Source: a virus. From it: a DNA stretch of 64,000 nt. The notes below the pieces were generated by a model. It did not search any database. It was not told the DNA's origin and saw nothing but the letters and a program-made list of their open reading frames with translations. Shown piece by piece: positions 1 through 64,000 of the stretch. A program made the position numbers and the translations under genes. Position 1 is the stretch's first letter. The number at the start of each line of letters is the position of its first letter. The stretch lies in IMG/VR virus record IMGVR_UViG_3300032235_000792, one strand, 5' to 3'.

Positions 1-1521
1 CAGCCTCCTTTGGCAACTAAAGATGGTGTGACTGTTGCTAAATCACTAGGTGTTGATAAGGCTGAATATAATACTATAATTGAAGCATGTAAAGAGATTT
101 GTATTAACACTGCTAAGGATGCAGGTGACGGAACTACTACAGCAATTGTGTTGGCCAATGCTATTACCCAGCATGGACAGTCTTTTGTAATAAACAATAA
201 GAAATATAACCCACAGCGCATAGTTAACGAGCTAGAAGATTTATATGATGATGTAATTGTCCCATACATCAAAGACAGATCAACTCCAGTGGATAGCGAT
301 TCTAAACTTAGAAGTGTTGCTACTATTTCTGCTAATGGCGATAAACGTATAGCTAATGTTGTTGTTGATGCTGTTTTAGCTGCAGGCGATGACGGTCATA
401 TTATTATAGAAGAAGCTCAAGGTGATGAGATGCGCGTTGAGACACTAGAAGGATATATCATTACCTCTGGACTAAAGGAGATAGGTCAACTTGGGCCTAT
501 GTTTATCAATGATAGGACAAATCAGCAATGCAAAATGGATAACGGATATGTCTTCTTATATAACGGAACGATCAATGACCTTAAGTCTTTGGCTTTTGTT
601 CAAGAAGCTATTGAAGGAACAGAGCTCTACGGATCACCATTGATGATTATTGCTCATGACTTTGCAGATACGGTACTAGACACTATTGCTAAGAACGTGA
701 AAGGTGGTATTACAATTTGTCCAGTTAAAACACCAAGATCTGGACTACCTAATTCAAGATCTGTCTTCTTAGAAGATATGTCCGCATATACAGGTGCAAA
801 AATATTTGACCCTTCTAACATAGAAGATATTGATAGTGAAGACTTTGGTAAATTTGTTTTTGCTAAGTCAAATACTTATGAAACGCTACTTATTGCAGAA
901 CCAGACGCTGATGTTATTGAACATAGGATTAAAGAACTAAAGGCTTTGGAAGATAATTGCCTTTCTGAATTAGATAAGATGCATGTTAGAGCTAATATTG
1001 CAAAATTGACAGGCGGTATTTCTACTATTTTCGTAGGCGGAGTTTCTGATCTTAAAGTAAGAGAAAGAAAAGCTCGAGTTGAAGATGCTGTTGAAGCTGT
1101 TAGATCTGCTATTGCTGAAGGTATTATCCCAGGTGGTTGTTTGATTCAGCTTGAGCTTGCTAACTTAATTGAAAATCATGTTGATAAAAAAGAATCTTGG
1201 GCTATTATGATAAATGCTTTGAGAGAACCGTTCAAACTCCTTCTCACTAATTGTGGAGAAGATCACGACGAGGTACTTGCACTACTACCTAAAGGCAAAG
1301 TGTTTGACGCCAACAATCACGCCATCGTTGATCCATTTGAAGCTGGTATTATTGAACCGGCTAAAGTAGCCAGGGTTGCAATTGGTAATGCTCTATCTGT
1401 TGCCTCTTTACTTATCACATGCGGTGGCATAGTCTGTGTTCCAAGGGACTCTCAGTTAGAAAATCAACTAGCCATGTCTAAACAAGCATTTAAGGATATG
1501 ATGAGTACATCTGGACAGTAA
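1..1521 (+). CDS. groEL: Phage chaperonin, GroEL/Cpn60-like (5'-truncated by window edge)
   Basis: Frame open from base 1 (QPPLATKDGVTVAK); motifs GDGTTTA, ATISANGD, AKLTGG, RVEDAVEAVRSAIAEGIIPGGC, GIIEPAKV. Confidence 0.93.
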   Translation, partial: QPPLATKDGVTVAKSLGVDKAEYNTIIEACKEICINTAKDAGDGTTTAIVLANAITQHGQSFVINNKKYNPQRIVNELEDLYDDVIVPYIKDRSTPVDSDSKLRSVATISANGDKRIANVVVDAVLAAGDDGHIIIEEAQGDEMRVETLEGYIITSGLKEIGQLGPMFINDRTNQQCKMDNGYVFLYNGTINDLKSLAFVQEAIEGTELYGSPLMIIAHDFADTVLDTIAKNVKGGITICPVKTPRSGLPNSRSVFLEDMSAYTGAKIFDPSNIEDIDSEDFGKFVFAKSNTYETLLIAEPDADVIEHRIKELKALEDNCLSELDKMHVRANIAKLTGGISTIFVGGVSDLKVRERKARVEDAVEAVRSAIAEGIIPGGCLIQLELANLIENHVDKKESWAIMINALREPFKLLLTNCGEDHDEVLALLPKGKVFDANNHAIVDPFEAGIIEPAKVARVAIGNALSVASLLITCGGIVCVPRDSQLENQLAMSKQAFKDMMSTSGQ

Positions 1522-1522
1522 T

Positions 1523-1990
1523 ATGAATTATATACGTGAAAAAATTAGAATAATAATTGCAGGCCTTGTCTTGGTATGTGTCGGTTTTGGTATTGGCTTT
1601 TTTAGTAAACCTACTAAGGTTACGACAAAAACTGAGATAAAAGAAGTTGTTAAATACGTAGAAAAAAAACAAGAGCGCAAAAATGTCAAAACTACTAAGA
1701 AAAAAATTATCAAAAAAGATGGAGAAGTTGTTGAAGAAGAGGTCACAGAAGATAAATCTGAAACAGATACTGAACTGTCCTCTTCTTCTAAAAAAGAATC
1801 AAAGAAAGAAGAGAAAAAGATAAACAACTCTGGTATCACTCTTAGTGCATTAATTTTAGCCAGAGATTTATCTGTTGATGAATACGAATTTGGTGTGGCT
1901 TTTTCTAAACGTGTTTTTAGTAATATATCTATGGGCGTTATTGCAACAGAAAAGAAAGCAGTTGGACTAACTATAGGTTTGGAATTCTAA
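1523..1990 (+). CDS. Membrane-anchored hypothetical protein (N-terminal TM, Lys/Glu-rich linker, C-terminal beta strands ending in Phe)
   Basis: ORF abuts groEL; hydrophobic IIIAGLVLVCVGFGIGFF; C-terminus GLTIGLEF. Confidence 0.7.
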   Translation: MNYIREKIRIIIAGLVLVCVGFGIGFFSKPTKVTTKTEIKEVVKYVEKKQERKNVKTTKKKIIKKDGEVVEEEVTEDKSETDTELSSSSKKESKKEEKKINNSGITLSALILARDLSVDEYEFGVAFSKRVFSNISMGVIATEKKAVGLTIGLEF

Positions 1991-2343
1991 TGCCAAAATA
2001 CACGTTTTCTTGTTTTAAATGTGGTAAGCTAATTCAGAAGTATGTCTCTGCGTCGCAGAGATTTAACGAATGTGAATGCGGTCAGGTAGTTGAGAGAAAC
2101 ATGCCAACCATATCTGGCACCAAAACTACAGAAACTGTAGATAAGTTACTTAATCGGAAGCACGTAGATAATCAAGTTGGTGCTTTGAAAGAAAGAAAAT
2201 TAGACTATTACTGGGAAGTCGAGGTTCCTAGGATGGTAGATTCTGGTATCTATTCTATAGAAACTATGTTAGAGCAGGGTTGGATTTTCTATAATGAAAA
2301 AGGCGAACTCACTACCAGAACCAAGCCGGTTCAAAAATCTTAG
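1990..2343 (+). CDS. FmdB-like zinc-ribbon protein
   Basis: MPKYTFSCFKCG...CECG N-terminal pattern; TAATG stop/start overlap. Confidence 0.7.
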   Translation: MPKYTFSCFKCGKLIQKYVSASQRFNECECGQVVERNMPTISGTKTTETVDKLLNRKHVDNQVGALKERKLDYYWEVEVPRMVDSGIYSIETMLEQGWIFYNEKGELTTRTKPVQKS

Positions 2344-2349
2344 TATAAT
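2342..2349 (+). promoter_or_regulatory. RGTATAAT promoter, overlapping upstream TAG stop; 6 nt to ATG 2356 (probably leaderless)
   Basis: AGTATAAT; no -35 hexamer; no SD before ATG. Confidence 0.6.
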
Positions 2350-2355
2350 TCTGCA

Positions 2356-2787
2356 ATGAAGCAGAAAAATTCTTTAAAATTACTATTACTTAGTTTAGTC
2401 ATTAGTTCATTACTACATTTTTTTTTCATATTAAAATACAGGTACACTGCTACTGACCCTGTTCAAAGTGAACAACACCAATCTAGAAATCAAGATCCAC
2501 CGCAAGATCTAGACGACGGCAAAACTTCAATCTGGGTTAGTCCTGGCGTAGTTCCATGTGATTCTTATGAGGGAATAGGCGTTCAGTTTAATGCTATAAC
2601 TGGTATTGTGACACATGTTGCTAGTAATGCACCTGCTGATAAAGCTGGTTTGCAAATTGGAGATGAACTTGTTACCCCACTTTGGAGCATGGAACTGGCT
2701 TTTGGTCAAAAAATTGATTTAGTTATTGTAAGAGATGGCAAGAGGCTTACTATGCCAGTAATTGTAGATAGGATCTGTCATCAATGA
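2356..2787 (+). CDS. Single-pass membrane protein with C-terminal PDZ domain
   Basis: N-terminal TM with SSLLH; YEGIGV...VTHVASNAPADKAGLQIGDEL...VRDGK PDZ signature. Confidence 0.8.
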   Translation: MKQKNSLKLLLLSLVISSLLHFFFILKYRYTATDPVQSEQHQSRNQDPPQDLDDGKTSIWVSPGVVPCDSYEGIGVQFNAITGIVTHVASNAPADKAGLQIGDELVTPLWSMELAFGQKIDLVIVRDGKRLTMPVIVDRICHQ

Positions 2788-4550
2788 AATTAATTAAAGT
2801 AGATATAAATAATATATTGTCTATTGAAAATGCTGAAGTAATATTTGGCGATACAGGGTTGGTTTTAGTTGAGGGACACGATTATGACACAGGTCGCGCA
2901 AATGGCGCCGGAAAGTCTGCTATATTTAACGCTATTTCGTTTGCTCTGTATGACCGTATCCCAAGAAGAATTACTAAATCTGAAATCGTTAGAAAAGGTG
3001 CAAAAGACGGATCTTGTTGTGTTACGTTGGGCGTTGATGATCGAGTATTCAAGGTTAAAAGGTCTAGACCCACATTAGTTGAGTTTTTTATAGATGACGT
3101 CAAAGTCGATATGACTCAAGAAGAGTTTGAGTCTAAGATTGGCTTAAACTATGACCAATTCGTATTAACTATGTACAATCCGCAAGATTCTAATGAACGT
3201 TTTCTTACGCTAAACGATTCTGATAAGAAAAATTTCTTATTGAAGATAATGAATCTTAATAAGTTTAATTCTGCCAAAGATACAGTTTCAGAAAAAATAA
3301 AGGATCTTTCTCAGCAGAGACTAATGATCCTCTCGAAGATAGAAACATATAAATCTAATATTAAGATCTACAAAGAGTCTCTAATTGACCCCACTGTTGT
3401 TCAACTGAGCATTGATCAGATAAATAGGGACATTGCTGCATATAACAAGGCTATAAAAGAATTAGAAAAGGTATTAGAGCCTGATTTGTCGAAATATGCA
3501 GAAACTGAATCTAAGATTCAGCAGAAGATCATATCTTTTGCTACAGCGAACGCTAATAGATCAGATGAGCTTAAGAAGTATAGAACTCTTGAGGCCAATT
3601 TAAAGCCGTTTGATCCTAGAAAACCAGATGCTTCGTGTCCAGTTTGCCGCGTGGAATTAAACATACAGGGCAAAACTCTAGCCAAAGTTGATGATATTGA
3701 AGCTTTAAAGCTGCAACATAACGCACATCAAGAAGAAATAAAATCAGAGATGTTGATAGTAAAACAGAACATAGATAAATACGATACAATTTTGTCTAAG
3801 CAAGATGAAGTTAATGCACTTGTTAATAAAATAAAAAATAAAAAACAAGAAGAATATAGAGATTATAGAGACGCTCAATCTAGTATATTTGAATATAAAA
3901 ATTCGATATCCATTAAAAACTCTCAATTAGGTGCACTAAATTCTCAGTTAGATAAAAATAACGACATCAAAGACAAGATACAAGAAATAGTAAATAATAC
4001 GAAAAATCTTAACGATAAGCTAGAGGGAGTAGATCTTGAACTGTCAATTCTCGGAGCTGTGGACTCGATTTTCGATTCAACTGGTGCTCCTGCTTATATT
4101 ATTGATTGCATCATCGATCTTATTAATGAGGCTGCTTCTTCAAATATTTGTGACATTTGGTCTAATGCTTCTTACACCATTAAGACTTATAAAGAGAATA
4201 AAGATAAAACGGTAAAGGCAAAAATATCAGAATCTTTAGTAATAGACGGGTCAGAGAGATCGATTGGTTCACTTTCTGGAGGTGAATTTAGGGCTCTTTC
4301 TCTACTTCTTGATTTTGCCATAATTGATGTACTAGGCTCTCAGTACAACGTGAACATAAATCCTATAATACTAGATGAACCATTTGACGGCCTAGATAAT
4401 CTAGGCAGAGAATTAATCATAGACCTACTGTCTAAAATCTCTCAAACTAGACAGATATGGGTAGTTGATCATGCATCTGAAGCCAAAAGTCTGTTTAATC
4501 AAGTAGTTAAAGTTGAAAAACGAAATGGCATATCTAATATAATTCAATAG
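2784..4550 (+). CDS. SbcC/Rad50-like recombination ATPase (T4 gp46-like)
   Basis: Walker A NGAGKS, coiled coil with CPVC zinc hook, LSGGE signature, ILDEPFDGLD Walker B/D-loop, H-loop VVDH. Confidence 0.93.
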   Translation: MKLIKVDINNILSIENAEVIFGDTGLVLVEGHDYDTGRANGAGKSAIFNAISFALYDRIPRRITKSEIVRKGAKDGSCCVTLGVDDRVFKVKRSRPTLVEFFIDDVKVDMTQEEFESKIGLNYDQFVLTMYNPQDSNERFLTLNDSDKKNFLLKIMNLNKFNSAKDTVSEKIKDLSQQRLMILSKIETYKSNIKIYKESLIDPTVVQLSIDQINRDIAAYNKAIKELEKVLEPDLSKYAETESKIQQKIISFATANANRSDELKKYRTLEANLKPFDPRKPDASCPVCRVELNIQGKTLAKVDDIEALKLQHNAHQEEIKSEMLIVKQNIDKYDTILSKQDEVNALVNKIKNKKQEEYRDYRDAQSSIFEYKNSISIKNSQLGALNSQLDKNNDIKDKIQEIVNNTKNLNDKLEGVDLELSILGAVDSIFDSTGAPAYIIDCIIDLINEAASSNICDIWSNASYTIKTYKENKDKTVKAKISESLVIDGSERSIGSLSGGEFRALSLLLDFAIIDVLGSQYNVNINPIILDEPFDGLDNLGRELIIDLLSKISQTRQIWVVDHASEAKSLFNQVVKVEKRNGISNIIQ

Positions 4551-4564
4551 TTTACCTATGGATT

Positions 4565-4617
4565 ATGGTATAATTAAGTACTGAAGGAGTACGCTGTCTA
4601 ACAGCTAATTATGCCAT
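4565..4617 (+). promoter_or_regulatory. TGGTATAAT promoter forming one arm of a 12-bp stem that pairs with the start-codon region of the next gene
   Basis: ATGGTATAATTA (4565-4576) complementary to TAATTATGCCAT (4606-4617, one G-U); two small internal hairpins. Confidence 0.65.
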
Positions 4618-6019
4618 GAGTAAGTCTATTAAGGAACTCTTAGAGGAAGTGAATTTAGAGCTAGATATAAGCTCTGAATATTCTTATGAGTTTCACTCTG
4701 AATTAATAAAAAATCAAGGCTCATCTAGTATCATGCTTAATAAATTCAAGAGCATGCTCAATCAGACTAACGACCCTGCCAAGCAGCGAATACTTAAAGA
4801 CATGATCTCCAAGGAAGAAGTTAGACTAAAGAAAGAACAAGAAGATTCTGCTAAAAAAGCAACAGAAGAAAAAGCATCTAAAGAGAAGACTTTAGCAGAA
4901 CAGGCTGAAGATAGAGAGAAATTAAAAAATACTCGTATGCTATCCTCTCCTCAAGAGTGGGAAGAGCAGAAGGCCATGGAAAGCCTTGTTGAAGACCCAT
5001 CTATGGCATCTGAAGTTGCTGCACAAAGAAGACAAAATACAAAAGATTGGTTTAAGCAAAAGTATCCAAAAGTATTCGCAGACAAAGAAAATAGAAAAAA
5101 AGCTCTTCAAGACATGGAAGACAGAGCTGCTGCTGAAAAAGAGAAGTCTAAATCTTACGATAAGGCAGTAGAGCAACATGACCCGGAGTCTCGTCCTGCA
5201 CATGCTACTAAAAAGAGGAGCGCATCTAGAATAATTCAGATGGGTGAAAGAAAAGGCGCAATGGAGAGAAAGTTTATAAATAGAGAGCAAGGCGCTGATC
5301 CAAAGCCTGAATTAAAAAACAAAATGGATGCAGAGCAGATAAGTGCTGTAAAAGACATAGTTGGAAAACCAAAAAAATCTGTAACATCAACTTCCGCTGA
5401 TTACGATAAATTCAAGACACCCTCACCAGAAGACAGGATTGTTAGTCAAATTAAGTCTGGATCGCCTCAAGAAAAGATTGCTGCATTAAAGGCGGCACGA
5501 CAAAAATTGATGGGATCAAGTTCTCAACCAGGACCGTCTGCACCTCAGATAACTCCAGAGGTTAAAAAATCATCTGATAATTTTGATTCTCTAGTCGATA
5601 AGTTAAATAACTTAAAAAAGGGAATGGCTAACTCTGGATTAGGTGGATTTGGAAGTGTTAAAGCAGGAGCGGTCCTTCCTAATAAAATTTCCATCCCTAA
5701 GTCTAGTAATAATTCTGCTGCATCTAAAGTTAAAATTCCTAATGTTGCCCCTCAAAGTAAGAAAGATCCAATGAGATCAATTGCTCAAACTCAAAACAAA
5801 GATATTAAAGATCTTAAGATGAAAGAGGCTAATGCTCACTTTGATAATCAAGTTATTAAATATGATACCAATGGACAGTGGAATCTTGAGAAAAGATGCT
5901 GGGAAGGGTATGAACCAGTCCCTGGTAAAAAAGCTTATTCTGAAGATTCTTGTAGGCCAGTAAAGAAGAAAAAATCTAAGAACAAAAGTCGATCATCTAA
6001 GGTTGATGATAGAAAATAA
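4616..6019 (+). CDS. Hypothetical, probable internal head protein with Lys-motif boundaries
   Basis: 467-aa charged low-complexity ORF; LIK-N, VKK-S, LKK-G, LEK-R sites; C-terminal CWEGYEPVPGKKAYSEDSC module. Confidence 0.65.
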   Translation: MSKSIKELLEEVNLELDISSEYSYEFHSELIKNQGSSSIMLNKFKSMLNQTNDPAKQRILKDMISKEEVRLKKEQEDSAKKATEEKASKEKTLAEQAEDREKLKNTRMLSSPQEWEEQKAMESLVEDPSMASEVAAQRRQNTKDWFKQKYPKVFADKENRKKALQDMEDRAAAEKEKSKSYDKAVEQHDPESRPAHATKKRSASRIIQMGERKGAMERKFINREQGADPKPELKNKMDAEQISAVKDIVGKPKKSVTSTSADYDKFKTPSPEDRIVSQIKSGSPQEKIAALKAARQKLMGSSSQPGPSAPQITPEVKKSSDNFDSLVDKLNNLKKGMANSGLGGFGSVKAGAVLPNKISIPKSSNNSAASKVKIPNVAPQSKKDPMRSIAQTQNKDIKDLKMKEANAHFDNQVIKYDTNGQWNLEKRCWEGYEPVPGKKAYSEDSCRPVKKKKSKNKSRSSKVDDRK

Positions 6020-6027
6020 AAGGGCAA

Positions 6028-6165
6028 ATGAAATATCTACATGAAAAAGAATATCAGTTGCATTTTGTTAAGCTTATATGTGCATTAATAATATTATCTG
6101 AACTAAAAAGAAAAACTGTAACTAAAGAATACGACAAACTAAGCTTTAGGAACGTACTTAATTAG
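6028..6165 (+). CDS. Small hypothetical protein (45 aa)
   Basis: MKYLHEKEYQLHF...RNVLN fills the intergenic gap; below ORF-track cut-off. Confidence 0.4.
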   Translation: MKYLHEKEYQLHFVKLICALIILSELKRKTVTKEYDKLSFRNVLN

Positions 6166-6169
6166 TTTA

Positions 6170-6195
6170 CTAAGTATAATTTGATTATAACTTAG
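6170..6195 (+). promoter_or_regulatory. AGTATAAT promoter inside a hairpin reaching the SD of phoH
   Basis: CTAAGT-ATAAT-TTG-ATTAT-A-ACTTAG followed by GAG (SD AGGAG). Confidence 0.55.
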
Positions 6196-6204
6196 GAGCA
6201 CTAG

Positions 6205-7485
6205 TTGAATAAAAAATTCGTATTAGATACCAATGTCATACTTTCAGACCCTCTCTGTATATACAAATTCGAAGACAATGAAGTACACATCCCCTTAATA
6301 GTTATTGAGGAAGTAGATAAGCATAAGAAAGGTCAAGAGGAAAAAGCCAGAAATGCCAGGACTTTTTCTAGAGAAATAGATGTATTGCGAGAGCAAGGTA
6401 AGTTGTCAGAGGGTGTAGAGTTAAGAAATGGTGGAAAACTTTTTTTAACTGTAGTAAAAGAAGCTGACGACCTACCTTTAGGTCTTGACTTAAAAATAAA
6501 TGATGACTTGATATTGTATACTGCGTTTAAAATTGGAGCAGTTGTTGTATCTCAGGACCTTAACGTCAGGCTTAAGGCTGATGCAATAGACGTACCTGCT
6601 GAAAATTATGAGGCTGGTAAAGTAAAAGTAGAAAACGATATTCTATATTCTGGTTATAAAGTTGAGTTCTTTACAACAGATGATATGTCTGATTTTAGGT
6701 CATCTAGGTTTCTTGCGTTTGAGAATGAATTTGATAATGAATACATTATTTTGAAAGACGAAGGGAATCCTAAAAGTTCAGCTCTAGGCAGATATTCTAA
6801 GGCAAAAGGTGGCATTGTTCCGCTCATAGCCTCAGACAATACTTGGGGAATAAACCCTAAAAATGCAGAACAAAGATTTGCATTAGACGCTCTTCTTAAC
6901 GATGATATCAAGCTTGTTTCATTAATTGGAAAAGCTGGAACTGGTAAGACGCTACTTGCGGTAGCGGCAGGTTTGACCAAAACTATAGAGTCTGGCACAT
7001 ACAAGAGAATGCTTATCTCGAGACCCGTCGTTCCAATGGGTAAAGATATTGGATATCTACCTGGCGATATAAAAGAAAAGCTAGATCCTTGGATGCAGCC
7101 GATTTATGACAACCTTGATCACTTATTTGGTGAACACGGAGAAGATAACCAACAATGGAAAGGACTTCTTGAGAGAGGTCTCATTAAGATAGAGGCACTT
7201 ACATACATAAGAGGTAGATCTATCCCATCTCAATACTTAATCGTAGATGAGGCCCAGAACCTTTCCCCACACGAGATCAAGACTATTGTAACTCGAGTTG
7301 GTGAAGGCACCAAGGTGGTTCTTACTGGTGACACTGATCAAATTGATAGTCCTTACTTAGATGCTATCAACAATGGTCTAACATACGTAGTAGACAGGTT
7401 GAAGCGTGAGGATATCGTTGCCCATGTTGAACTCAAGAAAGGCGAACGATCTAAGCTAGCAGATATAGCTACTAAGTTGCTCTAG
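6205..7485 (+). CDS. phoH: PIN-PhoH (PhoH2/YlaK-type) RNase-ATPase
   Basis: PIN: VLDTNV, EEVD, NDDLIL, SQDLNVRLKA; PhoH: GKAGTGKT, GYLPGD..EK, YIRGRS, IVDEAQN, TRVGEGTK..GD..QID; TTG start with AGGAG. Confidence 0.92.
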   Translation: MNKKFVLDTNVILSDPLCIYKFEDNEVHIPLIVIEEVDKHKKGQEEKARNARTFSREIDVLREQGKLSEGVELRNGGKLFLTVVKEADDLPLGLDLKINDDLILYTAFKIGAVVVSQDLNVRLKADAIDVPAENYEAGKVKVENDILYSGYKVEFFTTDDMSDFRSSRFLAFENEFDNEYIILKDEGNPKSSALGRYSKAKGGIVPLIASDNTWGINPKNAEQRFALDALLNDDIKLVSLIGKAGTGKTLLAVAAGLTKTIESGTYKRMLISRPVVPMGKDIGYLPGDIKEKLDPWMQPIYDNLDHLFGEHGEDNQQWKGLLERGLIKIEALTYIRGRSIPSQYLIVDEAQNLSPHEIKTIVTRVGEGTKVVLTGDTDQIDSPYLDAINNGLTYVVDRLKREDIVAHVELKKGERSKLADIATKLL

Positions 7486-7498
7486 TATAACTAGAGCA

Positions 7499-8143
7499 AT
7501 GAAGGCACTTATCATAGACCCAGCTAATTCAACTGGGTATTGCATATTAGATTTCGACGAACTGACTCAAATTGCTGAGATTATAGATTGGGGATTCATA
7601 GACGTAGATCAACATAACTATGCTGGTGATCAGTATATTGATCTAATAAGTAAAATAGAACATTTAATTGTTAAGCACAATATAAATAGAGTAGCTATCG
7701 AAGATTATTTCTTTAATCAAAGATCTGCCCAAGGATCTACTTTAAACTGCGCTTATAGAGCCGTTATTCACTTAAAATGTAGACAGCTTGGCTTGCACTA
7801 TGATATTCTAAATATCTCACTTTGGAAAAGTTTCGTAAATGGTAGAACAACGCCTACTAAAGATCAAAAAGCAAAGTGGGGTAAAGAACCTGCAAAGAAA
7901 TTAATGACACAAGAGTCTCTATATAAGCGATGGCAGATAAGATTCCCTAATCATTCCATATCTAATCTGACTAACAAACCTATAAAATTTAGATATGATA
8001 TAGTTGATGCTGTTGGTATGACTGTGTTTTTTGCTAGCATACATCTCCATGCAAAAATGATCAAGTATAGTATTCCTGTGAACGACATTGAATGGAAAAA
8101 AGAGCCTAAGGGCACATATGAATATGGAGGAAATAATGGCTAA
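7499..8143 (+). CDS. RuvC-like Holliday junction resolvase
   Basis: IIDPANSTG, VAIEDYF and DIVDAVG acidic RNase-H-fold motifs; AGTATAAC 7 nt upstream of ATG. Confidence 0.75.
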   Translation: MKALIIDPANSTGYCILDFDELTQIAEIIDWGFIDVDQHNYAGDQYIDLISKIEHLIVKHNINRVAIEDYFFNQRSAQGSTLNCAYRAVIHLKCRQLGLHYDILNISLWKSFVNGRTTPTKDQKAKWGKEPAKKLMTQESLYKRWQIRFPNHSISNLTNKPIKFRYDIVDAVGMTVFFASIHLHAKMIKYSIPVNDIEWKKEPKGTYEYGGNNG

Positions 8144-8426
8144 AAAGAAAACTAGTTGGGAAAAAGTTCTTACAGAATCTTGGGTTGCTAATAGAAAAAA
8201 TCTATCAGAAGAAGATGCTGAGAAAGAACTTGTAAGCGCAGAATTTGAAATTAAACAGTTGCTTCATGACAAAGAAAGTAATGAACAACTTAAGGCAGCT
8301 AAAGAAATTGTTAGCGATCTTAATGCTGGATTTAGCTCTGCTATTAAATATGAGAAAGCTAAAATTGATTTTCTTCTTGAACAAATTGAAAATGCTCGAG
8401 TTAAGAACAAAAATAAGGTGGAATAA
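8136..8426 (+). CDS. Hypothetical coiled-coil protein
   Basis: SD GGAGG before ATG 8136 (MAKKKTSWEK). Confidence 0.7.
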   Translation: MAKKKTSWEKVLTESWVANRKNLSEEDAEKELVSAEFEIKQLLHDKESNEQLKAAKEIVSDLNAGFSSAIKYEKAKIDFLLEQIENARVKNKNKVE

Positions 8427-8581
8427 TGATTACTCAAGAACAACTCTATACTATAGTTAATCTAGTTGATCTTCATTCTAGAACAATGGATCAAGAGATC
8501 AGTATGAAGTTAAAAGAATTAATTAATAACGTAATGGATGATTTGAACAATAGCGAGGTTAAGCATGAGCTTGAAAACTGA
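8426..8581 (+). CDS. Small hypothetical protein (51 aa)
   Basis: TAATG coupling, AAGGTGG SD, MITQEQLYTIVNLVDLHS... Confidence 0.55.
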   Translation: MITQEQLYTIVNLVDLHSRTMDQEISMKLKELINNVMDDLNNSEVKHELEN

Positions 8582-8903
8582 TTATCTAGATGGCTCTAAT
8601 GGTTTTACTCAACAGATGGCTGATGTATTTGCTCAAGGTGAACTGTTTGTTTCATCTAATTCCGTAGCGCTTGCTTCAGCTCTTCAGACAGCCGCATCTA
8701 AAGGGCAGAAAAAATTTACTGTAACAATAGAAACAACTTTTGAACCTGCTAATCTCAGGCTAAATGGTCTGCATCTTCAAACTTATTTAGCTGGAATTCA
8801 AGCTGCTCTTGCATCTGAAGACGTTTATAATTACGAAGTTACTCTAGCGCTAAACACATCTCTCCAGACCACTACAAGCATCGATTTTAACTTTTCTTTC
8901 TAG
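8565..8903 (+). CDS. Hypothetical protein
   Basis: GAGGT SD, 112 aa. Confidence 0.75.
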   Translation: MSLKTDYLDGSNGFTQQMADVFAQGELFVSSNSVALASALQTAASKGQKKFTVTIETTFEPANLRLNGLHLQTYLAGIQAALASEDVYNYEVTLALNTSLQTTTSIDFNFSF

Positions 8904-8917
8904 TATCAAGAAGCTAA

Positions 8918-8981
8918 TCCCTGCAATTTGTATAAATACGTTGCAGGGACACTTCCTCAATCCCCTCATTTTTTTTTGAGG
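8918..8981 (+). promoter_or_regulatory. Structured leader of the DNA polymerase gene with GTATAAATA promoter-like site
   Basis: TCCCTGCAA/TTGCAGGGA inverted repeat (8918-8949) enclosing GTATAAATA; CCTCA...TGAGG hairpin next to SD AAGGAG. Confidence 0.5.
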
Positions 8982-8994
8982 TCTAAGGAGCATC

Positions 8995-11900
8995 ATGAAC
9001 TATCTATGGATAGACGTAGAAACTACTGGTTTAAATGAAAAAAAGAATGACATTATTCAGTTAGCCTGCATACCAATAATTAATGGTGTTGTTAAGGAAT
9101 CATTTAACGAATTTTGTCAACCATTTAATTTTGACACTATTGAACCAGAAGCACTTAAGGTGCATGGTTTGACATTAGAAATGATAAGAACGTTTCAATC
9201 ACCTGATTTGATGTTTGAAAAGTTTATTAATTATATTAAGTCTTTTAACGTAAAATTTACTATTGCTGGTTTTAATGTTGGATTTGATAAGCGATTTTTA
9301 TCTGCTTCTTTTTCTAAAATAAACAAAAATCAAGACTTCTCAAAGCTATTTAATATAGATATTCACTGTGTTTATAAGAGAGCATCAGATGTAAAAAGCA
9401 AAATAGCATCTAAGTCTCTTAAGCTAGAAGCACTATCTAATCTTTACGGCATCGAGATAAACGCACACGATGCATTATCAGATATATCTGCAACAATAGA
9501 GGTTGACAAGATTATATCTGGGCTAATGGGAGAAGACACCACAGTCTATGTTCCACAACTAAGTGCTGAAGATGTTAAGATATGCGTGGGTTTCCCTGAA
9601 ATGGCACAACTTCATGTTCACTCTCAATATAATATGATAGATGGTGTTCTTAAGCCAGAAGAATGGTATGCTTGGGCAGCAGCAAATGGCGTCCCAGGTA
9701 TATCAATCGTTGATCAAGGCTCTGGTATTTCTTTGTTTAATTCTGTAAGAAATAAAGAAAAAACCGTAGCAGTGTCTGGTTTAGGTATTAATTTTGCATA
9801 CGATGAAGATGTTGATATGCACAACATTTTTTCTCTTAATGCTTGGGCAATATCTGATGAAGGATACAAGAATTTAGTCAGTCTTGCTTCAATTGGCTAC
9901 GATAATTCAAAAGAAATAAATGGAATTGTAACACCTGTACTTACTTTGTCTACTATAATTAGTAAAAGTCAAGGATTAGAATTTGGTTCTGCTGATTTAA
10001 AAGGGCCAATTGGCCAAGCTATAGTTGCTGGAGATAGAGATCTGGCTGAGTCAAGATTCTTAGATCTTAAGAGTAAGCTGAATATTATTCTAGAGTTTAA
10101 CCCTGTAGATATAATTAAGGTTTATGACGGTAAGGTTGGCTTCAGGAGTGCTCCTAAGAATAAACTAATTACTGAAGGAAACCTTAGCAAGGCATATAAT
10201 AAATTTCTGTTCGAGATGTATTCTGAGCATGGTTGCCGAGCTATTCCAGTAACTGGTGCGTGCTTTATAGATCCAGATGATAAGCTTGTTCAAGATTGTT
10301 TATCTAAGAACGCTCATAAAGACCAAGCTTACTACTACGAATCATATCATATAAAGAAAGCAAATCAGGTATTTAAAGAGCTTAAGGTGCATCTTGGCAA
10401 CGATCTTACTGAAGACATATTCAATCAATGGGTACTTAGAACGCTAGACATTGTAGATAAAGCCAAGTCTATAAATGCATCTTTTGATTACCATTTGCCC
10501 GCTATATTTGTGCCAGATCATATTAGGAAGAAGACAGATAACTACGATATGCAGACTTATTATGTAATGATGGAACGCATACATAAACATGGCAGGTGGA
10601 TAAATGATCCTATATATGTAGAGAGATTTAAAAAAGAGCTAGACGTCATAATGAAGAATGAAGTCATGAACTTCATACCGTACTTTTTGGTTTATGAGGA
10701 CGTTTCTCAGTTTTCTAGAGATGCTGGGTTCCTACAGTCTATCGGTCGTGGTTCTGCTGGCGGATGCTTGATATCTTATTATCTCCAGATCATTCATGTT
10801 GACCCAGTTAAGAGTGACCTTCCTTTTGAGCGATTTCTGTCACATGCCCGTATTCGTGCAGGATCTTGGCCAGATATTGATATGGATATTTCTAGAACAG
10901 CTAGACCTCACGTAATGAAGTATCTTAAAGACAAGTACGGACTAGGTTTTGCTCAGATTTCTACATTCTCTACAATGAAAACAAAGAACGCTATCAAAGA
11001 TGCTATGATGGCTATTTATGGTCGAAATCGTAAGGATTTTGAGATCGAGGCTGTTTGTAAGACTATCCCTGATTCACCTCAGGGTGTTGAAGAGAAAGAT
11101 TTTTTATATGGATACACTGATAAAGAAGGTGATGATCATGTTGGTCACTATGATGAGAATGAAATGCTTCGTAACTTCTTCTCGTCGTATCCTGATGTTA
11201 AAGATCTGGTAGATAAACTTCTTGGTGTAGTTCGTGGCTGGTCACGTCACGCCTCTGCTTTTGTAATATCTACACTAAATCTTCAAGACGGTCGCGTACC
11301 TACAATGCGAATGTATGACGGAGGTATGAATGACTATATTAACGTCACTCAATATAATGCAAAGATGGTTGAGAAAAGTAATCTTGTTAAGGCTGATATC
11401 TTAGGTCTTAACACTATGGCTATGGTTACAGATTGCGTTAATCTACTTAAAGACAGGGTCAACTATTTAGAGACTGACGATAAGGGTGTTGCCCTCATAT
11501 ATCGTCTACCTGAATTAGAAAGTGTTTATATAGATTTTTATAATAAGAAAACAGACTCTTCTTTTCAATTTAATACAAATACTGTTAAGAACGCTGCACC
11601 TCAGTTTATGCCAACAGAGAGATCGCATTTAAGCATCATGACAGCTCTGCTAAGACCTGGAGCGATGGATGCTCAGATCGAAGAGGGCGTGTCTGCTACT
11701 CAGTGGTACATGGATGTGAGAATGGGCAAGCGAGATCCTATCTACATTCACGAAGATCTAAGACCTATCTTAGAAGAAACATATGGGATAATGGTTTATC
11801 AAGAGCAGGTGATGAAAGTTCTAGTTGATATCTGTGGATATACACTAGAAGAAACCGATCGTATTCGAGATGCTATTTCTAAGAAAAAACAAGACGTAAT

Positions 11901-12975
11901 GATGGCCGCGTTTGATCGTATTCGTGAAGCTACTAAGAAAAAAGGGTGGAACAAGCACCAGTCTGATAATCTATGTAATACTATTCAAGCTTTCTCTAGA
12001 TATTCTTTCAATAGATCTCACTCACATTGTTATGCAGAGCTAGGATATATCACAATGTATCTCAAGCATAATCACCCTCTTGAATGGTGGACATCTGTGT
12101 TAAATAATGAAGATAAAGAGGATAAAATTAGAGGATTCATCTCTTTGCTAAATGATACAATTAAGCCACCATCTATGAAAAATGCTTCTGAACAATTTAA
12201 GGTTGAACAAGATCATATTGTGGCACCAATATCAGCGATCAAGGGTGTGGGTCCAGCGGCGGTTAAAGAGCTAGTCAGCAAGGGTCCTTTCATGGATTTA
12301 GAAGATTATATTAAAAGGGTTGATCACGGTAAAGTAAATAAAGGTGTTGTTGAAGCAATGATTAAAGCAAGAGCCGCTGACTCATTAATGAACAAAAGAT
12401 TACCATCATATGCAGACATGCGTTTGCAGTTTTTATCTGACTATAACTATCTTAGAGGTGGAAAAATTGCATGGAAGCCAGAGCTTAAAGACACTAACCC
12501 ACTTGCCATCTATTTCATGGAAAAAGAATCAAACAAGACTTTTAATAAGCACCTGCTGTCTGATCCAGATGTAAGAGCTTTTTTGAAAAACAAATGGCCA
12601 GCTCTTGTAGATACTGGAAAGAAGGGTGCACCATTTATCATGTATGATAATGATAATAATCCGATACCAATTATAAATAATATTAAAGTAGCAGAAGGAT
12701 TAGTGCTCAAAGATCACAAAAAAGAAGTCGGCATGATAATGCTATACGAAGGATCTTCTATTAAAAAAGGAATATCTAAGAAAAGTGGAAAAGAATACTG
12801 CATGCTCAATGTCGTTTTGTCTGACGGATACTCTAACATAGAGTGCATAGACTGGAATAAGACTAAGCCTCTTCGCTTTCCTGAAAATAGCGTTGTCTAC
12901 ATTAAGGGCACTCTAAAAGAGGGGTTCAGAGAATCCGTAAGTATAAATTTGAAAGAAATTGAAATAATAAAATAG
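8995..12975 (+). CDS. dnaE: DNA polymerase III alpha (DnaE) with N-terminal DEDDh 3'-5' exonuclease
   Basis: Exo: IDVETTG, FNVGFD, AHDALSDI; PHP: LHVHSQYN; Pol: GRGSAGG, LPFERFL, PDIDMD, KADILGL, YGIMVYQEQVM, YSFNRSH, IKGVG; C-terminal OB fold. Confidence 0.95.
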   Translation: MNYLWIDVETTGLNEKKNDIIQLACIPIINGVVKESFNEFCQPFNFDTIEPEALKVHGLTLEMIRTFQSPDLMFEKFINYIKSFNVKFTIAGFNVGFDKRFLSASFSKINKNQDFSKLFNIDIHCVYKRASDVKSKIASKSLKLEALSNLYGIEINAHDALSDISATIEVDKIISGLMGEDTTVYVPQLSAEDVKICVGFPEMAQLHVHSQYNMIDGVLKPEEWYAWAAANGVPGISIVDQGSGISLFNSVRNKEKTVAVSGLGINFAYDEDVDMHNIFSLNAWAISDEGYKNLVSLASIGYDNSKEINGIVTPVLTLSTIISKSQGLEFGSADLKGPIGQAIVAGDRDLAESRFLDLKSKLNIILEFNPVDIIKVYDGKVGFRSAPKNKLITEGNLSKAYNKFLFEMYSEHGCRAIPVTGACFIDPDDKLVQDCLSKNAHKDQAYYYESYHIKKANQVFKELKVHLGNDLTEDIFNQWVLRTLDIVDKAKSINASFDYHLPAIFVPDHIRKKTDNYDMQTYYVMMERIHKHGRWINDPIYVERFKKELDVIMKNEVMNFIPYFLVYEDVSQFSRDAGFLQSIGRGSAGGCLISYYLQIIHVDPVKSDLPFERFLSHARIRAGSWPDIDMDISRTARPHVMKYLKDKYGLGFAQISTFSTMKTKNAIKDAMMAIYGRNRKDFEIEAVCKTIPDSPQGVEEKDFLYGYTDKEGDDHVGHYDENEMLRNFFSSYPDVKDLVDKLLGVVRGWSRHASAFVISTLNLQDGRVPTMRMYDGGMNDYINVTQYNAKMVEKSNLVKADILGLNTMAMVTDCVNLLKDRVNYLETDDKGVALIYRLPELESVYIDFYNKKTDSSFQFNTNTVKNAAPQFMPTERSHLSIMTALLRPGAMDAQIEEGVSATQWYMDVRMGKRDPIYIHEDLRPILEETYGIMVYQEQVMKVLVDICGYTLEETDRIRDAISKKKQDVMMAAFDRIREATKKKGWNKHQSDNLCNTIQAFSRYSFNRSHSHCYAELGYITMYLKHNHPLEWWTSVLNNEDKEDKIRGFISLLNDTIKPPSMKNASEQFKVEQDHIVAPISAIKGVGPAAVKELVSKGPFMDLEDYIKRVDHGKVNKGVVEAMIKARAADSLMNKRLPSYADMRLQFLSDYNYLRGGKIAWKPELKDTNPLAIYFMEKESNKTFNKHLLSDPDVRAFLKNKWPALVDTGKKGAPFIMYDNDNNPIPIINNIKVAEGLVLKDHKKEVGMIMLYEGSSIKKGISKKSGKEYCMLNVVLSDGYSNIECIDWNKTKPLRFPENSVVYIKGTLKEGFRESVSINLKEIEIIK

Positions 12976-12983
12976 GAGAAATA

Positions 12984-13448
12984 ATGCATTATATTATTGT
13001 ATCTAGCGCACCAGAAAAATTAAGCTCAAATGAAATGGTGATTCACAAGCCCAACTTCTTAGAGGAAGTGAAATCAACAAGGGGACGAAGAGGTGTTAAT
13101 CGCGTTACCTCAATCAGTTCAATTAGAGATATTCTTTCTCTATTAGCTGAAAAATACGACCAGACGCTAAATCCGTATCACCTAATTCTTCAAAAATATG
13201 ACAATCTACCATACTCGACTGACGAAGATTTTTCTAATATTTTATTAAGAATTATCAAGGACAACGGATTAAAACTAATTGATAAAGCAGTAGAACAAAA
13301 AATTAAAACTAGAAAACCTACCGTAGATACTATCTACTACGTTAGTGATTCTGTGGACGGCACTTCTGCACTTATAGGTCTTGGATTTCACATGAAAGAT
13401 TCTAAGAATTCTAAAAAGATTAGCTCTAATAAAGATTCTGTGGTATAA
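12984..13448 (+). CDS. Hypothetical protein
   Basis: AGGAG SD, 154 aa. Confidence 0.75.
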   Translation: MHYIIVSSAPEKLSSNEMVIHKPNFLEEVKSTRGRRGVNRVTSISSIRDILSLLAEKYDQTLNPYHLILQKYDNLPYSTDEDFSNILLRIIKDNGLKLIDKAVEQKIKTRKPTVDTIYYVSDSVDGTSALIGLGFHMKDSKNSKKISSNKDSVV

Positions 13449-13460
13449 TATAATTATGCC
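13441..13460 (+). promoter_or_regulatory. TGGTATAAT promoter (overlaps TAA stop) with adjacent complementary ATTATGCC
   Basis: GGTATAAT-ATA-ATTATGCC. Confidence 0.6.
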
Positions 13461-13510
13461 GATTTTGGCAGTTAATAAAACTATGGCAATTATGCTAGTA
13501 AGGAGAATTT

Positions 13511-14479
13511 ATGTCGTCAATCAAGATTAATCTTGACTCACTCAACCCCAAGTCATTCAAAAAGACAGTAAGACACAAGGTGCAAGATGGTAGCAACATT
13601 TTTAGGTTCTTGCCTCCATTCGGCAAAGAATCAGATGGATACCCGTATCGTAAGTGGAATGTCGTTTGGGGACTCATTGATCCAAACTCTGGGCGTGCGC
13701 GTCCATTTGCATCTTCATCTACATACGAAGGTAGATGTCCAATCTACGATTATCTAGATTTGCTTAAGACAAAAGTTGCAACAATGACTAATCCAGCAGA
13801 TGAGGCTAAGGTTGAAGCGCTTAACAAATTTATATCTGACCTTCGCCCTAAAACAGCATACGCTTATAATGCGTCAGATAAATCTGGCCAAATTGGCGTG
13901 TTGGAACTTAAGGCTACTGCACATAAAAAAGTAATATCTTTGATGGATAAATATATTAAAGACTACAATCAAGATCCTACATCTCTAAATTCAGAACCTA
14001 CAGATTCTGGTGTATGGTTTAATATTAGTAAAGTTGGCAAAGGATTCGATACATCATACGATGCTTCAAAAAATCAAATCATGGCAAAAGACGCGTCAGG
14101 TGTTCCTGTTTATAAAGACGATCGCTCGCCTCTTGCCGACAGCATTGTTCATAACTTTGACTCGTTGGGATACGACCTGAATAATCTTTATCAAAAACTA
14201 ACTTATGAAGAGTTAAAAGATATTCTTGTTGCAAATTTAGTAAATGCAGCTCAGAATATACCGGAACTACTTGTTCCAGGATTCGGTTTGGACGAGAGCG
14301 GGGCTTCTGAAGAAGCACATGTCACAATTACTACAACTACTGCGGTAAATAAGCCAGCAGTGTCTAGTGTAGCAAAACCTCAAGGTACAGGTGCTAAGAT
14401 TAATCTAGGTAAAGCTGAAGATGTTGGAGATGATACTGACGATATTCTAGCAATGGCAGACGATCTCTTTAATTCTTAA
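13511..14479 (+). CDS. Single-stranded DNA-binding protein, T4 gp32-like
   Basis: NIFRFLPP, CPI, G.GFDTSY motifs; acidic C-terminal tail (DDTDDILAMADDLFNS); position before UvsY/RecA. Confidence 0.8.
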   Translation: MSSIKINLDSLNPKSFKKTVRHKVQDGSNIFRFLPPFGKESDGYPYRKWNVVWGLIDPNSGRARPFASSSTYEGRCPIYDYLDLLKTKVATMTNPADEAKVEALNKFISDLRPKTAYAYNASDKSGQIGVLELKATAHKKVISLMDKYIKDYNQDPTSLNSEPTDSGVWFNISKVGKGFDTSYDASKNQIMAKDASGVPVYKDDRSPLADSIVHNFDSLGYDLNNLYQKLTYEELKDILVANLVNAAQNIPELLVPGFGLDESGASEEAHVTITTTTAVNKPAVSSVAKPQGTGAKINLGKAEDVGDDTDDILAMADDLFNS

Positions 14480-14488
14480 GGAGTAGAC

Positions 14489-14935
14489 ATGTCTAACGAA
14501 TTACAGACTATAGATGTCACAAAATTAGCTGAATATACTAAGAAAATCTCAGAAATAGGGAGCCTCAATAAAATGATGGCTCCTAACTATCTTAGAGACT
14601 TTATTAATGCGATGGACATGACCAGTTCTATGTTATCAAAGGCTGTAAAAGCAAATCTTGACTCTAAAACAGAACTTGACAAAATAAGAGCTATTGCTTA
14701 CTTAGATAAAGCAGAAGATTATTGTAATGCAAAAGGTATAAAAATGTCAAATGGCGTACGCGAAGCATACGTTGATCTTGATGAAGATGTCGTAAGGGCA
14801 AAAGATAAATTTGCAGCTACAGAGGCTATGGTTATGTTTCTAAAGAATAAGTATCAGGCTTTTAGATGTGCACATGACGACGTAAAGAAAATATCATTTA
14901 ACGAAGTGCAGGGAACTGCATTTGAAGGCTTTTAA
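14489..14935 (+). CDS. Recombination mediator, UvsY-like
   Basis: Helical 148-aa protein with REAYVDLDEDVV motif; between SSB and RecA. Confidence 0.6.
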   Translation: MSNELQTIDVTKLAEYTKKISEIGSLNKMMAPNYLRDFINAMDMTSSMLSKAVKANLDSKTELDKIRAIAYLDKAEDYCNAKGIKMSNGVREAYVDLDEDVVRAKDKFAATEAMVMFLKNKYQAFRCAHDDVKKISFNEVQGTAFEGF

Positions 14936-14945
14936 CGGAGGAAGT

Positions 14946-15206
14946 ATGAAAGTAAAATTTACAAGTACAAGTATCAATGACAAAGTTCAAACTGTATCTA
15001 CGAGCCAATTTGGCGATCGTGAATTCAGTTATGGTGAACGTTATCGTGTCTATTTTAGCAATGGCACCTCTGCTATCGCTTATGTAAATAGACAAAGTGC
15101 AAGCAGCCTCTCAATTGCTAATGAAGATCTCCCTAAAGGACTTCGCCTAGCTAAAGTAGGAAATCCTGTTGTTCGCACAATCAAATCACTTAAGAAAATT
15201 AAGTAA
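14946..15206 (+). CDS. Hypothetical protein
   Basis: GGAGG SD before ATG 14946. Confidence 0.7.
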   Translation: MKVKFTSTSINDKVQTVSTSQFGDREFSYGERYRVYFSNGTSAIAYVNRQSASSLSIANEDLPKGLRLAKVGNPVVRTIKSLKKIK

Positions 15207-15217
15207 GGAGTTTCTCC

Positions 15218-16324
15218 ATGTCATCTGTTAATAAATGGATGAAAAAGTTAGAAGGTGACTTTGCAAAAGTTGCCTCTGATATGGAAAAACCTTCTGATAA
15301 AGTTATCGCACTTGCCTCGCCCAGTTTTAACTGGGCGGTTGGCAACGGCGGAATTACGGAAGGTAAAGCCGTGTGCTTTTTCGGCCCAGAATCTTCTGGT
15401 AAATCGTTGCTTTCTCAACTTGCAATGATTGAGCTTCAAAAGAAGTACCCAGAATCTATCCAGATCTTGATTGACGCTGAGTTTAGCTTTAATCCCATCT
15501 GGTTTCAAAAGTTGGGTGGTGATCTCGACAGACTGCTCGTAAAACAAACTAACGATCCGCTACAGATCTTTGATTGGTTAGAAAAAGATGTTCTCGAAAT
15601 GTTACAAGAAGGCGCTCCAATTAACGGCCTAATGATCGATTCGGTCAAGTCAATTCGCTACCCTGGCGATATCAAAGCAAAGACTACTGACGTTTCTATG
15701 GGTGGTTCTGGTGCTAAGTATCTAGGTGCTGCGTTAAAAGGACTTCTTCCCATCATTAGGACATACAACATCACAACACTATTGATTCAGCAGGTCTATG
15801 AAGAAATGGATCAATACAAGAAGATGAACAATCCTTGGATTATCCCAGATGGTCGAGCTCTTAAGCACTTCTGTGACTACATGCTTCAGGTTGAACGTGT
15901 AGATACTAAAGCTGGTCGTGTCGAAGAAGGTAGCACTATCGCAGGTGGGGCACTTCAAGTAGGTCACAAAGTAAGGGTTAAAGGTAAAAAGAATCGTGTT
16001 GGTGCACCTTACCGTGTTGCGGAATTTACTCTAAGATACGATTCTGGAATTGTCGGCACTGAGGAGGAGATCTATGAATTGGGGAAATCTCTTGGCGTTA
16101 TTTATCACCCTATCTCTCAAGATTCTGGTAAGGCTAATAACATGATGTGGGCGTTTGGAAACTATCCTCATGTGAAAGGCGAAACCAATATGAAATTCTT
16201 TGTAACTTCAAATAAGCAAATTCTAGATGAAGTCTATAAGGCATGTCTACTTGCTGATGACAATGCTCTAGAGTCTAGAAATAAAGAGCTTCAAGTTTCA
16301 AATGTTGACTTGACGGATATCTAG
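15218..16324 (+). CDS. recA: RecA/UvsX-like recombinase
   Basis: GPESSGKS Walker A, IDAE, MIDSV Walker B, DGRALKHF, KKNRVGAPYR. Confidence 0.92.
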   Translation: MSSVNKWMKKLEGDFAKVASDMEKPSDKVIALASPSFNWAVGNGGITEGKAVCFFGPESSGKSLLSQLAMIELQKKYPESIQILIDAEFSFNPIWFQKLGGDLDRLLVKQTNDPLQIFDWLEKDVLEMLQEGAPINGLMIDSVKSIRYPGDIKAKTTDVSMGGSGAKYLGAALKGLLPIIRTYNITTLLIQQVYEEMDQYKKMNNPWIIPDGRALKHFCDYMLQVERVDTKAGRVEEGSTIAGGALQVGHKVRVKGKKNRVGAPYRVAEFTLRYDSGIVGTEEEIYELGKSLGVIYHPISQDSGKANNMMWAFGNYPHVKGETNMKFFVTSNKQILDEVYKACLLADDNALESRNKELQVSNVDLTDI

Positions 16325-16638
16325 TGATAGGCATAGAAGATATTGAATGTATGCTACAGATTGAAATCGAATTCGGGCACTCAGTGCCCGAATTTGCTTT
16401 CGTCAATCCAGCAATTATTCATAACATATTCGAAAAAGGTATATCAGCGGGCTATGCCCCTAACCCTCACTACGGCTTTAGTGGATTTGCTCTATGGACT
16501 AGGATCGGCAGACTAGAACTAGTGCCGTGTCCGTACTTCTCAGATAGCGAAGTTGTATTTTCGTGTAGTAGAAATATGATATTAAATGTATTCAATAAAC
16601 TAGGCTTAGAATATGGCAAAAATTCTGTTCATAGGTGA
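16324..16638 (+). CDS. Hypothetical protein
   Basis: TAGTG coupled start; fills gap between recA and the nuclease gene. Confidence 0.6.
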   Translation: MIGIEDIECMLQIEIEFGHSVPEFAFVNPAIIHNIFEKGISAGYAPNPHYGFSGFALWTRIGRLELVPCPYFSDSEVVFSCSRNMILNVFNKLGLEYGKNSVHR

Positions 16639-17617
16639 TCCTCATCTTAGGATAAACGACTTTGAGCAATCCGTTGCGCTATTGCGATGGATTGAATCTA
16701 TCGCGATAGAACACAAGCCAGACATAGTTTGTAATCTTGGAGACACATTTCATAATCACGCAGTGCTTAGATCTGAGATTATGAAAGAATTTAAAGACCA
16801 TATTGATAATATTGTTAGTAATGATATTACATACTGGTATGTGTTAGGTAATCACGATCAATATAAACCAAAAGATAACAAGTATCACGCACTTCAATCG
16901 TTTGTTCAGCATGAACGATTTGTGATATTCGATAAACCTAGAACAGATATATTAGATATAACAATCGTACCTTATGTTCAGAATTTTGCAGATTTTCCAC
17001 TAGACACCAATAAAATCTGCATAACTCACAATACGTTTATTGGAGCAGATTATGGATTTAGACGTGAAGACTGCGGTATCGACGCTGACAAAGTTTCTGC
17101 AGACATTATCGTATCTGGACATATACACAAAAGGCAGACATTCGGAAAAGTCGTCTATCCCGGAACGCCGGTTGCACATAACGCCACGGATGTGGATGAG
17201 ATTAAGGGATTATTGCTTTTCGACACTGAGACACTTGGGCAATTATTCATACAAGCCCCTTTTCCAGCGTGGAGAAGCCTCGAATTCCAACTTGGACAAC
17301 AGCTCTCAGTAGACGAAATGCACACAAAGATTTCGTCCTCTGTTGATAATACTAATAAGTGGATAGTTAAAATATCTGGGCCAAAAACTGAATTATTAAG
17401 TTATTTTAAGTCTAAAAAATACAACGAGCTTGTTTCTAAAAACAATATAGTAATAAAATCAAACATGATTGACTCTACTAAACAAAGTAGAGTAAAGATA
17501 GAAGCGTCATCGCCTAATTCTATAGTTTCTGATTATGTTAATAAAGTATATAGCGGCAGTATAGATAAGCAGTTGATAATACAAAAAGCACAAGAAATAA
17601 TCAATAACTTACACTGA
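16613..17617 (+). CDS. SbcD/Mre11-like nuclease (T4 gp47-like)
   Basis: GDPH, LGDTFH, GNHD, TH, SGHIH, YPGTP metallophosphoesterase motifs. Confidence 0.9.
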   Translation: MAKILFIGDPHLRINDFEQSVALLRWIESIAIEHKPDIVCNLGDTFHNHAVLRSEIMKEFKDHIDNIVSNDITYWYVLGNHDQYKPKDNKYHALQSFVQHERFVIFDKPRTDILDITIVPYVQNFADFPLDTNKICITHNTFIGADYGFRREDCGIDADKVSADIIVSGHIHKRQTFGKVVYPGTPVAHNATDVDEIKGLLLFDTETLGQLFIQAPFPAWRSLEFQLGQQLSVDEMHTKISSSVDNTNKWIVKISGPKTELLSYFKSKKYNELVSKNNIVIKSNMIDSTKQSRVKIEASSPNSIVSDYVNKVYSGSIDKQLIIQKAQEIINNLH

Positions 17618-17620
17618 TCT

Positions 17621-17629
17621 TGGTATAAT
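17621..17629 (+). promoter_or_regulatory. TGGTATAAT promoter of the packaging operon
   Basis: Intergenic, 18 nt before ATG 17648, SD AGGAG. Confidence 0.65.
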
Positions 17630-17647
17630 GTTAATATAGGAGTCTAA

Positions 17648-18091
17648 ATGGTTAATTATATTGATCATCACCAATGGTTAGTTAATAACAATATGTTAAC
17701 TGATCAAATTAAGGATAACATCGCTATGGGCGGGTATTGCTTAGTTGAGGGTGTTAAAGATGTTGGCACGTCAATAGATTTCAATGATAAGTTGGTGCAC
17801 TACAAGATAATAGTACCAGATAATCTTTATAATAACTTAATGTTGCTTAAAAAGTTTAATAGTGGTGAAAGTTTAGGGTTTTTTGAATCTATTAGATTAA
17901 AAAAATTTTTAAAGATAAAGAAAGAGAACGACGAAAGTGGACTAGGTTATAACCTAGAAAATATTGGTAATAAGTTTGTTAAAACTTACCTAAACAAAGA
18001 ATGGTCCGTTAAAGTAGACCTAATTAAAGAAAGTAGTAATGAAGCAAAAAATTTTTGGCTACATAGCGATACAGATAAATCACTTGACTGA
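17648..18091 (+). CDS. Hypothetical protein
   Basis: Own promoter and SD; 147 aa. Confidence 0.75.
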   Translation: MVNYIDHHQWLVNNNMLTDQIKDNIAMGGYCLVEGVKDVGTSIDFNDKLVHYKIIVPDNLYNNLMLLKKFNSGESLGFFESIRLKKFLKIKKENDESGLGYNLENIGNKFVKTYLNKEWSVKVDLIKESSNEAKNFWLHSDTDKSLD

Positions 18092-18224
18092 TGACGAAGA
18101 TTTAAGACAAGATCTTTGGGTGCTCTTCTTGGAAGGTAAGGCCACTTTTTCTTTTAAAGATTATATAGATACTAAATATGATAAGTGTTTGGAGTTAGAG
18201 GATGGCACTAAAGAGAGATTTTAA
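18039..18224 (+). CDS. Small hypothetical protein with sigma region 2.2-like segment
   Basis: DDEDLRQDLWVLFLEG; overlaps both neighbours. Confidence 0.45.
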   Translation: MKQKIFGYIAIQINHLTDDEDLRQDLWVLFLEGKATFSFKDYIDTKYDKCLELEDGTKERF

Positions 18225-18813
18225 TGATGAAGAAAAGATTGGACTAACTCAAAGAGAAATCGAGTTGGGTGAAAAGTATCTTCGCAAGCATAAAACTGCT
18301 GGTGCAATAGGCGATGTACAGTCTCTTAAACTATACGAGATGTTTTTAATAGGTAGCTCTCTTCACGAAATACAACAACAGTTCCCAGAATATGAAATAG
18401 GTCAAATAGTTCTAACAGCTGCATTAAAAAAATGGGGCATGGATAGAGATAAGATGCAAGGCACTCTTAGAGATCGAGTACGGGCCAAAGTTGTTAAATC
18501 TGTTATTGAACAAGTAGACTTTCTAACATCAATGCTTAGTGTTGCAAATGTCGAGCATGTAGATGAGATGCGGAAGTACATAATTGACCCTAACAATCCA
18601 AAACCAAACCTAAGAATAAAGTCTATAAAAGACTATAAAGAAGTTGCTGAAGTTTTAGGCAAGATAGTTCAGGGTGCAACTCCTGGTGCTAAAAGCAACA
18701 GCATATCGCCTATGTTCGATGCACTTGCTCCTAACACCGGAAAGAGTGTTGAGAAGAAAAGAGACGATGATGACATAGATCTTGATTCTTTGCTAGACAA
18801 GGGTGAAGAATAA
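18202..18813 (+). CDS. Putative terminase small subunit
   Basis: Directly upstream of TerL; HTH-like segment then helical oligomerisation-like region. Confidence 0.55.
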   Translation: MALKRDFNDEEKIGLTQREIELGEKYLRKHKTAGAIGDVQSLKLYEMFLIGSSLHEIQQQFPEYEIGQIVLTAALKKWGMDRDKMQGTLRDRVRAKVVKSVIEQVDFLTSMLSVANVEHVDEMRKYIIDPNNPKPNLRIKSIKDYKEVAEVLGKIVQGATPGAKSNSISPMFDALAPNTGKSVEKKRDDDDIDLDSLLDKGEE

Positions 18814-18818
18814 CGTAC

Positions 18819-20753
18819 ATGAAAAACGACAAGGCTAAATCAAATTTCGATAAGCTATCTCTTAAGCAAAGAAAAACATTGTTTTTCAAGAAGTGCGAAA
18901 CAAGAGAAGAACTGTCTAAATTTATTCAAGTATTCTTCGGACTTCACTTACCGGATCAGGTTGTTTCCAGGTATGCTGATGTTAGTCCATTAGACGTTAT
19001 ATGGGAAGTGTACGATATTTGTGTAAATAAGCGTAACCCTAACAATATAGAAGAAATACTATACGTCGCAGGTCGCGGATCTGGTAAGACTCTAGGTATG
19101 GCAATTGCTGAGTTGCTAGTGATGCTTCATGACGGAAGAGACATATGTCACGTTGGTGCTGTTTTAGCTCAGGCTAAGCGATGTTACGAGTATCAGACCA
19201 AGTTCATGCTATCCGGAAAAATACGCCCGATAATAGAGGATAAGAACTTAGCTCAAGAAGATAGGATCCTGCAAAAATTAAACATGGAAAAATCTACTTT
19301 TTTAGTAGATAATCAGACTGTTACCATAGAAGTACTACCGTGTACACTCAAAGCACTTAACGGTCCTCACGTCCCTCTTGTGGTTACAGATGAGATCGAT
19401 ACCGTTTCTGGCGAAGGATTAAAGGCATTCAAAGAAATTAGCGGTATGCTAGACTCTAAGGGTGACAAGAAAGCTTTAAGAGTTGGTATTTCGACTAGAA
19501 AATCACGTTACGGCTTGATGAACAGAATGATGGAAGATGCTGAGTCAGCAGGAAGACACGTTCGTAGATGGACTGCTTGGGAGTTTACAGAGCGCTGCCC
19601 AGATGAAAGATCTGGCACAACGCCAACTGAATCATACCATATTCAAGATAATATGGAGGTTATTGACGAAGCAACCTTTAAAATGAAAGATCCTAAGAAG
19701 CAAAAAGAATACACACAGCACACGATGCCAGGCGAAAAATGCCTAGCCTGTCCTGCTGCTGCTATATGTCTTGGCGACGCGAAAAAACAAGCGTCAAAAT
19801 CATGGATGCTGAAGCCAGTTGGTGAATTGATTAAGAAAGTAAGGTCAGAAGGTACTGATTGGGCTTTAGCTCAGCTAATGAATCTAAAACCGTCTGTTGA
19901 AGGGATTATATACAAAGAATTTGATGAAAAAATACATGTAAAAGACTGGAACTCAATGTGGAGAACCTTAACCGGAACAGACTTTCCAGGTGAATGTTCA
20001 CATGATATATTTGTAAAAAAATGCCATGCCATGCACCTACCTTGCTATGCTGGTGTTGACTGGGGATGGTCTAATCCAAATACAGTCGTTTATTTTTTCA
20101 TAGATAAAAGAGATAATGTTTACGTCGTGAGATCTGATGGGATGACCTACGTCTCTCAGCCAGAGTGGATCCACTATATAAAGACAAAATACAATGCAAT
20201 GTATCGCTGCCAGCTCTACTTTCCAGATATCGCGGATCAAGGTGCTGTAACAGAAATGAAGAAAGCTGGACTACCTGTTTCAGCTGATAATGATAAGTCA
20301 ATTAATACTGGCATACAAGTAATCAAAAGACTGCTTAGAGTTCCTGGTACTAGCGACACCAAGATGCACGTCGCTAAAGAGACCAATGAACCTCTTATAA
20401 TTGAATTTTTAACTTATCACTTTAAGACTTCAGCTGACGGAACAATTACTGAAATGCCAGATACTGAATACGATCACTGGCTAGATGCTCTAAGATACCC
20501 ATTGACAATGCTTTTAGGCAAAGGAACAATGGTCATGGGGCAAATGATAGATGTAGATAAGGCTAATACAATAGATTCGCAAGGCAACTACTACAAGACA
20601 CCTTCACCGGAAGAATTTTGTGTAGTAAATAACTTAAAGATAAACACTGACGAGCCAGATTTAACTAAACTTGGAAAAATAGGTCGCTTAAACGACATAG
20701 ACGATGAAGAAGACCAAAACGGCGGCAGTGGCGGGTTTTTATGGGGTTTTTAG
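18819..20753 (+). CDS. Terminase large subunit
   Basis: AGRGSGKT Walker A, VVTDEID Walker B, ISTR coupling motif, AGVDWG and DHWLDALRY nuclease motifs. Confidence 0.92.
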   Translation: MKNDKAKSNFDKLSLKQRKTLFFKKCETREELSKFIQVFFGLHLPDQVVSRYADVSPLDVIWEVYDICVNKRNPNNIEEILYVAGRGSGKTLGMAIAELLVMLHDGRDICHVGAVLAQAKRCYEYQTKFMLSGKIRPIIEDKNLAQEDRILQKLNMEKSTFLVDNQTVTIEVLPCTLKALNGPHVPLVVTDEIDTVSGEGLKAFKEISGMLDSKGDKKALRVGISTRKSRYGLMNRMMEDAESAGRHVRRWTAWEFTERCPDERSGTTPTESYHIQDNMEVIDEATFKMKDPKKQKEYTQHTMPGEKCLACPAAAICLGDAKKQASKSWMLKPVGELIKKVRSEGTDWALAQLMNLKPSVEGIIYKEFDEKIHVKDWNSMWRTLTGTDFPGECSHDIFVKKCHAMHLPCYAGVDWGWSNPNTVVYFFIDKRDNVYVVRSDGMTYVSQPEWIHYIKTKYNAMYRCQLYFPDIADQGAVTEMKKAGLPVSADNDKSINTGIQVIKRLLRVPGTSDTKMHVAKETNEPLIIEFLTYHFKTSADGTITEMPDTEYDHWLDALRYPLTMLLGKGTMVMGQMIDVDKANTIDSQGNYYKTPSPEEFCVVNNLKINTDEPDLTKLGKIGRLNDIDDEEDQNGGSGGFLWGF

Positions 20754-20780
20754 TATAATGTATCTTACGGAGGAGATATG
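20752..20780 (+). promoter_or_regulatory. AGTATAAT promoter and weak SD/AUG-occluding hairpin of the portal gene
   Basis: TAG stop fused to TATAAT; TGTATCTT/GAGATATG pairing with G-U pairs. Confidence 0.5.
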
Positions 20781-22673
20781 GCTTTTTGGGACACATGGAT
20801 AAGAGACGGAGTTAAGCGAGAACTAGAGGCTTTGAATAAAGGAGACCCGGATGCTGTTCCGGAAAAGCCTGACACTATGCCAGAGGATGACGACCCTGAG
20901 ATTGGTCGTAAGGCGATAGTAGCGGATCCTTTTTTTACACAGCAAAGTCAACAGACAATATTTAGATATCGCTTGTCTAGACTATCAAATAAGACGTTAA
21001 AAGACGTCTCTATGAGAGACTGGCTTGTTTCAGCTATTCTTCAGAACAGAGTAGACACACTTGTTCGCTTTTCTAGACCGCAAGTCCGAAAGTTTGATAT
21101 GGGATATCGGATTGTGAAAAAGAATAAAGAATCTGAGCACACCGAAGAAGAAAATAAAGAGATTGAGAATCTTCAGGAGTTTATATACAACTGCGGAAGA
21201 ATTCAAAATACACCAGACGAAGATCGTATGCTGTTTGGTGATTTTATGAAAATGATAGTTAGAGACGCGCTGACTTTTGGCAACGTAACGGTTGAAAAAG
21301 TTAGAACTAGAAGAGGTGCTTTACATAGATTTAGGCCTGTTCCTGCTGAGAGTGTTTACCATATAAATCCAAATGCTCCGAAGGCTCAAGTAGAAGATCA
21401 TATTAAGTCTGTCAAGAATACTTACACACCTAAGTCTGATAATGATCCTAAAAAGAACTATCAAGTAAATGATTTACCGTTAGATTATTTTAAGTACGTT
21501 CAAGTGTCTTACGATAACAGACCTTTGGCTGTCTTCGGTGATGAAGATCTTATATTTAAGTTGTTTAATCCGCAGAATTTTGCAGATGGTAATGGATATT
21601 GCTATTCGCCAGTTGAAATGGCAATTATAAATATTACTAATCACATGAATACGGAGCACTATAATTCTAACTTTTTTACACATGGTCAGGCTGCTAAAGG
21701 TGTACTTCACCTTAAAGGTACGGTAACTCAGTCACAGATGACTGCGTTTAGGAGACAATTCTACAGTCTTATTAACGGTGCACAAAATGCATGGAGAACT
21801 CCTATTGTTTCTGGTTTAGAAGATGTTCAATGGGTGCCAATGGCAGGTGGCTCAAAAGACATGGAGTATCTTAACTACAACATGCATCTTATGCGCTCAG
21901 TATGTACACAGTTTCAGATTGACCCGATGGAGTTAGGTTTGGATCTTCTAGTTACTGGTGGTCGTGCAGCAAACCTACAAGGACACCAGACAAAGATTGA
22001 ATTCTCCAGAGAGAAAGGCTTGTATCCTTTACTTATGTTCGTTGAAGACTTCGTGAACTCGAGCATAATCCCAGCCATCGACCCAGAGTACTCAAAGAAG
22101 TATAAGTTTCAATTTGAAGGATATACAGATGAGACTCCTCAGACAGAAATTGCATTATTGCAAGCTGAGATGAGCGTAAACAAGACAATGAATGATTTGT
22201 TAAGTTCTGCAAGAAAAGCTCACATCAAACACCCAGTTGCTGATTTGCCAATGAATGCCGCTTTTTGGGGCCTAGTTGAAAAGAATATGACTCGTGGAGA
22301 AATACGAGAACTATTCTTTGGAGACAAAGGGGCTTCAAAAAAGAAAGAACTACAATACATACCGGCTGATCCAGCGTTCTTATCATGGCAGCAGATGCTA
22401 TTGACTATTGAAAATACTAAAAAGCAAGAACAACAACAGCAACAAGCTATGGCGCAACAACAGCAAGCAATGGCACAGCAAGCTCAAGTAGAGCAAGCTC
22501 AGCATAGTCGAGATCAAGAAAAACATGACGCAGAAATGAGTCAAGTAAGAGGTCAAGCCGCGTATAATGCTGTTAAGCATGGACAAAACTTGCATGATGC
22601 CGCTGAGCAAGCTGGTGCAACTAAACCAACAAACATCGGTGGAAAAAATATCAAGAACCCGCTAAACTTATAA
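20778..22673 (+). CDS. Portal protein (SPO1/K-like)
   Basis: Follows TerL; RDALTFG, YSPVEMA, YNSNFFTHG..KGVL, NAWRTPI, DMEY, FQIDPMELG, KGLYPLL; Gln-rich tail. Confidence 0.9.
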   Translation: MAFWDTWIRDGVKRELEALNKGDPDAVPEKPDTMPEDDDPEIGRKAIVADPFFTQQSQQTIFRYRLSRLSNKTLKDVSMRDWLVSAILQNRVDTLVRFSRPQVRKFDMGYRIVKKNKESEHTEEENKEIENLQEFIYNCGRIQNTPDEDRMLFGDFMKMIVRDALTFGNVTVEKVRTRRGALHRFRPVPAESVYHINPNAPKAQVEDHIKSVKNTYTPKSDNDPKKNYQVNDLPLDYFKYVQVSYDNRPLAVFGDEDLIFKLFNPQNFADGNGYCYSPVEMAIINITNHMNTEHYNSNFFTHGQAAKGVLHLKGTVTQSQMTAFRRQFYSLINGAQNAWRTPIVSGLEDVQWVPMAGGSKDMEYLNYNMHLMRSVCTQFQIDPMELGLDLLVTGGRAANLQGHQTKIEFSREKGLYPLLMFVEDFVNSSIIPAIDPEYSKKYKFQFEGYTDETPQTEIALLQAEMSVNKTMNDLLSSARKAHIKHPVADLPMNAAFWGLVEKNMTRGEIRELFFGDKGASKKKELQYIPADPAFLSWQQMLLTIENTKKQEQQQQQAMAQQQQAMAQQAQVEQAQHSRDQEKHDAEMSQVRGQAAYNAVKHGQNLHDAAEQAGATKPTNIGGKNIKNPLNL

Positions 22674-22700
22674 GATAAGTTAGCGCTCATCCCCTCCAAG

Positions 22701-22725
22701 AGGCTCCTTAACCGGAGCCTTTTTT
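22701..22725 (+). terminator. Intrinsic terminator after portal
   Basis: AGGCTCC-TTAACC-GGAGCCT followed by T run. Confidence 0.85.
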
Positions 22726-22730
22726 ATATC

Positions 22731-22738
22731 AGTATAAT
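22731..22738 (+). promoter_or_regulatory. AGTATAAT promoter just after the terminator
   Basis: Motif match in intergenic DNA. Confidence 0.55.
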
Positions 22739-22780
22739 CATTTTGTGATAATTAATGATTACGAAATATTTTATAAATTA

Positions 22781-22909
22781 ATGTTTACTATTGCTAAATT
22801 AGATATAGATAATCATATAGTAAATCATATTCATGACGATGATGGTCCATATTTTGCATTAACAAAAGCTGAAAATTACGTCTTAAAATTTAAAAGAGGG
22901 ATATACTAA
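22781..22909 (+). CDS. Small hypothetical protein (42 aa)
   Basis: MFTIAKLDIDNHIV...RGIY; TAATG coupling to next gene. Confidence 0.4.
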   Translation: MFTIAKLDIDNHIVNHIHDDDGPYFALTKAENYVLKFKRGIY

Positions 22910-23751
22910 TGACTTGGATTATTTTAGAAGGCCTAGATCGTTCTGGTAAATCTACTGTTGCTGAAATGTACAAGAGTGAGGGATTTGAGATAATTCACAT
23001 GAATGCCCCAAATAAGATGTATTTTAAGCAAGGCTATTCGGGTCCCTCGTATCTCGAAGAAATGATAGACCTATATTCAACCTATGCTGGCAAAGACGTA
23101 CTGTTTGATAGATCTGCATACGGCGAACTAATATGGCCAGAAATCTATAATAGACAAGCTCTGTTGACATCAGAAGACTTCGAGTATCTCCAACAATTAG
23201 AGTACAATAACGACACAGTAAAAATATTAATGTACGATGAAAATAAAGATGCACATTGGCAGCGATGTGTAGACAATAAAGAACCTCTTACACGACAACA
23301 GTTTGTACACGCAACAAGGTTATATGAAGAAATGGCTAAAACGCATAATTTCGAGAAAAAACAACTTAAAGACTTTACGAGAAACAACTCGGCAACTAAG
23401 CAAATTGATGCAGGACAACCAGCAGAAAAATCCAATGATAGAGGTGTTAGCATGTCTGGGATTCTACGATCAAGCGATGGAGACGGAAATGAAGATTCCG
23501 AACTTCGCGGTGTGGCACAGTCTGTACTTGACAAGAAACTTGAGAGGGCAAATGCCATCAGAGATCTTTTGTCAGCGCCGATCGTTAAGAAAAAAGGAAG
23601 CGCTTTTCAGCAGCTTGAAAAAGATATTAAGCTCTTCCTAGAACAGCAGCTAGAAAATATATTTAATGAGCCAAAGCAAGACGATTTCACTAATGAAGAG
23701 GTCAAAATACTAAAAATATACGCACAGCGCATAAAGGAAAAGTTAGGTTAA
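22909..23751 (+). CDS. Thymidylate/dNMP kinase-like protein with C-terminal extension
   Basis: ILEGLDRSGKST P-loop, LFDRS motif. Confidence 0.8.
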   Translation: MTWIILEGLDRSGKSTVAEMYKSEGFEIIHMNAPNKMYFKQGYSGPSYLEEMIDLYSTYAGKDVLFDRSAYGELIWPEIYNRQALLTSEDFEYLQQLEYNNDTVKILMYDENKDAHWQRCVDNKEPLTRQQFVHATRLYEEMAKTHNFEKKQLKDFTRNNSATKQIDAGQPAEKSNDRGVSMSGILRSSDGDGNEDSELRGVAQSVLDKKLERANAIRDLLSAPIVKKKGSAFQQLEKDIKLFLEQQLENIFNEPKQDDFTNEEVKILKIYAQRIKEKLG

Positions 23752-23755
23752 TACT

Positions 23756-24100
23756 ATGATAACGTTTAAGGAACGCAAGACGGTTTATTTCGATTGCGAT
23801 GATACACTTTTAGAATGGAAAACATGTAATGAGCATGATGTAGGCGCAATAACAATTGAAAATAACGGACACACGTTTTATAAGAAAGTAATATCGGCAA
23901 ATGTAGAAGCTCTTATAGATCATTCACTGGCTGGTCATCTAGTTGTAGTTTGGTCAGCTGGTGGATCAACTTGGGCAGAAACAATAATTAAAGCTCTGCG
24001 TATTGAACCATACGTAGACGTTATCCTAAATAAGCCAGATTTCTTTTACGATGATAAGGACCCGTCACATTGGCTACCAGAAAGACAATTTAAGGCATAA
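23756..24100 (+). CDS. HAD-superfamily phosphatase-like protein
   Basis: YFDCDDTL motif I, VWSAGG motif II, KPD..YDD motifs III/IV. Confidence 0.75.
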   Translation: MITFKERKTVYFDCDDTLLEWKTCNEHDVGAITIENNGHTFYKKVISANVEALIDHSLAGHLVVVWSAGGSTWAETIIKALRIEPYVDVILNKPDFFYDDKDPSHWLPERQFKA

Positions 24101-24553
24101 ATGAAAGTATCTGATTATCTTAATCTAATAAGACAACTTCAATCAAATCATAAAGATTTGATATTATGCGGATCAGCCGCATTAATACTTGCAGAGGTAC
24201 TACCTGATCGCAATATTGGCGATATAGATTTTGTTACTAATAATAGGGCTATGATTAGTGCACTAAATCTTACTCGAGATGCTTATGCTGATGAAGTTGC
24301 TAATGGTGGATATCTGTCGTACAGTGTAACTAAAATTAGAGAAGGTTTTGGAACATACAAGCTAAATGCACTTATCTTTAATCCGGAAGCCTGCATAGAT
24401 ACAGAGATTATTAAATTGTCCGGCGGAGATATAGTGTGTCAACGTATATCTGACGTAATACAATGGAAGCAGAAGTATAACAGAAAAAAAGATATTATAG
24501 ACCTAGACAATATGTCTTTAAACATGCTTGAGAAAGCAGTATTTGACAAATAA
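24101..24553 (+). CDS. Pol-beta-superfamily nucleotidyltransferase-like protein
   Basis: LCGSAAL...GDIDF, C-terminal K...R.KD..D. Confidence 0.7.
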   Translation: MKVSDYLNLIRQLQSNHKDLILCGSAALILAEVLPDRNIGDIDFVTNNRAMISALNLTRDAYADEVANGGYLSYSVTKIREGFGTYKLNALIFNPEACIDTEIIKLSGGDIVCQRISDVIQWKQKYNRKKDIIDLDNMSLNMLEKAVFDK

Positions 24554-24563
24554 TGGAGGAAAG

Positions 24564-25142
24564 ATGAAAGGAATTAAGCTGGCAAAACAAGATTCTGTAA
24601 AAAACAGGATTAAAGAACTGGAAGTTGCACTGCAAAACACGCAGATGGCACTACAAGTATCACAGATGATGATAAAGCATTTAACAGATCAATTCAAGGC
24701 GACTCAAAATGACGTTGCTAACACGATGGGTATGCTAAATGATTTTCAATATAGAACTTTAGCTATGCTTGAAGTAGGTAACTTTAGTAAAGATGCAATT
24801 GATTCACAAGCTGAAGTCCTTAAGCTAAAAGACTTTAACGATGCTTCTATTAAAGAAGATATCGAGAAAGGTTATCTAGATGATGAGGCTGGCGTTGTGG
24901 CTGAAGATAGTGTTATTGTCATTACTTCGCGCACTCCTGGTCTAGAAGAAGATCAAGGTATTTTTCGTTCCAAGTTTCCAATGGCTGAGTGCCTAACTCC
25001 TGCACTAAGAAATAAGCTTCTAGGGTTAAAGTTAAATGATAAAGTTAGTGTAGAGCTCGGTGGGACAACCCATGAGGTCTCTATTCTTTCTATTAAAAAA
25101 CTTAAAGTAGCAAATGAAAGTGTGACTGAGAAAGAAGGTTAG
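24564..25142 (+). CDS. Coiled coil plus GreA/FKBP-like C-terminal domain protein
   Basis: GGAGGA SD; TPALRNKLLGLKLNDKVSVELGGTTHEVSILSIK resembles the Gre C-terminal domain. Confidence 0.55.
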   Translation: MKGIKLAKQDSVKNRIKELEVALQNTQMALQVSQMMIKHLTDQFKATQNDVANTMGMLNDFQYRTLAMLEVGNFSKDAIDSQAEVLKLKDFNDASIKEDIEKGYLDDEAGVVAEDSVIVITSRTPGLEEDQGIFRSKFPMAECLTPALRNKLLGLKLNDKVSVELGGTTHEVSILSIKKLKVANESVTEKEG

Positions 25143-25143
25143 G

Positions 25144-25695
25144 ATGACGCTGGTCGTCAACATGCTTGGCGGCAGTGGTATAGGTAAATCCACTATTGCC
25201 GCCGGTTTATACTATAATATGAAGTTAAATCACATGAACGTTGAATTAGTTAGAGAGTATGTTAAAGTTCTTGCTTGGCAAGGTGCAAGCATAGGAAGAT
25301 TTGATCAGGTTAATATTTTTGGAGAGCAGTGTAAGTTAGAGCATACTCTTTATGGTAAGGTTGACTACATAGTTACAGATTCGCCTATAATCCTAGCTCC
25401 CATATACGAGTTTTTTTATCATGGTGATTCAATGATGGAAGAAGCTGCTTTAAAGTTCTTAAAGAAATCTAAGGAGATAAACGTTAGGCATCTTAACATA
25501 GTACTAGAAAGAAATAAGTCCTATGATCCTAGAGGAAGATTTCAAACGGAAGAAGAAGCTAAAACTGTAGATGGTATGACGCTAGACTTCTTGAAGAAGT
25601 ATAATATAGATTATTGCGTTGTTTCTGGTTCTGAAGAATCGCGAGTTAAACAGATCATGGAACTTATACAGAATGAACAAGAAGAAAGATCGTAG
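25144..25695 (+). CDS. NadR/AAA_28-like P-loop kinase/ATPase
   Basis: GGSGIGKST, ELVREYVK, IVTDSP, GRFQTEEEA. Confidence 0.8.
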   Translation: MTLVVNMLGGSGIGKSTIAAGLYYNMKLNHMNVELVREYVKVLAWQGASIGRFDQVNIFGEQCKLEHTLYGKVDYIVTDSPIILAPIYEFFYHGDSMMEEAALKFLKKSKEINVRHLNIVLERNKSYDPRGRFQTEEEAKTVDGMTLDFLKKYNIDYCVVSGSEESRVKQIMELIQNEQEERS

Positions 25696-25696
25696 C

Positions 25697-26035
25697 ATGG
25701 ATAGTAGGTGCCCCAGAAAACTGGAGCACCTACCATGCGAATTTTGCCCACTAGCAGTTTTGAGATTAAAGGCACTCAGAAATAGTGACAAAGAACTCTC
25801 TGAAGACGAGGAATCCACTCTTCCAGGATGCTCATGGGCTATAAATCATCAGATGTCAAATTACTGCTTCTTTAACTATGTTGCTGATTATTTGCATGAT
25901 GTACCTTCCGATAAAGAGATAGCTCATATGAATAACGTCTCTGTCGAAACTATAAAAGATGCCACTAAAGATGCTATAGAAGAGATAAAATGTCTAAAAG
26001 TCATAAAAGACCTAGACGACGATGCTGCATTCTAG
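25697..26035 (+). CDS. Cys-rich protein with sigma region 4-like HTH
   Basis: C..CEFC..C..C then SDKEIAHMNNVSVETIKDATKDAIEEIK. Confidence 0.6.
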   Translation: MDSRCPRKLEHLPCEFCPLAVLRLKALRNSDKELSEDEESTLPGCSWAINHQMSNYCFFNYVADYLHDVPSDKEIAHMNNVSVETIKDATKDAIEEIKCLKVIKDLDDDAAF

Positions 26036-26125
26036 TCTTAATATTTTCTGATAAATTTAATACTTAGATACACTCTACCTGTGTAAGTATAAGTAATTTC
26101 TTTGTGTTTTTAAAGCCAAAAACGT

Positions 26126-26133
26126 AGTATAAT
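26126..26133 (+). promoter_or_regulatory. AGTATAAT promoter of prohead protease
   Basis: 17 nt upstream of ATG 26151, SD AGGA. Confidence 0.65.
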
Positions 26134-26150
26134 AGTGTTATAGGAAATTT

Positions 26151-27710
26151 ATGGCTAAAGATAAAAAATTGTGGATAGATATGTGTGCCGGTTCTGAGCT
26201 TAAAGATACTCAGGGCGAAACCCTAAGTGTCGAAGGCGCTGACATATCTGATCTTGAAAATGGAAACGGTAGGCTCAACGATAACCACGGTAAGGGCTTC
26301 TTTAATTCCCTTGGTAGAGTTACCGAAGCTAAAAAAATTTTTAAATCAGAAGATTGCGATAACGAAAGACATAAGTACTTTTGGGAAAAAATAAAGGCAC
26401 CCTTCATATATGCTAAAGGATACCTGTATAGTGATGAGGATCATCCCAATGCCAAAGCTGCGGCTGCAATTTTAAGAAATATTCATAGAGAAGATGCACC
26501 TCTCGCGATGAAGGCCTCTGTTGAAGGTGGTGTTTTAGCTAGAGGAATATCTGACTCTTCTAAACTAGCAAGAACAAAAATTCATTCTGTTGCTCTGACC
26601 TTCACTCCTGCCAATAACGCTACTTTAGTTGAACCACTCAACGTAGATAAGTCTACCTATGATTGGGATAGGGATATGCAGTTAATCAAGTCAGTAATGC
26701 ACCTAGCTGAGACCAATGTTCCTTCTTTTAGACACATACAAAGACACGCATCTGCTAATGCTATATATGACAATATAAAGAAAATACAAGAACTAGCTAA
26801 AGGTCTTGGTATTGATATAGAAGTTAGGGCCCCTTCCCCAGAAACAATAATGGAAAACGCTGTTTTTTCTAAAGTTGAATCTAATATACTAAAAATAAAT
26901 GAATTAGTTAAACAAATTAAGGTTAATCAGCTAGGACTTATATCTACTCCAAGCATGCTAAATCAGTCGCCTAACACACCTAACTCGTTTGCTCACCCTG
27001 AAATGGTAACAAGATGGCATGGAAAGGGTGTTATCCCAGAAGGGCATCCAGATCGTCAACAAATGGTAAGTTATATTAATAACCTTAGAAATACTCCGCA
27101 CCCGCAAGGTCTAAACGCCAATATCGACGAAGCAAGAAGACTATACGATGCTCATATATCTGATCTTAATAAGGCAGAAGGTGCACGAGCTGCAAAAGGT
27201 GTAGCTTTAGCTATTGGATTAGCACATGCGGCACATTACGTAAATAAACCGCCTGTAGAAGTTAAAGAGCATGCTGAGCATGTTCATAGAGAATTAGAAT
27301 CACAGAAAAATAAAAGAGTCAAAGAGCATAATTCTAGAATTTCTAGTGATGAGATGAAATTATCACCTAAAGAATACGGTTTTGATGAAAAAAAACCAGC
27401 TGTTTCAACAACTAGCATTAAAAATAAATTAAAAAAAGCTTTTGAAAAAGAGTTAGATAAAGCACTTACCGCTGGATATGGCGGTGCAGGTATGCCAACT
27501 GATATGGTTGGTGGTGCGGTTATTCAGGCTCAAAGTTTAGAGACAAAGCGTAAAAAAAAAGTAAAAAAAAGTCAAGCTGATCTCAGCAAATCTCTCCAAT
27601 ATATTACATGTGATAATTGTGGCCATGAGCAAGTCCACATGCCTCATCAAGTAAAGTGCAGAGAATGCAAGCACAATTTCAGTTTATACAGACTAAATAA
27701 CTTAAAGTAA
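26151..27710 (+). CDS. Prohead protease with long C-terminal extension and zinc ribbon
   Basis: KDTQGE, LNDNH, ASVEG (catalytic Ser motif), VALTFTPAN; between portal and capsid genes; terminal CDNC/CREC. Confidence 0.88.
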   Translation: MAKDKKLWIDMCAGSELKDTQGETLSVEGADISDLENGNGRLNDNHGKGFFNSLGRVTEAKKIFKSEDCDNERHKYFWEKIKAPFIYAKGYLYSDEDHPNAKAAAAILRNIHREDAPLAMKASVEGGVLARGISDSSKLARTKIHSVALTFTPANNATLVEPLNVDKSTYDWDRDMQLIKSVMHLAETNVPSFRHIQRHASANAIYDNIKKIQELAKGLGIDIEVRAPSPETIMENAVFSKVESNILKINELVKQIKVNQLGLISTPSMLNQSPNTPNSFAHPEMVTRWHGKGVIPEGHPDRQQMVSYINNLRNTPHPQGLNANIDEARRLYDAHISDLNKAEGARAAKGVALAIGLAHAAHYVNKPPVEVKEHAEHVHRELESQKNKRVKEHNSRISSDEMKLSPKEYGFDEKKPAVSTTSIKNKLKKAFEKELDKALTAGYGGAGMPTDMVGGAVIQAQSLETKRKKKVKKSQADLSKSLQYITCDNCGHEQVHMPHQVKCRECKHNFSLYRLNNLK

Positions 27711-27714
27711 TTAA

Positions 27715-27744
27715 AATCAATAACTTAAGTATGTTGAGTATAAT
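27715..27744 (+). promoter_or_regulatory. IHF-consensus site followed by AGTATAAT promoter of the scaffold/capsid operon
   Basis: AATCAATAACTTA (27715-27727) matches WATCAANNNNTTR; AGTATAAT at 27737-27744. Confidence 0.55.
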
Positions 27745-27843
27745 AGCTATTAACTATCAACTATTTACGTTGGTTTAAGCCTAAGTGCATGATACAGTGT
27801 AATCTGTAAGTTTTTATATACGAACTTGTTAAGGAGACAAACA

Positions 27844-28182
27844 ATGGCTAACAGTGTACAAATTTTGGATAAGATCCAGAGAAATTGCCAGCAAAGAGGT
27901 ATCGCGGTTTCTAGACCTAGCGCTGAACTTCTAATTGCTGCTGGAATTGAAATCAGTTTTGAAGCAGCAGAGATTGCTTCTCCAATGGGTGGAATCGATC
28001 CATCAGTATCACCTTTCTTAGGAATTGGCGTTGCTAATCCTGGAAAAATCGTTCTAGATACGGATCCAGCTTCTCTTGAAGAATTCCAAGTTTTGAGAAT
28101 CGCTTGCGGTCACGCAAACACAGTTGTTATTCCAGCTGGTGAATTGCCAGGTCACGCAGATCTTAACGGAATGGGTCAATAA
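27844..28182 (+). CDS. Hypothetical, probable virion head protein
   Basis: AAGGAG SD before ATG 27844; first gene of the capsid operon. Confidence 0.75.
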   Translation: MANSVQILDKIQRNCQQRGIAVSRPSAELLIAAGIEISFEAAEIASPMGGIDPSVSPFLGIGVANPGKIVLDTDPASLEEFQVLRIACGHANTVVIPAGELPGHADLNGMGQ

Positions 28183-28214
28183 TATTAAAGAAGCTAATAA
28201 AAGGAGCTACTACT

Positions 28215-28934
28215 ATGGAATTCACTAATGAAGAAATGGTAAAGTCTCTAACTTCTTTAATTGATGAAACACTTGAAGAAATTGAAGAGATTAAGAAATC
28301 AAAATTCGCAGCTTCAGAAATTTCTCTTGGCGATGACAAAAGTGGAATCGCTGATAAGTCTAAAAACGGCAAATTAGAAGCTAAGAAAGCCGAAGATGAG
28401 GACGAAGAGGAAGAGGAAGAAGACGAAGACATGGACAAAGCTGACTGTATGGACAAAGCCGAAGATGAGGACGAGGACGAAGGAAGCGATGACATGGATA
28501 AGGCTGATTGTATGGACAAAGCCGAAGACGAAGACGAAGAGCACGAAGAAAAAGAATCTAAAAAACATGAGAAAAAAGAGTCTAAGAAAGAAGAGATGAA
28601 AGAAATGAAGAAGTCTCTTAAAGATTCTGAAAGTCTTATGAAATCTTATGTTGATGAGAGATTCAGTTCATTAGAGAAAACTATTTCTAAACTAGCTGCA
28701 GCAGTTGAGGCAATCGCCGATGCTCCAGTTCAAAGAAAAGGTATTCCAGCTGGAGTAGCTCCTCTTCGTAAATCATCTGAAGAGACAGAATCTCTTTCTA
28801 AGTCAGAAGTTGCAAATAAACTTCTTGAACTTAAGAAAACAGGTAAACATGTTGATTCATCTGATATTTTTAAAGTTGAAACAGGTACTAATTTAACAGT
28901 TCTAGAAATCGCCAATAAATACGGGCTGAGATAA
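28215..28934 (+). CDS. Putative capsid scaffold protein
   Basis: Acidic/coiled-coil protein immediately upstream of MCP with more than 10 K-S/K-A sites. Confidence 0.75.
   Translation: MEFTNEEMVKSLTSLIDETLEEIEEIKKSKFAASEISLGDDKSGIADKSKNGKLEAKKAEDEDEEEEEEDEDMDKADCMDKAEDEDEDEGSDDMDKADCMDKAEDEDEEHEEKESKKHEKKESKKEEMKEMKKSLKDSESLMKSYVDERFSSLEKTISKLAAAVEAIADAPVQRKGIPAGVAPLRKSSEETESLSKSEVANKLLELKKTGKHVDSSDIFKVETGTNLTVLEIANKYGLR
28387..28540 (+). repeat. Intragenic tandem repeats (KAEDEDE / DMDKADCMDKAE)
   Basis: GACATGGA(C/T)AA(A/G)GCTGA(C/T)TGTATGGACAAAGCCGAAGA duplicated. Confidence 0.85.
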
Positions 28935-28950
28935 CTTAAGGAGACAAAAA

Positions 28951-30396
28951 ATGTACACAAACGAAACTGTGGACCAAATCAATCAAGGGCTAGAGCAGGG
29001 GATCGTGTCTCCTGATGAAATCCAAGCTCTCAACAAAGCACTCACTGCTGGATACGGCGGTGCAGGTAAACCAACTGACTTGGTTTATGGTGGTGTTCTT
29101 CAGGCTGAGTCACTAGAAAGTACTCTTAAGAGTGTTACTTTCGACATGAAAAACCTAAAGATGTGGCCAGCTATTTCTGTAGACAAGGCATACAACTTGT
29201 TCGAGCAATATAACCGTCTTATCGGTGTAGGCTCTGACTCATCTCCGTATATCGGAGAAGGTGGAGCGCCTCGTGAAGAAGATTCAACATATATCCGTGA
29301 CGGTCAAAGGATCGTGTTCTTTGGTACTCGCCGTAAGGTAAGTCACCAGATGACATTGGTTCGTACGACTGTTGGTGATGTTGTTGCACAACAAGCAAAA
29401 GAAGGAACTATGCACCTTCTTAAGAGTGTTGAACGTGAAATGTATTGGGGTCATGCACACTTTGCTAACCCAGCTACTGGTGCTCAAAACGGAGCTCTTT
29501 CAGATCTTCCAGCTAACTCAATTGCTATGAATGGACTTCTTCAGCAATTGTTGAAAGGTGACGATGATACTCAACAAAAATCAAAAGAATTCGAAGGATA
29601 CGGCGAAGTTCGCTCTATCTCTAAAGATCTTGCTGGTGCAGTTCTTACTCAAGATGATCTTGAAGATCTAGCAGTAGTAGCTCTTGAAAACTTCGGTTCA
29701 CCGTCAGAACTTCACATTGAGCCGCTAGCTCTAAGTTCTTTCATTAAGCAGTTCTATCCTCAGTTCCGTTCTAACCCAGGTCTTGCAAATCAGACAGTTG
29801 GTTATGACGTTAACAAGATGACTACATCTGCTGGTACTATTGAATTCAAACCAAATCTTTTCCTACGTCCTCGCGGCCGTGTTCGTTCAGTTGGTGTTGC
29901 AAATGCTCCAGCTGCTCCGGCACTTACTGCTCCAGCAGCTCCTTCTGTTGAAGGATCTCTAGATCCAGCTGCTACTTATGATTACGTAGTTACTGCTGTT
30001 AACGACCATGGCGAAGGTTCTCCATCGGCTGTATTGACTGCAGTTGCTCCAGGTTCTGCTGGTGCTGCGGCAATCACTATCGGTTCTGTTGCTGGTGCTA
30101 AGCACTTCAAAGTTTATCGTAAGATGACTGGTGCTGCTGCTGGTTCTGAAGCATTCATTGGAAACTACAAGTCTTCTGGAACAATCGTTGATTCTGGCGC
30201 TAAAGGTGCTGGTCTCGGTGAGTCTTTCCTATTAGATATGTCTTCTGAATGTATGCGCTTCAAGCAACTTGCTCCTCTTTCTAAGATCAATTTCGCGATC
30301 GTTACTACTGCCCTTGAATTCGCAATTGTTCTTTACGGAGCATTGTTCGTGTACACTCCACGATTCAACTGCTTGTTCAGAAACATGGGTCGATAA
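28951..30396 (+). CDS. Major capsid protein (SPO1/K Herelleviridae-like) with Ig/Fn3-like insertion
   Basis: NK-ALTAGYG...LQAESLE N-arm resembling phage K KS-FQTGYG...LRRE; EREMYWG; YDYVVTAVN..GE...FKVYR; strong SD, biased codons, downstream terminator. Confidence 0.92.
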   Translation: MYTNETVDQINQGLEQGIVSPDEIQALNKALTAGYGGAGKPTDLVYGGVLQAESLESTLKSVTFDMKNLKMWPAISVDKAYNLFEQYNRLIGVGSDSSPYIGEGGAPREEDSTYIRDGQRIVFFGTRRKVSHQMTLVRTTVGDVVAQQAKEGTMHLLKSVEREMYWGHAHFANPATGAQNGALSDLPANSIAMNGLLQQLLKGDDDTQQKSKEFEGYGEVRSISKDLAGAVLTQDDLEDLAVVALENFGSPSELHIEPLALSSFIKQFYPQFRSNPGLANQTVGYDVNKMTTSAGTIEFKPNLFLRPRGRVRSVGVANAPAAPALTAPAAPSVEGSLDPAATYDYVVTAVNDHGEGSPSAVLTAVAPGSAGAAAITIGSVAGAKHFKVYRKMTGAAAGSEAFIGNYKSSGTIVDSGAKGAGLGESFLLDMSSECMRFKQLAPLSKINFAIVTTALEFAIVLYGALFVYTPRFNCLFRNMGR

Positions 30397-30413
30397 GATA
30401 CTCTAAATCTTTT

Positions 30414-30441
30414 AAAAAAGGCAACTTCGGTTGCCTTTTTT
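30414..30441 (+). terminator. Intrinsic (potentially bidirectional) terminator after MCP
   Basis: A6-GGCAAC-TTCG-GTTGCC-T6. Confidence 0.92.
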
Positions 30442-30479
30442 ATTTCTGCACTTCGAATCACATTCAAATTTTATTATTC

Positions 30480-30509
30480 GTATAATCTTATTGAACAAAC
30501 AATAGGATT
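30480..30509 (+). promoter_or_regulatory. GTATAAT promoter overlapping a 10-bp SD-occluding hairpin
   Basis: AATCTTATTG (30484-30493)/CAATAGGATT (30500-30509). Confidence 0.6.
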
Positions 30510-30513
30510 TATT

Positions 30514-30957
30514 TTGACATTAAAAAAATTTCTAAAACTATTGACTGATGATGGTAGATATTATGCTGAGTTAGTTTCTAATTTAGCAGAGATATATTAT
30601 TTAAACGACAATAGGCCATCTGTTCTTGTGGAAGTTGAGAAAGGCGTATATCATCTTAATTTTAGAGCAGATCTAATACCTAACATTGTTGCACAAATAT
30701 CTAGTGATATAGCAAGAACTGGTGTTAATCATACTGTTGGACCCGTGTTTGCCCTCTCTAAAGATAAAGGTGTAGTGTACGGAGATGAAGCAATGGGTAT
30801 GCACTATATAAATGTGTTTATGGCACTTCAGCCTTCTCAAACAAAAGAAGATTCAACGAAAGATGCTATATTTGTTGTTCAAGAACCTATCGAAACATTT
30901 TCCGGTAAACGAGCAACAAGAAGTGATAGAATTTATAGAAGACTTTGGGGTGAATAG
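30514..30957 (+). CDS. Hypothetical protein
   Basis: TTG start after AGGA SD and own promoter. Confidence 0.7.
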   Translation: MTLKKFLKLLTDDGRYYAELVSNLAEIYYLNDNRPSVLVEVEKGVYHLNFRADLIPNIVAQISSDIARTGVNHTVGPVFALSKDKGVVYGDEAMGMHYINVFMALQPSQTKEDSTKDAIFVVQEPIETFSGKRATRSDRIYRRLWGE

Positions 30958-31226
30958 TGAAAACTAATAAAAACGGTCAAGTAGAGGTAGTAGATTTGAA
31001 CACTGAGGATGTAATTAACAAACCTAAACACTATAATTTTGCAGCTATAGAGCCAATCGACGTTATAGAAGACTGGCAACTAGACTTCAGATTGGCTAAT
31101 GCACTTAAGTATATTTCTCGTGCAGGTAAAAAAGATCCATCTAAAACTAAAGAGGATCTTCAAAAAGCTATCTGGTACATAAATAGATACATAACTAAGG
31201 AATGCGACGATGTCAAAAAAGAATAA
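30957..31226 (+). CDS. DUF3310-family protein
   Basis: INKPKHY..IEPIDVI..F.LANALKYISRAGKK..EDLQKAIWYI. Confidence 0.88.
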   Translation: MKTNKNGQVEVVDLNTEDVINKPKHYNFAAIEPIDVIEDWQLDFRLANALKYISRAGKKDPSKTKEDLQKAIWYINRYITKECDDVKKE

Positions 31227-32841
31227 ACAAGTTAACGATCTTCAAGATAAGAAGAAGAGCATGTTAAGAGACTATGCAAATCTTCGTAAGCAGATGCGTC
31301 GTGACTTAAGCGTTGAAGACTTTACGTCCAATACTGAATACACGAAAGATATGCTAAAGCATCATTATGGATCATTGTCCAATATCGATGAAGAAGCACG
31401 TAGGAAGTATCCTAGATGCTTTCTAGACGTGTATATAGAAGACATGATGACAGAGCAGCAGCTAGATAAATTAAGAGCTACTATTACAAATAATAAAAAG
31501 TTTGTAATAACAACGGCAGTAACTGGTTGTGAGCTAGATGGTAAGATGTACAAATCAGTCAAGACTTACTGTAAGAAAAATAATGCCGCGCTTCTGATCC
31601 TAATAGCCTCAGATCCAGCATCTAATCTTGATCGCGGTTCTCTAGGTCGAGTTGATAAGCGATTAACGTCTGAAGCGATCGTATTGGAAGATTCCGAATT
31701 AAATTCAAACATCTTTCTATCTACTATTAAATTGTCTGCCAAGCATATAGATCCTATTGCTGGTCTAGGTCGAATTGGTCAGCGTGAGGGTAGTTTCGTA
31801 TACGCATCACCAAAACAAAGACTAAAATCAAGCCCAGTATCTAATACAAAACTGCCACACTTTCTTATGACAACTGGTGCAATAACGGTGCCAGATTACA
31901 CATCCGCAAATTACATGTCAAATAGAACTGCATACATCGCACATTATGACCATGTTATGGGTGGTGTTATTGTAGAGATCGGCGATTCAGACGAGTATCA
32001 CTTTAGACAATTTCAATGTGATCAGACAGGTAAATTCATCGATCTAGGGATCGAGTACAGTGCAACAGGTACTAAGAAAATTAGACCAGAGGCATTCGTA
32101 CTAGGAGACTGGCACTCAGGCAGCACATGCCCGATGTCTAAACTTGTATGGGACGACATCTGCAGAACCTTGAAGCCTAAAAAATTAGTAATGCACGATC
32201 TATTTGATGGCAAGTCTATCAACCACCATGAAGCCCATAATATAGATTCTAAAGCTAAAAGAGCAGAATCTGGGCAATTGAATCTAAGAGAAGAGCTTAA
32301 TCTTGTTGCTAGAGATCTAGAATATTTGACGTCTTTATCTGATGAAGTGGTTGTTGTTAAATCTAATCACGATGAGTTCCTAGATAGATTTCTTCAAAAG
32401 GGCGACTTTAAGAATGACCCATATAACTATAAAACGTTTCTAGAGCTTGCTCTGCATTATGTTAACACTAGCGAAGACCCATTGAAATATGGTGTAGAAA
32501 AGATGGGCAATATAAATATTAAATGCATGAGTAAAATCAGATGGTTAAAGAGAGATGAAGATCTTCGCCTAGCAGACATACAATTAGGTGCCCATGGCGA
32601 CAAAGGGGCTAACGGTGCAAGAGGTGGTCTCCAATCTATGGAATTTGCATACGGTAACTCAGTAACCGGTCATAGCCATTCACCAGAAATTCTTCGTGGT
32701 GCTTGGCAGGTGGGAACCAGTTCTCATCTTAAATTAGGATATAACGTGGGCCCTAGTTCATGGCTTAATTCATCATGTCTCGTATACCCAAATGGTCAAA
32801 GACAACTTATAAACGCAATAAAAGGTAAATATAGAATATGA
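31210..32841 (+). CDS. Calcineurin-like metallophosphoesterase with N-terminal extension
   Basis: LGDWH, HDLFDG..INHH, SNHD, HGD, GHSH motifs. Confidence 0.8.
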   Translation: MSKKNKQVNDLQDKKKSMLRDYANLRKQMRRDLSVEDFTSNTEYTKDMLKHHYGSLSNIDEEARRKYPRCFLDVYIEDMMTEQQLDKLRATITNNKKFVITTAVTGCELDGKMYKSVKTYCKKNNAALLILIASDPASNLDRGSLGRVDKRLTSEAIVLEDSELNSNIFLSTIKLSAKHIDPIAGLGRIGQREGSFVYASPKQRLKSSPVSNTKLPHFLMTTGAITVPDYTSANYMSNRTAYIAHYDHVMGGVIVEIGDSDEYHFRQFQCDQTGKFIDLGIEYSATGTKKIRPEAFVLGDWHSGSTCPMSKLVWDDICRTLKPKKLVMHDLFDGKSINHHEAHNIDSKAKRAESGQLNLREELNLVARDLEYLTSLSDEVVVVKSNHDEFLDRFLQKGDFKNDPYNYKTFLELALHYVNTSEDPLKYGVEKMGNINIKCMSKIRWLKRDEDLRLADIQLGAHGDKGANGARGGLQSMEFAYGNSVTGHSHSPEILRGAWQVGTSSHLKLGYNVGPSSWLNSSCLVYPNGQRQLINAIKGKYRI

Positions 32842-32858
32842 TGTCATGCCTACCATCA

Positions 32859-32894
32859 TGGTATAATATCTCTATATGTTTGAAAATATAGGGA
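32859..32894 (+). promoter_or_regulatory. TGGTATAAT promoter plus SD-occluding hairpin
   Basis: TCTCTATAT (32869-32877)/ATATAGGGA (32886-32894) covers the GGGAG SD. Confidence 0.6.
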
Positions 32895-32902
32895 GTCTAT
32901 AG

Positions 32903-33232
32903 ATGCCTAGCAAAAATAAGATACGAAAATTAGTTACCCTAAATAAGGTTGACATAGCTCAAGCGTTGCAGTCACTCCAGGTGCCTGGCAAAGTTATAAC
33001 TGATAATATTTCAGCTGGTTGGGTTGAGGTTGGCGAAGGTAACATTGTTAGAATTCAAACGTCTGCCGACATTTACGTAGCATTTTCTGACATCGATGCT
33101 CCTGCCGAGACAGTTAGCGTGTCATCCTCTCCTGCTGTAAAGATTCTTGCTGGTGATAGTTACATACTGTGTCAAGCAAAATACATGAGAGCAAGCGGAG
33201 CTGCATTAAGATTAGAACTCTTAGAAATTTAA
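32903..33232 (+). CDS. Hypothetical, probable virion protein
   Basis: Beta-rich 109 aa; first gene of the post-capsid operon. Confidence 0.7.
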   Translation: MPSKNKIRKLVTLNKVDIAQALQSLQVPGKVITDNISAGWVEVGEGNIVRIQTSADIYVAFSDIDAPAETVSVSSSPAVKILAGDSYILCQAKYMRASGAALRLELLEI

Positions 33233-33240
33233 GAGGCTAT

Positions 33241-36237
33241 ATGAAGTTGAATAGTTTCAAGGAAATTCTAATCAAGAAATCTTTTGATAATGCGAGTCTT
33301 CAAGACTTTATTCAAGATATTTCTACAGAAGAATTATTCGAATACGTTTCTGAAGTTTTAGAGAAGATGGCATCAAAAAAGCAACCGAATGGTGCTTTAA
33401 TAGACTATGCTCACAATTTCAATATTAATGATGCTGATCACATTCATGGGCAACTGTCCCATCATGCTAGTAAATATTCTGCGGCTATGAAAAAGCTAAA
33501 TAGTATGCCTGAAGATAGTCCTGCTACTAAAAATGTCAGAGACGTTGCAAATCAACACATGGGGAACATTTTTAAAACAATGCACTTATTGCATAAGATA
33601 ACTAAAGATGGCAGCACAAACCACACTGACCCAGAGCACAACCAGACTATAAATAATCCGGGTGCTGAATCTTATAAGATGTCTGTAACAGATGCAGATG
33701 GAAAGAGCGAACCGATCTCTCCAGACGCGTGGACCAGAAACCTTTGGTCAAGCATGAAGCCGGGTGCAACTAATCCGTACCAGGACAACAGCTACACTAC
33801 AGCGGTAAGAGGTTGGAATGTAGATACTAAAAAATTTGATTTCATGAGTATGCCACCTCATCATGCGAGAGTTGATCATATATCTAGACACGGAGAAAAT
33901 GGAGCATACCCTCTTGAAAGATTAAAAGTAGACGGCCATCATTTAGATATAAACCCGGATGAAGAGTTTACTGGTAAATTTGAACCACATTATTACGACA
34001 AGCATCCAATATTTAAGATGATGTCTAATCCTAAAGAAAAGTTATCAGACGCAGATAATGAAACATATAAAAGGATGATGGGGGAGTTTCACGACTCTAT
34101 GAGTGATCCTAAGACTTTTGAAAATCATGTGGACAGAATTAGACAAGAAAAAATGCCACCAAAGGCTGTGCAACTTCATCCAAAGCACTCACCTTTAGAC
34201 ATTGACAAGCATACTAACTACAGTTCAGCAGGAATGCACGAGAAAGATTTTGAAGATGCTGTATCTCAACTACAATCTGACCCATCTAAAGCTCAAGAAA
34301 TATTCAGTAAATATCCAAAGCTTAAAGAAGCTATTAGTAAAGATTCTTCTTCGGAAATAAAAAAACAATCACAAAAACAACAAGAAGAGAAATCTTACGG
34401 AAGCATGGATGACGTACATGAAGAGATGTACAATATGTTAAAAGATAACCCTGAACTAGAAAACGAATTATTTGACAATGAAGATCAAAAAAAAGAATAT
34501 CAAGACTACCTATCTAGAACTAAACTTAATAAGAGTAATGAATTAACTCAAATTGAGTTTCTATTAAAATCTATATCTGGTCTAATAAATAAAAATAAAT
34601 CTTTCTTCACCAGCAATCCAGAGATATTCAACGTAGTTCAAGAGCGTTTCATTAAGGCAGTAAACGATGAGAGCGAAGAAGAATTTGATCCGTACGAGTA
34701 TGCTCAAAAAGATCAAACTGATGAAGAACCGCAAGATGAAGACACGAGTTATGCAGAAGATACTGCGTCTTTAGACGACGAAGAGCCTACAGCAGATGAG
34801 AAAAATTCTAAAAGAATGTCTGGCTGGGCACCAAAAGAAAAATATACAGATAAACAATTAGCTGATATAAAAAATCACATGAACAATGGTTTCTCACATA
34901 GAGAAGCAGAGAGAATGGCTAATGCTCATGACTTTCATAGTGATCCTTGGAAAACAAACTACACTAATCCAAATCAGCCATCTGACGCACTCATTAACTT
35001 GCTGCAACCACATTTTAAAGAACATTTGAGATTAGCCGGAGACAAACAGGCTCTTGAGTCAAAGGCTTCTGATGCACCAGTTATTGCTAGTCACGCTCAA
35101 TCAATTGCTGCAAGAAAGACTGAGCATCAAACAAAGATGCGTGGAGAGCTTAACGAGTATCTAAAATCTATTAGGAGTTTGCCAGTTGCAAAGCGAGCTC
35201 AATTAGAGGCAGCTTGGAAAAAAGACTACATAAGTAAAAATCCTGAGGTTCATGAAGAACTAGGTCAAAACATATCTAGTGCTTCAGATATTAGAAGTAA
35301 AGCTTTTCAAGAAAGAGGAAAGAGCACAGAGCAGGGAGCTCAAGATGTAGCAAGCGCTATTTCCGGACAGTCCTTTTCTCCTGAAGTAGATCAGTCTCCT
35401 AAGTATAGCTTTAAGCACAGTGATACTATGGATGACGGAACTGAGCATCATGATGTTACTGAGAACGGTAAAAGTCATGGATTCGTAGTGCATCATCCAA
35501 ATAAGCCGCATGAAACAGAGTTTTTACCAGCAGAAGGTTCTGAGGCAAACTCAGAAGATGTTGTAAATTCTTTTAATAATTTTAAAACTTCTTCTGATAC
35601 AGGTATGGGTCAAGAGGATCTTAACAACGTGTTAAGAGAAATAGGTAACGCTCACTCTAAGATGCGTGGAGAGCTTGGAAAATATCAAGAATCAATCAAG
35701 CATATGCCACCAGCTCAACGTTCTCAATTAGAATCAGAGTGGAAAAAAGACTACTCTAGTAAGAACCCAGATGTAAATGTTACAGAAATACTGAACAAGC
35801 ACCCTAAATTAAAAAGTCATATATTCAAGCTAAAATCTTCTGGTGAAGGTGAAAGCGGAGAGCAAGAGCCTCAAAGCGAGTGGAGTGGATATAGAGGATT
35901 CGAGCCTGAAGGTAAACAATTTGGTACTGCCGTTCAAGACATATATGGTGGAAGTAGTGATGAAGAAGGTGGCGGAGGATCAAACATAGGTATGAGCGTA
36001 GAGTCTGATCCTTACTCTACATTACACGGAAAGATTCAAAGTATGACCCCAGAAGGTCGTCAAAAACTTATAGAAAAAAATCCAAACATAAAACAAAAAT
36101 TAGATAAACTAAACGAAACACAAAAACAAAGAATGTCGCACATAGAATCTGTGCGTCCATCTTCTACTAAACCTGCTCAGCCTGCTCAGCCTACACAGCC
36201 AAAAGGAGCGCCAAGTGCCAATATCAAGAACGTCTAG
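33241..36237 (+). CDS. Large modular protein (about 998 aa), probable internal head/cargo protein
   Basis: GAGG SD before ATG 33241; internal repeats; LEK-M, LNK-S, LLK-S, FIK-A sites. Confidence 0.75.
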   Translation: MKLNSFKEILIKKSFDNASLQDFIQDISTEELFEYVSEVLEKMASKKQPNGALIDYAHNFNINDADHIHGQLSHHASKYSAAMKKLNSMPEDSPATKNVRDVANQHMGNIFKTMHLLHKITKDGSTNHTDPEHNQTINNPGAESYKMSVTDADGKSEPISPDAWTRNLWSSMKPGATNPYQDNSYTTAVRGWNVDTKKFDFMSMPPHHARVDHISRHGENGAYPLERLKVDGHHLDINPDEEFTGKFEPHYYDKHPIFKMMSNPKEKLSDADNETYKRMMGEFHDSMSDPKTFENHVDRIRQEKMPPKAVQLHPKHSPLDIDKHTNYSSAGMHEKDFEDAVSQLQSDPSKAQEIFSKYPKLKEAISKDSSSEIKKQSQKQQEEKSYGSMDDVHEEMYNMLKDNPELENELFDNEDQKKEYQDYLSRTKLNKSNELTQIEFLLKSISGLINKNKSFFTSNPEIFNVVQERFIKAVNDESEEEFDPYEYAQKDQTDEEPQDEDTSYAEDTASLDDEEPTADEKNSKRMSGWAPKEKYTDKQLADIKNHMNNGFSHREAERMANAHDFHSDPWKTNYTNPNQPSDALINLLQPHFKEHLRLAGDKQALESKASDAPVIASHAQSIAARKTEHQTKMRGELNEYLKSIRSLPVAKRAQLEAAWKKDYISKNPEVHEELGQNISSASDIRSKAFQERGKSTEQGAQDVASAISGQSFSPEVDQSPKYSFKHSDTMDDGTEHHDVTENGKSHGFVVHHPNKPHETEFLPAEGSEANSEDVVNSFNNFKTSSDTGMGQEDLNNVLREIGNAHSKMRGELGKYQESIKHMPPAQRSQLESEWKKDYSSKNPDVNVTEILNKHPKLKSHIFKLKSSGEGESGEQEPQSEWSGYRGFEPEGKQFGTAVQDIYGGSSDEEGGGGSNIGMSVESDPYSTLHGKIQSMTPEGRQKLIEKNPNIKQKLDKLNETQKQRMSHIESVRPSSTKPAQPAQPTQPKGAPSANIKNV

Positions 36238-37051
36238 AACCGGCCTTTACCCTGTATGGGCAAAAGACGGGCAAGATAGTACAGGTACTTTCGATAGATT
36301 TATGCCATTGCCGACACCAACGGTAATGAAGTCTAGAGCACTTTTTGGTATACCGCTTCAGTCTCAACTAACTGGTCAAGTAATAGATGACAGCATGATA
36401 AAACACTATATAGATTCTGCTATATCTCAATTAGAGCATGAACTAGATATGTATATAACACCAGTTACATTTGAAGAAAAGCATGACTATATGCGTCATG
36501 AATTTAATTGGAACTATAACTATCTTAAACTAAATCATCCAAACGTTATTGCAGTAGAAGAGGTTCAATTAAGTTTTTCTAATGATCAGACGAACCTAGG
36601 ATTTGTTCAGTTTCCATTAGAGCACGTACATCTTATGCCTCAAGAAGGTGTGATACAGCTTGTTCCAGCATTCGGCACTAGCTTGTCTGGATTTTTATTG
36701 TCTGCATTTTCAGGGACTCAGTTCCATGCATTGAGAGCAATTGGTCTAGATAATTTTCCAGGTGGAATACGAGTAAAATATACTGCAGGGTTTGAAGAAG
36801 GTAAGATACCAGCTACAATAGTTGAATTAATAGAAAACACGGCTGCTTATAAGCTTCTAACTTTTATAGGCCCGCTCCTGTTTCCTCACACATCTGTTGG
36901 TGTTAGCATGGATGGAGTCAGTCAGTCAGTAGGAACACCGGGTCCTCAATTTCTAGCTGCTCGTATAAAAGATCTTGACGATATAATACAAAAGCAAAAA
37001 GACGTAGTTAAAGGATATTATCAGAGACGATGGAACATCGATTTCTTTTAA
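36215..37051 (+). CDS. Putative head-tail adaptor/neck protein
   Basis: YIDSAISQLEHELD, HPNVIAVEEV, IRVKYTAGF..IP, VSMDGVSQS pattern of head-completion proteins; GTG start after AAGGAG. Confidence 0.7.
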   Translation: MPISRTSRTGLYPVWAKDGQDSTGTFDRFMPLPTPTVMKSRALFGIPLQSQLTGQVIDDSMIKHYIDSAISQLEHELDMYITPVTFEEKHDYMRHEFNWNYNYLKLNHPNVIAVEEVQLSFSNDQTNLGFVQFPLEHVHLMPQEGVIQLVPAFGTSLSGFLLSAFSGTQFHALRAIGLDNFPGGIRVKYTAGFEEGKIPATIVELIENTAAYKLLTFIGPLLFPHTSVGVSMDGVSQSVGTPGPQFLAARIKDLDDIIQKQKDVVKGYYQRRWNIDFF

Positions 37052-37060
37052 AGGACACTT

Positions 37061-38566
37061 ATGCCACTTAAAGAAGGCTCTAGCAAAGAAACTATTTCAG
37101 AAAATATTAGTACTGAAATTAAGGCTGGTAAACCTAAAGATCAAGCTGTAGCTATCGCTTATTCTAAAGCTGGAAAATCTTTAAAAAAAGATGAATTAGC
37201 TGGTGGTTTAGCCGATGATAAGACTGCTAAAGATTTTGATAAGAAAAAACTTAAACAAGGTTCTAAGGTAGAAAGAGAACATACTAGCGACAAGAAAATA
37301 GCTAGAGAAATAGCTATGGACCATCTTGCAGAAGATAAAAACTATTATAAGAAGTTAAAACAAATAGAAAAATCCGATAAATCATATAAGACTGGTGACA
37401 GGGTTGTGCATCCTAAATTTGGACCAGGCACTGTAGCTAGACCCGGATCTGAGGGCAATCATAAAGTTAATTTCGATAACGACTACGGTAAGAACGTAGG
37501 CCTTAGAGACGTGCATCAATCGGAATTCGGGATCCCAAATCAAATTAAACCAACTCAAAAACCAATGAGCAAAAAAGAAAAAATTCGTATAGATAAAGAA
37601 CCTGATGGTAAGCAAGAGATTGATTACGGAAAAGAAGAGTTAGATAAATTTGGAGCAAGAGCTGCTCAATCTAATTATCAAGATGCACAGCAAGACTATG
37701 ATGTGGCATTGCACAATTTAAAGAGCAAGTGGAAAAATCTTAAAAAAGCAATAGCTGACGACGCCTTTTTAAGCATAGGCGGCGAGGACGATTCTGAGCA
37801 AGATCAACAGCCTCAAGACATACAGCAACTACAAGATCAACAGCCTCAAGACATACAGCAACTACAAGAGCAACCACAAGAGCAACCACAAGAGCAACCA
37901 CAAGAGCAACCACAAGAGCAACCACAAGATATGCAAGATCAGCCACAAGATCAAGAAGCTTCACCAGAGGAACTGGCCGAAGCGCTACAGCACTTGGGCT
38001 ACTCTAGCACAGAGATTTCATATATACTTCACGGTCACCACTTCCCAGATGTGGACGAGGTAGGCAACGAAAAGGCAAAATCTGAGAAAGCGAAACGAGA
38101 AGGCGAGCTATCTTTGCAACAACTAGAGATGCAAATTAAACAAGGCGAACATTCATTAAGAAGTGGACACGCAGACAAATTAAATAGTCTAGATGCAGAT
38201 CATAAAAAGCAAATGTTAGAGCTAGAAAGAGAACATGCTAAAAAAATGAAAGAGCTTGAGTATGAGAAAGCAAAAAGATTAGCTGATGCCGAAGACGAAA
38301 CTGAGCATAAAAGAAAACTTCGAGATGTAGAATATGAGAAGGCTAAAAAAGATATACCCGGTGATAGATTTGATGATACTGAACACAGAAAAAGAATGAT
38401 GGATCTTGAGTATGAGAAAGCTAAAAAAGAAATGATGCTAGATCTTGAAATAAAAAAGCAGCAAGCCGAACTTAAAATGAAGCAGATAGAGATGGATGCT
38501 AAGTCTAGAATTCAAGATAAGAAAAAAGAAAAGCAAATAAAAGGGGCACACTTAAATGAAAAGTAA
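37061..38566 (+). CDS. Multi-module head-associated protein (MPLK module, DUF5661-like, Tudor-like, QPQE repeat, coiled coil)
   Basis: MPLKEGSS..ISENI..QAVAIA; G.KVEREH..A.EIAMDHLAE...YYKKL; GDRVVHPKFGPGTV. Confidence 0.75.
   Translation: MPLKEGSSKETISENISTEIKAGKPKDQAVAIAYSKAGKSLKKDELAGGLADDKTAKDFDKKKLKQGSKVEREHTSDKKIAREIAMDHLAEDKNYYKKLKQIEKSDKSYKTGDRVVHPKFGPGTVARPGSEGNHKVNFDNDYGKNVGLRDVHQSEFGIPNQIKPTQKPMSKKEKIRIDKEPDGKQEIDYGKEELDKFGARAAQSNYQDAQQDYDVALHNLKSKWKNLKKAIADDAFLSIGGEDDSEQDQQPQDIQQLQDQQPQDIQQLQEQPQEQPQEQPQEQPQEQPQDMQDQPQDQEASPEELAEALQHLGYSSTEISYILHGHHFPDVDEVGNEKAKSEKAKREGELSLQQLEMQIKQGEHSLRSGHADKLNSLDADHKKQMLELEREHAKKMKELEYEKAKRLADAEDETEHKRKLRDVEYEKAKKDIPGDRFDDTEHRKRMMDLEYEKAKKEMMLDLEIKKQQAELKMKQIEMDAKSRIQDKKKEKQIKGAHLNEK
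37799..37924 (+). repeat. Intragenic tandem repeats: 33 bp x2, then 12 bp x5
   Basis: CAAGATCAACAGCCTCAAGACATACAGCAACTA x2; CAAGAGCAACCA x5. Confidence 0.92.
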
Positions 38567-39035
38567 AAAAATAGAAATCGCTCCTAAAAAATCTAAAAAT
38601 AGAAAAACTTATTTAGAAAATTTTGAAAAATCAGATGTTCAGGTTGAAATATTTGACAATAAAGATATAGATCTATTGATTGGCGAAGATATCTCAAGTG
38701 AAACCGAAGACGTATTAGTTAAATCTATATTAGATAGAGGCTACGAAGAAATTAAAACAGCTAGACAAGAAATGATTGATTTTTTAGAAAAGTCAGGCAA
38801 AAAATGGTCACCTAAAGCTAAACACAAATCTGACAAAGGTGGGCTAACAGCAGCAGGAAGAGCGTCTTACAATAAGGCAACTGGTGGAAATCTAAAGGCT
38901 CCTCAGCCTGGTGGAGGACCGCGCAAACGAAGTTTTTGTGCTAGAAATGCCGGACAAATAAAAATGCACAACATAAACTGCAAAAAGGATCCGGATAAGC
39001 GTGCTTGCAAAGCAAGACGTAGATGGAAGTGCTAG
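38556..39035 (+). CDS. Hypothetical with C-terminal basic DUF6321-like module
   Basis: KGGLTAAGRASYNKATGGNLKAP..RKRSFCAR..ARRRWKC after LEK-S. Confidence 0.7.
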   Translation: MKSKKIEIAPKKSKNRKTYLENFEKSDVQVEIFDNKDIDLLIGEDISSETEDVLVKSILDRGYEEIKTARQEMIDFLEKSGKKWSPKAKHKSDKGGLTAAGRASYNKATGGNLKAPQPGGGPRKRSFCARNAGQIKMHNINCKKDPDKRACKARRRWKC

Positions 39036-39036
39036 T

Positions 39037-39333
39037 ATGAGCAAACAATGGCCAGATTGGAGCAAGGAAGAGAACGATCTAAAGAAGAGCGCTCGTGTCA
39101 AACTGCAAGCAACTGATGAAGAACTTTTTGGACATCTAGTTAGAACCGAAGAACAGATTAAAAAAGCAGAAACTGAATACGAAAATAAATTAAATAAGTG
39201 GTATGCAGAAGCTAACAAAAATATTGACAACCAAGAGATCGAATGGGGCGAAGGTAAGTCATTTAATAGCACACTTACGGAGCAAGAGCGTTTAAAAAGA
39301 AATATGCATTTAGGCGAAGATACCGATATTTAA
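39037..39333 (+). CDS. Hypothetical protein
   Basis: MSKQWPDW start 1 nt after upstream stop; LKK-S and IKK-A sites. Confidence 0.65.
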   Translation: MSKQWPDWSKEENDLKKSARVKLQATDEELFGHLVRTEEQIKKAETEYENKLNKWYAEANKNIDNQEIEWGEGKSFNSTLTEQERLKRNMHLGEDTDI

Positions 39334-39391
39334 TCGTATCGGAATACAAAATAAAATTCTCTAGCACGGGTTAGAGTCTTACGGAGCGGAT

Positions 39392-42028
39392 ATGGCAAAT
39401 TTCAACCTACCTCAAATTACTGAGAAGAGATACTTTTCTCAGCAACCACAACTACTAACATTAAATGGAGATACTGACGGTTTAATTACTGTAGCATCTA
39501 CTTATCGTATAAAGGTTGGTCAGTTGCTAGTATTTAAGTCTAATCTGACTGCTACTAAAATAGTAAAAGTTCAAAGAGTTATATCTGAAACTCAATTTGT
39601 TGTCATTGATGTTAAAGAGTCAATAACGACAAAAAATAAACTAGATATGTCGATGTTTCTTACTGCTGACACTGCTACAGTTGAAATGAGTGAGGATAGA
39701 AGGCCGGTAATTGATCTTTTAGAAATACAGAGACAGGTTTATGAAGAAGAGCCAACTGTTGCTCTACGTTCACATTTAGTTGATTGGTTAGGTCGAAGCT
39801 ACGATAAGTCTAACCCTATCCCTGTTGAGTTGTCAGATGGATCTATCTCTATAGGAACCGTTAATGCTGAACTAGAAGTTCAATTATCACACCAAGACAA
39901 CGTGCCTGATATAGGCGATGTACATGATTCTGTACGTATAGGCGATGGCACACACACATTAGAGATAAACTCAGATGGCTCAATAAATATAACTGACAAC
40001 GGTGGATCGCTGACAGTAGACGGTACTGTAAACATAGGCAATTTTCCAGCAACGCAGAATGTTGCCATAGTGTCGTCTGTTGAATTAGAAATTAAGAACG
40101 ATAGCGGAAATCCAGTTCCCGTAAATGGTACAGTAACTGCAAATCAAGGAACTTCACCTTGGGTTGTCAGCGGTTCAGTTAATGCTAGTCAGTCGGGGAC
40201 GTGGACTGTTGCAGTTAGCTCTATTCCAGAAGTTGAAATTAAGAATGACAGCGGAAATCCAGTGCCAGTAAATGGCACGGTTAGTGCAAATCAATCAGGA
40301 ACGTGGAACATAAACAACGTAACTGGAACAGTTAGTTTGCCTACAGGGGCATCAACGTCAGCACTTCAGACAACTGGAAATACATCTCTAGCCTCCATAG
40401 ATACAAAGACACCAACACTTGGTCAAAAGACCATGGCAGCCTCTTCACCTGTAGTTATAGCATCAAATCAGAGCGCAATACCTATAACTGATAATGGCGG
40501 ATCACTTACAGTGGATGGTACAATAGCCGCAACGCAATCAGGTGCGTGGTCTGTAAGCGTCACGTCTATTCCTGAAGTGGAAATTAAGAACGATAGCGGA
40601 AATCCAGTTCCCGTAAATGGTACAGTAACTGCAAATCAAGGAACTTCACCTTGGGTTGTCAGCGGCGCGGTAACAGCCAATCAAGGGACTAATCCTTGGA
40701 CAGTCAATGGTGACGTCAATGCTACTATAACTGGAACGCTGCCTGGAATAAACCCAGATGCCTTTGGAAGAACTAGAGTTAGTGAACCTTTTACCTTAGG
40801 CGATTATAAACATATCTACGCACTTGACCCTAATTTTACAGACAGAACAGCGAATGGTGGTATAGTAAACTATAATCAGAATAAAGCTTGCGCTATCTTA
40901 ACTACCAGTAGTGATCCTGCATCAATTGCTACACATCAAACTAAATTTTATCACCACTACCAGCCTGGAAAAAGTCAACTCATATTAACTTCAATTTGTT
41001 TTGGGTACGCTCAGCAGAATGTCACTAAGCGAACTGGCTACTACGACGATCGTGATGGAATATACTTTGAACAAGTCGGCGACGACATAGCAGATGGTAC
41101 AGCTAACGGTGAACTTAACTGGGTAATAAGATCTTACACTGATGGCTCAGTATCTGAGTCAAGTATCGGCTCGTACATAAGAAGAGTTCCTCGCAGTCAG
41201 TGGAATATAGACAAATGTGATGGTACAGGTGCATCTGGTTTTGATATAGATACATCGAAAACACAACTAGTATGGATAGATTTTCAATGGCTTGGCGTTG
41301 GTAGAGTTCGTTGTGGATTTGTTCACAATGGTAGTTTTATAACGGCACACGAATATTATCATTCTAATGTCATATCTGAAGTGTACATTAGTAATCCTAA
41401 CTTGCCAGTAAGATGTGAGATATTAAATACTGGAATTACAGCTGGCGGATCTATGGATCAGGTGTGCTCTACTGTCACTAGTGAGGGTGGATACGTAGAG
41501 AGTGGTATAGACTTTGCAGTTACAAGTACTAAAAGAACAACACCATCACAGGGTCAGACAAGATTTCCATTGATGGCTATAAGATTAAAAAACTCATTCA
41601 ACGGGTATCCTAATCGTTTAAGTGTAAGACCTAATCAACTTTCAATATATTGCACTGATAACAGTATTATGTATGAAGTAGTTAAATTACCATCGGCATC
41701 TAGTATGTCAACCACATTAAATGGTGGTACTCTAACTTGGACATCTGCAGATGCTTCAAGCGGTGTTGAATATTGTATTAACGCCACTGATTTTATTAGT
41801 GCAAGCGCAGATCGCTTTGCATCTGGGTTTGTTTCATCCGGTTCAAGTCAAAATAGCTTATCATCAGCCTCATCTGGTGCCTTAACTGCCTCTAAGAAAA
41901 ATATCATATCTCAGAATATAGAGAGCACAGATTCAGAAATTTATTTAGTAGTAGTGAGCACAGTAGAGCCTGGAAATAATGTGACTGCAGGTGTTGTATG
42001 CGGGCTGCAATGGCGAGAGGTATACTAG
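39392..42028 (+). CDS. Fibre/spike-like structural protein with beta-repeat shaft and C-terminal globular domain
   Basis: Repeats EIKNDSGNPVPVNGTV, ITDNGGSLTVDGT, ANQGTSPW; DAFGRTRVSEP, YQPGKSQ, DFQWLGVGRVRCGF. Confidence 0.75.
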   Translation: MANFNLPQITEKRYFSQQPQLLTLNGDTDGLITVASTYRIKVGQLLVFKSNLTATKIVKVQRVISETQFVVIDVKESITTKNKLDMSMFLTADTATVEMSEDRRPVIDLLEIQRQVYEEEPTVALRSHLVDWLGRSYDKSNPIPVELSDGSISIGTVNAELEVQLSHQDNVPDIGDVHDSVRIGDGTHTLEINSDGSINITDNGGSLTVDGTVNIGNFPATQNVAIVSSVELEIKNDSGNPVPVNGTVTANQGTSPWVVSGSVNASQSGTWTVAVSSIPEVEIKNDSGNPVPVNGTVSANQSGTWNINNVTGTVSLPTGASTSALQTTGNTSLASIDTKTPTLGQKTMAASSPVVIASNQSAIPITDNGGSLTVDGTIAATQSGAWSVSVTSIPEVEIKNDSGNPVPVNGTVTANQGTSPWVVSGAVTANQGTNPWTVNGDVNATITGTLPGINPDAFGRTRVSEPFTLGDYKHIYALDPNFTDRTANGGIVNYNQNKACAILTTSSDPASIATHQTKFYHHYQPGKSQLILTSICFGYAQQNVTKRTGYYDDRDGIYFEQVGDDIADGTANGELNWVIRSYTDGSVSESSIGSYIRRVPRSQWNIDKCDGTGASGFDIDTSKTQLVWIDFQWLGVGRVRCGFVHNGSFITAHEYYHSNVISEVYISNPNLPVRCEILNTGITAGGSMDQVCSTVTSEGGYVESGIDFAVTSTKRTTPSQGQTRFPLMAIRLKNSFNGYPNRLSVRPNQLSIYCTDNSIMYEVVKLPSASSMSTTLNGGTLTWTSADASSGVEYCINATDFISASADRFASGFVSSGSSQNSLSSASSGALTASKKNIISQNIESTDSEIYLVVVSTVEPGNNVTAGVVCGLQWREVY
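40088..40665 (+). repeat. Exact 86-bp direct repeat (40088-40173 and 40580-40665)
   Basis: GAAATTAAGAACGATAGCGG...GGGTTGTCAGCGG identical in both copies. Confidence 0.9.
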
Positions 42029-42195
42029 GGTGATTCTGACTCTATAAGATTTTTTAACTCAAGCATTACTAGAGAAAGTGTATCTATTTCTGAGTCTATT
42101 TTGCGTAAACTATTGATAGTGTGTTCGCGCTTATCTATAAGATCGCCTACAATTCTTGATAGCTCTTCTATTCTTGAAATTATCTTTTGCTCCAT
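42025..42195 (-). CDS. Small antisense-oriented coiled-coil protein (56 aa)
   Basis: MEQKIISRIEELSRIVGDL...ESP; GAGGT SD; own AGTATAAT on - strand. Confidence 0.65.
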   Translation of the reverse strand: MEQKIISRIEELSRIVGDLIDKREHTINSLRKIDSEIDTLSLVMLELKNLIESESP

Positions 42196-42211
42196 TTTAA
42201 CCTCATTTTAT

Positions 42212-42225
42212 GATATAATTATACT
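42212..42225. promoter_or_regulatory. Overlapping divergent -10 elements
   Basis: Palindrome TATAATTATA (42214-42223): GATATAAT on +, AGTATAAT on -. Confidence 0.55.
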
Positions 42226-42270
42226 TAGTTATTAACTATGCTTTATTGCTAAGTTTCACATGAGGTTCGT

Positions 42271-42633
42271 GTGCGTGACAAGATAGATCTTATTCATGAA
42301 ATAGTAAAGTCTGAGAAAGATGAGTCTTCTGAGTTCAGAAGAGAAGTCAGAGAGGCTCAACGTAAGATAGAAGAAAAACTTACTAAAATCGAAATAGAGA
42401 CAAATGATCGTCTTTCAAAGATTGATGCCTTAGATCAAATTCAAAATCAGCAGCTTGCAGAACATATTCGTCGTACAGAAATACTTGAAGATCTTCATAA
42501 AGATAATGAGACTAGAATAGAGCAGCTTGAAAAGCCGGTTCATGCGGTATCAATGATAGGAACCGCTGTAGGTTGGTTAAGCGCTGCAACTGGTGCAATA
42601 TACGGTATACTTAAATTTTTTAAATTATTGTAG
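42271..42633 (+). CDS. Coiled-coil protein with C-terminal TM (holin/XhlA-like)
   Basis: GTG start after GAGGT; LAEHIRRTEILE..RIEQLE then hydrophobic tail. Confidence 0.55.
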   Translation: MRDKIDLIHEIVKSEKDESSEFRREVREAQRKIEEKLTKIEIETNDRLSKIDALDQIQNQQLAEHIRRTEILEDLHKDNETRIEQLEKPVHAVSMIGTAVGWLSAATGAIYGILKFFKLL

Positions 42634-42641
42634 GTGCAAAT

Positions 42642-43439
42642 ATGCCGATTTTAACTAAAAACGAAACACCAACTAAAGGCCAAAAGGCTGAATTTCAACT
42701 AGATAAGGCTGCTTTAGCTGCTTTATCATCAGTTTCATCTGATATTTATTTTTCAGATATGACTAATTGGAACCAAGTTGAACTAGTCTACGTCTCCCCT
42801 GTTGGCAGACAACGTAAAGTTGTAAAGTTTGACGCAACACAAGCTACGCCTGTAGGTGTTTTTTTTGCATCTTTAAAAGCAAAAAATGACTTTCAAATTC
42901 AATATATTATGATAAATGATTTTGATGGTGGAGAGTTTAAGATAAATAGATCTGAACTAACAGTAGCTGAATTTGATATAGAAATGGGAGAAACGCCTGT
43001 TTCTACAGAAGTAAGACCTACTTCAGTAGTTAATTTTTACGGATTAAATGTTGTTGGAAATTTAGCCGATGGAAGTACGTCTAGCGATCCGTTAAACTAC
43101 GCTTCAGCAGGAGCCCACGCAGAAGCTAAACTTGATCTTGGGCAAACAAAAACAATTAACAAAGTTAGTATCAGCTTAGGCGCTTTAACACCTACGTCTG
43201 ATGGAATGGAGTGGCTTCCTGCTCAGATTAGCATTTATAAAGGGCAGTATGGATCAACCTTTATAAAAAGTTTTACTATACCTTTTTATGATAGAGCTTA
43301 CTTTACAGCCAATGTTTTAAAAGATTTTGTTTTGGATGCTCCGGAAACAGAGAGGTATTTTGTTATACATTTTGACGGATGGGCAGATCAGTCTCAAGGA
43401 ACTAGTGTTAAAATAACTGAGATCACTACTTTTGAGTAG
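42642..43439 (+). CDS. Virion appendage protein: shared N-terminal domain plus discoidin/F5-8-like domain
   Basis: N-terminus paralogous to 44179 gene; LADG..., LDLGQTKTINKV, RYFVIHF, KITEI. Confidence 0.6.
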   Translation: MPILTKNETPTKGQKAEFQLDKAALAALSSVSSDIYFSDMTNWNQVELVYVSPVGRQRKVVKFDATQATPVGVFFASLKAKNDFQIQYIMINDFDGGEFKINRSELTVAEFDIEMGETPVSTEVRPTSVVNFYGLNVVGNLADGSTSSDPLNYASAGAHAEAKLDLGQTKTINKVSISLGALTPTSDGMEWLPAQISIYKGQYGSTFIKSFTIPFYDRAYFTANVLKDFVLDAPETERYFVIHFDGWADQSQGTSVKITEITTFE

Positions 43440-43505
43440 ATCTATAATTTAATTTATTAATGTTGTGACACTGCTATTGCAGTGACTTATCGAAAGGAGA
43501 ATGAT

Positions 43506-43967
43506 ATGGCGCAACACAAGCAGAGTTTAGAGAAAGTAATACAAACATCTATGAGGCACAAAAGGGCTGGAACTGAGGTTTCTACTGCTATTTTAGCAAT
43601 AGAGGCAATGGTTTTAACCTCTATATCTCAAAATGAAATAGTAGAGAATTCTGACAAAAAAGCTTTAGGTAGATGCAGAGCGGCTTTAAAGCATAAATCA
43701 TATGGTAAAAGATTAGCCGATGCCATATCTACTTTAGACGCAATAATTGAAGCAGATGGGCTTTCTATAACAGCTGAAGATAAATCACTTAGAGCTCAAC
43801 ATAAGCAAGGCTTAAGAAAAGTTTGTCAGAGTTGTTTAGCTTCAAAATCTTTAGGTACAACTATATCTGATATGGTAGATAAAGCTGAAAAAGCAATAGT
43901 TGAACTAATAGCTATGTATCCTGCAGACGCGGATCTTGTTGCTATAAAACAAATACTTGAATCTTAA
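43506..43967 (+). CDS. Hypothetical protein with three helical repeats
   Basis: AAGGAG SD; AQHKQ occurs twice; (H/S)K..G..(I/L/V) repeated. Confidence 0.7.
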   Translation: MAQHKQSLEKVIQTSMRHKRAGTEVSTAILAIEAMVLTSISQNEIVENSDKKALGRCRAALKHKSYGKRLADAISTLDAIIEADGLSITAEDKSLRAQHKQGLRKVCQSCLASKSLGTTISDMVDKAEKAIVELIAMYPADADLVAIKQILES

Positions 43968-43995
43968 GGTTTACGTGGGTTTAAAGTTTTTTAAA

Positions 43996-44169
43996 ATGAA
44001 TATTTTATTACAGGAGTTGCTAAATGGCAAGAAAAAAGAAACAACCACAGAAACCAAAGTCGAAGATGGAGATGTTTCTGGAAAAGCTGAAACAGGCTGT
44101 CCAGAAATTGCTATCAATGATACCGTGGAAAAAGTAGTAAAGAGAAAAAAAATAATAAGAAAAAAATAA
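43996..44169 (+). CDS. Small hypothetical protein (alternative or additional to 44024 ORF)
   Basis: Open frame ending 9 nt before next gene; no clear SD. Confidence 0.35.
   Translation: MNILLQELLNGKKKETTTETKVEDGDVSGKAETGCPEIAINDTVEKVVKRKKIIRKK
44024..44137 (+). CDS. Cationic amphipathic peptide (37 aa)
   Basis: AGGAG SD 7 nt before ATG; MARKKKQPQKPKSKMEMFLEKLKQAVQKLLSMIPWKK. Confidence 0.55.
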   Translation: MARKKKQPQKPKSKMEMFLEKLKQAVQKLLSMIPWKK

Positions 44170-44178
44170 GAGACACAT

Positions 44179-44598
44179 ATGGCTATTCTGATAAAACCCG
44201 CAAAGATTGATAGAGACTTGTTGACTGAGTTTACCTTAAACAAACAAGAACTTGCCGAACTTGCAGTAGTATCAGAAGATTCTTTTTTCAATGATATTGA
44301 CAATTGGAAAAGTGTCTCTATTTTTTACAGAAGCGATATTGGTAGTCAAAATTCTATAGTAAAATTCGATGCTACAAAGAGTGAACCTAAATCAAATTTC
44401 TTAGCTACATTTAATGCAAGAGATGCTTTTGAAGTTACTAAGATTACAATAGAAGATTTTGACGGCGGTAAATTAGAAATTTACAGTCAAAATTTGCCGC
44501 TAGAGCAGCTTAATGTAACTCTCCCAGAATATATGTTTCACGAAGATGATGACGCTATCATGCTAGAGGATGGCGATAAATTATTAACTAACCTATAG
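44179..44598 (+). CDS. Virion appendage adaptor, paralog of 42642 N-terminal domain
   Basis: Shared EF.L.K..LA.L..VS.D..F.D..NW, VKFDAT, DFDGG; ends HEDDDAIMLEDGDKLL. Confidence 0.7.
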   Translation: MAILIKPAKIDRDLLTEFTLNKQELAELAVVSEDSFFNDIDNWKSVSIFYRSDIGSQNSIVKFDATKSEPKSNFLATFNARDAFEVTKITIEDFDGGKLEIYSQNLPLEQLNVTLPEYMFHEDDDAIMLEDGDKLLTNL

Positions 44599-44605
44599 GA
44601 AGCTT

Positions 44606-45502
44606 ATGCCTAAGAAAATATCAGATTTAACAGAAAAAATGTTGCTAGAAGGACAGGAACTCTTCTTAATCTCTGATCCTCAAGGTGGATCGATGTCTAT
44701 TAGTGGAGATATAGTTCTATCTCCGGCTTATGAATATACGGATCAAAAAGTTTCTGATATTGTAAATTCTGCACCAGCTATTTTGGACACACTAAAAGAG
44801 CTATCAGACTCTTTAAATGGCGATGCTAATTTCGCGGCAACTGTTGCTCAACAAATTGGCGATGTTGACGATAGAGTAGATCAAGAAATTCTAGACAGAA
44901 CTGCTGGAGATTCTTCTACGCTTACAGCTGCGACTAACCCTATTGCAGTAGGTAGTAGACTAAACGAGCTTACTCCTGCTACTAATATAGCTAACTCTGA
45001 CTTATTTTTAGCTAAAACCTCAACTGGTGTAGTATCTGTGAGTGGTCAAACTCTTATAGAGAAAGCAACTAATCCACAAAATATAGGCACAGGAACTGGT
45101 GTGTTTTCTGCTAAAAGTGGTGCTGATATAAATTTTAAAACACTAAAATCAGAAAAGCAAATACAGTTAACATCTGATGCAGACTCTATTACAATTAAAA
45201 ATGTAACTGAATCTAGTAAGTCTGTTTCTGCTTTAAATATTGATTGGAGTGCTGGATTTGTTTTTTATAAGACAGTGGCCGTTAGTTCTACTTTTACTTT
45301 TTCAAACGTAGAAGATGGCAAAGTTATATCTTTAATAATAGCTAACAACGGCGCATCAACAATAACAATAACTCTTCCTAGTCCAATATTTGCAGCATCA
45401 AGAACATTTACGATATTAGCAGGTAAGACAACTGTCTGTACTTTTGTTAGTGCAAACTCTAACGTATATGCAGCAACTTTGCCAAATATAGGTTCGGTGT
45501 AG
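44606..45502 (+). CDS. Tail-fibre-like protein
   Basis: KISDL start, APAILDTLKELSDSLNGDANFAATV, NIGTGTGVF..K.G..INFKTL, IDWSAG. Confidence 0.75.
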   Translation: MPKKISDLTEKMLLEGQELFLISDPQGGSMSISGDIVLSPAYEYTDQKVSDIVNSAPAILDTLKELSDSLNGDANFAATVAQQIGDVDDRVDQEILDRTAGDSSTLTAATNPIAVGSRLNELTPATNIANSDLFLAKTSTGVVSVSGQTLIEKATNPQNIGTGTGVFSAKSGADINFKTLKSEKQIQLTSDADSITIKNVTESSKSVSALNIDWSAGFVFYKTVAVSSTFTFSNVEDGKVISLIIANNGASTITITLPSPIFAASRTFTILAGKTTVCTFVSANSNVYAATLPNIGSV

Positions 45503-45503
45503 C

Positions 45504-46487
45504 ATGATGCAAATACCTTTTGCTTTTATAGCCTCCTCTGGAATAGTAACTGGAGCTGATGGCGACCTAGTTATAACTTCAGGACAGACGGTCGATCTAG
45601 CAGAAGGTTCTGTTAAACAATACAGCAGTATAAATATAGCTTCAGGTGGAACACTCAGGATAACCGGAACAACTGGAGCTTGGACCGAGATTGGCTGCAG
45701 TGGCGATTGTATAATAAACGGACAGATAATAGCTAGAGCTGGATACGACGGACAAGTCACTCACAGTGGTGGAACTTTTACTAAAACAAGCGCATTTGGA
45801 TTAGGGTCACTTTCTTATGCGGTGATTCAGGCAAACGGTGGTGCTGGCGGAGCTAGTGATGGTAGTTCTGGTGGAGCACAGAGTTTAGGTAGAGGCGGCG
45901 GTGGTGGTGGTGGATATGGCGGAAACGGCGGTACTAATGGTGGTGCAGGTGGTGCAGGTAATGATGGTACATATTTAAACGTAGCTGGTGGAGCAGGTGG
46001 TGGATTAGGTAGCGGCTCTACAGGCGGACATGCATCATCAACAAGCAAACCTGGAGCAGGTGGAGCTGGTGCAAGTGGTGGTGGTGGAGGAGGAATATTA
46101 AATTTTAAAGTTGGTTCCGCGGCTTATGGCGGCGGTGGTGGTGGCGGATATAAAGGGCATCACGGTAAAGGTTTAGTTCTATATGTAGAGGGAATTTTAT
46201 CAGGCACAGGATCTGTTGTTGCTTCAGGTAGAGCTGGCTTTAGTGGTGGATACAGCGGAACAGGGCAAGGAACTGGTGGAGCTTTTGTAAGTAGTGGTGG
46301 TGGTGGTGGTGGTGCTGGTGGATCTGGAGGATCCGTAGTAATTAGATATAGAAATAGTAGTACACTACCAGCATTAACTGTAATTGGTGGAGCTGCTGGA
46401 GCAAGAGGTACATCTGGAAGTTCCACTTACTTTGGAGCTAACGGTTCAGCGGGATCTAACGGAACCTCCTCAATTAGTCAAATATAA
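45504..46487 (+). CDS. Glycine-rich fibre/receptor-binding-like protein
   Basis: GADGDLVI, YSSINI, extensive GGAGG/GGGGG tracts. Confidence 0.75.
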   Translation: MMQIPFAFIASSGIVTGADGDLVITSGQTVDLAEGSVKQYSSINIASGGTLRITGTTGAWTEIGCSGDCIINGQIIARAGYDGQVTHSGGTFTKTSAFGLGSLSYAVIQANGGAGGASDGSSGGAQSLGRGGGGGGGYGGNGGTNGGAGGAGNDGTYLNVAGGAGGGLGSGSTGGHASSTSKPGAGGAGASGGGGGGILNFKVGSAAYGGGGGGGYKGHHGKGLVLYVEGILSGTGSVVASGRAGFSGGYSGTGQGTGGAFVSSGGGGGGAGGSGGSVVIRYRNSSTLPALTVIGGAAGARGTSGSSTYFGANGSAGSNGTSSISQI

Positions 46488-46498
46488 GGATTAGTTAT

Positions 46499-46912
46499 AT
46501 GAATTTTTTCACTACGACAAGAAACATGCAGTTTATGGTTGACAGCTGCTGTAGCCTGTATTCTGAGTCATATAAAGGTAATTATTATGGAGATGATGAC
46601 TACACCTTACTGCAGGTTTTAAAGTTTCAATTTACAAAACCTGGAAAAATACCAAATATGAAATATGCAATAGATCACATCTTCATGAATGACATGTGGG
46701 CTTCTGGCTGGGTTGAGATATCACCGCTTCTGGTTCCTTGGATAATGAGCCATCCGGAGTTTATAAATGATTCTTTCGTACAGTCATTAGACTTATCATC
46801 ATTGGAAGATAGAAAAGCATTTTGTCATTACTTGTCTACCTCTGGTAGAACAATGTTTGTAAATAGTTCAATGAGGTTAAAGATAATCGATATTATAGAA
46901 AACAACTTGTAG
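46499..46912 (+). CDS. Hypothetical protein
   Basis: AAGGA SD, 137 aa. Confidence 0.7.
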   Translation: MNFFTTTRNMQFMVDSCCSLYSESYKGNYYGDDDYTLLQVLKFQFTKPGKIPNMKYAIDHIFMNDMWASGWVEISPLLVPWIMSHPEFINDSFVQSLDLSSLEDRKAFCHYLSTSGRTMFVNSSMRLKIIDIIENNL

Positions 46913-46920
46913 GAGACAGC

Positions 46921-47883
46921 GTGTTTAGTCCGTTCTATATCGCATGCGTAACTAATATTTTTCTAGCCCTCTCATTAATTGGTGGCTGGTGGAGCATGTC
47001 GCTATTTGGATTCTTCATGTTGATAGTATCTAGTGCTTCATTAGAATTTGTAGCAAGAAAGTGGCCGGTCAACGAGAATCAAAATCATAACATACCGCTT
47101 TATCTGTTTGTATCATCTTTAGTATTTTTAGATATCTTATTCATTGCTAATTTTGACACATATAACATATACGAGAAGATTATATTAACTCTTTCTTTTG
47201 GATACGTAAATGGACTTGTTGGCGTACCAGCTACTCATGAACTGATTCATAGAAAAGTCTTGATGAAGTACCCTATCATGATTTTGCTAGGCTACTGCCA
47301 CTTTATTCATAATCACATAGCTTATCATCATCAGAAGTTTGGAACTGATAAGGATCTGTCGTATCCCCACATTGATACAAATATGTATAAACACTCTGCA
47401 AAGATGTTCTTATGGCGTCCATATACTGCTATTAAAGATGGCAAGTACGGTCTAATTTTGCTAAATTTCATACCATTAATTGTTTCTTATTTGCTTCTTG
47501 GTAATATATGGGGTTCACTATTTCTTATGGTTGTATCACAATTTCTTTTTGAGGTAATGGATTTCTTATCTCACTACGGGCTTGACCCAAAGGTGTTTTA
47601 TAAAGCCGATAGAATGTACAGCAGTTGGAATTGGAAAAGTAAACTTGGAACATATCTGTGTTTTAACATCACCTACCATAGCTTTCATCACGCCAATAGT
47701 AACAGCACGTTTATAGAGCATAATGTTGATAAACCTTGCCCTATATTTCCGTTCCAAGAGGAAGGCATGGTGGACACGATAGCACTGGCCTTCTTTCCTA
47801 GCAGTCTTAGAAAAAGAGTTAAAAAAGCACTAGATAATAAAATACCTAATAGTAAATACCCAAATGGATTACCCAAATTATAA
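46921..47883 (+). CDS. AlkB-type (alkane 1-monooxygenase/fatty-acid desaturase superfamily) di-iron membrane enzyme
   Basis: Multiple TMs; HELIH, HIAYHH, FEVMDFLSHYGL, SWN, YHSFHHA; GTG start after AGGAG. Confidence 0.85.
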   Translation: MFSPFYIACVTNIFLALSLIGGWWSMSLFGFFMLIVSSASLEFVARKWPVNENQNHNIPLYLFVSSLVFLDILFIANFDTYNIYEKIILTLSFGYVNGLVGVPATHELIHRKVLMKYPIMILLGYCHFIHNHIAYHHQKFGTDKDLSYPHIDTNMYKHSAKMFLWRPYTAIKDGKYGLILLNFIPLIVSYLLLGNIWGSLFLMVVSQFLFEVMDFLSHYGLDPKVFYKADRMYSSWNWKSKLGTYLCFNITYHSFHHANSNSTFIEHNVDKPCPIFPFQEEGMVDTIALAFFPSSLRKRVKKALDNKIPNSKYPNGLPKL

Positions 47884-47892
47884 AGGTGACAA

Positions 47893-48324
47893 ATGTACTG
47901 CTTAATTTTTGACAACAATAAAGAATACATGGGTTTATATGAGTACTTTACACATGAACACATCTCAAATTTTAAAATCAACAATTCTGGAGCAACATAC
48001 TTCTTTCTTTTAAATACTCTACCAACTCAAGGTGAATATCATATATCTGAAGATGAGACTTTGGTGCTAAGAGGATCTGTCAAAACCATAGATAACTCGA
48101 TACACGTTCAAAGAACTTTCTGGTGGGAGAAGTATATGCATCCAGAAAACGTACCAGCAGAACTAGAGACTCAAATCAACGAAAACCTATTGCATATGTA
48201 CAATGGTGGTTCAGAAGAGACGGTTCCTAATCAAATGCCAGAAACTCAGATTATAACTAATAAAGTTGAGAATTGGATAACTGAAGAGACCATTGTACCT
48301 TATAAAGTTTATATTAGAAACTAA
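47893..48324 (+). CDS. Hypothetical protein
   Basis: AAGGTG SD; last + strand gene, convergent overlap with next gene. Confidence 0.7.
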   Translation: MYCLIFDNNKEYMGLYEYFTHEHISNFKINNSGATYFFLLNTLPTQGEYHISEDETLVLRGSVKTIDNSIHVQRTFWWEKYMHPENVPAELETQINENLLHMYNGGSEETVPNQMPETQIITNKVENWITEETIVPYKVYIRN

Positions 48325-49111
48325 ATAGTCGTCTAGTTATAAGTACAGATATCATAAGCAGTATAACTCTAAATGCCGCTTTACCATATATCTTATATTG
48401 TAATAGTTTTGAAACTTCTTTAGTACCACTCTCGCTCTGCTTCTCTTTTAACTCTTGCACCTGCTTCTCTAGTTCATCACGCTTCTTTATGCCCTGAGTC
48501 ATTCTCCATTTCCAGTCAATAGACTTGTAGTAGTCGATCTCTTTATTTATTGAATCTATTTGCTTCTCTATGCGTGCAATACGATCTGCAAGATTGTCAA
48601 TCTGATCAATATCTCGTGTGCCCTTCAATGTTATCTCAGACGTAATCACAAACAGCATAAGAACAAAAATTGACGATCTTAGAACACCCAAGAATAATTT
48701 TTGAATACCTGAATCTGCTCTATAACCAGATAAAAATATAAAGCAAATCTCAGTCAGTATAGCCTGAAGCCAGGTCTTAGCTGTAATTTCACCCTCGCCA
48801 TAGAAAGGCAATGCTTCACTAACTAGAAATCCTGTGATTGTACTAAGCAATATAAAATATGATATGAATTGAAATGAAAATTTACTTATAATCTTTTTGA
48901 TCTGGCGCTTAAATTTAGCTTTGCGCCAGCGTTCAAGCTCAGCTGGGGTTAGTAGGGTGTAGATGTCAATAGGGTCGTCTTTAAGGACGATCCTGGCCAG
49001 TGCATTTATTTCATCTAGAAAAGACAAACTAACTTCGTCTTCGTCCTCAGTTACGGAGACAAAACCCTTGCGTATCTTCTCTGCCTGTTTTTCTAATTCG
49101 TTATCGGACAT
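48314..49111 (-). CDS. Multi-pass membrane protein with coiled coil
   Basis: Three TMs, coiled coil, C-terminal TM. Confidence 0.75.
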   Translation of the reverse strand: MSDNELEKQAEKIRKGFVSVTEDEDEVSLSFLDEINALARIVLKDDPIDIYTLLTPAELERWRKAKFKRQIKKIISKFSFQFISYFILLSTITGFLVSEALPFYGEGEITAKTWLQAILTEICFIFLSGYRADSGIQKLFLGVLRSSIFVLMLFVITSEITLKGTRDIDQIDNLADRIARIEKQIDSINKEIDYYKSIDWKWRMTQGIKKRDELEKQVQELKEKQSESGTKEVSKLLQYKIYGKAAFRVILLMISVLITRRLFSF

Positions 49112-49174
49112 CTATACCCAGTCTTTCTAGGATCGAGAGCATTTCGCACTCATGGACTATATCGATCCACTCAA

Positions 49175-49579
49175 TTAATTTAGCCATTTAAACATCTCAT
49201 TTATTTTAGTTATACTAGCCTCGCCATCGTTCCAGAACCTGCATAGGCCACTTGGATGGGGCATAGCAAAGTGTTCTATGCCTGCTAACTGTAAGCCTTC
49301 AGATGCAGTTTTTCCAAAGCTAATTATTTTGGAATCCGAATAAGATTGAAATTTTAACTTAATATTTTCTAATTCTAACTTTATAATCGACTTACTCAAT
49401 GGCTTGTTACCATTTATTTTTATATCTATTAGGTTTAAATAAACTATATTAAAATTAGTGTCTTTAAATATGTTATCTATAAATTTTCTTGATTTTGTAT
49501 CTGGGTGAAACGCAGACAGATCTGGCGACTGCACGCTCGGATTACTTCCAACTAGGACTATACTTTTGAGAGAACTCAC
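49175..49579 (-). CDS. Uracil-DNA glycosylase superfamily protein
   Basis: VLVGSNPS motif A, IISFGKTA, MPHPSGLCRFWN motif B; GTG start after AAGGA. Confidence 0.75.
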   Translation of the reverse strand: MSSLKSIVLVGSNPSVQSPDLSAFHPDTKSRKFIDNIFKDTNFNIVYLNLIDIKINGNKPLSKSIIKLELENIKLKFQSYSDSKIISFGKTASEGLQLAGIEHFAMPHPSGLCRFWNDGEASITKINEMFKWLN

Positions 49580-49695
49580 GGATGGTGTCCTTTGTAAAAA
49601 TCCTAGTATCATCTAGATCTAATCTATTTATTACTACAATAAGATAAAACGCCCTAGCATAATCGCAACCAGCCATTCTTTCTAGAAGGTTTGGC

Positions 49696-50142
49696 TCATT
49701 GAAGTCTATAGGTGAGCTTATAGTAGCCTTCTTCTGTTTGCTCTTGCTCAATCTTCAGATCCTTCATATCTATTCTATGATCTCTATATAGGTCTCTACA
49801 GATGACCTGAGTTATTCCGGCTTGCCACATTAATCGTAAACACTTCTGACATGGACTGAGTGTTATGACTAGCGTACAGTTGTCGATAGGGATACCTGAT
49901 TTTGCACAGTGTGAGATTAGGTTCTCCTCAGCGTGAATCATGTATTCATATTTTTCTGGTCTTGTAGTCGGAAGTAGACTATCCGGTGCACCTCTAGCAA
50001 AGCCATTATGCCCAGTAGCAACAACCATACCTGTATCGTTCTTAATAAGAACACCACCGACTTTAGTCTCGTCATCATGCGACCTCGCTGACACTGCTTC
50101 GGCCAGGCTCATCCAGTAGGCATGCTTGCTTGGTCTGCTCAT
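49696..50142 (-). CDS. dCMP deaminase
   Basis: RSHD..TKVG, TGHNG, HAEEN, SPCQKC. Confidence 0.92.
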   Translation of the reverse strand: MSRPSKHAYWMSLAEAVSARSHDDETKVGGVLIKNDTGMVVATGHNGFARGAPDSLLPTTRPEKYEYMIHAEENLISHCAKSGIPIDNCTLVITLSPCQKCLRLMWQAGITQVICRDLYRDHRIDMKDLKIEQEQTEEGYYKLTYRLQ

Positions 50143-50975
50143 ACTTCATCTACAGAAATTGGCCTAGACAAGTAGTAGTCTCTATATTTTCTTTTAGAAG
50201 TCATGAAGTCTGTAAATATACAAATCCTAGTCTTGCTGATCCATCTTCTAGAGAAAGGTAGTTCGCTTACGGCAGTAAGCTGAATTGAGATGAATGTATT
50301 TAATCCGTTACTGAAATGCTTTTGATCTTCTTGTGTGTTGCCGTATGTATATACCCTATTGTTCCAGTCTGTTTGAGGAGTCTTGTCTGTTGCTCTTTTT
50401 TGCACATCAGTGACCTTCCATTCTACTATACCTTCACCAAATGCAGTAGAGGAATCAAATAGTGTATCGCCTATTTTTATAGTAGATATAAAATCAAATG
50501 CTTTATCCACTGTGTCATATTCTACAACTTTGGTCTTGTTTAATCTACGTGCTTTATTTTTCTTTTTTGAAAGCTCCTTGCCTTGTTTAAATGGGTCAAA
50601 GGCTGCCTCATCTTGAAATATGATAGATTCTGCTTGATCTGAGTCAAGCTCTAAAGAATAAGATTCAGATGGAAATCTGATAGTCAGGCATATTACATCT
50701 TTACTTAAATCACCATTGGCATTTATTCTTTTTGCAAAAACAAAACCTTCATCTTTATGAATAACTAGAAATCTATCTTTTAAGCTGTTAGATCCACCTC
50801 TTTTTACATACCTAACTTTATTCTCGTGATTTAAGTAAAAAATTGAGTAAACTTCACCAACTTGAACAGGGCCATAGCTCTCAAAAGATTTCATTATTTT
50901 CTTAGCATGTAAGTAGAACTCAGAATCTTTTATTCTTGCCTTATCATCATCAGATAATTCAGTAACTTTTACCAT
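50139..50975 (-). CDS. Hypothetical protein
   Basis: 278-aa ORF, ATGA coupling. Confidence 0.75.
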   Translation of the reverse strand: MVKVTELSDDDKARIKDSEFYLHAKKIMKSFESYGPVQVGEVYSIFYLNHENKVRYVKRGGSNSLKDRFLVIHKDEGFVFAKRINANGDLSKDVICLTIRFPSESYSLELDSDQAESIIFQDEAAFDPFKQGKELSKKKNKARRLNKTKVVEYDTVDKAFDFISTIKIGDTLFDSSTAFGEGIVEWKVTDVQKRATDKTPQTDWNNRVYTYGNTQEDQKHFSNGLNTFISIQLTAVSELPFSRRWISKTRICIFTDFMTSKRKYRDYYLSRPISVDEV

Positions 50976-50982
50976 AAAACCC

Positions 50983-51258
50983 CTATACGTTGAATGTGTC
51001 TAATGTTCTTTTTAGATCTTCTGCTTCTTCTTCAAATATACCCTTTGCTCTATCATCTTTTACCGGCTTGTACCTGGTAACCTTAACTCTGTGTATTTGC
51101 TTTTTTCCAGTTTTAGGATCGGTGACCTCGACGTCTTCAAACCACTCACTTTCTATTCGTGGATCTTTTCTGGGTTTTTTTTGAACTTTCTTTTTTGCAG
51201 CCCTAAAATTATTTTCTTTTTTCACAATGACCTCATTAAAGAATCCAGGTTCCTCCAT
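50983..51258 (-). CDS. Hypothetical basic protein
   Basis: 91-aa ORF in operon. Confidence 0.65.
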   Translation of the reverse strand: MEEPGFFNEVIVKKENNFRAAKKKVQKKPRKDPRIESEWFEDVEVTDPKTGKKQIHRVKVTRYKPVKDDRAKGIFEEEAEDLKRTLDTFNV

Positions 51259-51779
51259 TCTACTAAGAGAATATCTTCAACTGATTTTCTATAAAGTTCA
51301 AGCTCTTTAGGTAATTGCTTTTGTTTAATAAATTGAATCCAATTGACTAACTTACCATTTACTATTAATTCATTGTAAACAGTTATTGGAGTTAGTAGTT
51401 GAGCCGTAAATCTAGAACTACCATCCATTGTCATACCTTTATGATTTAAAAGTAAAGCTTCTGTTGTCAACTCTATATAACGCACGATCTCTTGACGATC
51501 TTCTAAAGATTCGCCCTGAACCAGCGATAGGTCAGGAATATAGGCCTCAACATTATCAGAGGGGGTTGTGATAATGTTGAGGCCGTATTGTGACAGATTT
51601 AACTGCACAAAAAGTGGACACTTAATAACTATGCATGCACTTGATAACTCTAATAACTTAAAATTAGCTTTGGTTTTAAAGTAGTGATCTTGTATTTCTT
51701 GCAAAGCTTTACCGCTACCAGAAAAACTAAGCGGAGCCACGAATCCTTTATCTAGTACAGTAATCTTATTTAATAACAC
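51222..51779 (-). CDS. ThyX-fold protein lacking catalytic motifs (pseudo-ThyX)
   Basis: KITVLDKGFV, IKCPLFV, EAYIP, G..RFTAQLLTP..Y, ELELY align to ThyX; RHR replaced by SQY. Confidence 0.75.
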   Translation of the reverse strand: MLLNKITVLDKGFVAPLSFSGSGKALQEIQDHYFKTKANFKLLELSSACIVIKCPLFVQLNLSQYGLNIITTPSDNVEAYIPDLSLVQGESLEDRQEIVRYIELTTEALLLNHKGMTMDGSSRFTAQLLTPITVYNELIVNGKLVNWIQFIKQKQLPKELELYRKSVEDILLVEWRNLDSLMRSL

Positions 51780-52252
51780 TACTCTTCATCCTTATCTGCA
51801 CTAATTAGTCCAGCTGGAATAATAGGGCCATCGTCCATTAAGGCAGCTTCTAATATTCCGCTTGCCACGATGTCTTCCCATTTTGCTTCAATGTAATCAA
51901 TTGTGCCTTCATCTAAAAAAGATGACGATTTATCAAAATCTTTTGTAAGTACATACACCATCGCGTGGTGCTGCTCTCTTTCCCACATACACCCAACGGA
52001 CTCAACCATTTCATAAAAATCGAATGGGCCTCTCATAGTAGAGGCCAATATTGTTGGCTTGTTTCTAGGCCCTGTATTTACAGCAACTATAAACTGATTG
52101 TTTTGAATTTTAGAAAAGTCCATTGTACCTTGCATAAGCTCGGCACAAAAATCCTCTGATTGAGTTAATGGTTTTGCAACTGTTAAAGTATCATCGCTTT
52201 TAGGCGATGCTTTATCGAGCTTTGACTGAGACGCATCTGGAATAAAACTCAT
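51779..52252 (-). CDS. Hypothetical protein
   Basis: 157-aa coupled ORF. Confidence 0.75.
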   Translation of the reverse strand: MSFIPDASQSKLDKASPKSDDTLTVAKPLTQSEDFCAELMQGTMDFSKIQNNQFIVAVNTGPRNKPTILASTMRGPFDFYEMVESVGCMWEREQHHAMVYVLTKDFDKSSSFLDEGTIDYIEAKWEDIVASGILEAALMDDGPIIPAGLISADKDEE

Positions 52253-52791
52253 TTGTCCCCCTTCTGACTAAGAGAATCTTTCACTGCCATGTCTGTTATA
52301 AAATCTTCAAATATTTTTAACAATTTTCTATTTTTGTTTTTAAAATTTTCTTTTTTTACATTATATTTATTATGTTTATTATGTCTAGCTTCTTCATCTC
52401 TCTCATTACCTATTAAGGGGTGACCATTTATGAACAATTCGTCTCCGGTTCTAACTACGATTATGTTAAGTTCTTGACTAGAGAAAAATTCTGGATCTTC
52501 GATTATCTCTACAGATTCTAAAACACAGTCAGATACTTCGAAATCATAATCGTGATCAAAGTGATTTTTAACAACTATACAAAAACCTCTTTCCTCGCAG
52601 CTGTCTTTTGGACCTTCAGATACTAAAAAGTCTCCACCTTGAAGATATGCTCTCATGTTTCTGCTTAAACTTAAAAGATCGTCAGCTTCAGAATAGGGGA
52701 TATCCAGTTCATCGAGTATTTGAATAATACTTTTAAATTTAAGTCTTACGACTTCATTTTTCTTAGGATTAACTTTCTTTAAAATACTCAT
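52249..52791 (-). CDS. Hypothetical protein
   Basis: 180-aa coupled ORF. Confidence 0.75.
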   Translation of the reverse strand: MSILKKVNPKKNEVVRLKFKSIIQILDELDIPYSEADDLLSLSRNMRAYLQGGDFLVSEGPKDSCEERGFCIVVKNHFDHDYDFEVSDCVLESVEIIEDPEFFSSQELNIIVVRTGDELFINGHPLIGNERDEEARHNKHNKYNVKKENFKNKNRKLLKIFEDFITDMAVKDSLSQKGDK

Positions 52792-52795
52792 ATTA

Positions 52796-53296
52796 TTATT
52801 TATGATCTGTTGAAGAATTTAATAGTTGTTCTTCTATAGATTGTTCCGCATGTGCGTTAATTATATCTTCTTCTGATAAGAAATTTAGTAATTTAGAATA
52901 TTGATCTATCATGCCCCAATGATCTGTTGTAGCATAAACGTTAAGTCTGTAATCTTTTCTTCTGAGTTCATTTAATCTATTTGAGTGAATTATATTAGGG
53001 CTTTCTATTTCGGCTAGATATTTTTTAAAGATAATGCTGTTGACAATATTTTGTCGCATGTCAGACGGCATGCTTTTGAATATTCTTATTCTTTCTATTT
53101 TTAAATTGTGTGTATGCTCTTCTTCTAGAATCTCTAGTTCGCGCTCTTCTTCTTTAGATAAGCTAGGGAACGAGGCACCTAGTAATACGTGGCCTGCACT
53201 TGATAGAGTCAAGCCTGATGATGTCATTGATCCAGTACTAGTAACAGTACTAGTTAATAAACTATCAATGTATGCCTTGTTCGCATTATCGCTCAT
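52796..53296 (-). CDS. Hypothetical protein
   Basis: 166-aa coupled ORF. Confidence 0.7.
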   Translation of the reverse strand: MSDNANKAYIDSLLTSTVTSTGSMTSSGLTLSSAGHVLLGASFPSLSKEEERELEILEEEHTHNLKIERIRIFKSMPSDMRQNIVNSIIFKKYLAEIESPNIIHSNRLNELRRKDYRLNVYATTDHWGMIDQYSKLLNFLSEEDIINAHAEQSIEEQLLNSSTDHK

Positions 53297-54093
53297 TTTC
53301 TACCTAACATTTTAAGTATCTTATCTTCGTCTCTGTCGTATATGTGCAACGAGTCTACAATATGTGTGTATGTTCCAACTTTTAGATTTGGGTACGTAGC
53401 ACTCAACTCTGACACCATATCTTCTGCTAGACTTATAAACCATGGCAAATCATAGACTAAACCAAGAGTCAAATCATTGCTGCGCATATGAACTCTAAAC
53501 AATAACTCGTCATTTCTGATATGAAAATTGCCGTCCAACGTGCATGTCATGTCTTTATTACCCTTGTAAAAATGCTCGGGCAGACTAAATCTAAGTATTG
53601 CTTGGCGAGTATCTTTGTCTGATCTTAGAGCATCTAGGCACCACTGCCAAGGTGTCCTCATTGCGTTCTTAGCATTGTCTGCCAAAAAATCTACGATATC
53701 ATCTGTGCTCATCATCTGCATTTGATCGAATAGTTCATATATAGGATTACCGTGAGTCTTCTTATGACGAATCAAGTGGCCATAGGCAGAATTTACTGTA
53801 CCATCAGGATTTGCTAGTTTTAGCCAGAATTTAGATGCCTCACCAAATTTATCTGCCTTATTAGTCCCAGAATTATAAAGATCACATTCTTTTTTAGTAT
53901 AGTCTGCAATAACTTTATTTCGTTCAGCATCTTTAGTTACTATAGTTTCACTTTTAGGATTCTCTATTTGAAAACCGTAGTATAGCTTTTCTCTTATCTG
54001 CTGACCTCTAGGTGAACATATATAATCTGGGTTATCGTACACGTCCGCTAGTGCGCCAAGATATGCATCATGAATATTGCTGAATTTGTTCAT
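53293..54093 (-). CDS. dCMP hydroxymethylase-like enzyme (thymidylate synthase superfamily, T4 gp42-like)
   Basis: YTKKE..Y.SG, W...A..DGTVNSAYG, DTRQAI, DMTCT, MRSNDLTLGLVYD, SLHIY; GGGAG SD before ATG 54093. Confidence 0.85.
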   Translation of the reverse strand: MNKFSNIHDAYLGALADVYDNPDYICSPRGQQIREKLYYGFQIENPKSETIVTKDAERNKVIADYTKKECDLYNSGTNKADKFGEASKFWLKLANPDGTVNSAYGHLIRHKKTHGNPIYELFDQMQMMSTDDIVDFLADNAKNAMRTPWQWCLDALRSDKDTRQAILRFSLPEHFYKGNKDMTCTLDGNFHIRNDELLFRVHMRSNDLTLGLVYDLPWFISLAEDMVSELSATYPNLKVGTYTHIVDSLHIYDRDEDKILKMLGRK

Positions 54094-54122
54094 CGCTCCC
54101 CCTAGATATAGATTCATTATAC

Positions 54123-54524
54123 TTAATCATCTATATCTATCTCGCCCAACAGTTCTTCTAAATTAGAGGACCATACGCCGTAACCTTTTGATTTATTAGT
54201 TAATTTTTTCATTAGAGAGCCAACTCTTTTACTCAAATGACCGTACACAAAAGTTGATTCTTTGGTGTTGTGATGAGGACTGTAGTTCCTTAGGGCAATA
54301 AAGACTTCGGACATTAAATAAGATCTAACATCGGACATCGTCCATCCACTATTGCCTAGGCTAACTTCATCGCTGCTATTTGTAACAGACAAACTAGCCT
54401 CGTTCCAATTCTTTCTGACAGACATAGCTAGATAAGATTCCACCATTGACTGGTACTTAGTTACCATATCGTTTGTTACACTTCTTTTAACTGCGGGTTC
54501 ATTTACTAATTGGCTTACTTCCAT
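54123..54524 (-). CDS. Sigma-70 domain-2-only RNA polymerase sigma-like factor
   Basis: MVTKYQSMVESY (2.1-like), GWTMSDVRSYLMSEVFIALRNYSP (2.2), TKESTFVYGHL (2.3); no region 4. Confidence 0.65.
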   Translation of the reverse strand: MEVSQLVNEPAVKRSVTNDMVTKYQSMVESYLAMSVRKNWNEASLSVTNSSDEVSLGNSGWTMSDVRSYLMSEVFIALRNYSPHHNTKESTFVYGHLSKRVGSLMKKLTNKSKGYGVWSSNLEELLGEIDIDD

Positions 54525-55029
54525 GTTTTTGCTCCATTATTTCAAATAGTTTAAGTATGTTCTTCCTGTGAACAATGTTGTCTGGGTGTGTCAAAGAATT
54601 TTCTCTACTAGCAGAATCAGCATACTGTGCTACATCAAAAATAAAATTCAACAAACTTTCATTTTCATCTCTGTTTAGTTTTTTCATAGTTAAAAATAAT
54701 TGCCTATATAACTTAGTACGTCTTGGGCTTGAGTTAAAGCAAACTTTTGAATATAATGGTAATACCTGATTAGTGATATAACTATTTATATTACTTATAG
54801 TAGTATTTACATCTATCACATACCCCTTAGGGGCGAAGTTTTGCATTTTTCTTGTCGCAAATTCTTTTACTAATTTTTCGTGAAAAGAATCACCGCTAAC
54901 ATTAGGTTGCCAGCTGCCAATCTCTGAGCTTCTTAGAGAAGTTTTATTGTTGAGAATACGCACTTTAAGTACTGGTGCACCTGGATCAATCTGACTTAGC
55001 AAGGATTTAATCTTATCTGAGTGGCTCAC
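54499..55029 (-). CDS. Hypothetical protein
   Basis: GTGA-coupled, AAGGAGG SD. Confidence 0.75.
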   Translation of the reverse strand: MSHSDKIKSLLSQIDPGAPVLKVRILNNKTSLRSSEIGSWQPNVSGDSFHEKLVKEFATRKMQNFAPKGYVIDVNTTISNINSYITNQVLPLYSKVCFNSSPRRTKLYRQLFLTMKKLNRDENESLLNFIFDVAQYADSASRENSLTHPDNIVHRKNILKLFEIMEQKHGSKPISK

Positions 55030-55739
55030 TTGACCTCCTTCTCTTCCATAGAATATATAGGTTTATTTTGATGTGTCATTATTTTTAATCTAGTTACATT
55101 ATTTAGTGCGGCTAGATTTCCATCTTTTATGTATAATAGGATCCATGATGCAAATTTTGTGCATAGATCAATATCTCTTATGTCTACTTTCTTAGAATCT
55201 ATTAGATTTGCCATATGAATTCTAAACGAGTAACTTTTCTTTCGCACAGATCTTTGTTTTTTGGTATCTTTATCGTTAAATAAATCTGCAATTTCATTGA
55301 ATCTGCTAGGGTCAAGATCACGGTACAGCCAGCTATTAAATGTTAGCCCTTCTAGTATTGTCTGCTTAGCAATTTTTTCCACATCTGAATCGTCGTATGC
55401 GATCTTCTTCTTAACCATGACAATTCGGTCAGACAGAACATTGTCCTTAAAGTTTAGAGTCGTTTCTTCAACCTCTTCGCCGAACTCGTCTATGATCTTA
55501 AACTCAAAAAAATCATTGGCCATGTCATAGCTCTTGTTTACTAAAGAATCAAGACCTAGTATTCTTGCATGTTTTCTTAAAACATCTTTTGTGCTAATAC
55601 CCCAAGGACTCTCTAGGTCCTCTGGATCTACTACCACTTCATCTGGAAACTTGGACAGATCTTCATTTACAGAATATTGATACGGCTCGATCATCTTTGA
55701 GATTTCGTCCATATCCTCATAAAACTTGTCTTTAAACAT
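55026..55739 (-). CDS. Hypothetical protein
   Basis: AGGAGGT SD, 237 aa. Confidence 0.8.
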   Translation of the reverse strand: MFKDKFYEDMDEISKMIEPYQYSVNEDLSKFPDEVVVDPEDLESPWGISTKDVLRKHARILGLDSLVNKSYDMANDFFEFKIIDEFGEEVEETTLNFKDNVLSDRIVMVKKKIAYDDSDVEKIAKQTILEGLTFNSWLYRDLDPSRFNEIADLFNDKDTKKQRSVRKKSYSFRIHMANLIDSKKVDIRDIDLCTKFASWILLYIKDGNLAALNNVTRLKIMTHQNKPIYSMEEKEVK

Positions 55740-55894
55740 AAACCTCCTAAAACGTTTCTATTCTAAAAAAATCACCATTTGCATAAGTCCAAATAGTTGC
55801 ATTACATATACCTAACATACTGCACATCTCTAGTACACGACAAGCGATATTTTTTTCTTTTATTTCCATTTCTTTTAGACTACTAAATTGCCAA

Positions 55895-56179
55895 TTATTC
55901 GACTGCATAGCCTAATTCTTTAGCTTTAGTTAAAGATAACGACCCAGATTTTTCGCCGGAACGTCTTGTACGTTTAATTTCAAATCTGTCGAAGTAAACG
56001 AACTTACCCTGAGTTTCTTCAATTTGATACACAGTACCCTCAGCATCTTGAAAGTGACCGCCTATACCAACCTCTTTAGCGAGTTGTTCCGTCACTTGTT
56101 TTAATTCTTCCAAGAAGAGCTTGTAGTGCTCTTTCTTTTTCTCTAGTTCGATATACTTCATCTGTGTAGAGCTTAGCAT
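55895..56179 (-). CDS. Hypothetical protein
   Basis: GGAGG SD, 94 aa. Confidence 0.75.
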   Translation of the reverse strand: MLSSTQMKYIELEKKKEHYKLFLEELKQVTEQLAKEVGIGGHFQDAEGTVYQIEETQGKFVYFDRFEIKRTRRSGEKSGSLSLTKAKELGYAVE

Positions 56180-56336
56180 CTATATCCTCCAGTATGTTAC
56201 CAGTGGAACTAGCTGTACTGGCGAAGTCCCACATTAATGATTCGAAGTTTCTTATATGTTTATCGTAAGCTATAAGTTCTAACTTGTCTAAAGTCATTAT
56301 TAAATCAATAACTGATTTACTGCCATTTGGCATCAT
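56076..56336 (-). CDS. Hypothetical protein
   Basis: ATGA-coupled to Pth2; about 100-nt overlap with next gene. Confidence 0.5.
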   Translation of the reverse strand: MMPNGSKSVIDLIMTLDKLELIAYDKHIRNFESLMWDFASTASSTGNILEDIDAKLYTDEVYRTREKERALQALLGRIKTSDGTTR

Positions 56337-56692
56337 AGTAGTTTTAAATGACCAGTGATCTTGTCTAGATCTTCTTTTCTAGCTGGACCAATAGCACAAC
56401 AGGTTAAAGTAGGAACGCCGGCGAATTCAGTTCTACCGGCGTCCAATATGATAGAACAGGGCAATCCAGCTGTTCTAGCACTTTCATATACATCTTTTAG
56501 TTCTTTTTCTGATTCAACCTTTAGAGTTATCTTCGTGAAAGCATCTGCCAACCAAGCCTTAACATTCGGGTGATCAAGATTTTCTAAAGTAACCTTTAAT
56601 GAAGCATGAGCACCTTGAGCAACCATCTTGCCTTTGCGCATATTTAGATCATTTCTCATAACTATAATCTGCCTATGATCACTCGCACTCAT
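56333..56692 (-). CDS. pth2: Peptidyl-tRNA hydrolase, Pth2 family
   Basis: MRNDLNMRKGKMVAQGAHAS, KITLKV, DAGRTEF, CAIGP, DKITGHLKLL. Confidence 0.92.
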   Translation of the reverse strand: MSASDHRQIIVMRNDLNMRKGKMVAQGAHASLKVTLENLDHPNVKAWLADAFTKITLKVESEKELKDVYESARTAGLPCSIILDAGRTEFAGVPTLTCCAIGPARKEDLDKITGHLKLL

Positions 56693-56693
56693 T

Positions 56694-56873
56694 TTATTCC
56701 TCTGTGTACCATTCCTCTGTGTACCATTTATCTGGGTGACATTTTTTAAGAATTTTAGCTAGCTGTTCAGTTTCTATGCCGTCGCTATTTTTAGGTTCAG
56801 TAAAGCCTAGCAATTGATCTGTAGCTGCTAAAAACTTATCTACAATATTAAAACTAGAAAACGAATATTCCAT
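56694..56873 (-). CDS. 59-aa protein with truncated J-domain-like HPD motif
   Basis: QLLGF...I...LAKILKKCHPDK-WYTEE-WYTEE; 15-bp tandem duplication at 56696-56725. Confidence 0.55.
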   Translation of the reverse strand: MEYSFSSFNIVDKFLAATDQLLGFTEPKNSDGIETEQLAKILKKCHPDKWYTEEWYTEE

Positions 56874-56891
56874 GATAGAATATTAAATCTG

Positions 56892-57089
56892 TTATGGTTT
56901 TCTATTTTTGTGATCTAGATATAGAGAAATAGGCCAGATGAGGTGATTTAGCATACCAGCTAATACAACAGAGAAAACTCCTGCATAGCCAGAAGTCACT
57001 ATGGAGCTTATATCTTTGGCGTATTTTAAATGAAGATGCATGTTGACGCCTGCACCAATTATTAGATATACGGTTATAGCTAAGATCAT
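56892..57089 (-). CDS. Small membrane protein
   Basis: Two hydrophobic segments, WP motif, GAGGT SD. Confidence 0.7.
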   Translation of the reverse strand: MILAITVYLIIGAGVNMHLHLKYAKDISSIVTSGYAGVFSVVLAGMLNHLIWPISLYLDHKNRKP

Positions 57090-57097
57090 AAAACCTC

Positions 57098-57586
57098 TTA
57101 GAACGGTCTTGACCGGTTAGTCCATTTTGGGATGAGTTTATCTCGCTCCCAGCGATCTATTAGATAAAGTCTATAAGCAGTAGGCACGTCCTCTAGATGC
57201 TTGTAGTTTATACCCATGTCTTGCCTCGCTGCACAGTTAGCAAATGGAGTCAGCGGTTTTTCTGGTATATGGCTAGAACCGGCAGCAAGATCTTTATAGA
57301 GTTCTCTATAGGTTTTATGAACTTTACCGGTGCGATATGTGTATTCATCTGCTAGTGCCTTCATGTGTTCAAGTAGCCAATTGTAGTTAGCCTTACTCTC
57401 ACGAACCCACACATTAGATGGATGATTCGCATGTGTGATCTTATATTTTGCTAGATGCGAAGCACCATTGAGATGCAGTGCTGTACATAACATTTGCGCT
57501 GACTCAAGGATCATCTTGTTTACACGTTTGTCGTCTAGGTTTATTGCAGATTTAATAGGATCTAGGTCTGATATAAATATGTTCAT
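57098..57586 (-). CDS. Pyrimidine dimer DNA glycosylase/endonuclease V family protein
   Basis: MNIF..D.DP..SA..LDDKRVNKMILESAQML, H.NHPSNVWVRES..NY.WL, EY.YR.GK.H. Confidence 0.85.
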   Translation of the reverse strand: MNIFISDLDPIKSAINLDDKRVNKMILESAQMLCTALHLNGASHLAKYKITHANHPSNVWVRESKANYNWLLEHMKALADEYTYRTGKVHKTYRELYKDLAAGSSHIPEKPLTPFANCAARQDMGINYKHLEDVPTAYRLYLIDRWERDKLIPKWTNRSRPF

Positions 57587-57592
57587 AGTGTT

Positions 57593-58006
57593 TTATAATA
57601 CTACGAACAAGCCTTCTTCGCATAAGATAGCATAGCGAACTGAGGTTAGTGCAGTATTTCCATTTATTAAACGAAATCCATCATCTTTATATGGATTATA
57701 CGTTGCGCGAAATAGCTCTACATTATTTGGTAAATTAGTAATGATGTTGCCAATTACGAATGCATGTACGTTTTTTCGTTTTTCTTTTCTGACTCGAGAC
57801 TGTCCAGTTTTTGACACCTTAAAGTTAACATTTTCTAATATAACCTTATTAGCGTATTGGTCTACTAGGCCAGTTGAAGAGTTTACTATGCTCCAAGTTA
57901 CGCCTGGTTTATTTAGATTTCTATAGCATTTAGCTCTATAATAGGAGGGATGCGCCACTCTCTTGATCCTACGAATACTTTTGTAAGAACTTTTTACATT
58001 CCGCAT
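57593..58006 (-). CDS. Conserved-type phage hypothetical protein
   Basis: YRNL..WSI, F.VS..G..RVRKEKRKNVHAFV.G, YNPY. Confidence 0.7.
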   Translation of the reverse strand: MRNVKSSYKSIRRIKRVAHPSYYRAKCYRNLNKPGVTWSIVNSSTGLVDQYANKVILENVNFKVSKTGQSRVRKEKRKNVHAFVIGNIITNLPNNVELFRATYNPYKDDGFRLINGNTALTSVRYAILCEEGLFVVL

Positions 58007-58335
58007 AATCTCAAGATCTCTTCGTCTTTTAGTTTATATAAGTCTATACATTTGCATTTATACAGATCGAAATCACCCACACCTAATAGTGCTAACATAT
58101 TTTGCATGTATGAGTGTGGGCCAAAAAGCTCATTATGATGACATTCAATTGACTGCCTCATCTCAAGGTCCCATCTAAGCTCATCAACAATCTCTATTCT
58201 ATCATTTAAAGCTTTTTTGATTTGTCTTGCAGTCTTAGTTCTTTCAGATGAATTTAAACTTTTACGAATATAAGTAGGCTTCTTATCAGAAGAGTTTTCT
58301 TCTATTAATCTTTTTCTCTTATAGTCAGCGGGCAC
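57994..58335 (-). CDS. Hypothetical protein
   Basis: GTG start after GGGGAG. Confidence 0.65.
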   Translation of the reverse strand: MPADYKRKRLIEENSSDKKPTYIRKSLNSSERTKTARQIKKALNDRIEIVDELRWDLEMRQSIECHHNELFGPHSYMQNMLALLGVGDFDLYKCKCIDLYKLKDEEILRLCGM

Positions 58336-59049
58336 TTACTCCCCTGCGTCATTTTTAGGTTTTACTAATTTAAGTTTAGACTTCGCGTCTTTTGTTTCTC
58401 TATCTAACTGAGACTTAATACTAGCTTCAATTTTAGGGCCTATATCAGACGCTATATCACGCATCTCTTGCTCACTAATTTCATCACTATTAGATTGATC
58501 TATAAGTTTTGGCTTAAGACCTTTTAAATGTAAGATTTTAGCTTTAAAAAGCTCTAAGCTCTTTCTTAAATTTTTCTTTTTCTTTTCAGGTGCTTTTTTA
58601 GAGTATTTTTCATCACCTTGATTGTATTTTTGAGATATCAGCTCAACATTACCAGAGGCATAGCCCTTGTTATTATTCTTACGATTCATCGACATCTTCT
58701 TACCGTGCTTCTTCTCGGCTGAAGCGTATCTTTTTGCTGCTGAACCCGTCTTTGTCTTCATATGGCCAGAAGCATGCCCGTTTTTCCCATTCTGACCAGA
58801 CTTAGTCCCAGCTCCGCCTTTCTCACGTCGTTTAGCTTGTAGGACTTGCTGGTATCCGCGCTCTTTATGTCCTGGTGTTTTGCGTTGTCTACTTAGTTTT
58901 GCTAGCATTTTCTTATACTTAGCAGGATCCTTGTCTTTCCAATAGTGAGCTGCTTTATTCAACTGTAAATCTGAGGCTATCTCTTCGTCTAGCCATTGCA
59001 AGTCAGATAAAAGCTCTTCTAATGATTTCAATAAGTTTTCGTTTTCCAT
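58336..59049 (-). CDS. Basic protein with Lys-motif boundaries and degenerate HNH-like segment
   Basis: LLK-S, LNK-A, LRK-S, LFK-A; SMNRKNNNKGYASGNVELIS..YN; TGGTATAAT 6 nt upstream of ATG. Confidence 0.7.
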   Translation of the reverse strand: MENENLLKSLEELLSDLQWLDEEIASDLQLNKAAHYWKDKDPAKYKKMLAKLSRQRKTPGHKERGYQQVLQAKRREKGGAGTKSGQNGKNGHASGHMKTKTGSAAKRYASAEKKHGKKMSMNRKNNNKGYASGNVELISQKYNQGDEKYSKKAPEKKKKNLRKSLELFKAKILHLKGLKPKLIDQSNSDEISEQEMRDIASDIGPKIEASIKSQLDRETKDAKSKLKLVKPKNDAGE

Positions 59050-59055
59050 AAAGCT

Positions 59056-59064
59056 ATTATACCA
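59056..59064 (-). promoter_or_regulatory. TGGTATAAT promoter, leaderless spacing
   Basis: TATAAT-AGCTTT-ATG on - strand. Confidence 0.6.
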
Positions 59065-59156
59065 GAAATCTAAACTTAAATTCTTAGTTCAGTTACAACC
59101 TGACACTGCTACGTTAAGCAGCCCGCAAACCATGATTCTTTTATTTAAGTTCGTAT

Positions 59157-59330
59157 TTATAATATGTAAGGCAGCATGACATACTCTTCATATGTCATAG
59201 AATATACCGAATTGACATCATCTTCAGGTGAATCACTTAATAATAAAAGATCAGCTAAAGTATCTTGTATGTCTTTTATTGTATCATCAAGACCTCTAAT
59301 ATGACCAGTACTTAATTTCTGGTATCCCAT
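59157..59330 (-). CDS. Small hypothetical protein (57 aa)
   Basis: TAATG coupling; MGYQKLSTGHIRGLDD... Confidence 0.5.
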   Translation of the reverse strand: MGYQKLSTGHIRGLDDTIKDIQDTLADLLLLSDSPEDDVNSVYSMTYEEYVMLPYIL

Positions 59331-59548
59331 TAACCTAGCTCCAATTCTAGTTCTTCTAAAGTGTGCTTTACTTTGTAAAGTTTACCGCTATATGTAGCGA
59401 CATATATGCCATACCTATCTTTATACAGGCAAGAGATCTCATGTTTGTAAAGTTTTAATTCGTATTCGATAACTTCCTCAGTCTCTTTCTCTTTCCTAAG
59501 CCCTGTTAGCTTCATAGTAACCTCATAAAAATACAATTTAGTCGTCAA
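59330..59548 (-). CDS. Hypothetical protein
   Basis: 72-aa ORF in operon. Confidence 0.6.
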   Translation of the reverse strand: MTTKLYFYEVTMKLTGLRKEKETEEVIEYELKLYKHEISCLYKDRYGIYVATYSGKLYKVKHTLEELELELG

Positions 59549-59771
59549 TTTCTATTAATCCATACCTATTAGGTGGAGGCATAAAATTCATCTCACCGCA
59601 ATACTTGTAAGAAAATCGTTCCATCTCATCTATTGGCCAATCATGAGCATTTTCAATTAAATGCATATTTATAAGTGTACACTCTAGTGCACCAAGAGTA
59701 TTATAGCCGTAGCTACCAAGCGGGTCTGGTGTCCAGACCCACTTGGATTTACCAACACTGGAATACTTCAT
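59538..59771 (-). CDS. Hypothetical protein
   Basis: 77-aa ORF in operon. Confidence 0.6.
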   Translation of the reverse strand: MKYSSVGKSKWVWTPDPLGSYGYNTLGALECTLINMHLIENAHDWPIDEMERFSYKYCGEMNFMPPPNRYGLIEIDD

Positions 59772-59773
59772 AG

Positions 59774-61276
59774 TTATTTTCTTCCGCCTGGAATTTGGAC
59801 TGTCTTAGCCCAAGGCTCATTTTTAAACGGATGTTCAGTTGTACCATCTTTACTGATGATAAAGACTGTATTTGGAAATCTGCCATTCGGACCTACTAAA
59901 GCTTTAGTATCAACATTACTGTAGTAACCGTCAGTTAATACAATTGCTAAATCAGGTCGTGATTTGGCAATGACACGGAAAGAATCTTCTAAACATGTGC
60001 CACCTGATTGAATATCTTCTCGCTTGATACGCTGACCACGTTTGTAATCTTCGCGATAATAATTACTAGTATGAAACATATTTAGTGTACATTTTTTAGC
60101 ACCGACGCGCAAGAACTCATCAACAATATCTAAGAAGTTATTTGCTTCTTCAATTGAGATCGAACCAGATGTGTCAATGAAATTATCTAACTTAGGCTCA
60201 TCGCCGTTCTTATTTCCAGGTGCCATGTTGCCATATCTCTTAGACTTACGTGTCCAAGATTTTATTCTAAAATTAGCAGGCAGAGAAGATTTCATTGCTT
60301 GAAGAATTAGACGCTTATAGTCTAGTTCTGCTTTTCGCTGCTTAATATGATCAAGCAATTCTCTAATGTGGCCAGGCAATTCATCGTGGCCGAATTTACA
60401 TTTTACCATTGCGCGTTTTACTAAATCCTCGGTTGCTTCTAGCATATCTTTTTCTTCAGATGAACCGTCCCAATGATGCACGTCTGTAGTGTTTGGTAAA
60501 TCACTACTTGCAGCACCGCCACCGGCGTTTCCTTGACCTTGATCGCCTTGGCCTTCGCCTTGATTGTTCTTATCTTCTGGGTCAGGGTCTTTGAACCTTT
60601 CCATCAATTTTTCGTAATAATGCTCGGCAGGTTGACGCGCTTCCCATTGCGTTTGCTTGCCAGATTTATCTGTATCATAGAAGTCTTTTATCATGATGCC
60701 GGATCCGCAACAATCAGGATTTTCACACGGTGCACCGCCAAACTCACCTGGTTGACGTGGTGGACACTGAGGACATCCTTCCGGAAGATCTTTGATGAAT
60801 TGATTAATCGCCATGTCCATGGCGATATTCATCAATCTTCTTTTATGCACAGATAACTTCATGAAAGGAACACGCAGCGGATGCTTGTGGGTGATGTGAT
60901 ATAATTCATGAAGAAGAACTGCTTTGCGCTGTGCTTCATTTAATTTTCTGCAGAAAAAATATGGGTTTATAAGAAGATCCCATCGCTTTAATTCGGCATT
61001 GAACATAACGCCGGCTGTTGGTAGCATGTGGCTATATGTCATATTCATACATTGAAGCACTGAGCCCATGAAAGGATTTGTCTTTGTTGTGCTGAAGATG
61101 GCAGTTTGCAAACATTGCTTTTGCTCTTCTGCGCTAACAGTTTCTTTTACAGAAGCTTCTAACGCTTCTTCACGAGAACGAATGCCAGCTTCTTTAGCTC
61201 TCTTTTTTAATTCTTCTAATTGTTTTTTCTCTTCATCTGTTAAATCAACATTTGGATCGCTTGATGTATTAGACAT
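59774..61276 (-). CDS. Metallopeptidase-vWA protein (DUF2201-like)
   Basis: LLHELYH, NIAMDMAINQ; MIDAS IDTSGS, GGT, LTDGY; GGAGG SD before ATG 61276. Confidence 0.9.
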   Translation of the reverse strand: MSNTSSDPNVDLTDEEKKQLEELKKRAKEAGIRSREEALEASVKETVSAEEQKQCLQTAIFSTTKTNPFMGSVLQCMNMTYSHMLPTAGVMFNAELKRWDLLINPYFFCRKLNEAQRKAVLLHELYHITHKHPLRVPFMKLSVHKRRLMNIAMDMAINQFIKDLPEGCPQCPPRQPGEFGGAPCENPDCCGSGIMIKDFYDTDKSGKQTQWEARQPAEHYYEKLMERFKDPDPEDKNNQGEGQGDQGQGNAGGGAASSDLPNTTDVHHWDGSSEEKDMLEATEDLVKRAMVKCKFGHDELPGHIRELLDHIKQRKAELDYKRLILQAMKSSLPANFRIKSWTRKSKRYGNMAPGNKNGDEPKLDNFIDTSGSISIEEANNFLDIVDEFLRVGAKKCTLNMFHTSNYYREDYKRGQRIKREDIQSGGTCLEDSFRVIAKSRPDLAIVLTDGYYSNVDTKALVGPNGRFPNTVFIISKDGTTEHPFKNEPWAKTVQIPGGRK

Positions 61277-61293
61277 GGACCCTCCTTTTGTTT

Positions 61294-62016
61294 TCAAAAT
61301 ATAGAATCTGTCGAAGGAAACAAGGATTCGTGCGTTTTGTCACCTAATTCTTTAAGGTAAGAAATAGTGTGTTGAATTTCTCTAGCATTTCTTGCGATGG
61401 CCATATTTAAGTCTCTTTTTATCCAGTTTCCGCCGCCAGCTTTTTTAGTATTATCAAGCTCAAGACCTTTAGAAAGTAATTCTTTAAGTTCTTTTAAGTT
61501 TGCCTTTATTTCTCGCTTTGTTTCTCGTTCTTCTCTTTCTTTTTCTTCTTGCTCTTTCTGAATTAGAGTTTTGTTTTTTCTTATGTTAGGCGGATCAAAG
61601 TCAAGCGATGTATCGGTTAACATAGCGTCTATAACCATTTCATCAAAATCTTTTTCATTCAATTTTTTGAAAGTAGATGGTGTATAGAACCTATATTTAA
61701 CAAGTATGTAAGATTCTTCGTAACTTCTAGAATAGACCGCTTCTCTAGAAATACTTACACCTAGATATACTTTAGTATCTGGGTAATAACCATAATTTTG
61801 AACAGATATATAGCGATCATCGTAATCTCCGTAATTATTTTTTTTAGGAGCAGATGCGAAGTCTAGGCCGTTATCTTTTAGACATTGTTGAGCTAGTCCG
61901 TCCATGAAAGCTATAATGTCATGAGTCTTGTGTCCAGTTATGGATTGTATGTTTGTGATTAAACATCTACATATGTCGTACTCACGCTTGATAGTTACTT
62001 TATTCTTTTTAGACAT
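61294..62016 (-). CDS. Hypothetical protein
   Basis: 240-aa ORF, AGGA SD. Confidence 0.75.
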   Translation of the reverse strand: MSKKNKVTIKREYDICRCLITNIQSITGHKTHDIIAFMDGLAQQCLKDNGLDFASAPKKNNYGDYDDRYISVQNYGYYPDTKVYLGVSISREAVYSRSYEESYILVKYRFYTPSTFKKLNEKDFDEMVIDAMLTDTSLDFDPPNIRKNKTLIQKEQEEKEREERETKREIKANLKELKELLSKGLELDNTKKAGGGNWIKRDLNMAIARNAREIQHTISYLKELGDKTHESLFPSTDSIF

Positions 62017-62029
62017 AATATCCTAATTT

Positions 62030-62068
62030 AAAAAAGGCTGCACGGACAAAGGGATAAACCGTGCAGCC
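62030..62068 (-). terminator. Intrinsic terminator after AAA ATPase
   Basis: GGCTGCACGG/CCGTGCAGCC 10-bp stem followed by T6 on - strand. Confidence 0.8.
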
Positions 62069-62101
62069 ATTCCCTACAATTCTGTAGGCGTTAGAGCGTA
62101 A

Positions 62102-63259
62102 TTATTCTTTTCCTACGCTTCTATCTAATCTAATATTACCTTTCAATACTTTTGTCAAGTCAGGGTGACGAGCCACAAAGTCACGGAAGAAAGTCGTGAT
62201 AGAACCTTTGGACTGCTTGAAGCCGCACTGCTTGATGAGGTTGATTGCCTGATCAGATGGGATAATCTTGGCAACTTCGGCCATTGTATTTTCGCCAACT
62301 AGACCTTTATCTTTATCATCTTCAAGGGTACAAGAATAATACTGAGCAATAGATTCAACTGTTACTGCGATCATATCGCCTTTGTAAGAGTTTGGATCAG
62401 ACTGCTTTTCAAGACGCTTGAAGGCTTTTTTCTTATCTGCAATAAGATCTTTTGCCGTAACTGGAGCTTCGTCGTAACAGAACTTATGATATTCATTGCC
62501 AATGTCTCGACCAAGAATCGATGTCATTGTTTCACGGTGAAGACGACGATCGTTACCTACGCCAGCTTTTTCAGCTGCGTTAACTTTAGACCAAGTACGC
62601 GGCGAGATATATTTGCCGTTATCGCCGATTGACTTGGTATCCCTATAAACCCAGACACCTGATTTAATGAACATTTGAACTGTGTCATGCCAACCTGCAG
62701 ATTCGATGTAATCAATGAAGGAGATTGCATCGTATTCGACCTCGTATTCCTCGAAACGGTTACGAAGAGCAGCATCCATGGCGTTAACATCATATTCTGC
62801 TGTGTCTGGGTTAATACAAGAAGCAATAATCCAGCCTTCTGGTAATGTATATTTATTTACTTTGCGGTCAGTTAGAAGTTGCATTAAGCAATTCATAACG
62901 CCTGTTGTACCGCGATTGGGCTCTTCAAGAAGAATTAGACCGTTGCCTCTTGTTGGCCAAAAATCTGGCAATGAATGGACGGTACGACGTTCGCCTCTAT
63001 CATCTACTGCATTTTCTGGGAAGCCGATCAAGTCAGGTGCTTCGTAATATGCAATACGAAGATCTAGGAATCCATAGTTTGGATCGGCATCGATGCCTGA
63101 CTCTGGAAAGCCAGTTGTTCGCATTATGTCTACAAACTTTTGACAGATTTGAGATTTACCTAGACCTGCATCGCCAGTAAATAACGGGTTAAAAACATCG
63201 TCATTTTTTCTTGCTGCGGTTGCGAGCTTCAGCACCTCTAGAATTCTAATTGGTTTCAA
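62102..63259 (-). CDS. MoxR-like AAA+ ATPase
   Basis: GDAGLGKS, DLIGFP, LLEEPNR, QLLTDR, INP, MDAALRNRF, SPRTW. Confidence 0.9.
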   Translation of the reverse strand: MKPIRILEVLKLATAARKNDDVFNPLFTGDAGLGKSQICQKFVDIMRTTGFPESGIDADPNYGFLDLRIAYYEAPDLIGFPENAVDDRGERRTVHSLPDFWPTRGNGLILLEEPNRGTTGVMNCLMQLLTDRKVNKYTLPEGWIIASCINPDTAEYDVNAMDAALRNRFEEYEVEYDAISFIDYIESAGWHDTVQMFIKSGVWVYRDTKSIGDNGKYISPRTWSKVNAAEKAGVGNDRRLHRETMTSILGRDIGNEYHKFCYDEAPVTAKDLIADKKKAFKRLEKQSDPNSYKGDMIAVTVESIAQYYSCTLEDDKDKGLVGENTMAEVAKIIPSDQAINLIKQCGFKQSKGSITTFFRDFVARHPDLTKVLKGNIRLDRSVGKE

Positions 63260-63549
63260 ATGTCCTCCTTTGTTTCTACGCTAACTTCCTGCTTTGACAG
63301 GATCAAATTCTTGATATGTTCAGGTATCAAATCGAAGTTTATATTTTCAATGTTTGTTTTTTTAGGCTTTGCTTTTTTATCATTTTTTTCACCGTAGAAC
63401 AATTCAGCATCAGCCAGTGATATCAAGCTTGCTTGTTTCTTGGTTAGATTACCTACAACATCTTTAGTATTAACCTCTACGGTAGGTAGAACTTCTATTG
63501 TACCACCTTGATCTAGAAAATCTTTAATTAATTCATCATGTGTCTTCAT
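63256..63549 (-). CDS. Hypothetical protein
   Basis: AAGGA SD; FLDQGGTIEVLP motif. Confidence 0.7.
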   Translation of the reverse strand: MKTHDELIKDFLDQGGTIEVLPTVEVNTKDVVGNLTKKQASLISLADAELFYGEKNDKKAKPKKTNIENINFDLIPEHIKNLILSKQEVSVETKEDI

Positions 63550-63678
63550 TGAGGTTCCTTTCGTTAATTATAAAATCTGTCAAAGTAATTGATGTATAAA
63601 CTTAGTTGTTTATAGTAGAAACTATCACCTAACTCTAATTTTTTTAGAGTTAATAGAAGTCTAGATAGTGCCTTATCG

Positions 63679-63918
63679 TTATTCAAAAAGTACCTCAAGT
63701 CTCTTTAGTTGATCTTGGCTAATGTGGTTATCTAATTTAGTTACTTCATAATATGAACCGAAATCTTCATAATTAACACCAAAAATATGAGTTAGTCCGC
63801 CGTCTAAAACACCTAAAGTCATAAACTGACCATCATCGGAGCAGCTTATCATTTCAACTTTACCTGCTTTAATTAACTTTTTTAACTCTAAATATGACTT
63901 TAATTTAACTTTCTTCAT
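63679..63918 (-). CDS. Hypothetical protein
   Basis: GAGGG SD, 79 aa. Confidence 0.65.
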   Translation of the reverse strand: MKKVKLKSYLELKKLIKAGKVEMISCSDDGQFMTLGVLDGGLTHIFGVNYEDFGSYYEVTKLDNHISQDQLKRLEVLFE

Positions 63919-63959
63919 ATAACCCTCATATATTTATTATATGATCCGTTAATGTACAT

Positions 63960-63981
63960 GGGTATAATACTCAATATACCC
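63960..63981 (+). promoter_or_regulatory. GGTATAAT promoter within GGGTATA/TATACCC inverted repeat, divergent from the - strand block
   Basis: Motif match; downstream target lies outside the window. Confidence 0.5.
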
Positions 63982-64000
63982 GCCGGTAGCAGTGTCAGAG

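Follow-up and report, generated by a model that had tools for sequence, protein, structure and literature searches.

A strongly diverged, sigma-2-only protein of a large environmental phage that probably retargets host RNA polymerase to promoters without a -35 box

The 133-aa ORF at 54123-54524 raises the question of whether a sigma factor reduced to its domain 2 can direct the RNA polymerase of the host to phage promoters without a -35 box, as an initial annotation of this DNA had proposed. The DNA analyzed, called the window hereafter, is a stretch of 64,000 nt from the virus record IMGVR_UViG_3300032235_000792, and coordinates refer to the whole window. The ORF has the length annotated, and both peptides that had been quoted as sigma-like are present in its translation. 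We named it mini sigma A and regard it, with moderate confidence, as a very diverged sigma-70-family protein keeping sigma-2 only; this confidence covers the whole explanation given below, that is, the diverged sigma-2-only protein together with the core docking and promoter mechanism proposed for it. The gene and its two operon partners are the following:

54123..54524, minus strand: mini sigma A gene, 133-aa protein with a sigma-2-like domain
54499..55029, minus strand: 176-aa ORF of no known family, the middle gene of the operon, fast-evolving and overlapping the start of mini sigma A by 26 nt
55026..55739, minus strand: 237-aa ORF of no known family, the first gene of the operon, with orthologues in the relatives G002, G003, G004 and G010

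The phage encodes GroEL, PhoH, SbcCD and a UvsX-like recombinase. The combination of an SPO1-like head with a DnaE polymerase, noted at the outset, was confirmed: the head module of the window comprises terminase, portal, protease and an SPO1-type major capsid protein that is 28-30% identical to those of Herelleviridae, and the polymerase is of the DnaQ-PHP-DnaE type. No close phage was found by megablast among 50,697 deposited records. Synteny with the window was seen in the complete IMG/VR relative G002 (165.8 kb), in which 68 of the 86 ORFs have a match; it was used as a context genome together with the likewise complete G003 (166.6 kb, with terminal repeats) and with G004, G005 and G010, which are 66-81% complete. 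The nearest record, G001, is a 24-kb fragment that does not carry the mini sigma A gene.

The mini sigma A ORF begins with ATG, preceded by GGAG at a distance of about 8 nt. Among 5.8 billion proteins it matched 168 metagenomic clusters at E<=0.01, none of them annotated, which measure 114-137 aa (nearly all 121-137 aa) and lie on contigs of up to 184 kb. Among 26 aligned members, 63-92% identical to the protein of the window, 47 columns are invariant. These results confirm that mini sigma A is a true ORF under strong selection. Only 41 further clusters were gained when a profile was run exhaustively against 1.8 billion representatives, indicating that the family is narrow and phage-borne. No tblastn match to mini sigma A was found among the 50,697 deposited phage genomes, SPO1 included, megablast of the region and tblastn of the long relative P0150 found nothing in the same records, and no published description of the family was found in the literature.

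Curated models gave no family assignment, as no Pfam or PHROG model matched mini sigma A above its cut-off, and a profile search of PDB sequences with the family returned nothing. The Sigma70_r2 profile (PF04542; gathering score of 24 bits) was not matched above its gathering score by the protein of the window; the G003 orthologue scored 14.9 bits, 7 of the 26 members matched the profile weakly (best E 0.015, under the cut-off), and weak matches also occurred in the distant relatives P0146, P0149 and P0152. Other sub-threshold matches of mini sigma A were Pfam Antirestrict (E 0.03) and two PHROGs of unknown function. An identity with Antirestrict, matched by 6 of the 26 members (best E 0.00098), was dropped because it stays under the cut-off while the sigma-2 evidence from VIA-align, hhalign and BFVD, given below, is consistent. 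Several distant relatives are longer proteins: P0148, P0150, P0151 and P0157 (304-331 aa) carry a sigma-2-like domain followed by a C-terminal XRE-type helix-turn-helix, and P0146, P0149, P0152, P0154 and P0158 (261-365 aa) carry it behind an N-terminal part that weakly resembles ligase/capping-enzyme nucleotidyltransferases.

The fold of mini sigma A was analyzed on an AF2 model (pLDDT 77, pTM 0.70) with three long helices (residues 25-39, 63-80 and 89-112). In a VIA-align comparison with 48,161 PDB chains ranks 1-10 were all sigma domain 2, with Z of 8.3-6.7 and rmsd of 1.9-3.0 over 70-80 residues; they came from sigmaK, sigma70, sigma28, SigB, SigI, SigE, sigma32, SigA and RpoS, and the first unrelated folds appeared at rank 11, mixed with more sigma matches. 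The scores are moderate, and the tool warns that helical models can attain such Z values by common packing alone; the main structural argument is the uniformity of the sigma-2 list at the top. Foldseek searches of PDB and BFVD also placed sigma factors first (probability 0.94-0.99, but all with E>0.07), and the top rows from BFVD, a collection of viral models, were phage sigma factors.

Sequence profiles were compared with hhalign, which aligned the family to the bona fide sigma-2 alignment of the clade with 58% probability and with regions 2.1, 2.2 and 2.3 in register, placing KESTFVY of mini sigma A against KFSTYA. In this register the position of Y430 of E. coli sigma-70 stays aromatic as the invariant F92, W433/W434 correspond to the invariant G95/H96, and Q437/T440 to K99/G102; the melting and reading set of primary sigmas (Y430, W433, W434, Q437 and T440) is not kept, only the Y430 position being aromatic. 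The WW pair that wedges open the -10 element in primary sigmas is absent from ECF sigmas too. The 2.2-like and 2.3/2.4-like helices were the most conserved parts in an alignment spanning 23-82% identity, which fits a DNA-reading role beyond core binding alone.

Behind the sigma-2-like part (residues ~13-112) come a conserved segment, K-GYG-W, and a C-terminal tail of hydrophobic and acidic residues, NLEELLGEIDIDD. Beyond residue 112 the pLDDT drops to about 50 or lower, and a short helix (122-126) sits within the conserved tail LE[EQ][VIL]LGE. After residue 133 the ORF stops, and a thymidylate-synthase homologue (Pfam/PHROG scans) is encoded next, indicating that no region 4 follows. The AF2 model, VIA-align and hhalign thus support the proposal of a sigma reduced to domain 2, and on the strength of these models the assignment of a sigma-2 fold without sigma-4 to mini sigma A holds.

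In the mechanism that we propose, the region-2.2-like helix (63-81), in which D65 and E73 are invariant among close relatives, would dock on the beta' clamp helices of the host core RNA polymerase. An ESMFold2 complex with residues 250-325 of E. coli beta', taken as a stand-in for the host, scored 0.49 against 0.02 for the best control (range of the controls 0.00-0.02); the runs used an author-supplied alignment and gave at least 70% contact agreement and a partner pLDDT of at least 59, and the tool rated the result as weak support. Of 80 solved complexes 58 attained the mark for this score, as did 2 of 110 mismatched pairs, and a pass at 0.60 or below is wrong more often than right unless the pairing was likely beforehand. 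Since sigma-2/beta' is a textbook complex, the score may just mirror likeness to solved complexes.

The promoters to which this docking could lead fall into two classes. Class 1, RGTATAAT, had been described as a promoter without a -35 box and proved to be so: the window holds 15 copies against 7.2 expected, none of 100 shuffles reached 15, and the -35 region had zero information content over 45 sites. Nearly all copies lie just upstream of a same-strand ORF, often 6 nt ahead of the ATG, and 11 of them are on the plus strand (2342, 4567, 6173, 13442, 17622, 20752, 22731, 25598, 26126, 27737 and 32860). GTATAAT was the top intergenic word in G002, G003, G004, G005 and G010 (GC 35-53%). Canonical two-element sigma-70 promoters were not enriched (48 found, 54 expected). 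The TGGTATAAT copies are extended -10 promoters, a type that sigma-70 can use without a -35 box. Three class-1 elements bear on the genes discussed here:

59056..59063, minus strand: class-1 promoter GGTATAAT, 6 nt ahead of the ATG of ORF 58336-59049, which is apparently leaderless
54116..54123, minus strand: class-1 motif AGTATAAT, sharing bases with the mini sigma A stop codon and located ahead of the thymidylate-synthase homologue
26126..26133, plus strand: class-1 promoter AGTATAAT, ahead of the prohead protease gene

The promoter at 59056 heads a long minus-strand gene run that includes mini sigma A, and no strong terminator was found between it and the rest of the run. Genes for a PTH2-type peptidyl-tRNA hydrolase, a pyrimidine-dimer glycosylase-like protein and a DUF2201 metallopeptidase/VWA protein (56333-56692, 57098-57586 and 59774-61297, minus strand) belong to the gene run of mini sigma A. 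The thymidylate-synthase homologue (54093-54125 region, minus strand) probably starts at the second ATG (MNKF...), behind GGGGGAG, and with this start AGTATAAT over the mini sigma A stop would be the homologue's own promoter.

Class 2, again a single block without a -35 box, reads ACAGAnTCGATAT in G002, AACCGATTCGA(A/T) in G003 and CCGAATCAAT in G010. Its consensus is about AAC[AC]GAnTC[GA]A[TA], the variation among genomes being A/C at position 4 and G/A at position 10, and, lacking a conserved T at -7, it is unlike the primary-sigma -10 element. Arrays of small genes stand behind such boxes, which were located within 102353-142782 in G002, 9258-24000 and 121747-165226 in G003 and 19513-65012 in G010, all on the plus strand. 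A PWM scan found two class-2 copies in the window:

56880..56893, minus strand: class-2-like box AACAGATTTAATAT, 6 nt ahead of the ATG of ORF 56694-56873
61299..61312, minus strand: second class-2-like box, GACAGATTCTATAT

The box at 56880 lies on the strand of mini sigma A, 2.4 kb upstream of that gene, and has equivalents at 142782 in G002, 18974 in G003 and 56133 in G010. The word TGACACTGCTACG or its complement was seen just upstream of several promoters of both classes (59090-59110, minus strand, and 63930-63950 in the window; 102320-103400 in G002).

The initial annotation had also pointed to a sigma4-like ORF and a Gre-like ORF as possible companions of the 133-aa protein, and both were upheld as conserved genes of these types:

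25697..26035, plus strand: stand-alone protein with Cys4 and a sigma region 4.2-like helix-turn-helix, a candidate flap-binding partner of some sigma
24564..25142, plus strand: Gre/Rnk-like protein with an N-terminal antiparallel coiled coil and a C-terminal FKBP-like domain

The Cys4/sigma-4.2-like gene is present in the window and in G002, G003, G004, G005 and G010, and one orthologue passes the Pfam Sigma70_r4 cut-off with 25.3 bits. The model of the Gre-like protein matched GreA, GreB, Gfh1 and Rnk as well as FKBP isomerases, and its gene is kept in every relative examined. The C-terminal domain of this protein matched SlyD, trigger factor and FkpA, and a Mip/FkpA-like reading of it is possible. 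PDB profile searches with the Gre-like and sigma-4-like families gave nothing convincing. Mini sigma A, the sigma-4-like gene, the Gre-like gene and GTATAAT all occur in the relatives, the two accessory genes being no more than candidate companions of mini sigma A.

Two further sigma-like proteins occur in the clade. Mini sigma B, a second sigma-2-only protein, was found in all four genomes covered by a profile search (G002, G004, G005 and G010) and also in G003, and reaches the Pfam cut-off in G002 and G003. It adjoins a ClpP-like gene; in G002 and G003 (L023:200-1021, L024:338-1009) the ClpP-like protease gene is on the strand opposite to mini sigma B, with one small ORF between them. In G005 (87869-89788, minus strand) mini sigma B occupies the C-terminal part of an ORF of 639 aa whose N-terminal region is long and acidic; this is either a fusion or a mis-called start. 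The second protein is an RpoD-like sigma of 228-229 aa that keeps the canonical FSTYATWWIRQ and ends within region 4.1, ahead of the 4.2 helix-turn-helix. It bears on the suggestion that a fuller phage sigma elsewhere in the genome might account for the RGTATAAT promoters: the suggestion is half borne out, in so far as the protein is present in the close relatives G002, G003 and G007, but it does not extend to the more distant G004, G005 and G010 (66-81% complete), in which the protein was not detected and GTATAAT is still used. The latter three genomes showed no counterpart of the RpoD-like stretch that lies beside a conserved 264-aa gene in G002. As a partner of the Cys4/sigma-4-like protein, the truncated RpoD-like sigma is no worse a candidate than mini sigma A, and mini sigma B would be an equal possibility.

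The position of these genes relative to the two promoter classes is conserved. In the window, G002, G003 and G010, the operon formed by small ORF(s), the 237-255-aa gene, the 163-176-aa gene and mini sigma A starts behind a class-2 box, and a class-1 element lies directly ahead of mini sigma B in G002, G003, G010 and G004 and precedes the RpoD-like sigma in G002. Since its operon stands behind a promoter of the early-array type, mini sigma A would be made early. Its nearly invariant region-2.3/2.4-like helix, KESTFVYGHLSKRVGSLMKKLT, with F92, H96, K99 and R100 as the predicted DNA contacts (D65 and E73 being those predicted for the core), would then open one phage promoter class without a -35 box, and most likely switch transcription to the RGTATAAT class. 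In the simplest cascade class 2 would fire first, mini sigma A would follow and class 1 would be turned on last, driving the replication genes, the virion/structural genes, mini sigma B and the RpoD-like sigma. This order agrees with the reading of RGTATAAT by the 133-aa protein that the initial annotation had inferred.

The three overlapping genes that end this operon always finish with mini sigma A (window 54499-55739, minus strand; L041:3496-4712; L008:9471-9968; L052:16474-17729). Neither partner, of 237-255 and 163-176 aa across the relatives, has a Pfam, PHROG, PDB or Atlas relative; specifically, the 176-aa and 237-aa ORFs of the window had no usable match in the ESM Atlas, and a PDB profile search with the 237-aa ORF gave nothing convincing. 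Both co-operonic proteins may be cofactors.

The evidence suggests that mini sigma A probably brings the RNA polymerase of the host to phage promoters lacking a -35 box. As to the class involved, a role as the reader of class 1 is plausible at somewhat less than even odds, an assignment drawn entirely from the wiring, with mini sigma B and the RpoD-like sigma equally available as RGTATAAT readers. That it reads neither class is distinctly less probable, and that it reads class 2 slightly less probable again. The presence or absence of the genes did not discriminate between the classes, as no relative examined lacks either of the mini sigmas or either of the motif classes, and neither did covariation of the reading helices with the motif classes, as both helices vary and six genomes are too few.

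The strongest alternative is that mini sigma A is the sigma for class 2, the ACAGAnTCGATAT-like class, activating its own operon and the small-gene arrays, RGTATAAT being left to host sigma-70, mini sigma B or the RpoD-like sigma. Since mini sigma A also lies downstream of the class-1 promoter at 59056, the wiring fits such autoregulation from class 2 as well: the operon is directly behind a class-2 box in four genomes and the promoter at 59056 could supply the first transcripts. Autoregulation is common in ECF sigmas. Other readers of class 1 could also be provided for, by the RpoD-like sigma with its canonical -10 reader and by the extended -10 character of the TGGTATAAT copies. On the other hand, class 2 spans about 13 conserved bases, which exceeds the usual contact of one sigma-2 domain, it differs among genomes while the putative reading helix of mini sigma A barely changes, and GTATAAT is still used by relatives in which the RpoD-like sigma was undetected. 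We consider this alternative unlikely.

A less probable alternative is that mini sigma A is a decoy, a sigma-2 mimic that blocks or displaces the host sigma on the beta' clamp helices and opens no promoter, the outcome being host shut-off. The sigma-2 fold, the weak beta' docking prediction, the replacement of the melting tryptophans by G95 and H96 and the placement of the gene in an early operon would all suit a decoy. However, the 2.3/2.4 DNA-reading helix is the most conserved part of the protein and would be needless for such a function, and the distant relatives described above join the sigma-2-like domain to a DNA-binding helix-turn-helix. Moreover, host sigma-70 should miss class 2, as this class has no conserved T at -7, and the phage needs a reader for it. 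Least probable, and very doubtful in our view, is that mini sigma A is an unrelated small helical protein without a transcription role whose three-helix core is merely sigma-2-like, as nothing above any curated cut-off, Z values of 6-8 in the tool's chance range for helical models and the weak Antirestrict match might suggest, since the ten best structural matches belong to one domain family, the viral library independently yields sigma factors, sequence profiles put the sigma motifs in register and the controls of the complex prediction reached just 0.00-0.02. The case against the sigma reading would lie in the moderate structural scores, the lack of a curated model and the stand-in host of the complex prediction.

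As a sigma-2-only promoter factor mini sigma A resembles designs of the T4 gp55 and SPO1 gp28-gp34 kind, although it fails all sequence-based family tests. Only one portion of T4 gp55 is sigma-like, a sigma-2 homology domain through which it binds the beta' clamp helices; the promoter that gp55 reads is 8 bp long and lacks a -35 box, and the place of sigma-4 falls to a separate small protein (PMC7892883, PMC2988020). T4 gp55 and mini sigma A share a small phage sigma-2-only architecture and a short hydrophobic/acidic end after a poorly ordered linker (PMC2988020), the likeness being one of architecture only. No relation to gp55 was found by sequence or profile, in that no Pfam/PHROG late-sigma family and none of the 50,697 records (tblastn) matched, and the structural match to gp55 (VIA-align, Z 6.3) is weaker than those to cellular sigma-2 domains. 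The present phage also differs from T4 in having an SPO1-like head, a DnaE polymerase and no T4 core, in the two paralogous mini sigmas and two promoter classes of its clade, and in its candidate stand-alone partner, which in contrast to gp33 has a true sigma-4.2-like helix-turn-helix and a Cys4 cap. T4 uses the gp45 sliding clamp, whereas searches of five relatives for a phage clamp gene (PF02768, PF02916) gave no match, so that a clamp-binding role of the mini sigma A tail is a lead only.

In SPO1, successive phage sigma-like factors act on the host core, and an early-made factor switches the promoter class (PMC13401047). The present phage has the same type of capsid module as SPO1, but tblastn of mini sigma A finds nothing in the SPO1 record. 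SPO1 uses gp28 for middle genes and gp34 with gp33 for late genes; its promoters have two elements, whereas both promoter classes of the present phage are single blocks. The SigO-RsoA pair of B. subtilis also carries the sigma-2 and sigma-4 functions on separate polypeptides, the genes being adjacent and co-regulated. In contrast, the sigma-4-like gene of the window lies 28 kb from mini sigma A, in the head module, and the pairing of the two proteins is a candidate only. ECF (group 4) sigmas, among which SigE, SigW and CnrH were matched by VIA-align, are like mini sigma A minimal, without the WW melting motif and of similar sigma-2 size, but they always retain sigma-4 and read a -35 element, while mini sigma A is under the Pfam Sigma70_r2 threshold.

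Detailed knowledge of sigma-2-only promoter factors comes essentially from T4 gp55, and our results suggest that large environmental phages of a widespread, unrelated lineage either evolved or retained this minimal design, in duplicate and beside free-standing sigma-4-like and Gre-like proteins. If the proposed role of mini sigma A is true, this lineage would offer a compact natural system for how little sigma suffices for promoter opening, would show how two minimal sigmas split a viral programme between two single-block promoters, and would give a function to at least 168 unannotated metagenomic protein clusters.

A wider scheme, which we consider unlikely, would have the whole clade of uncultured 130-185 kb phages rely on two sigma-2-only factors wired to each other, together with a stand-alone, Cys4-capped sigma-4 and a Gre-like factor, to drive the host core. 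Mini sigma A made from class 2 would activate the RGTATAAT genes, among them mini sigma B, which in turn would read class 2; since class 2 is unlike a host promoter, a sigma carried in the virion would have to start the loop. By analogy with the gp55 tail and the clamp, the tail could link mini sigma A to a replication hub.

In a scan of C-termini, acidic/hydrophobic ends akin to NLEELLGEIDIDD were seen in only two other ORFs, the SSB-like protein (13511-14479), which ends in ...DDILAMADDLFNS, and the ORF preceding the large terminase (18202-18813), which ends in ...DDDDIDLDSLLDKGEE. Mini sigma A, the SSB-like protein and the pre-terminase ORF may share a docking partner through these tails.
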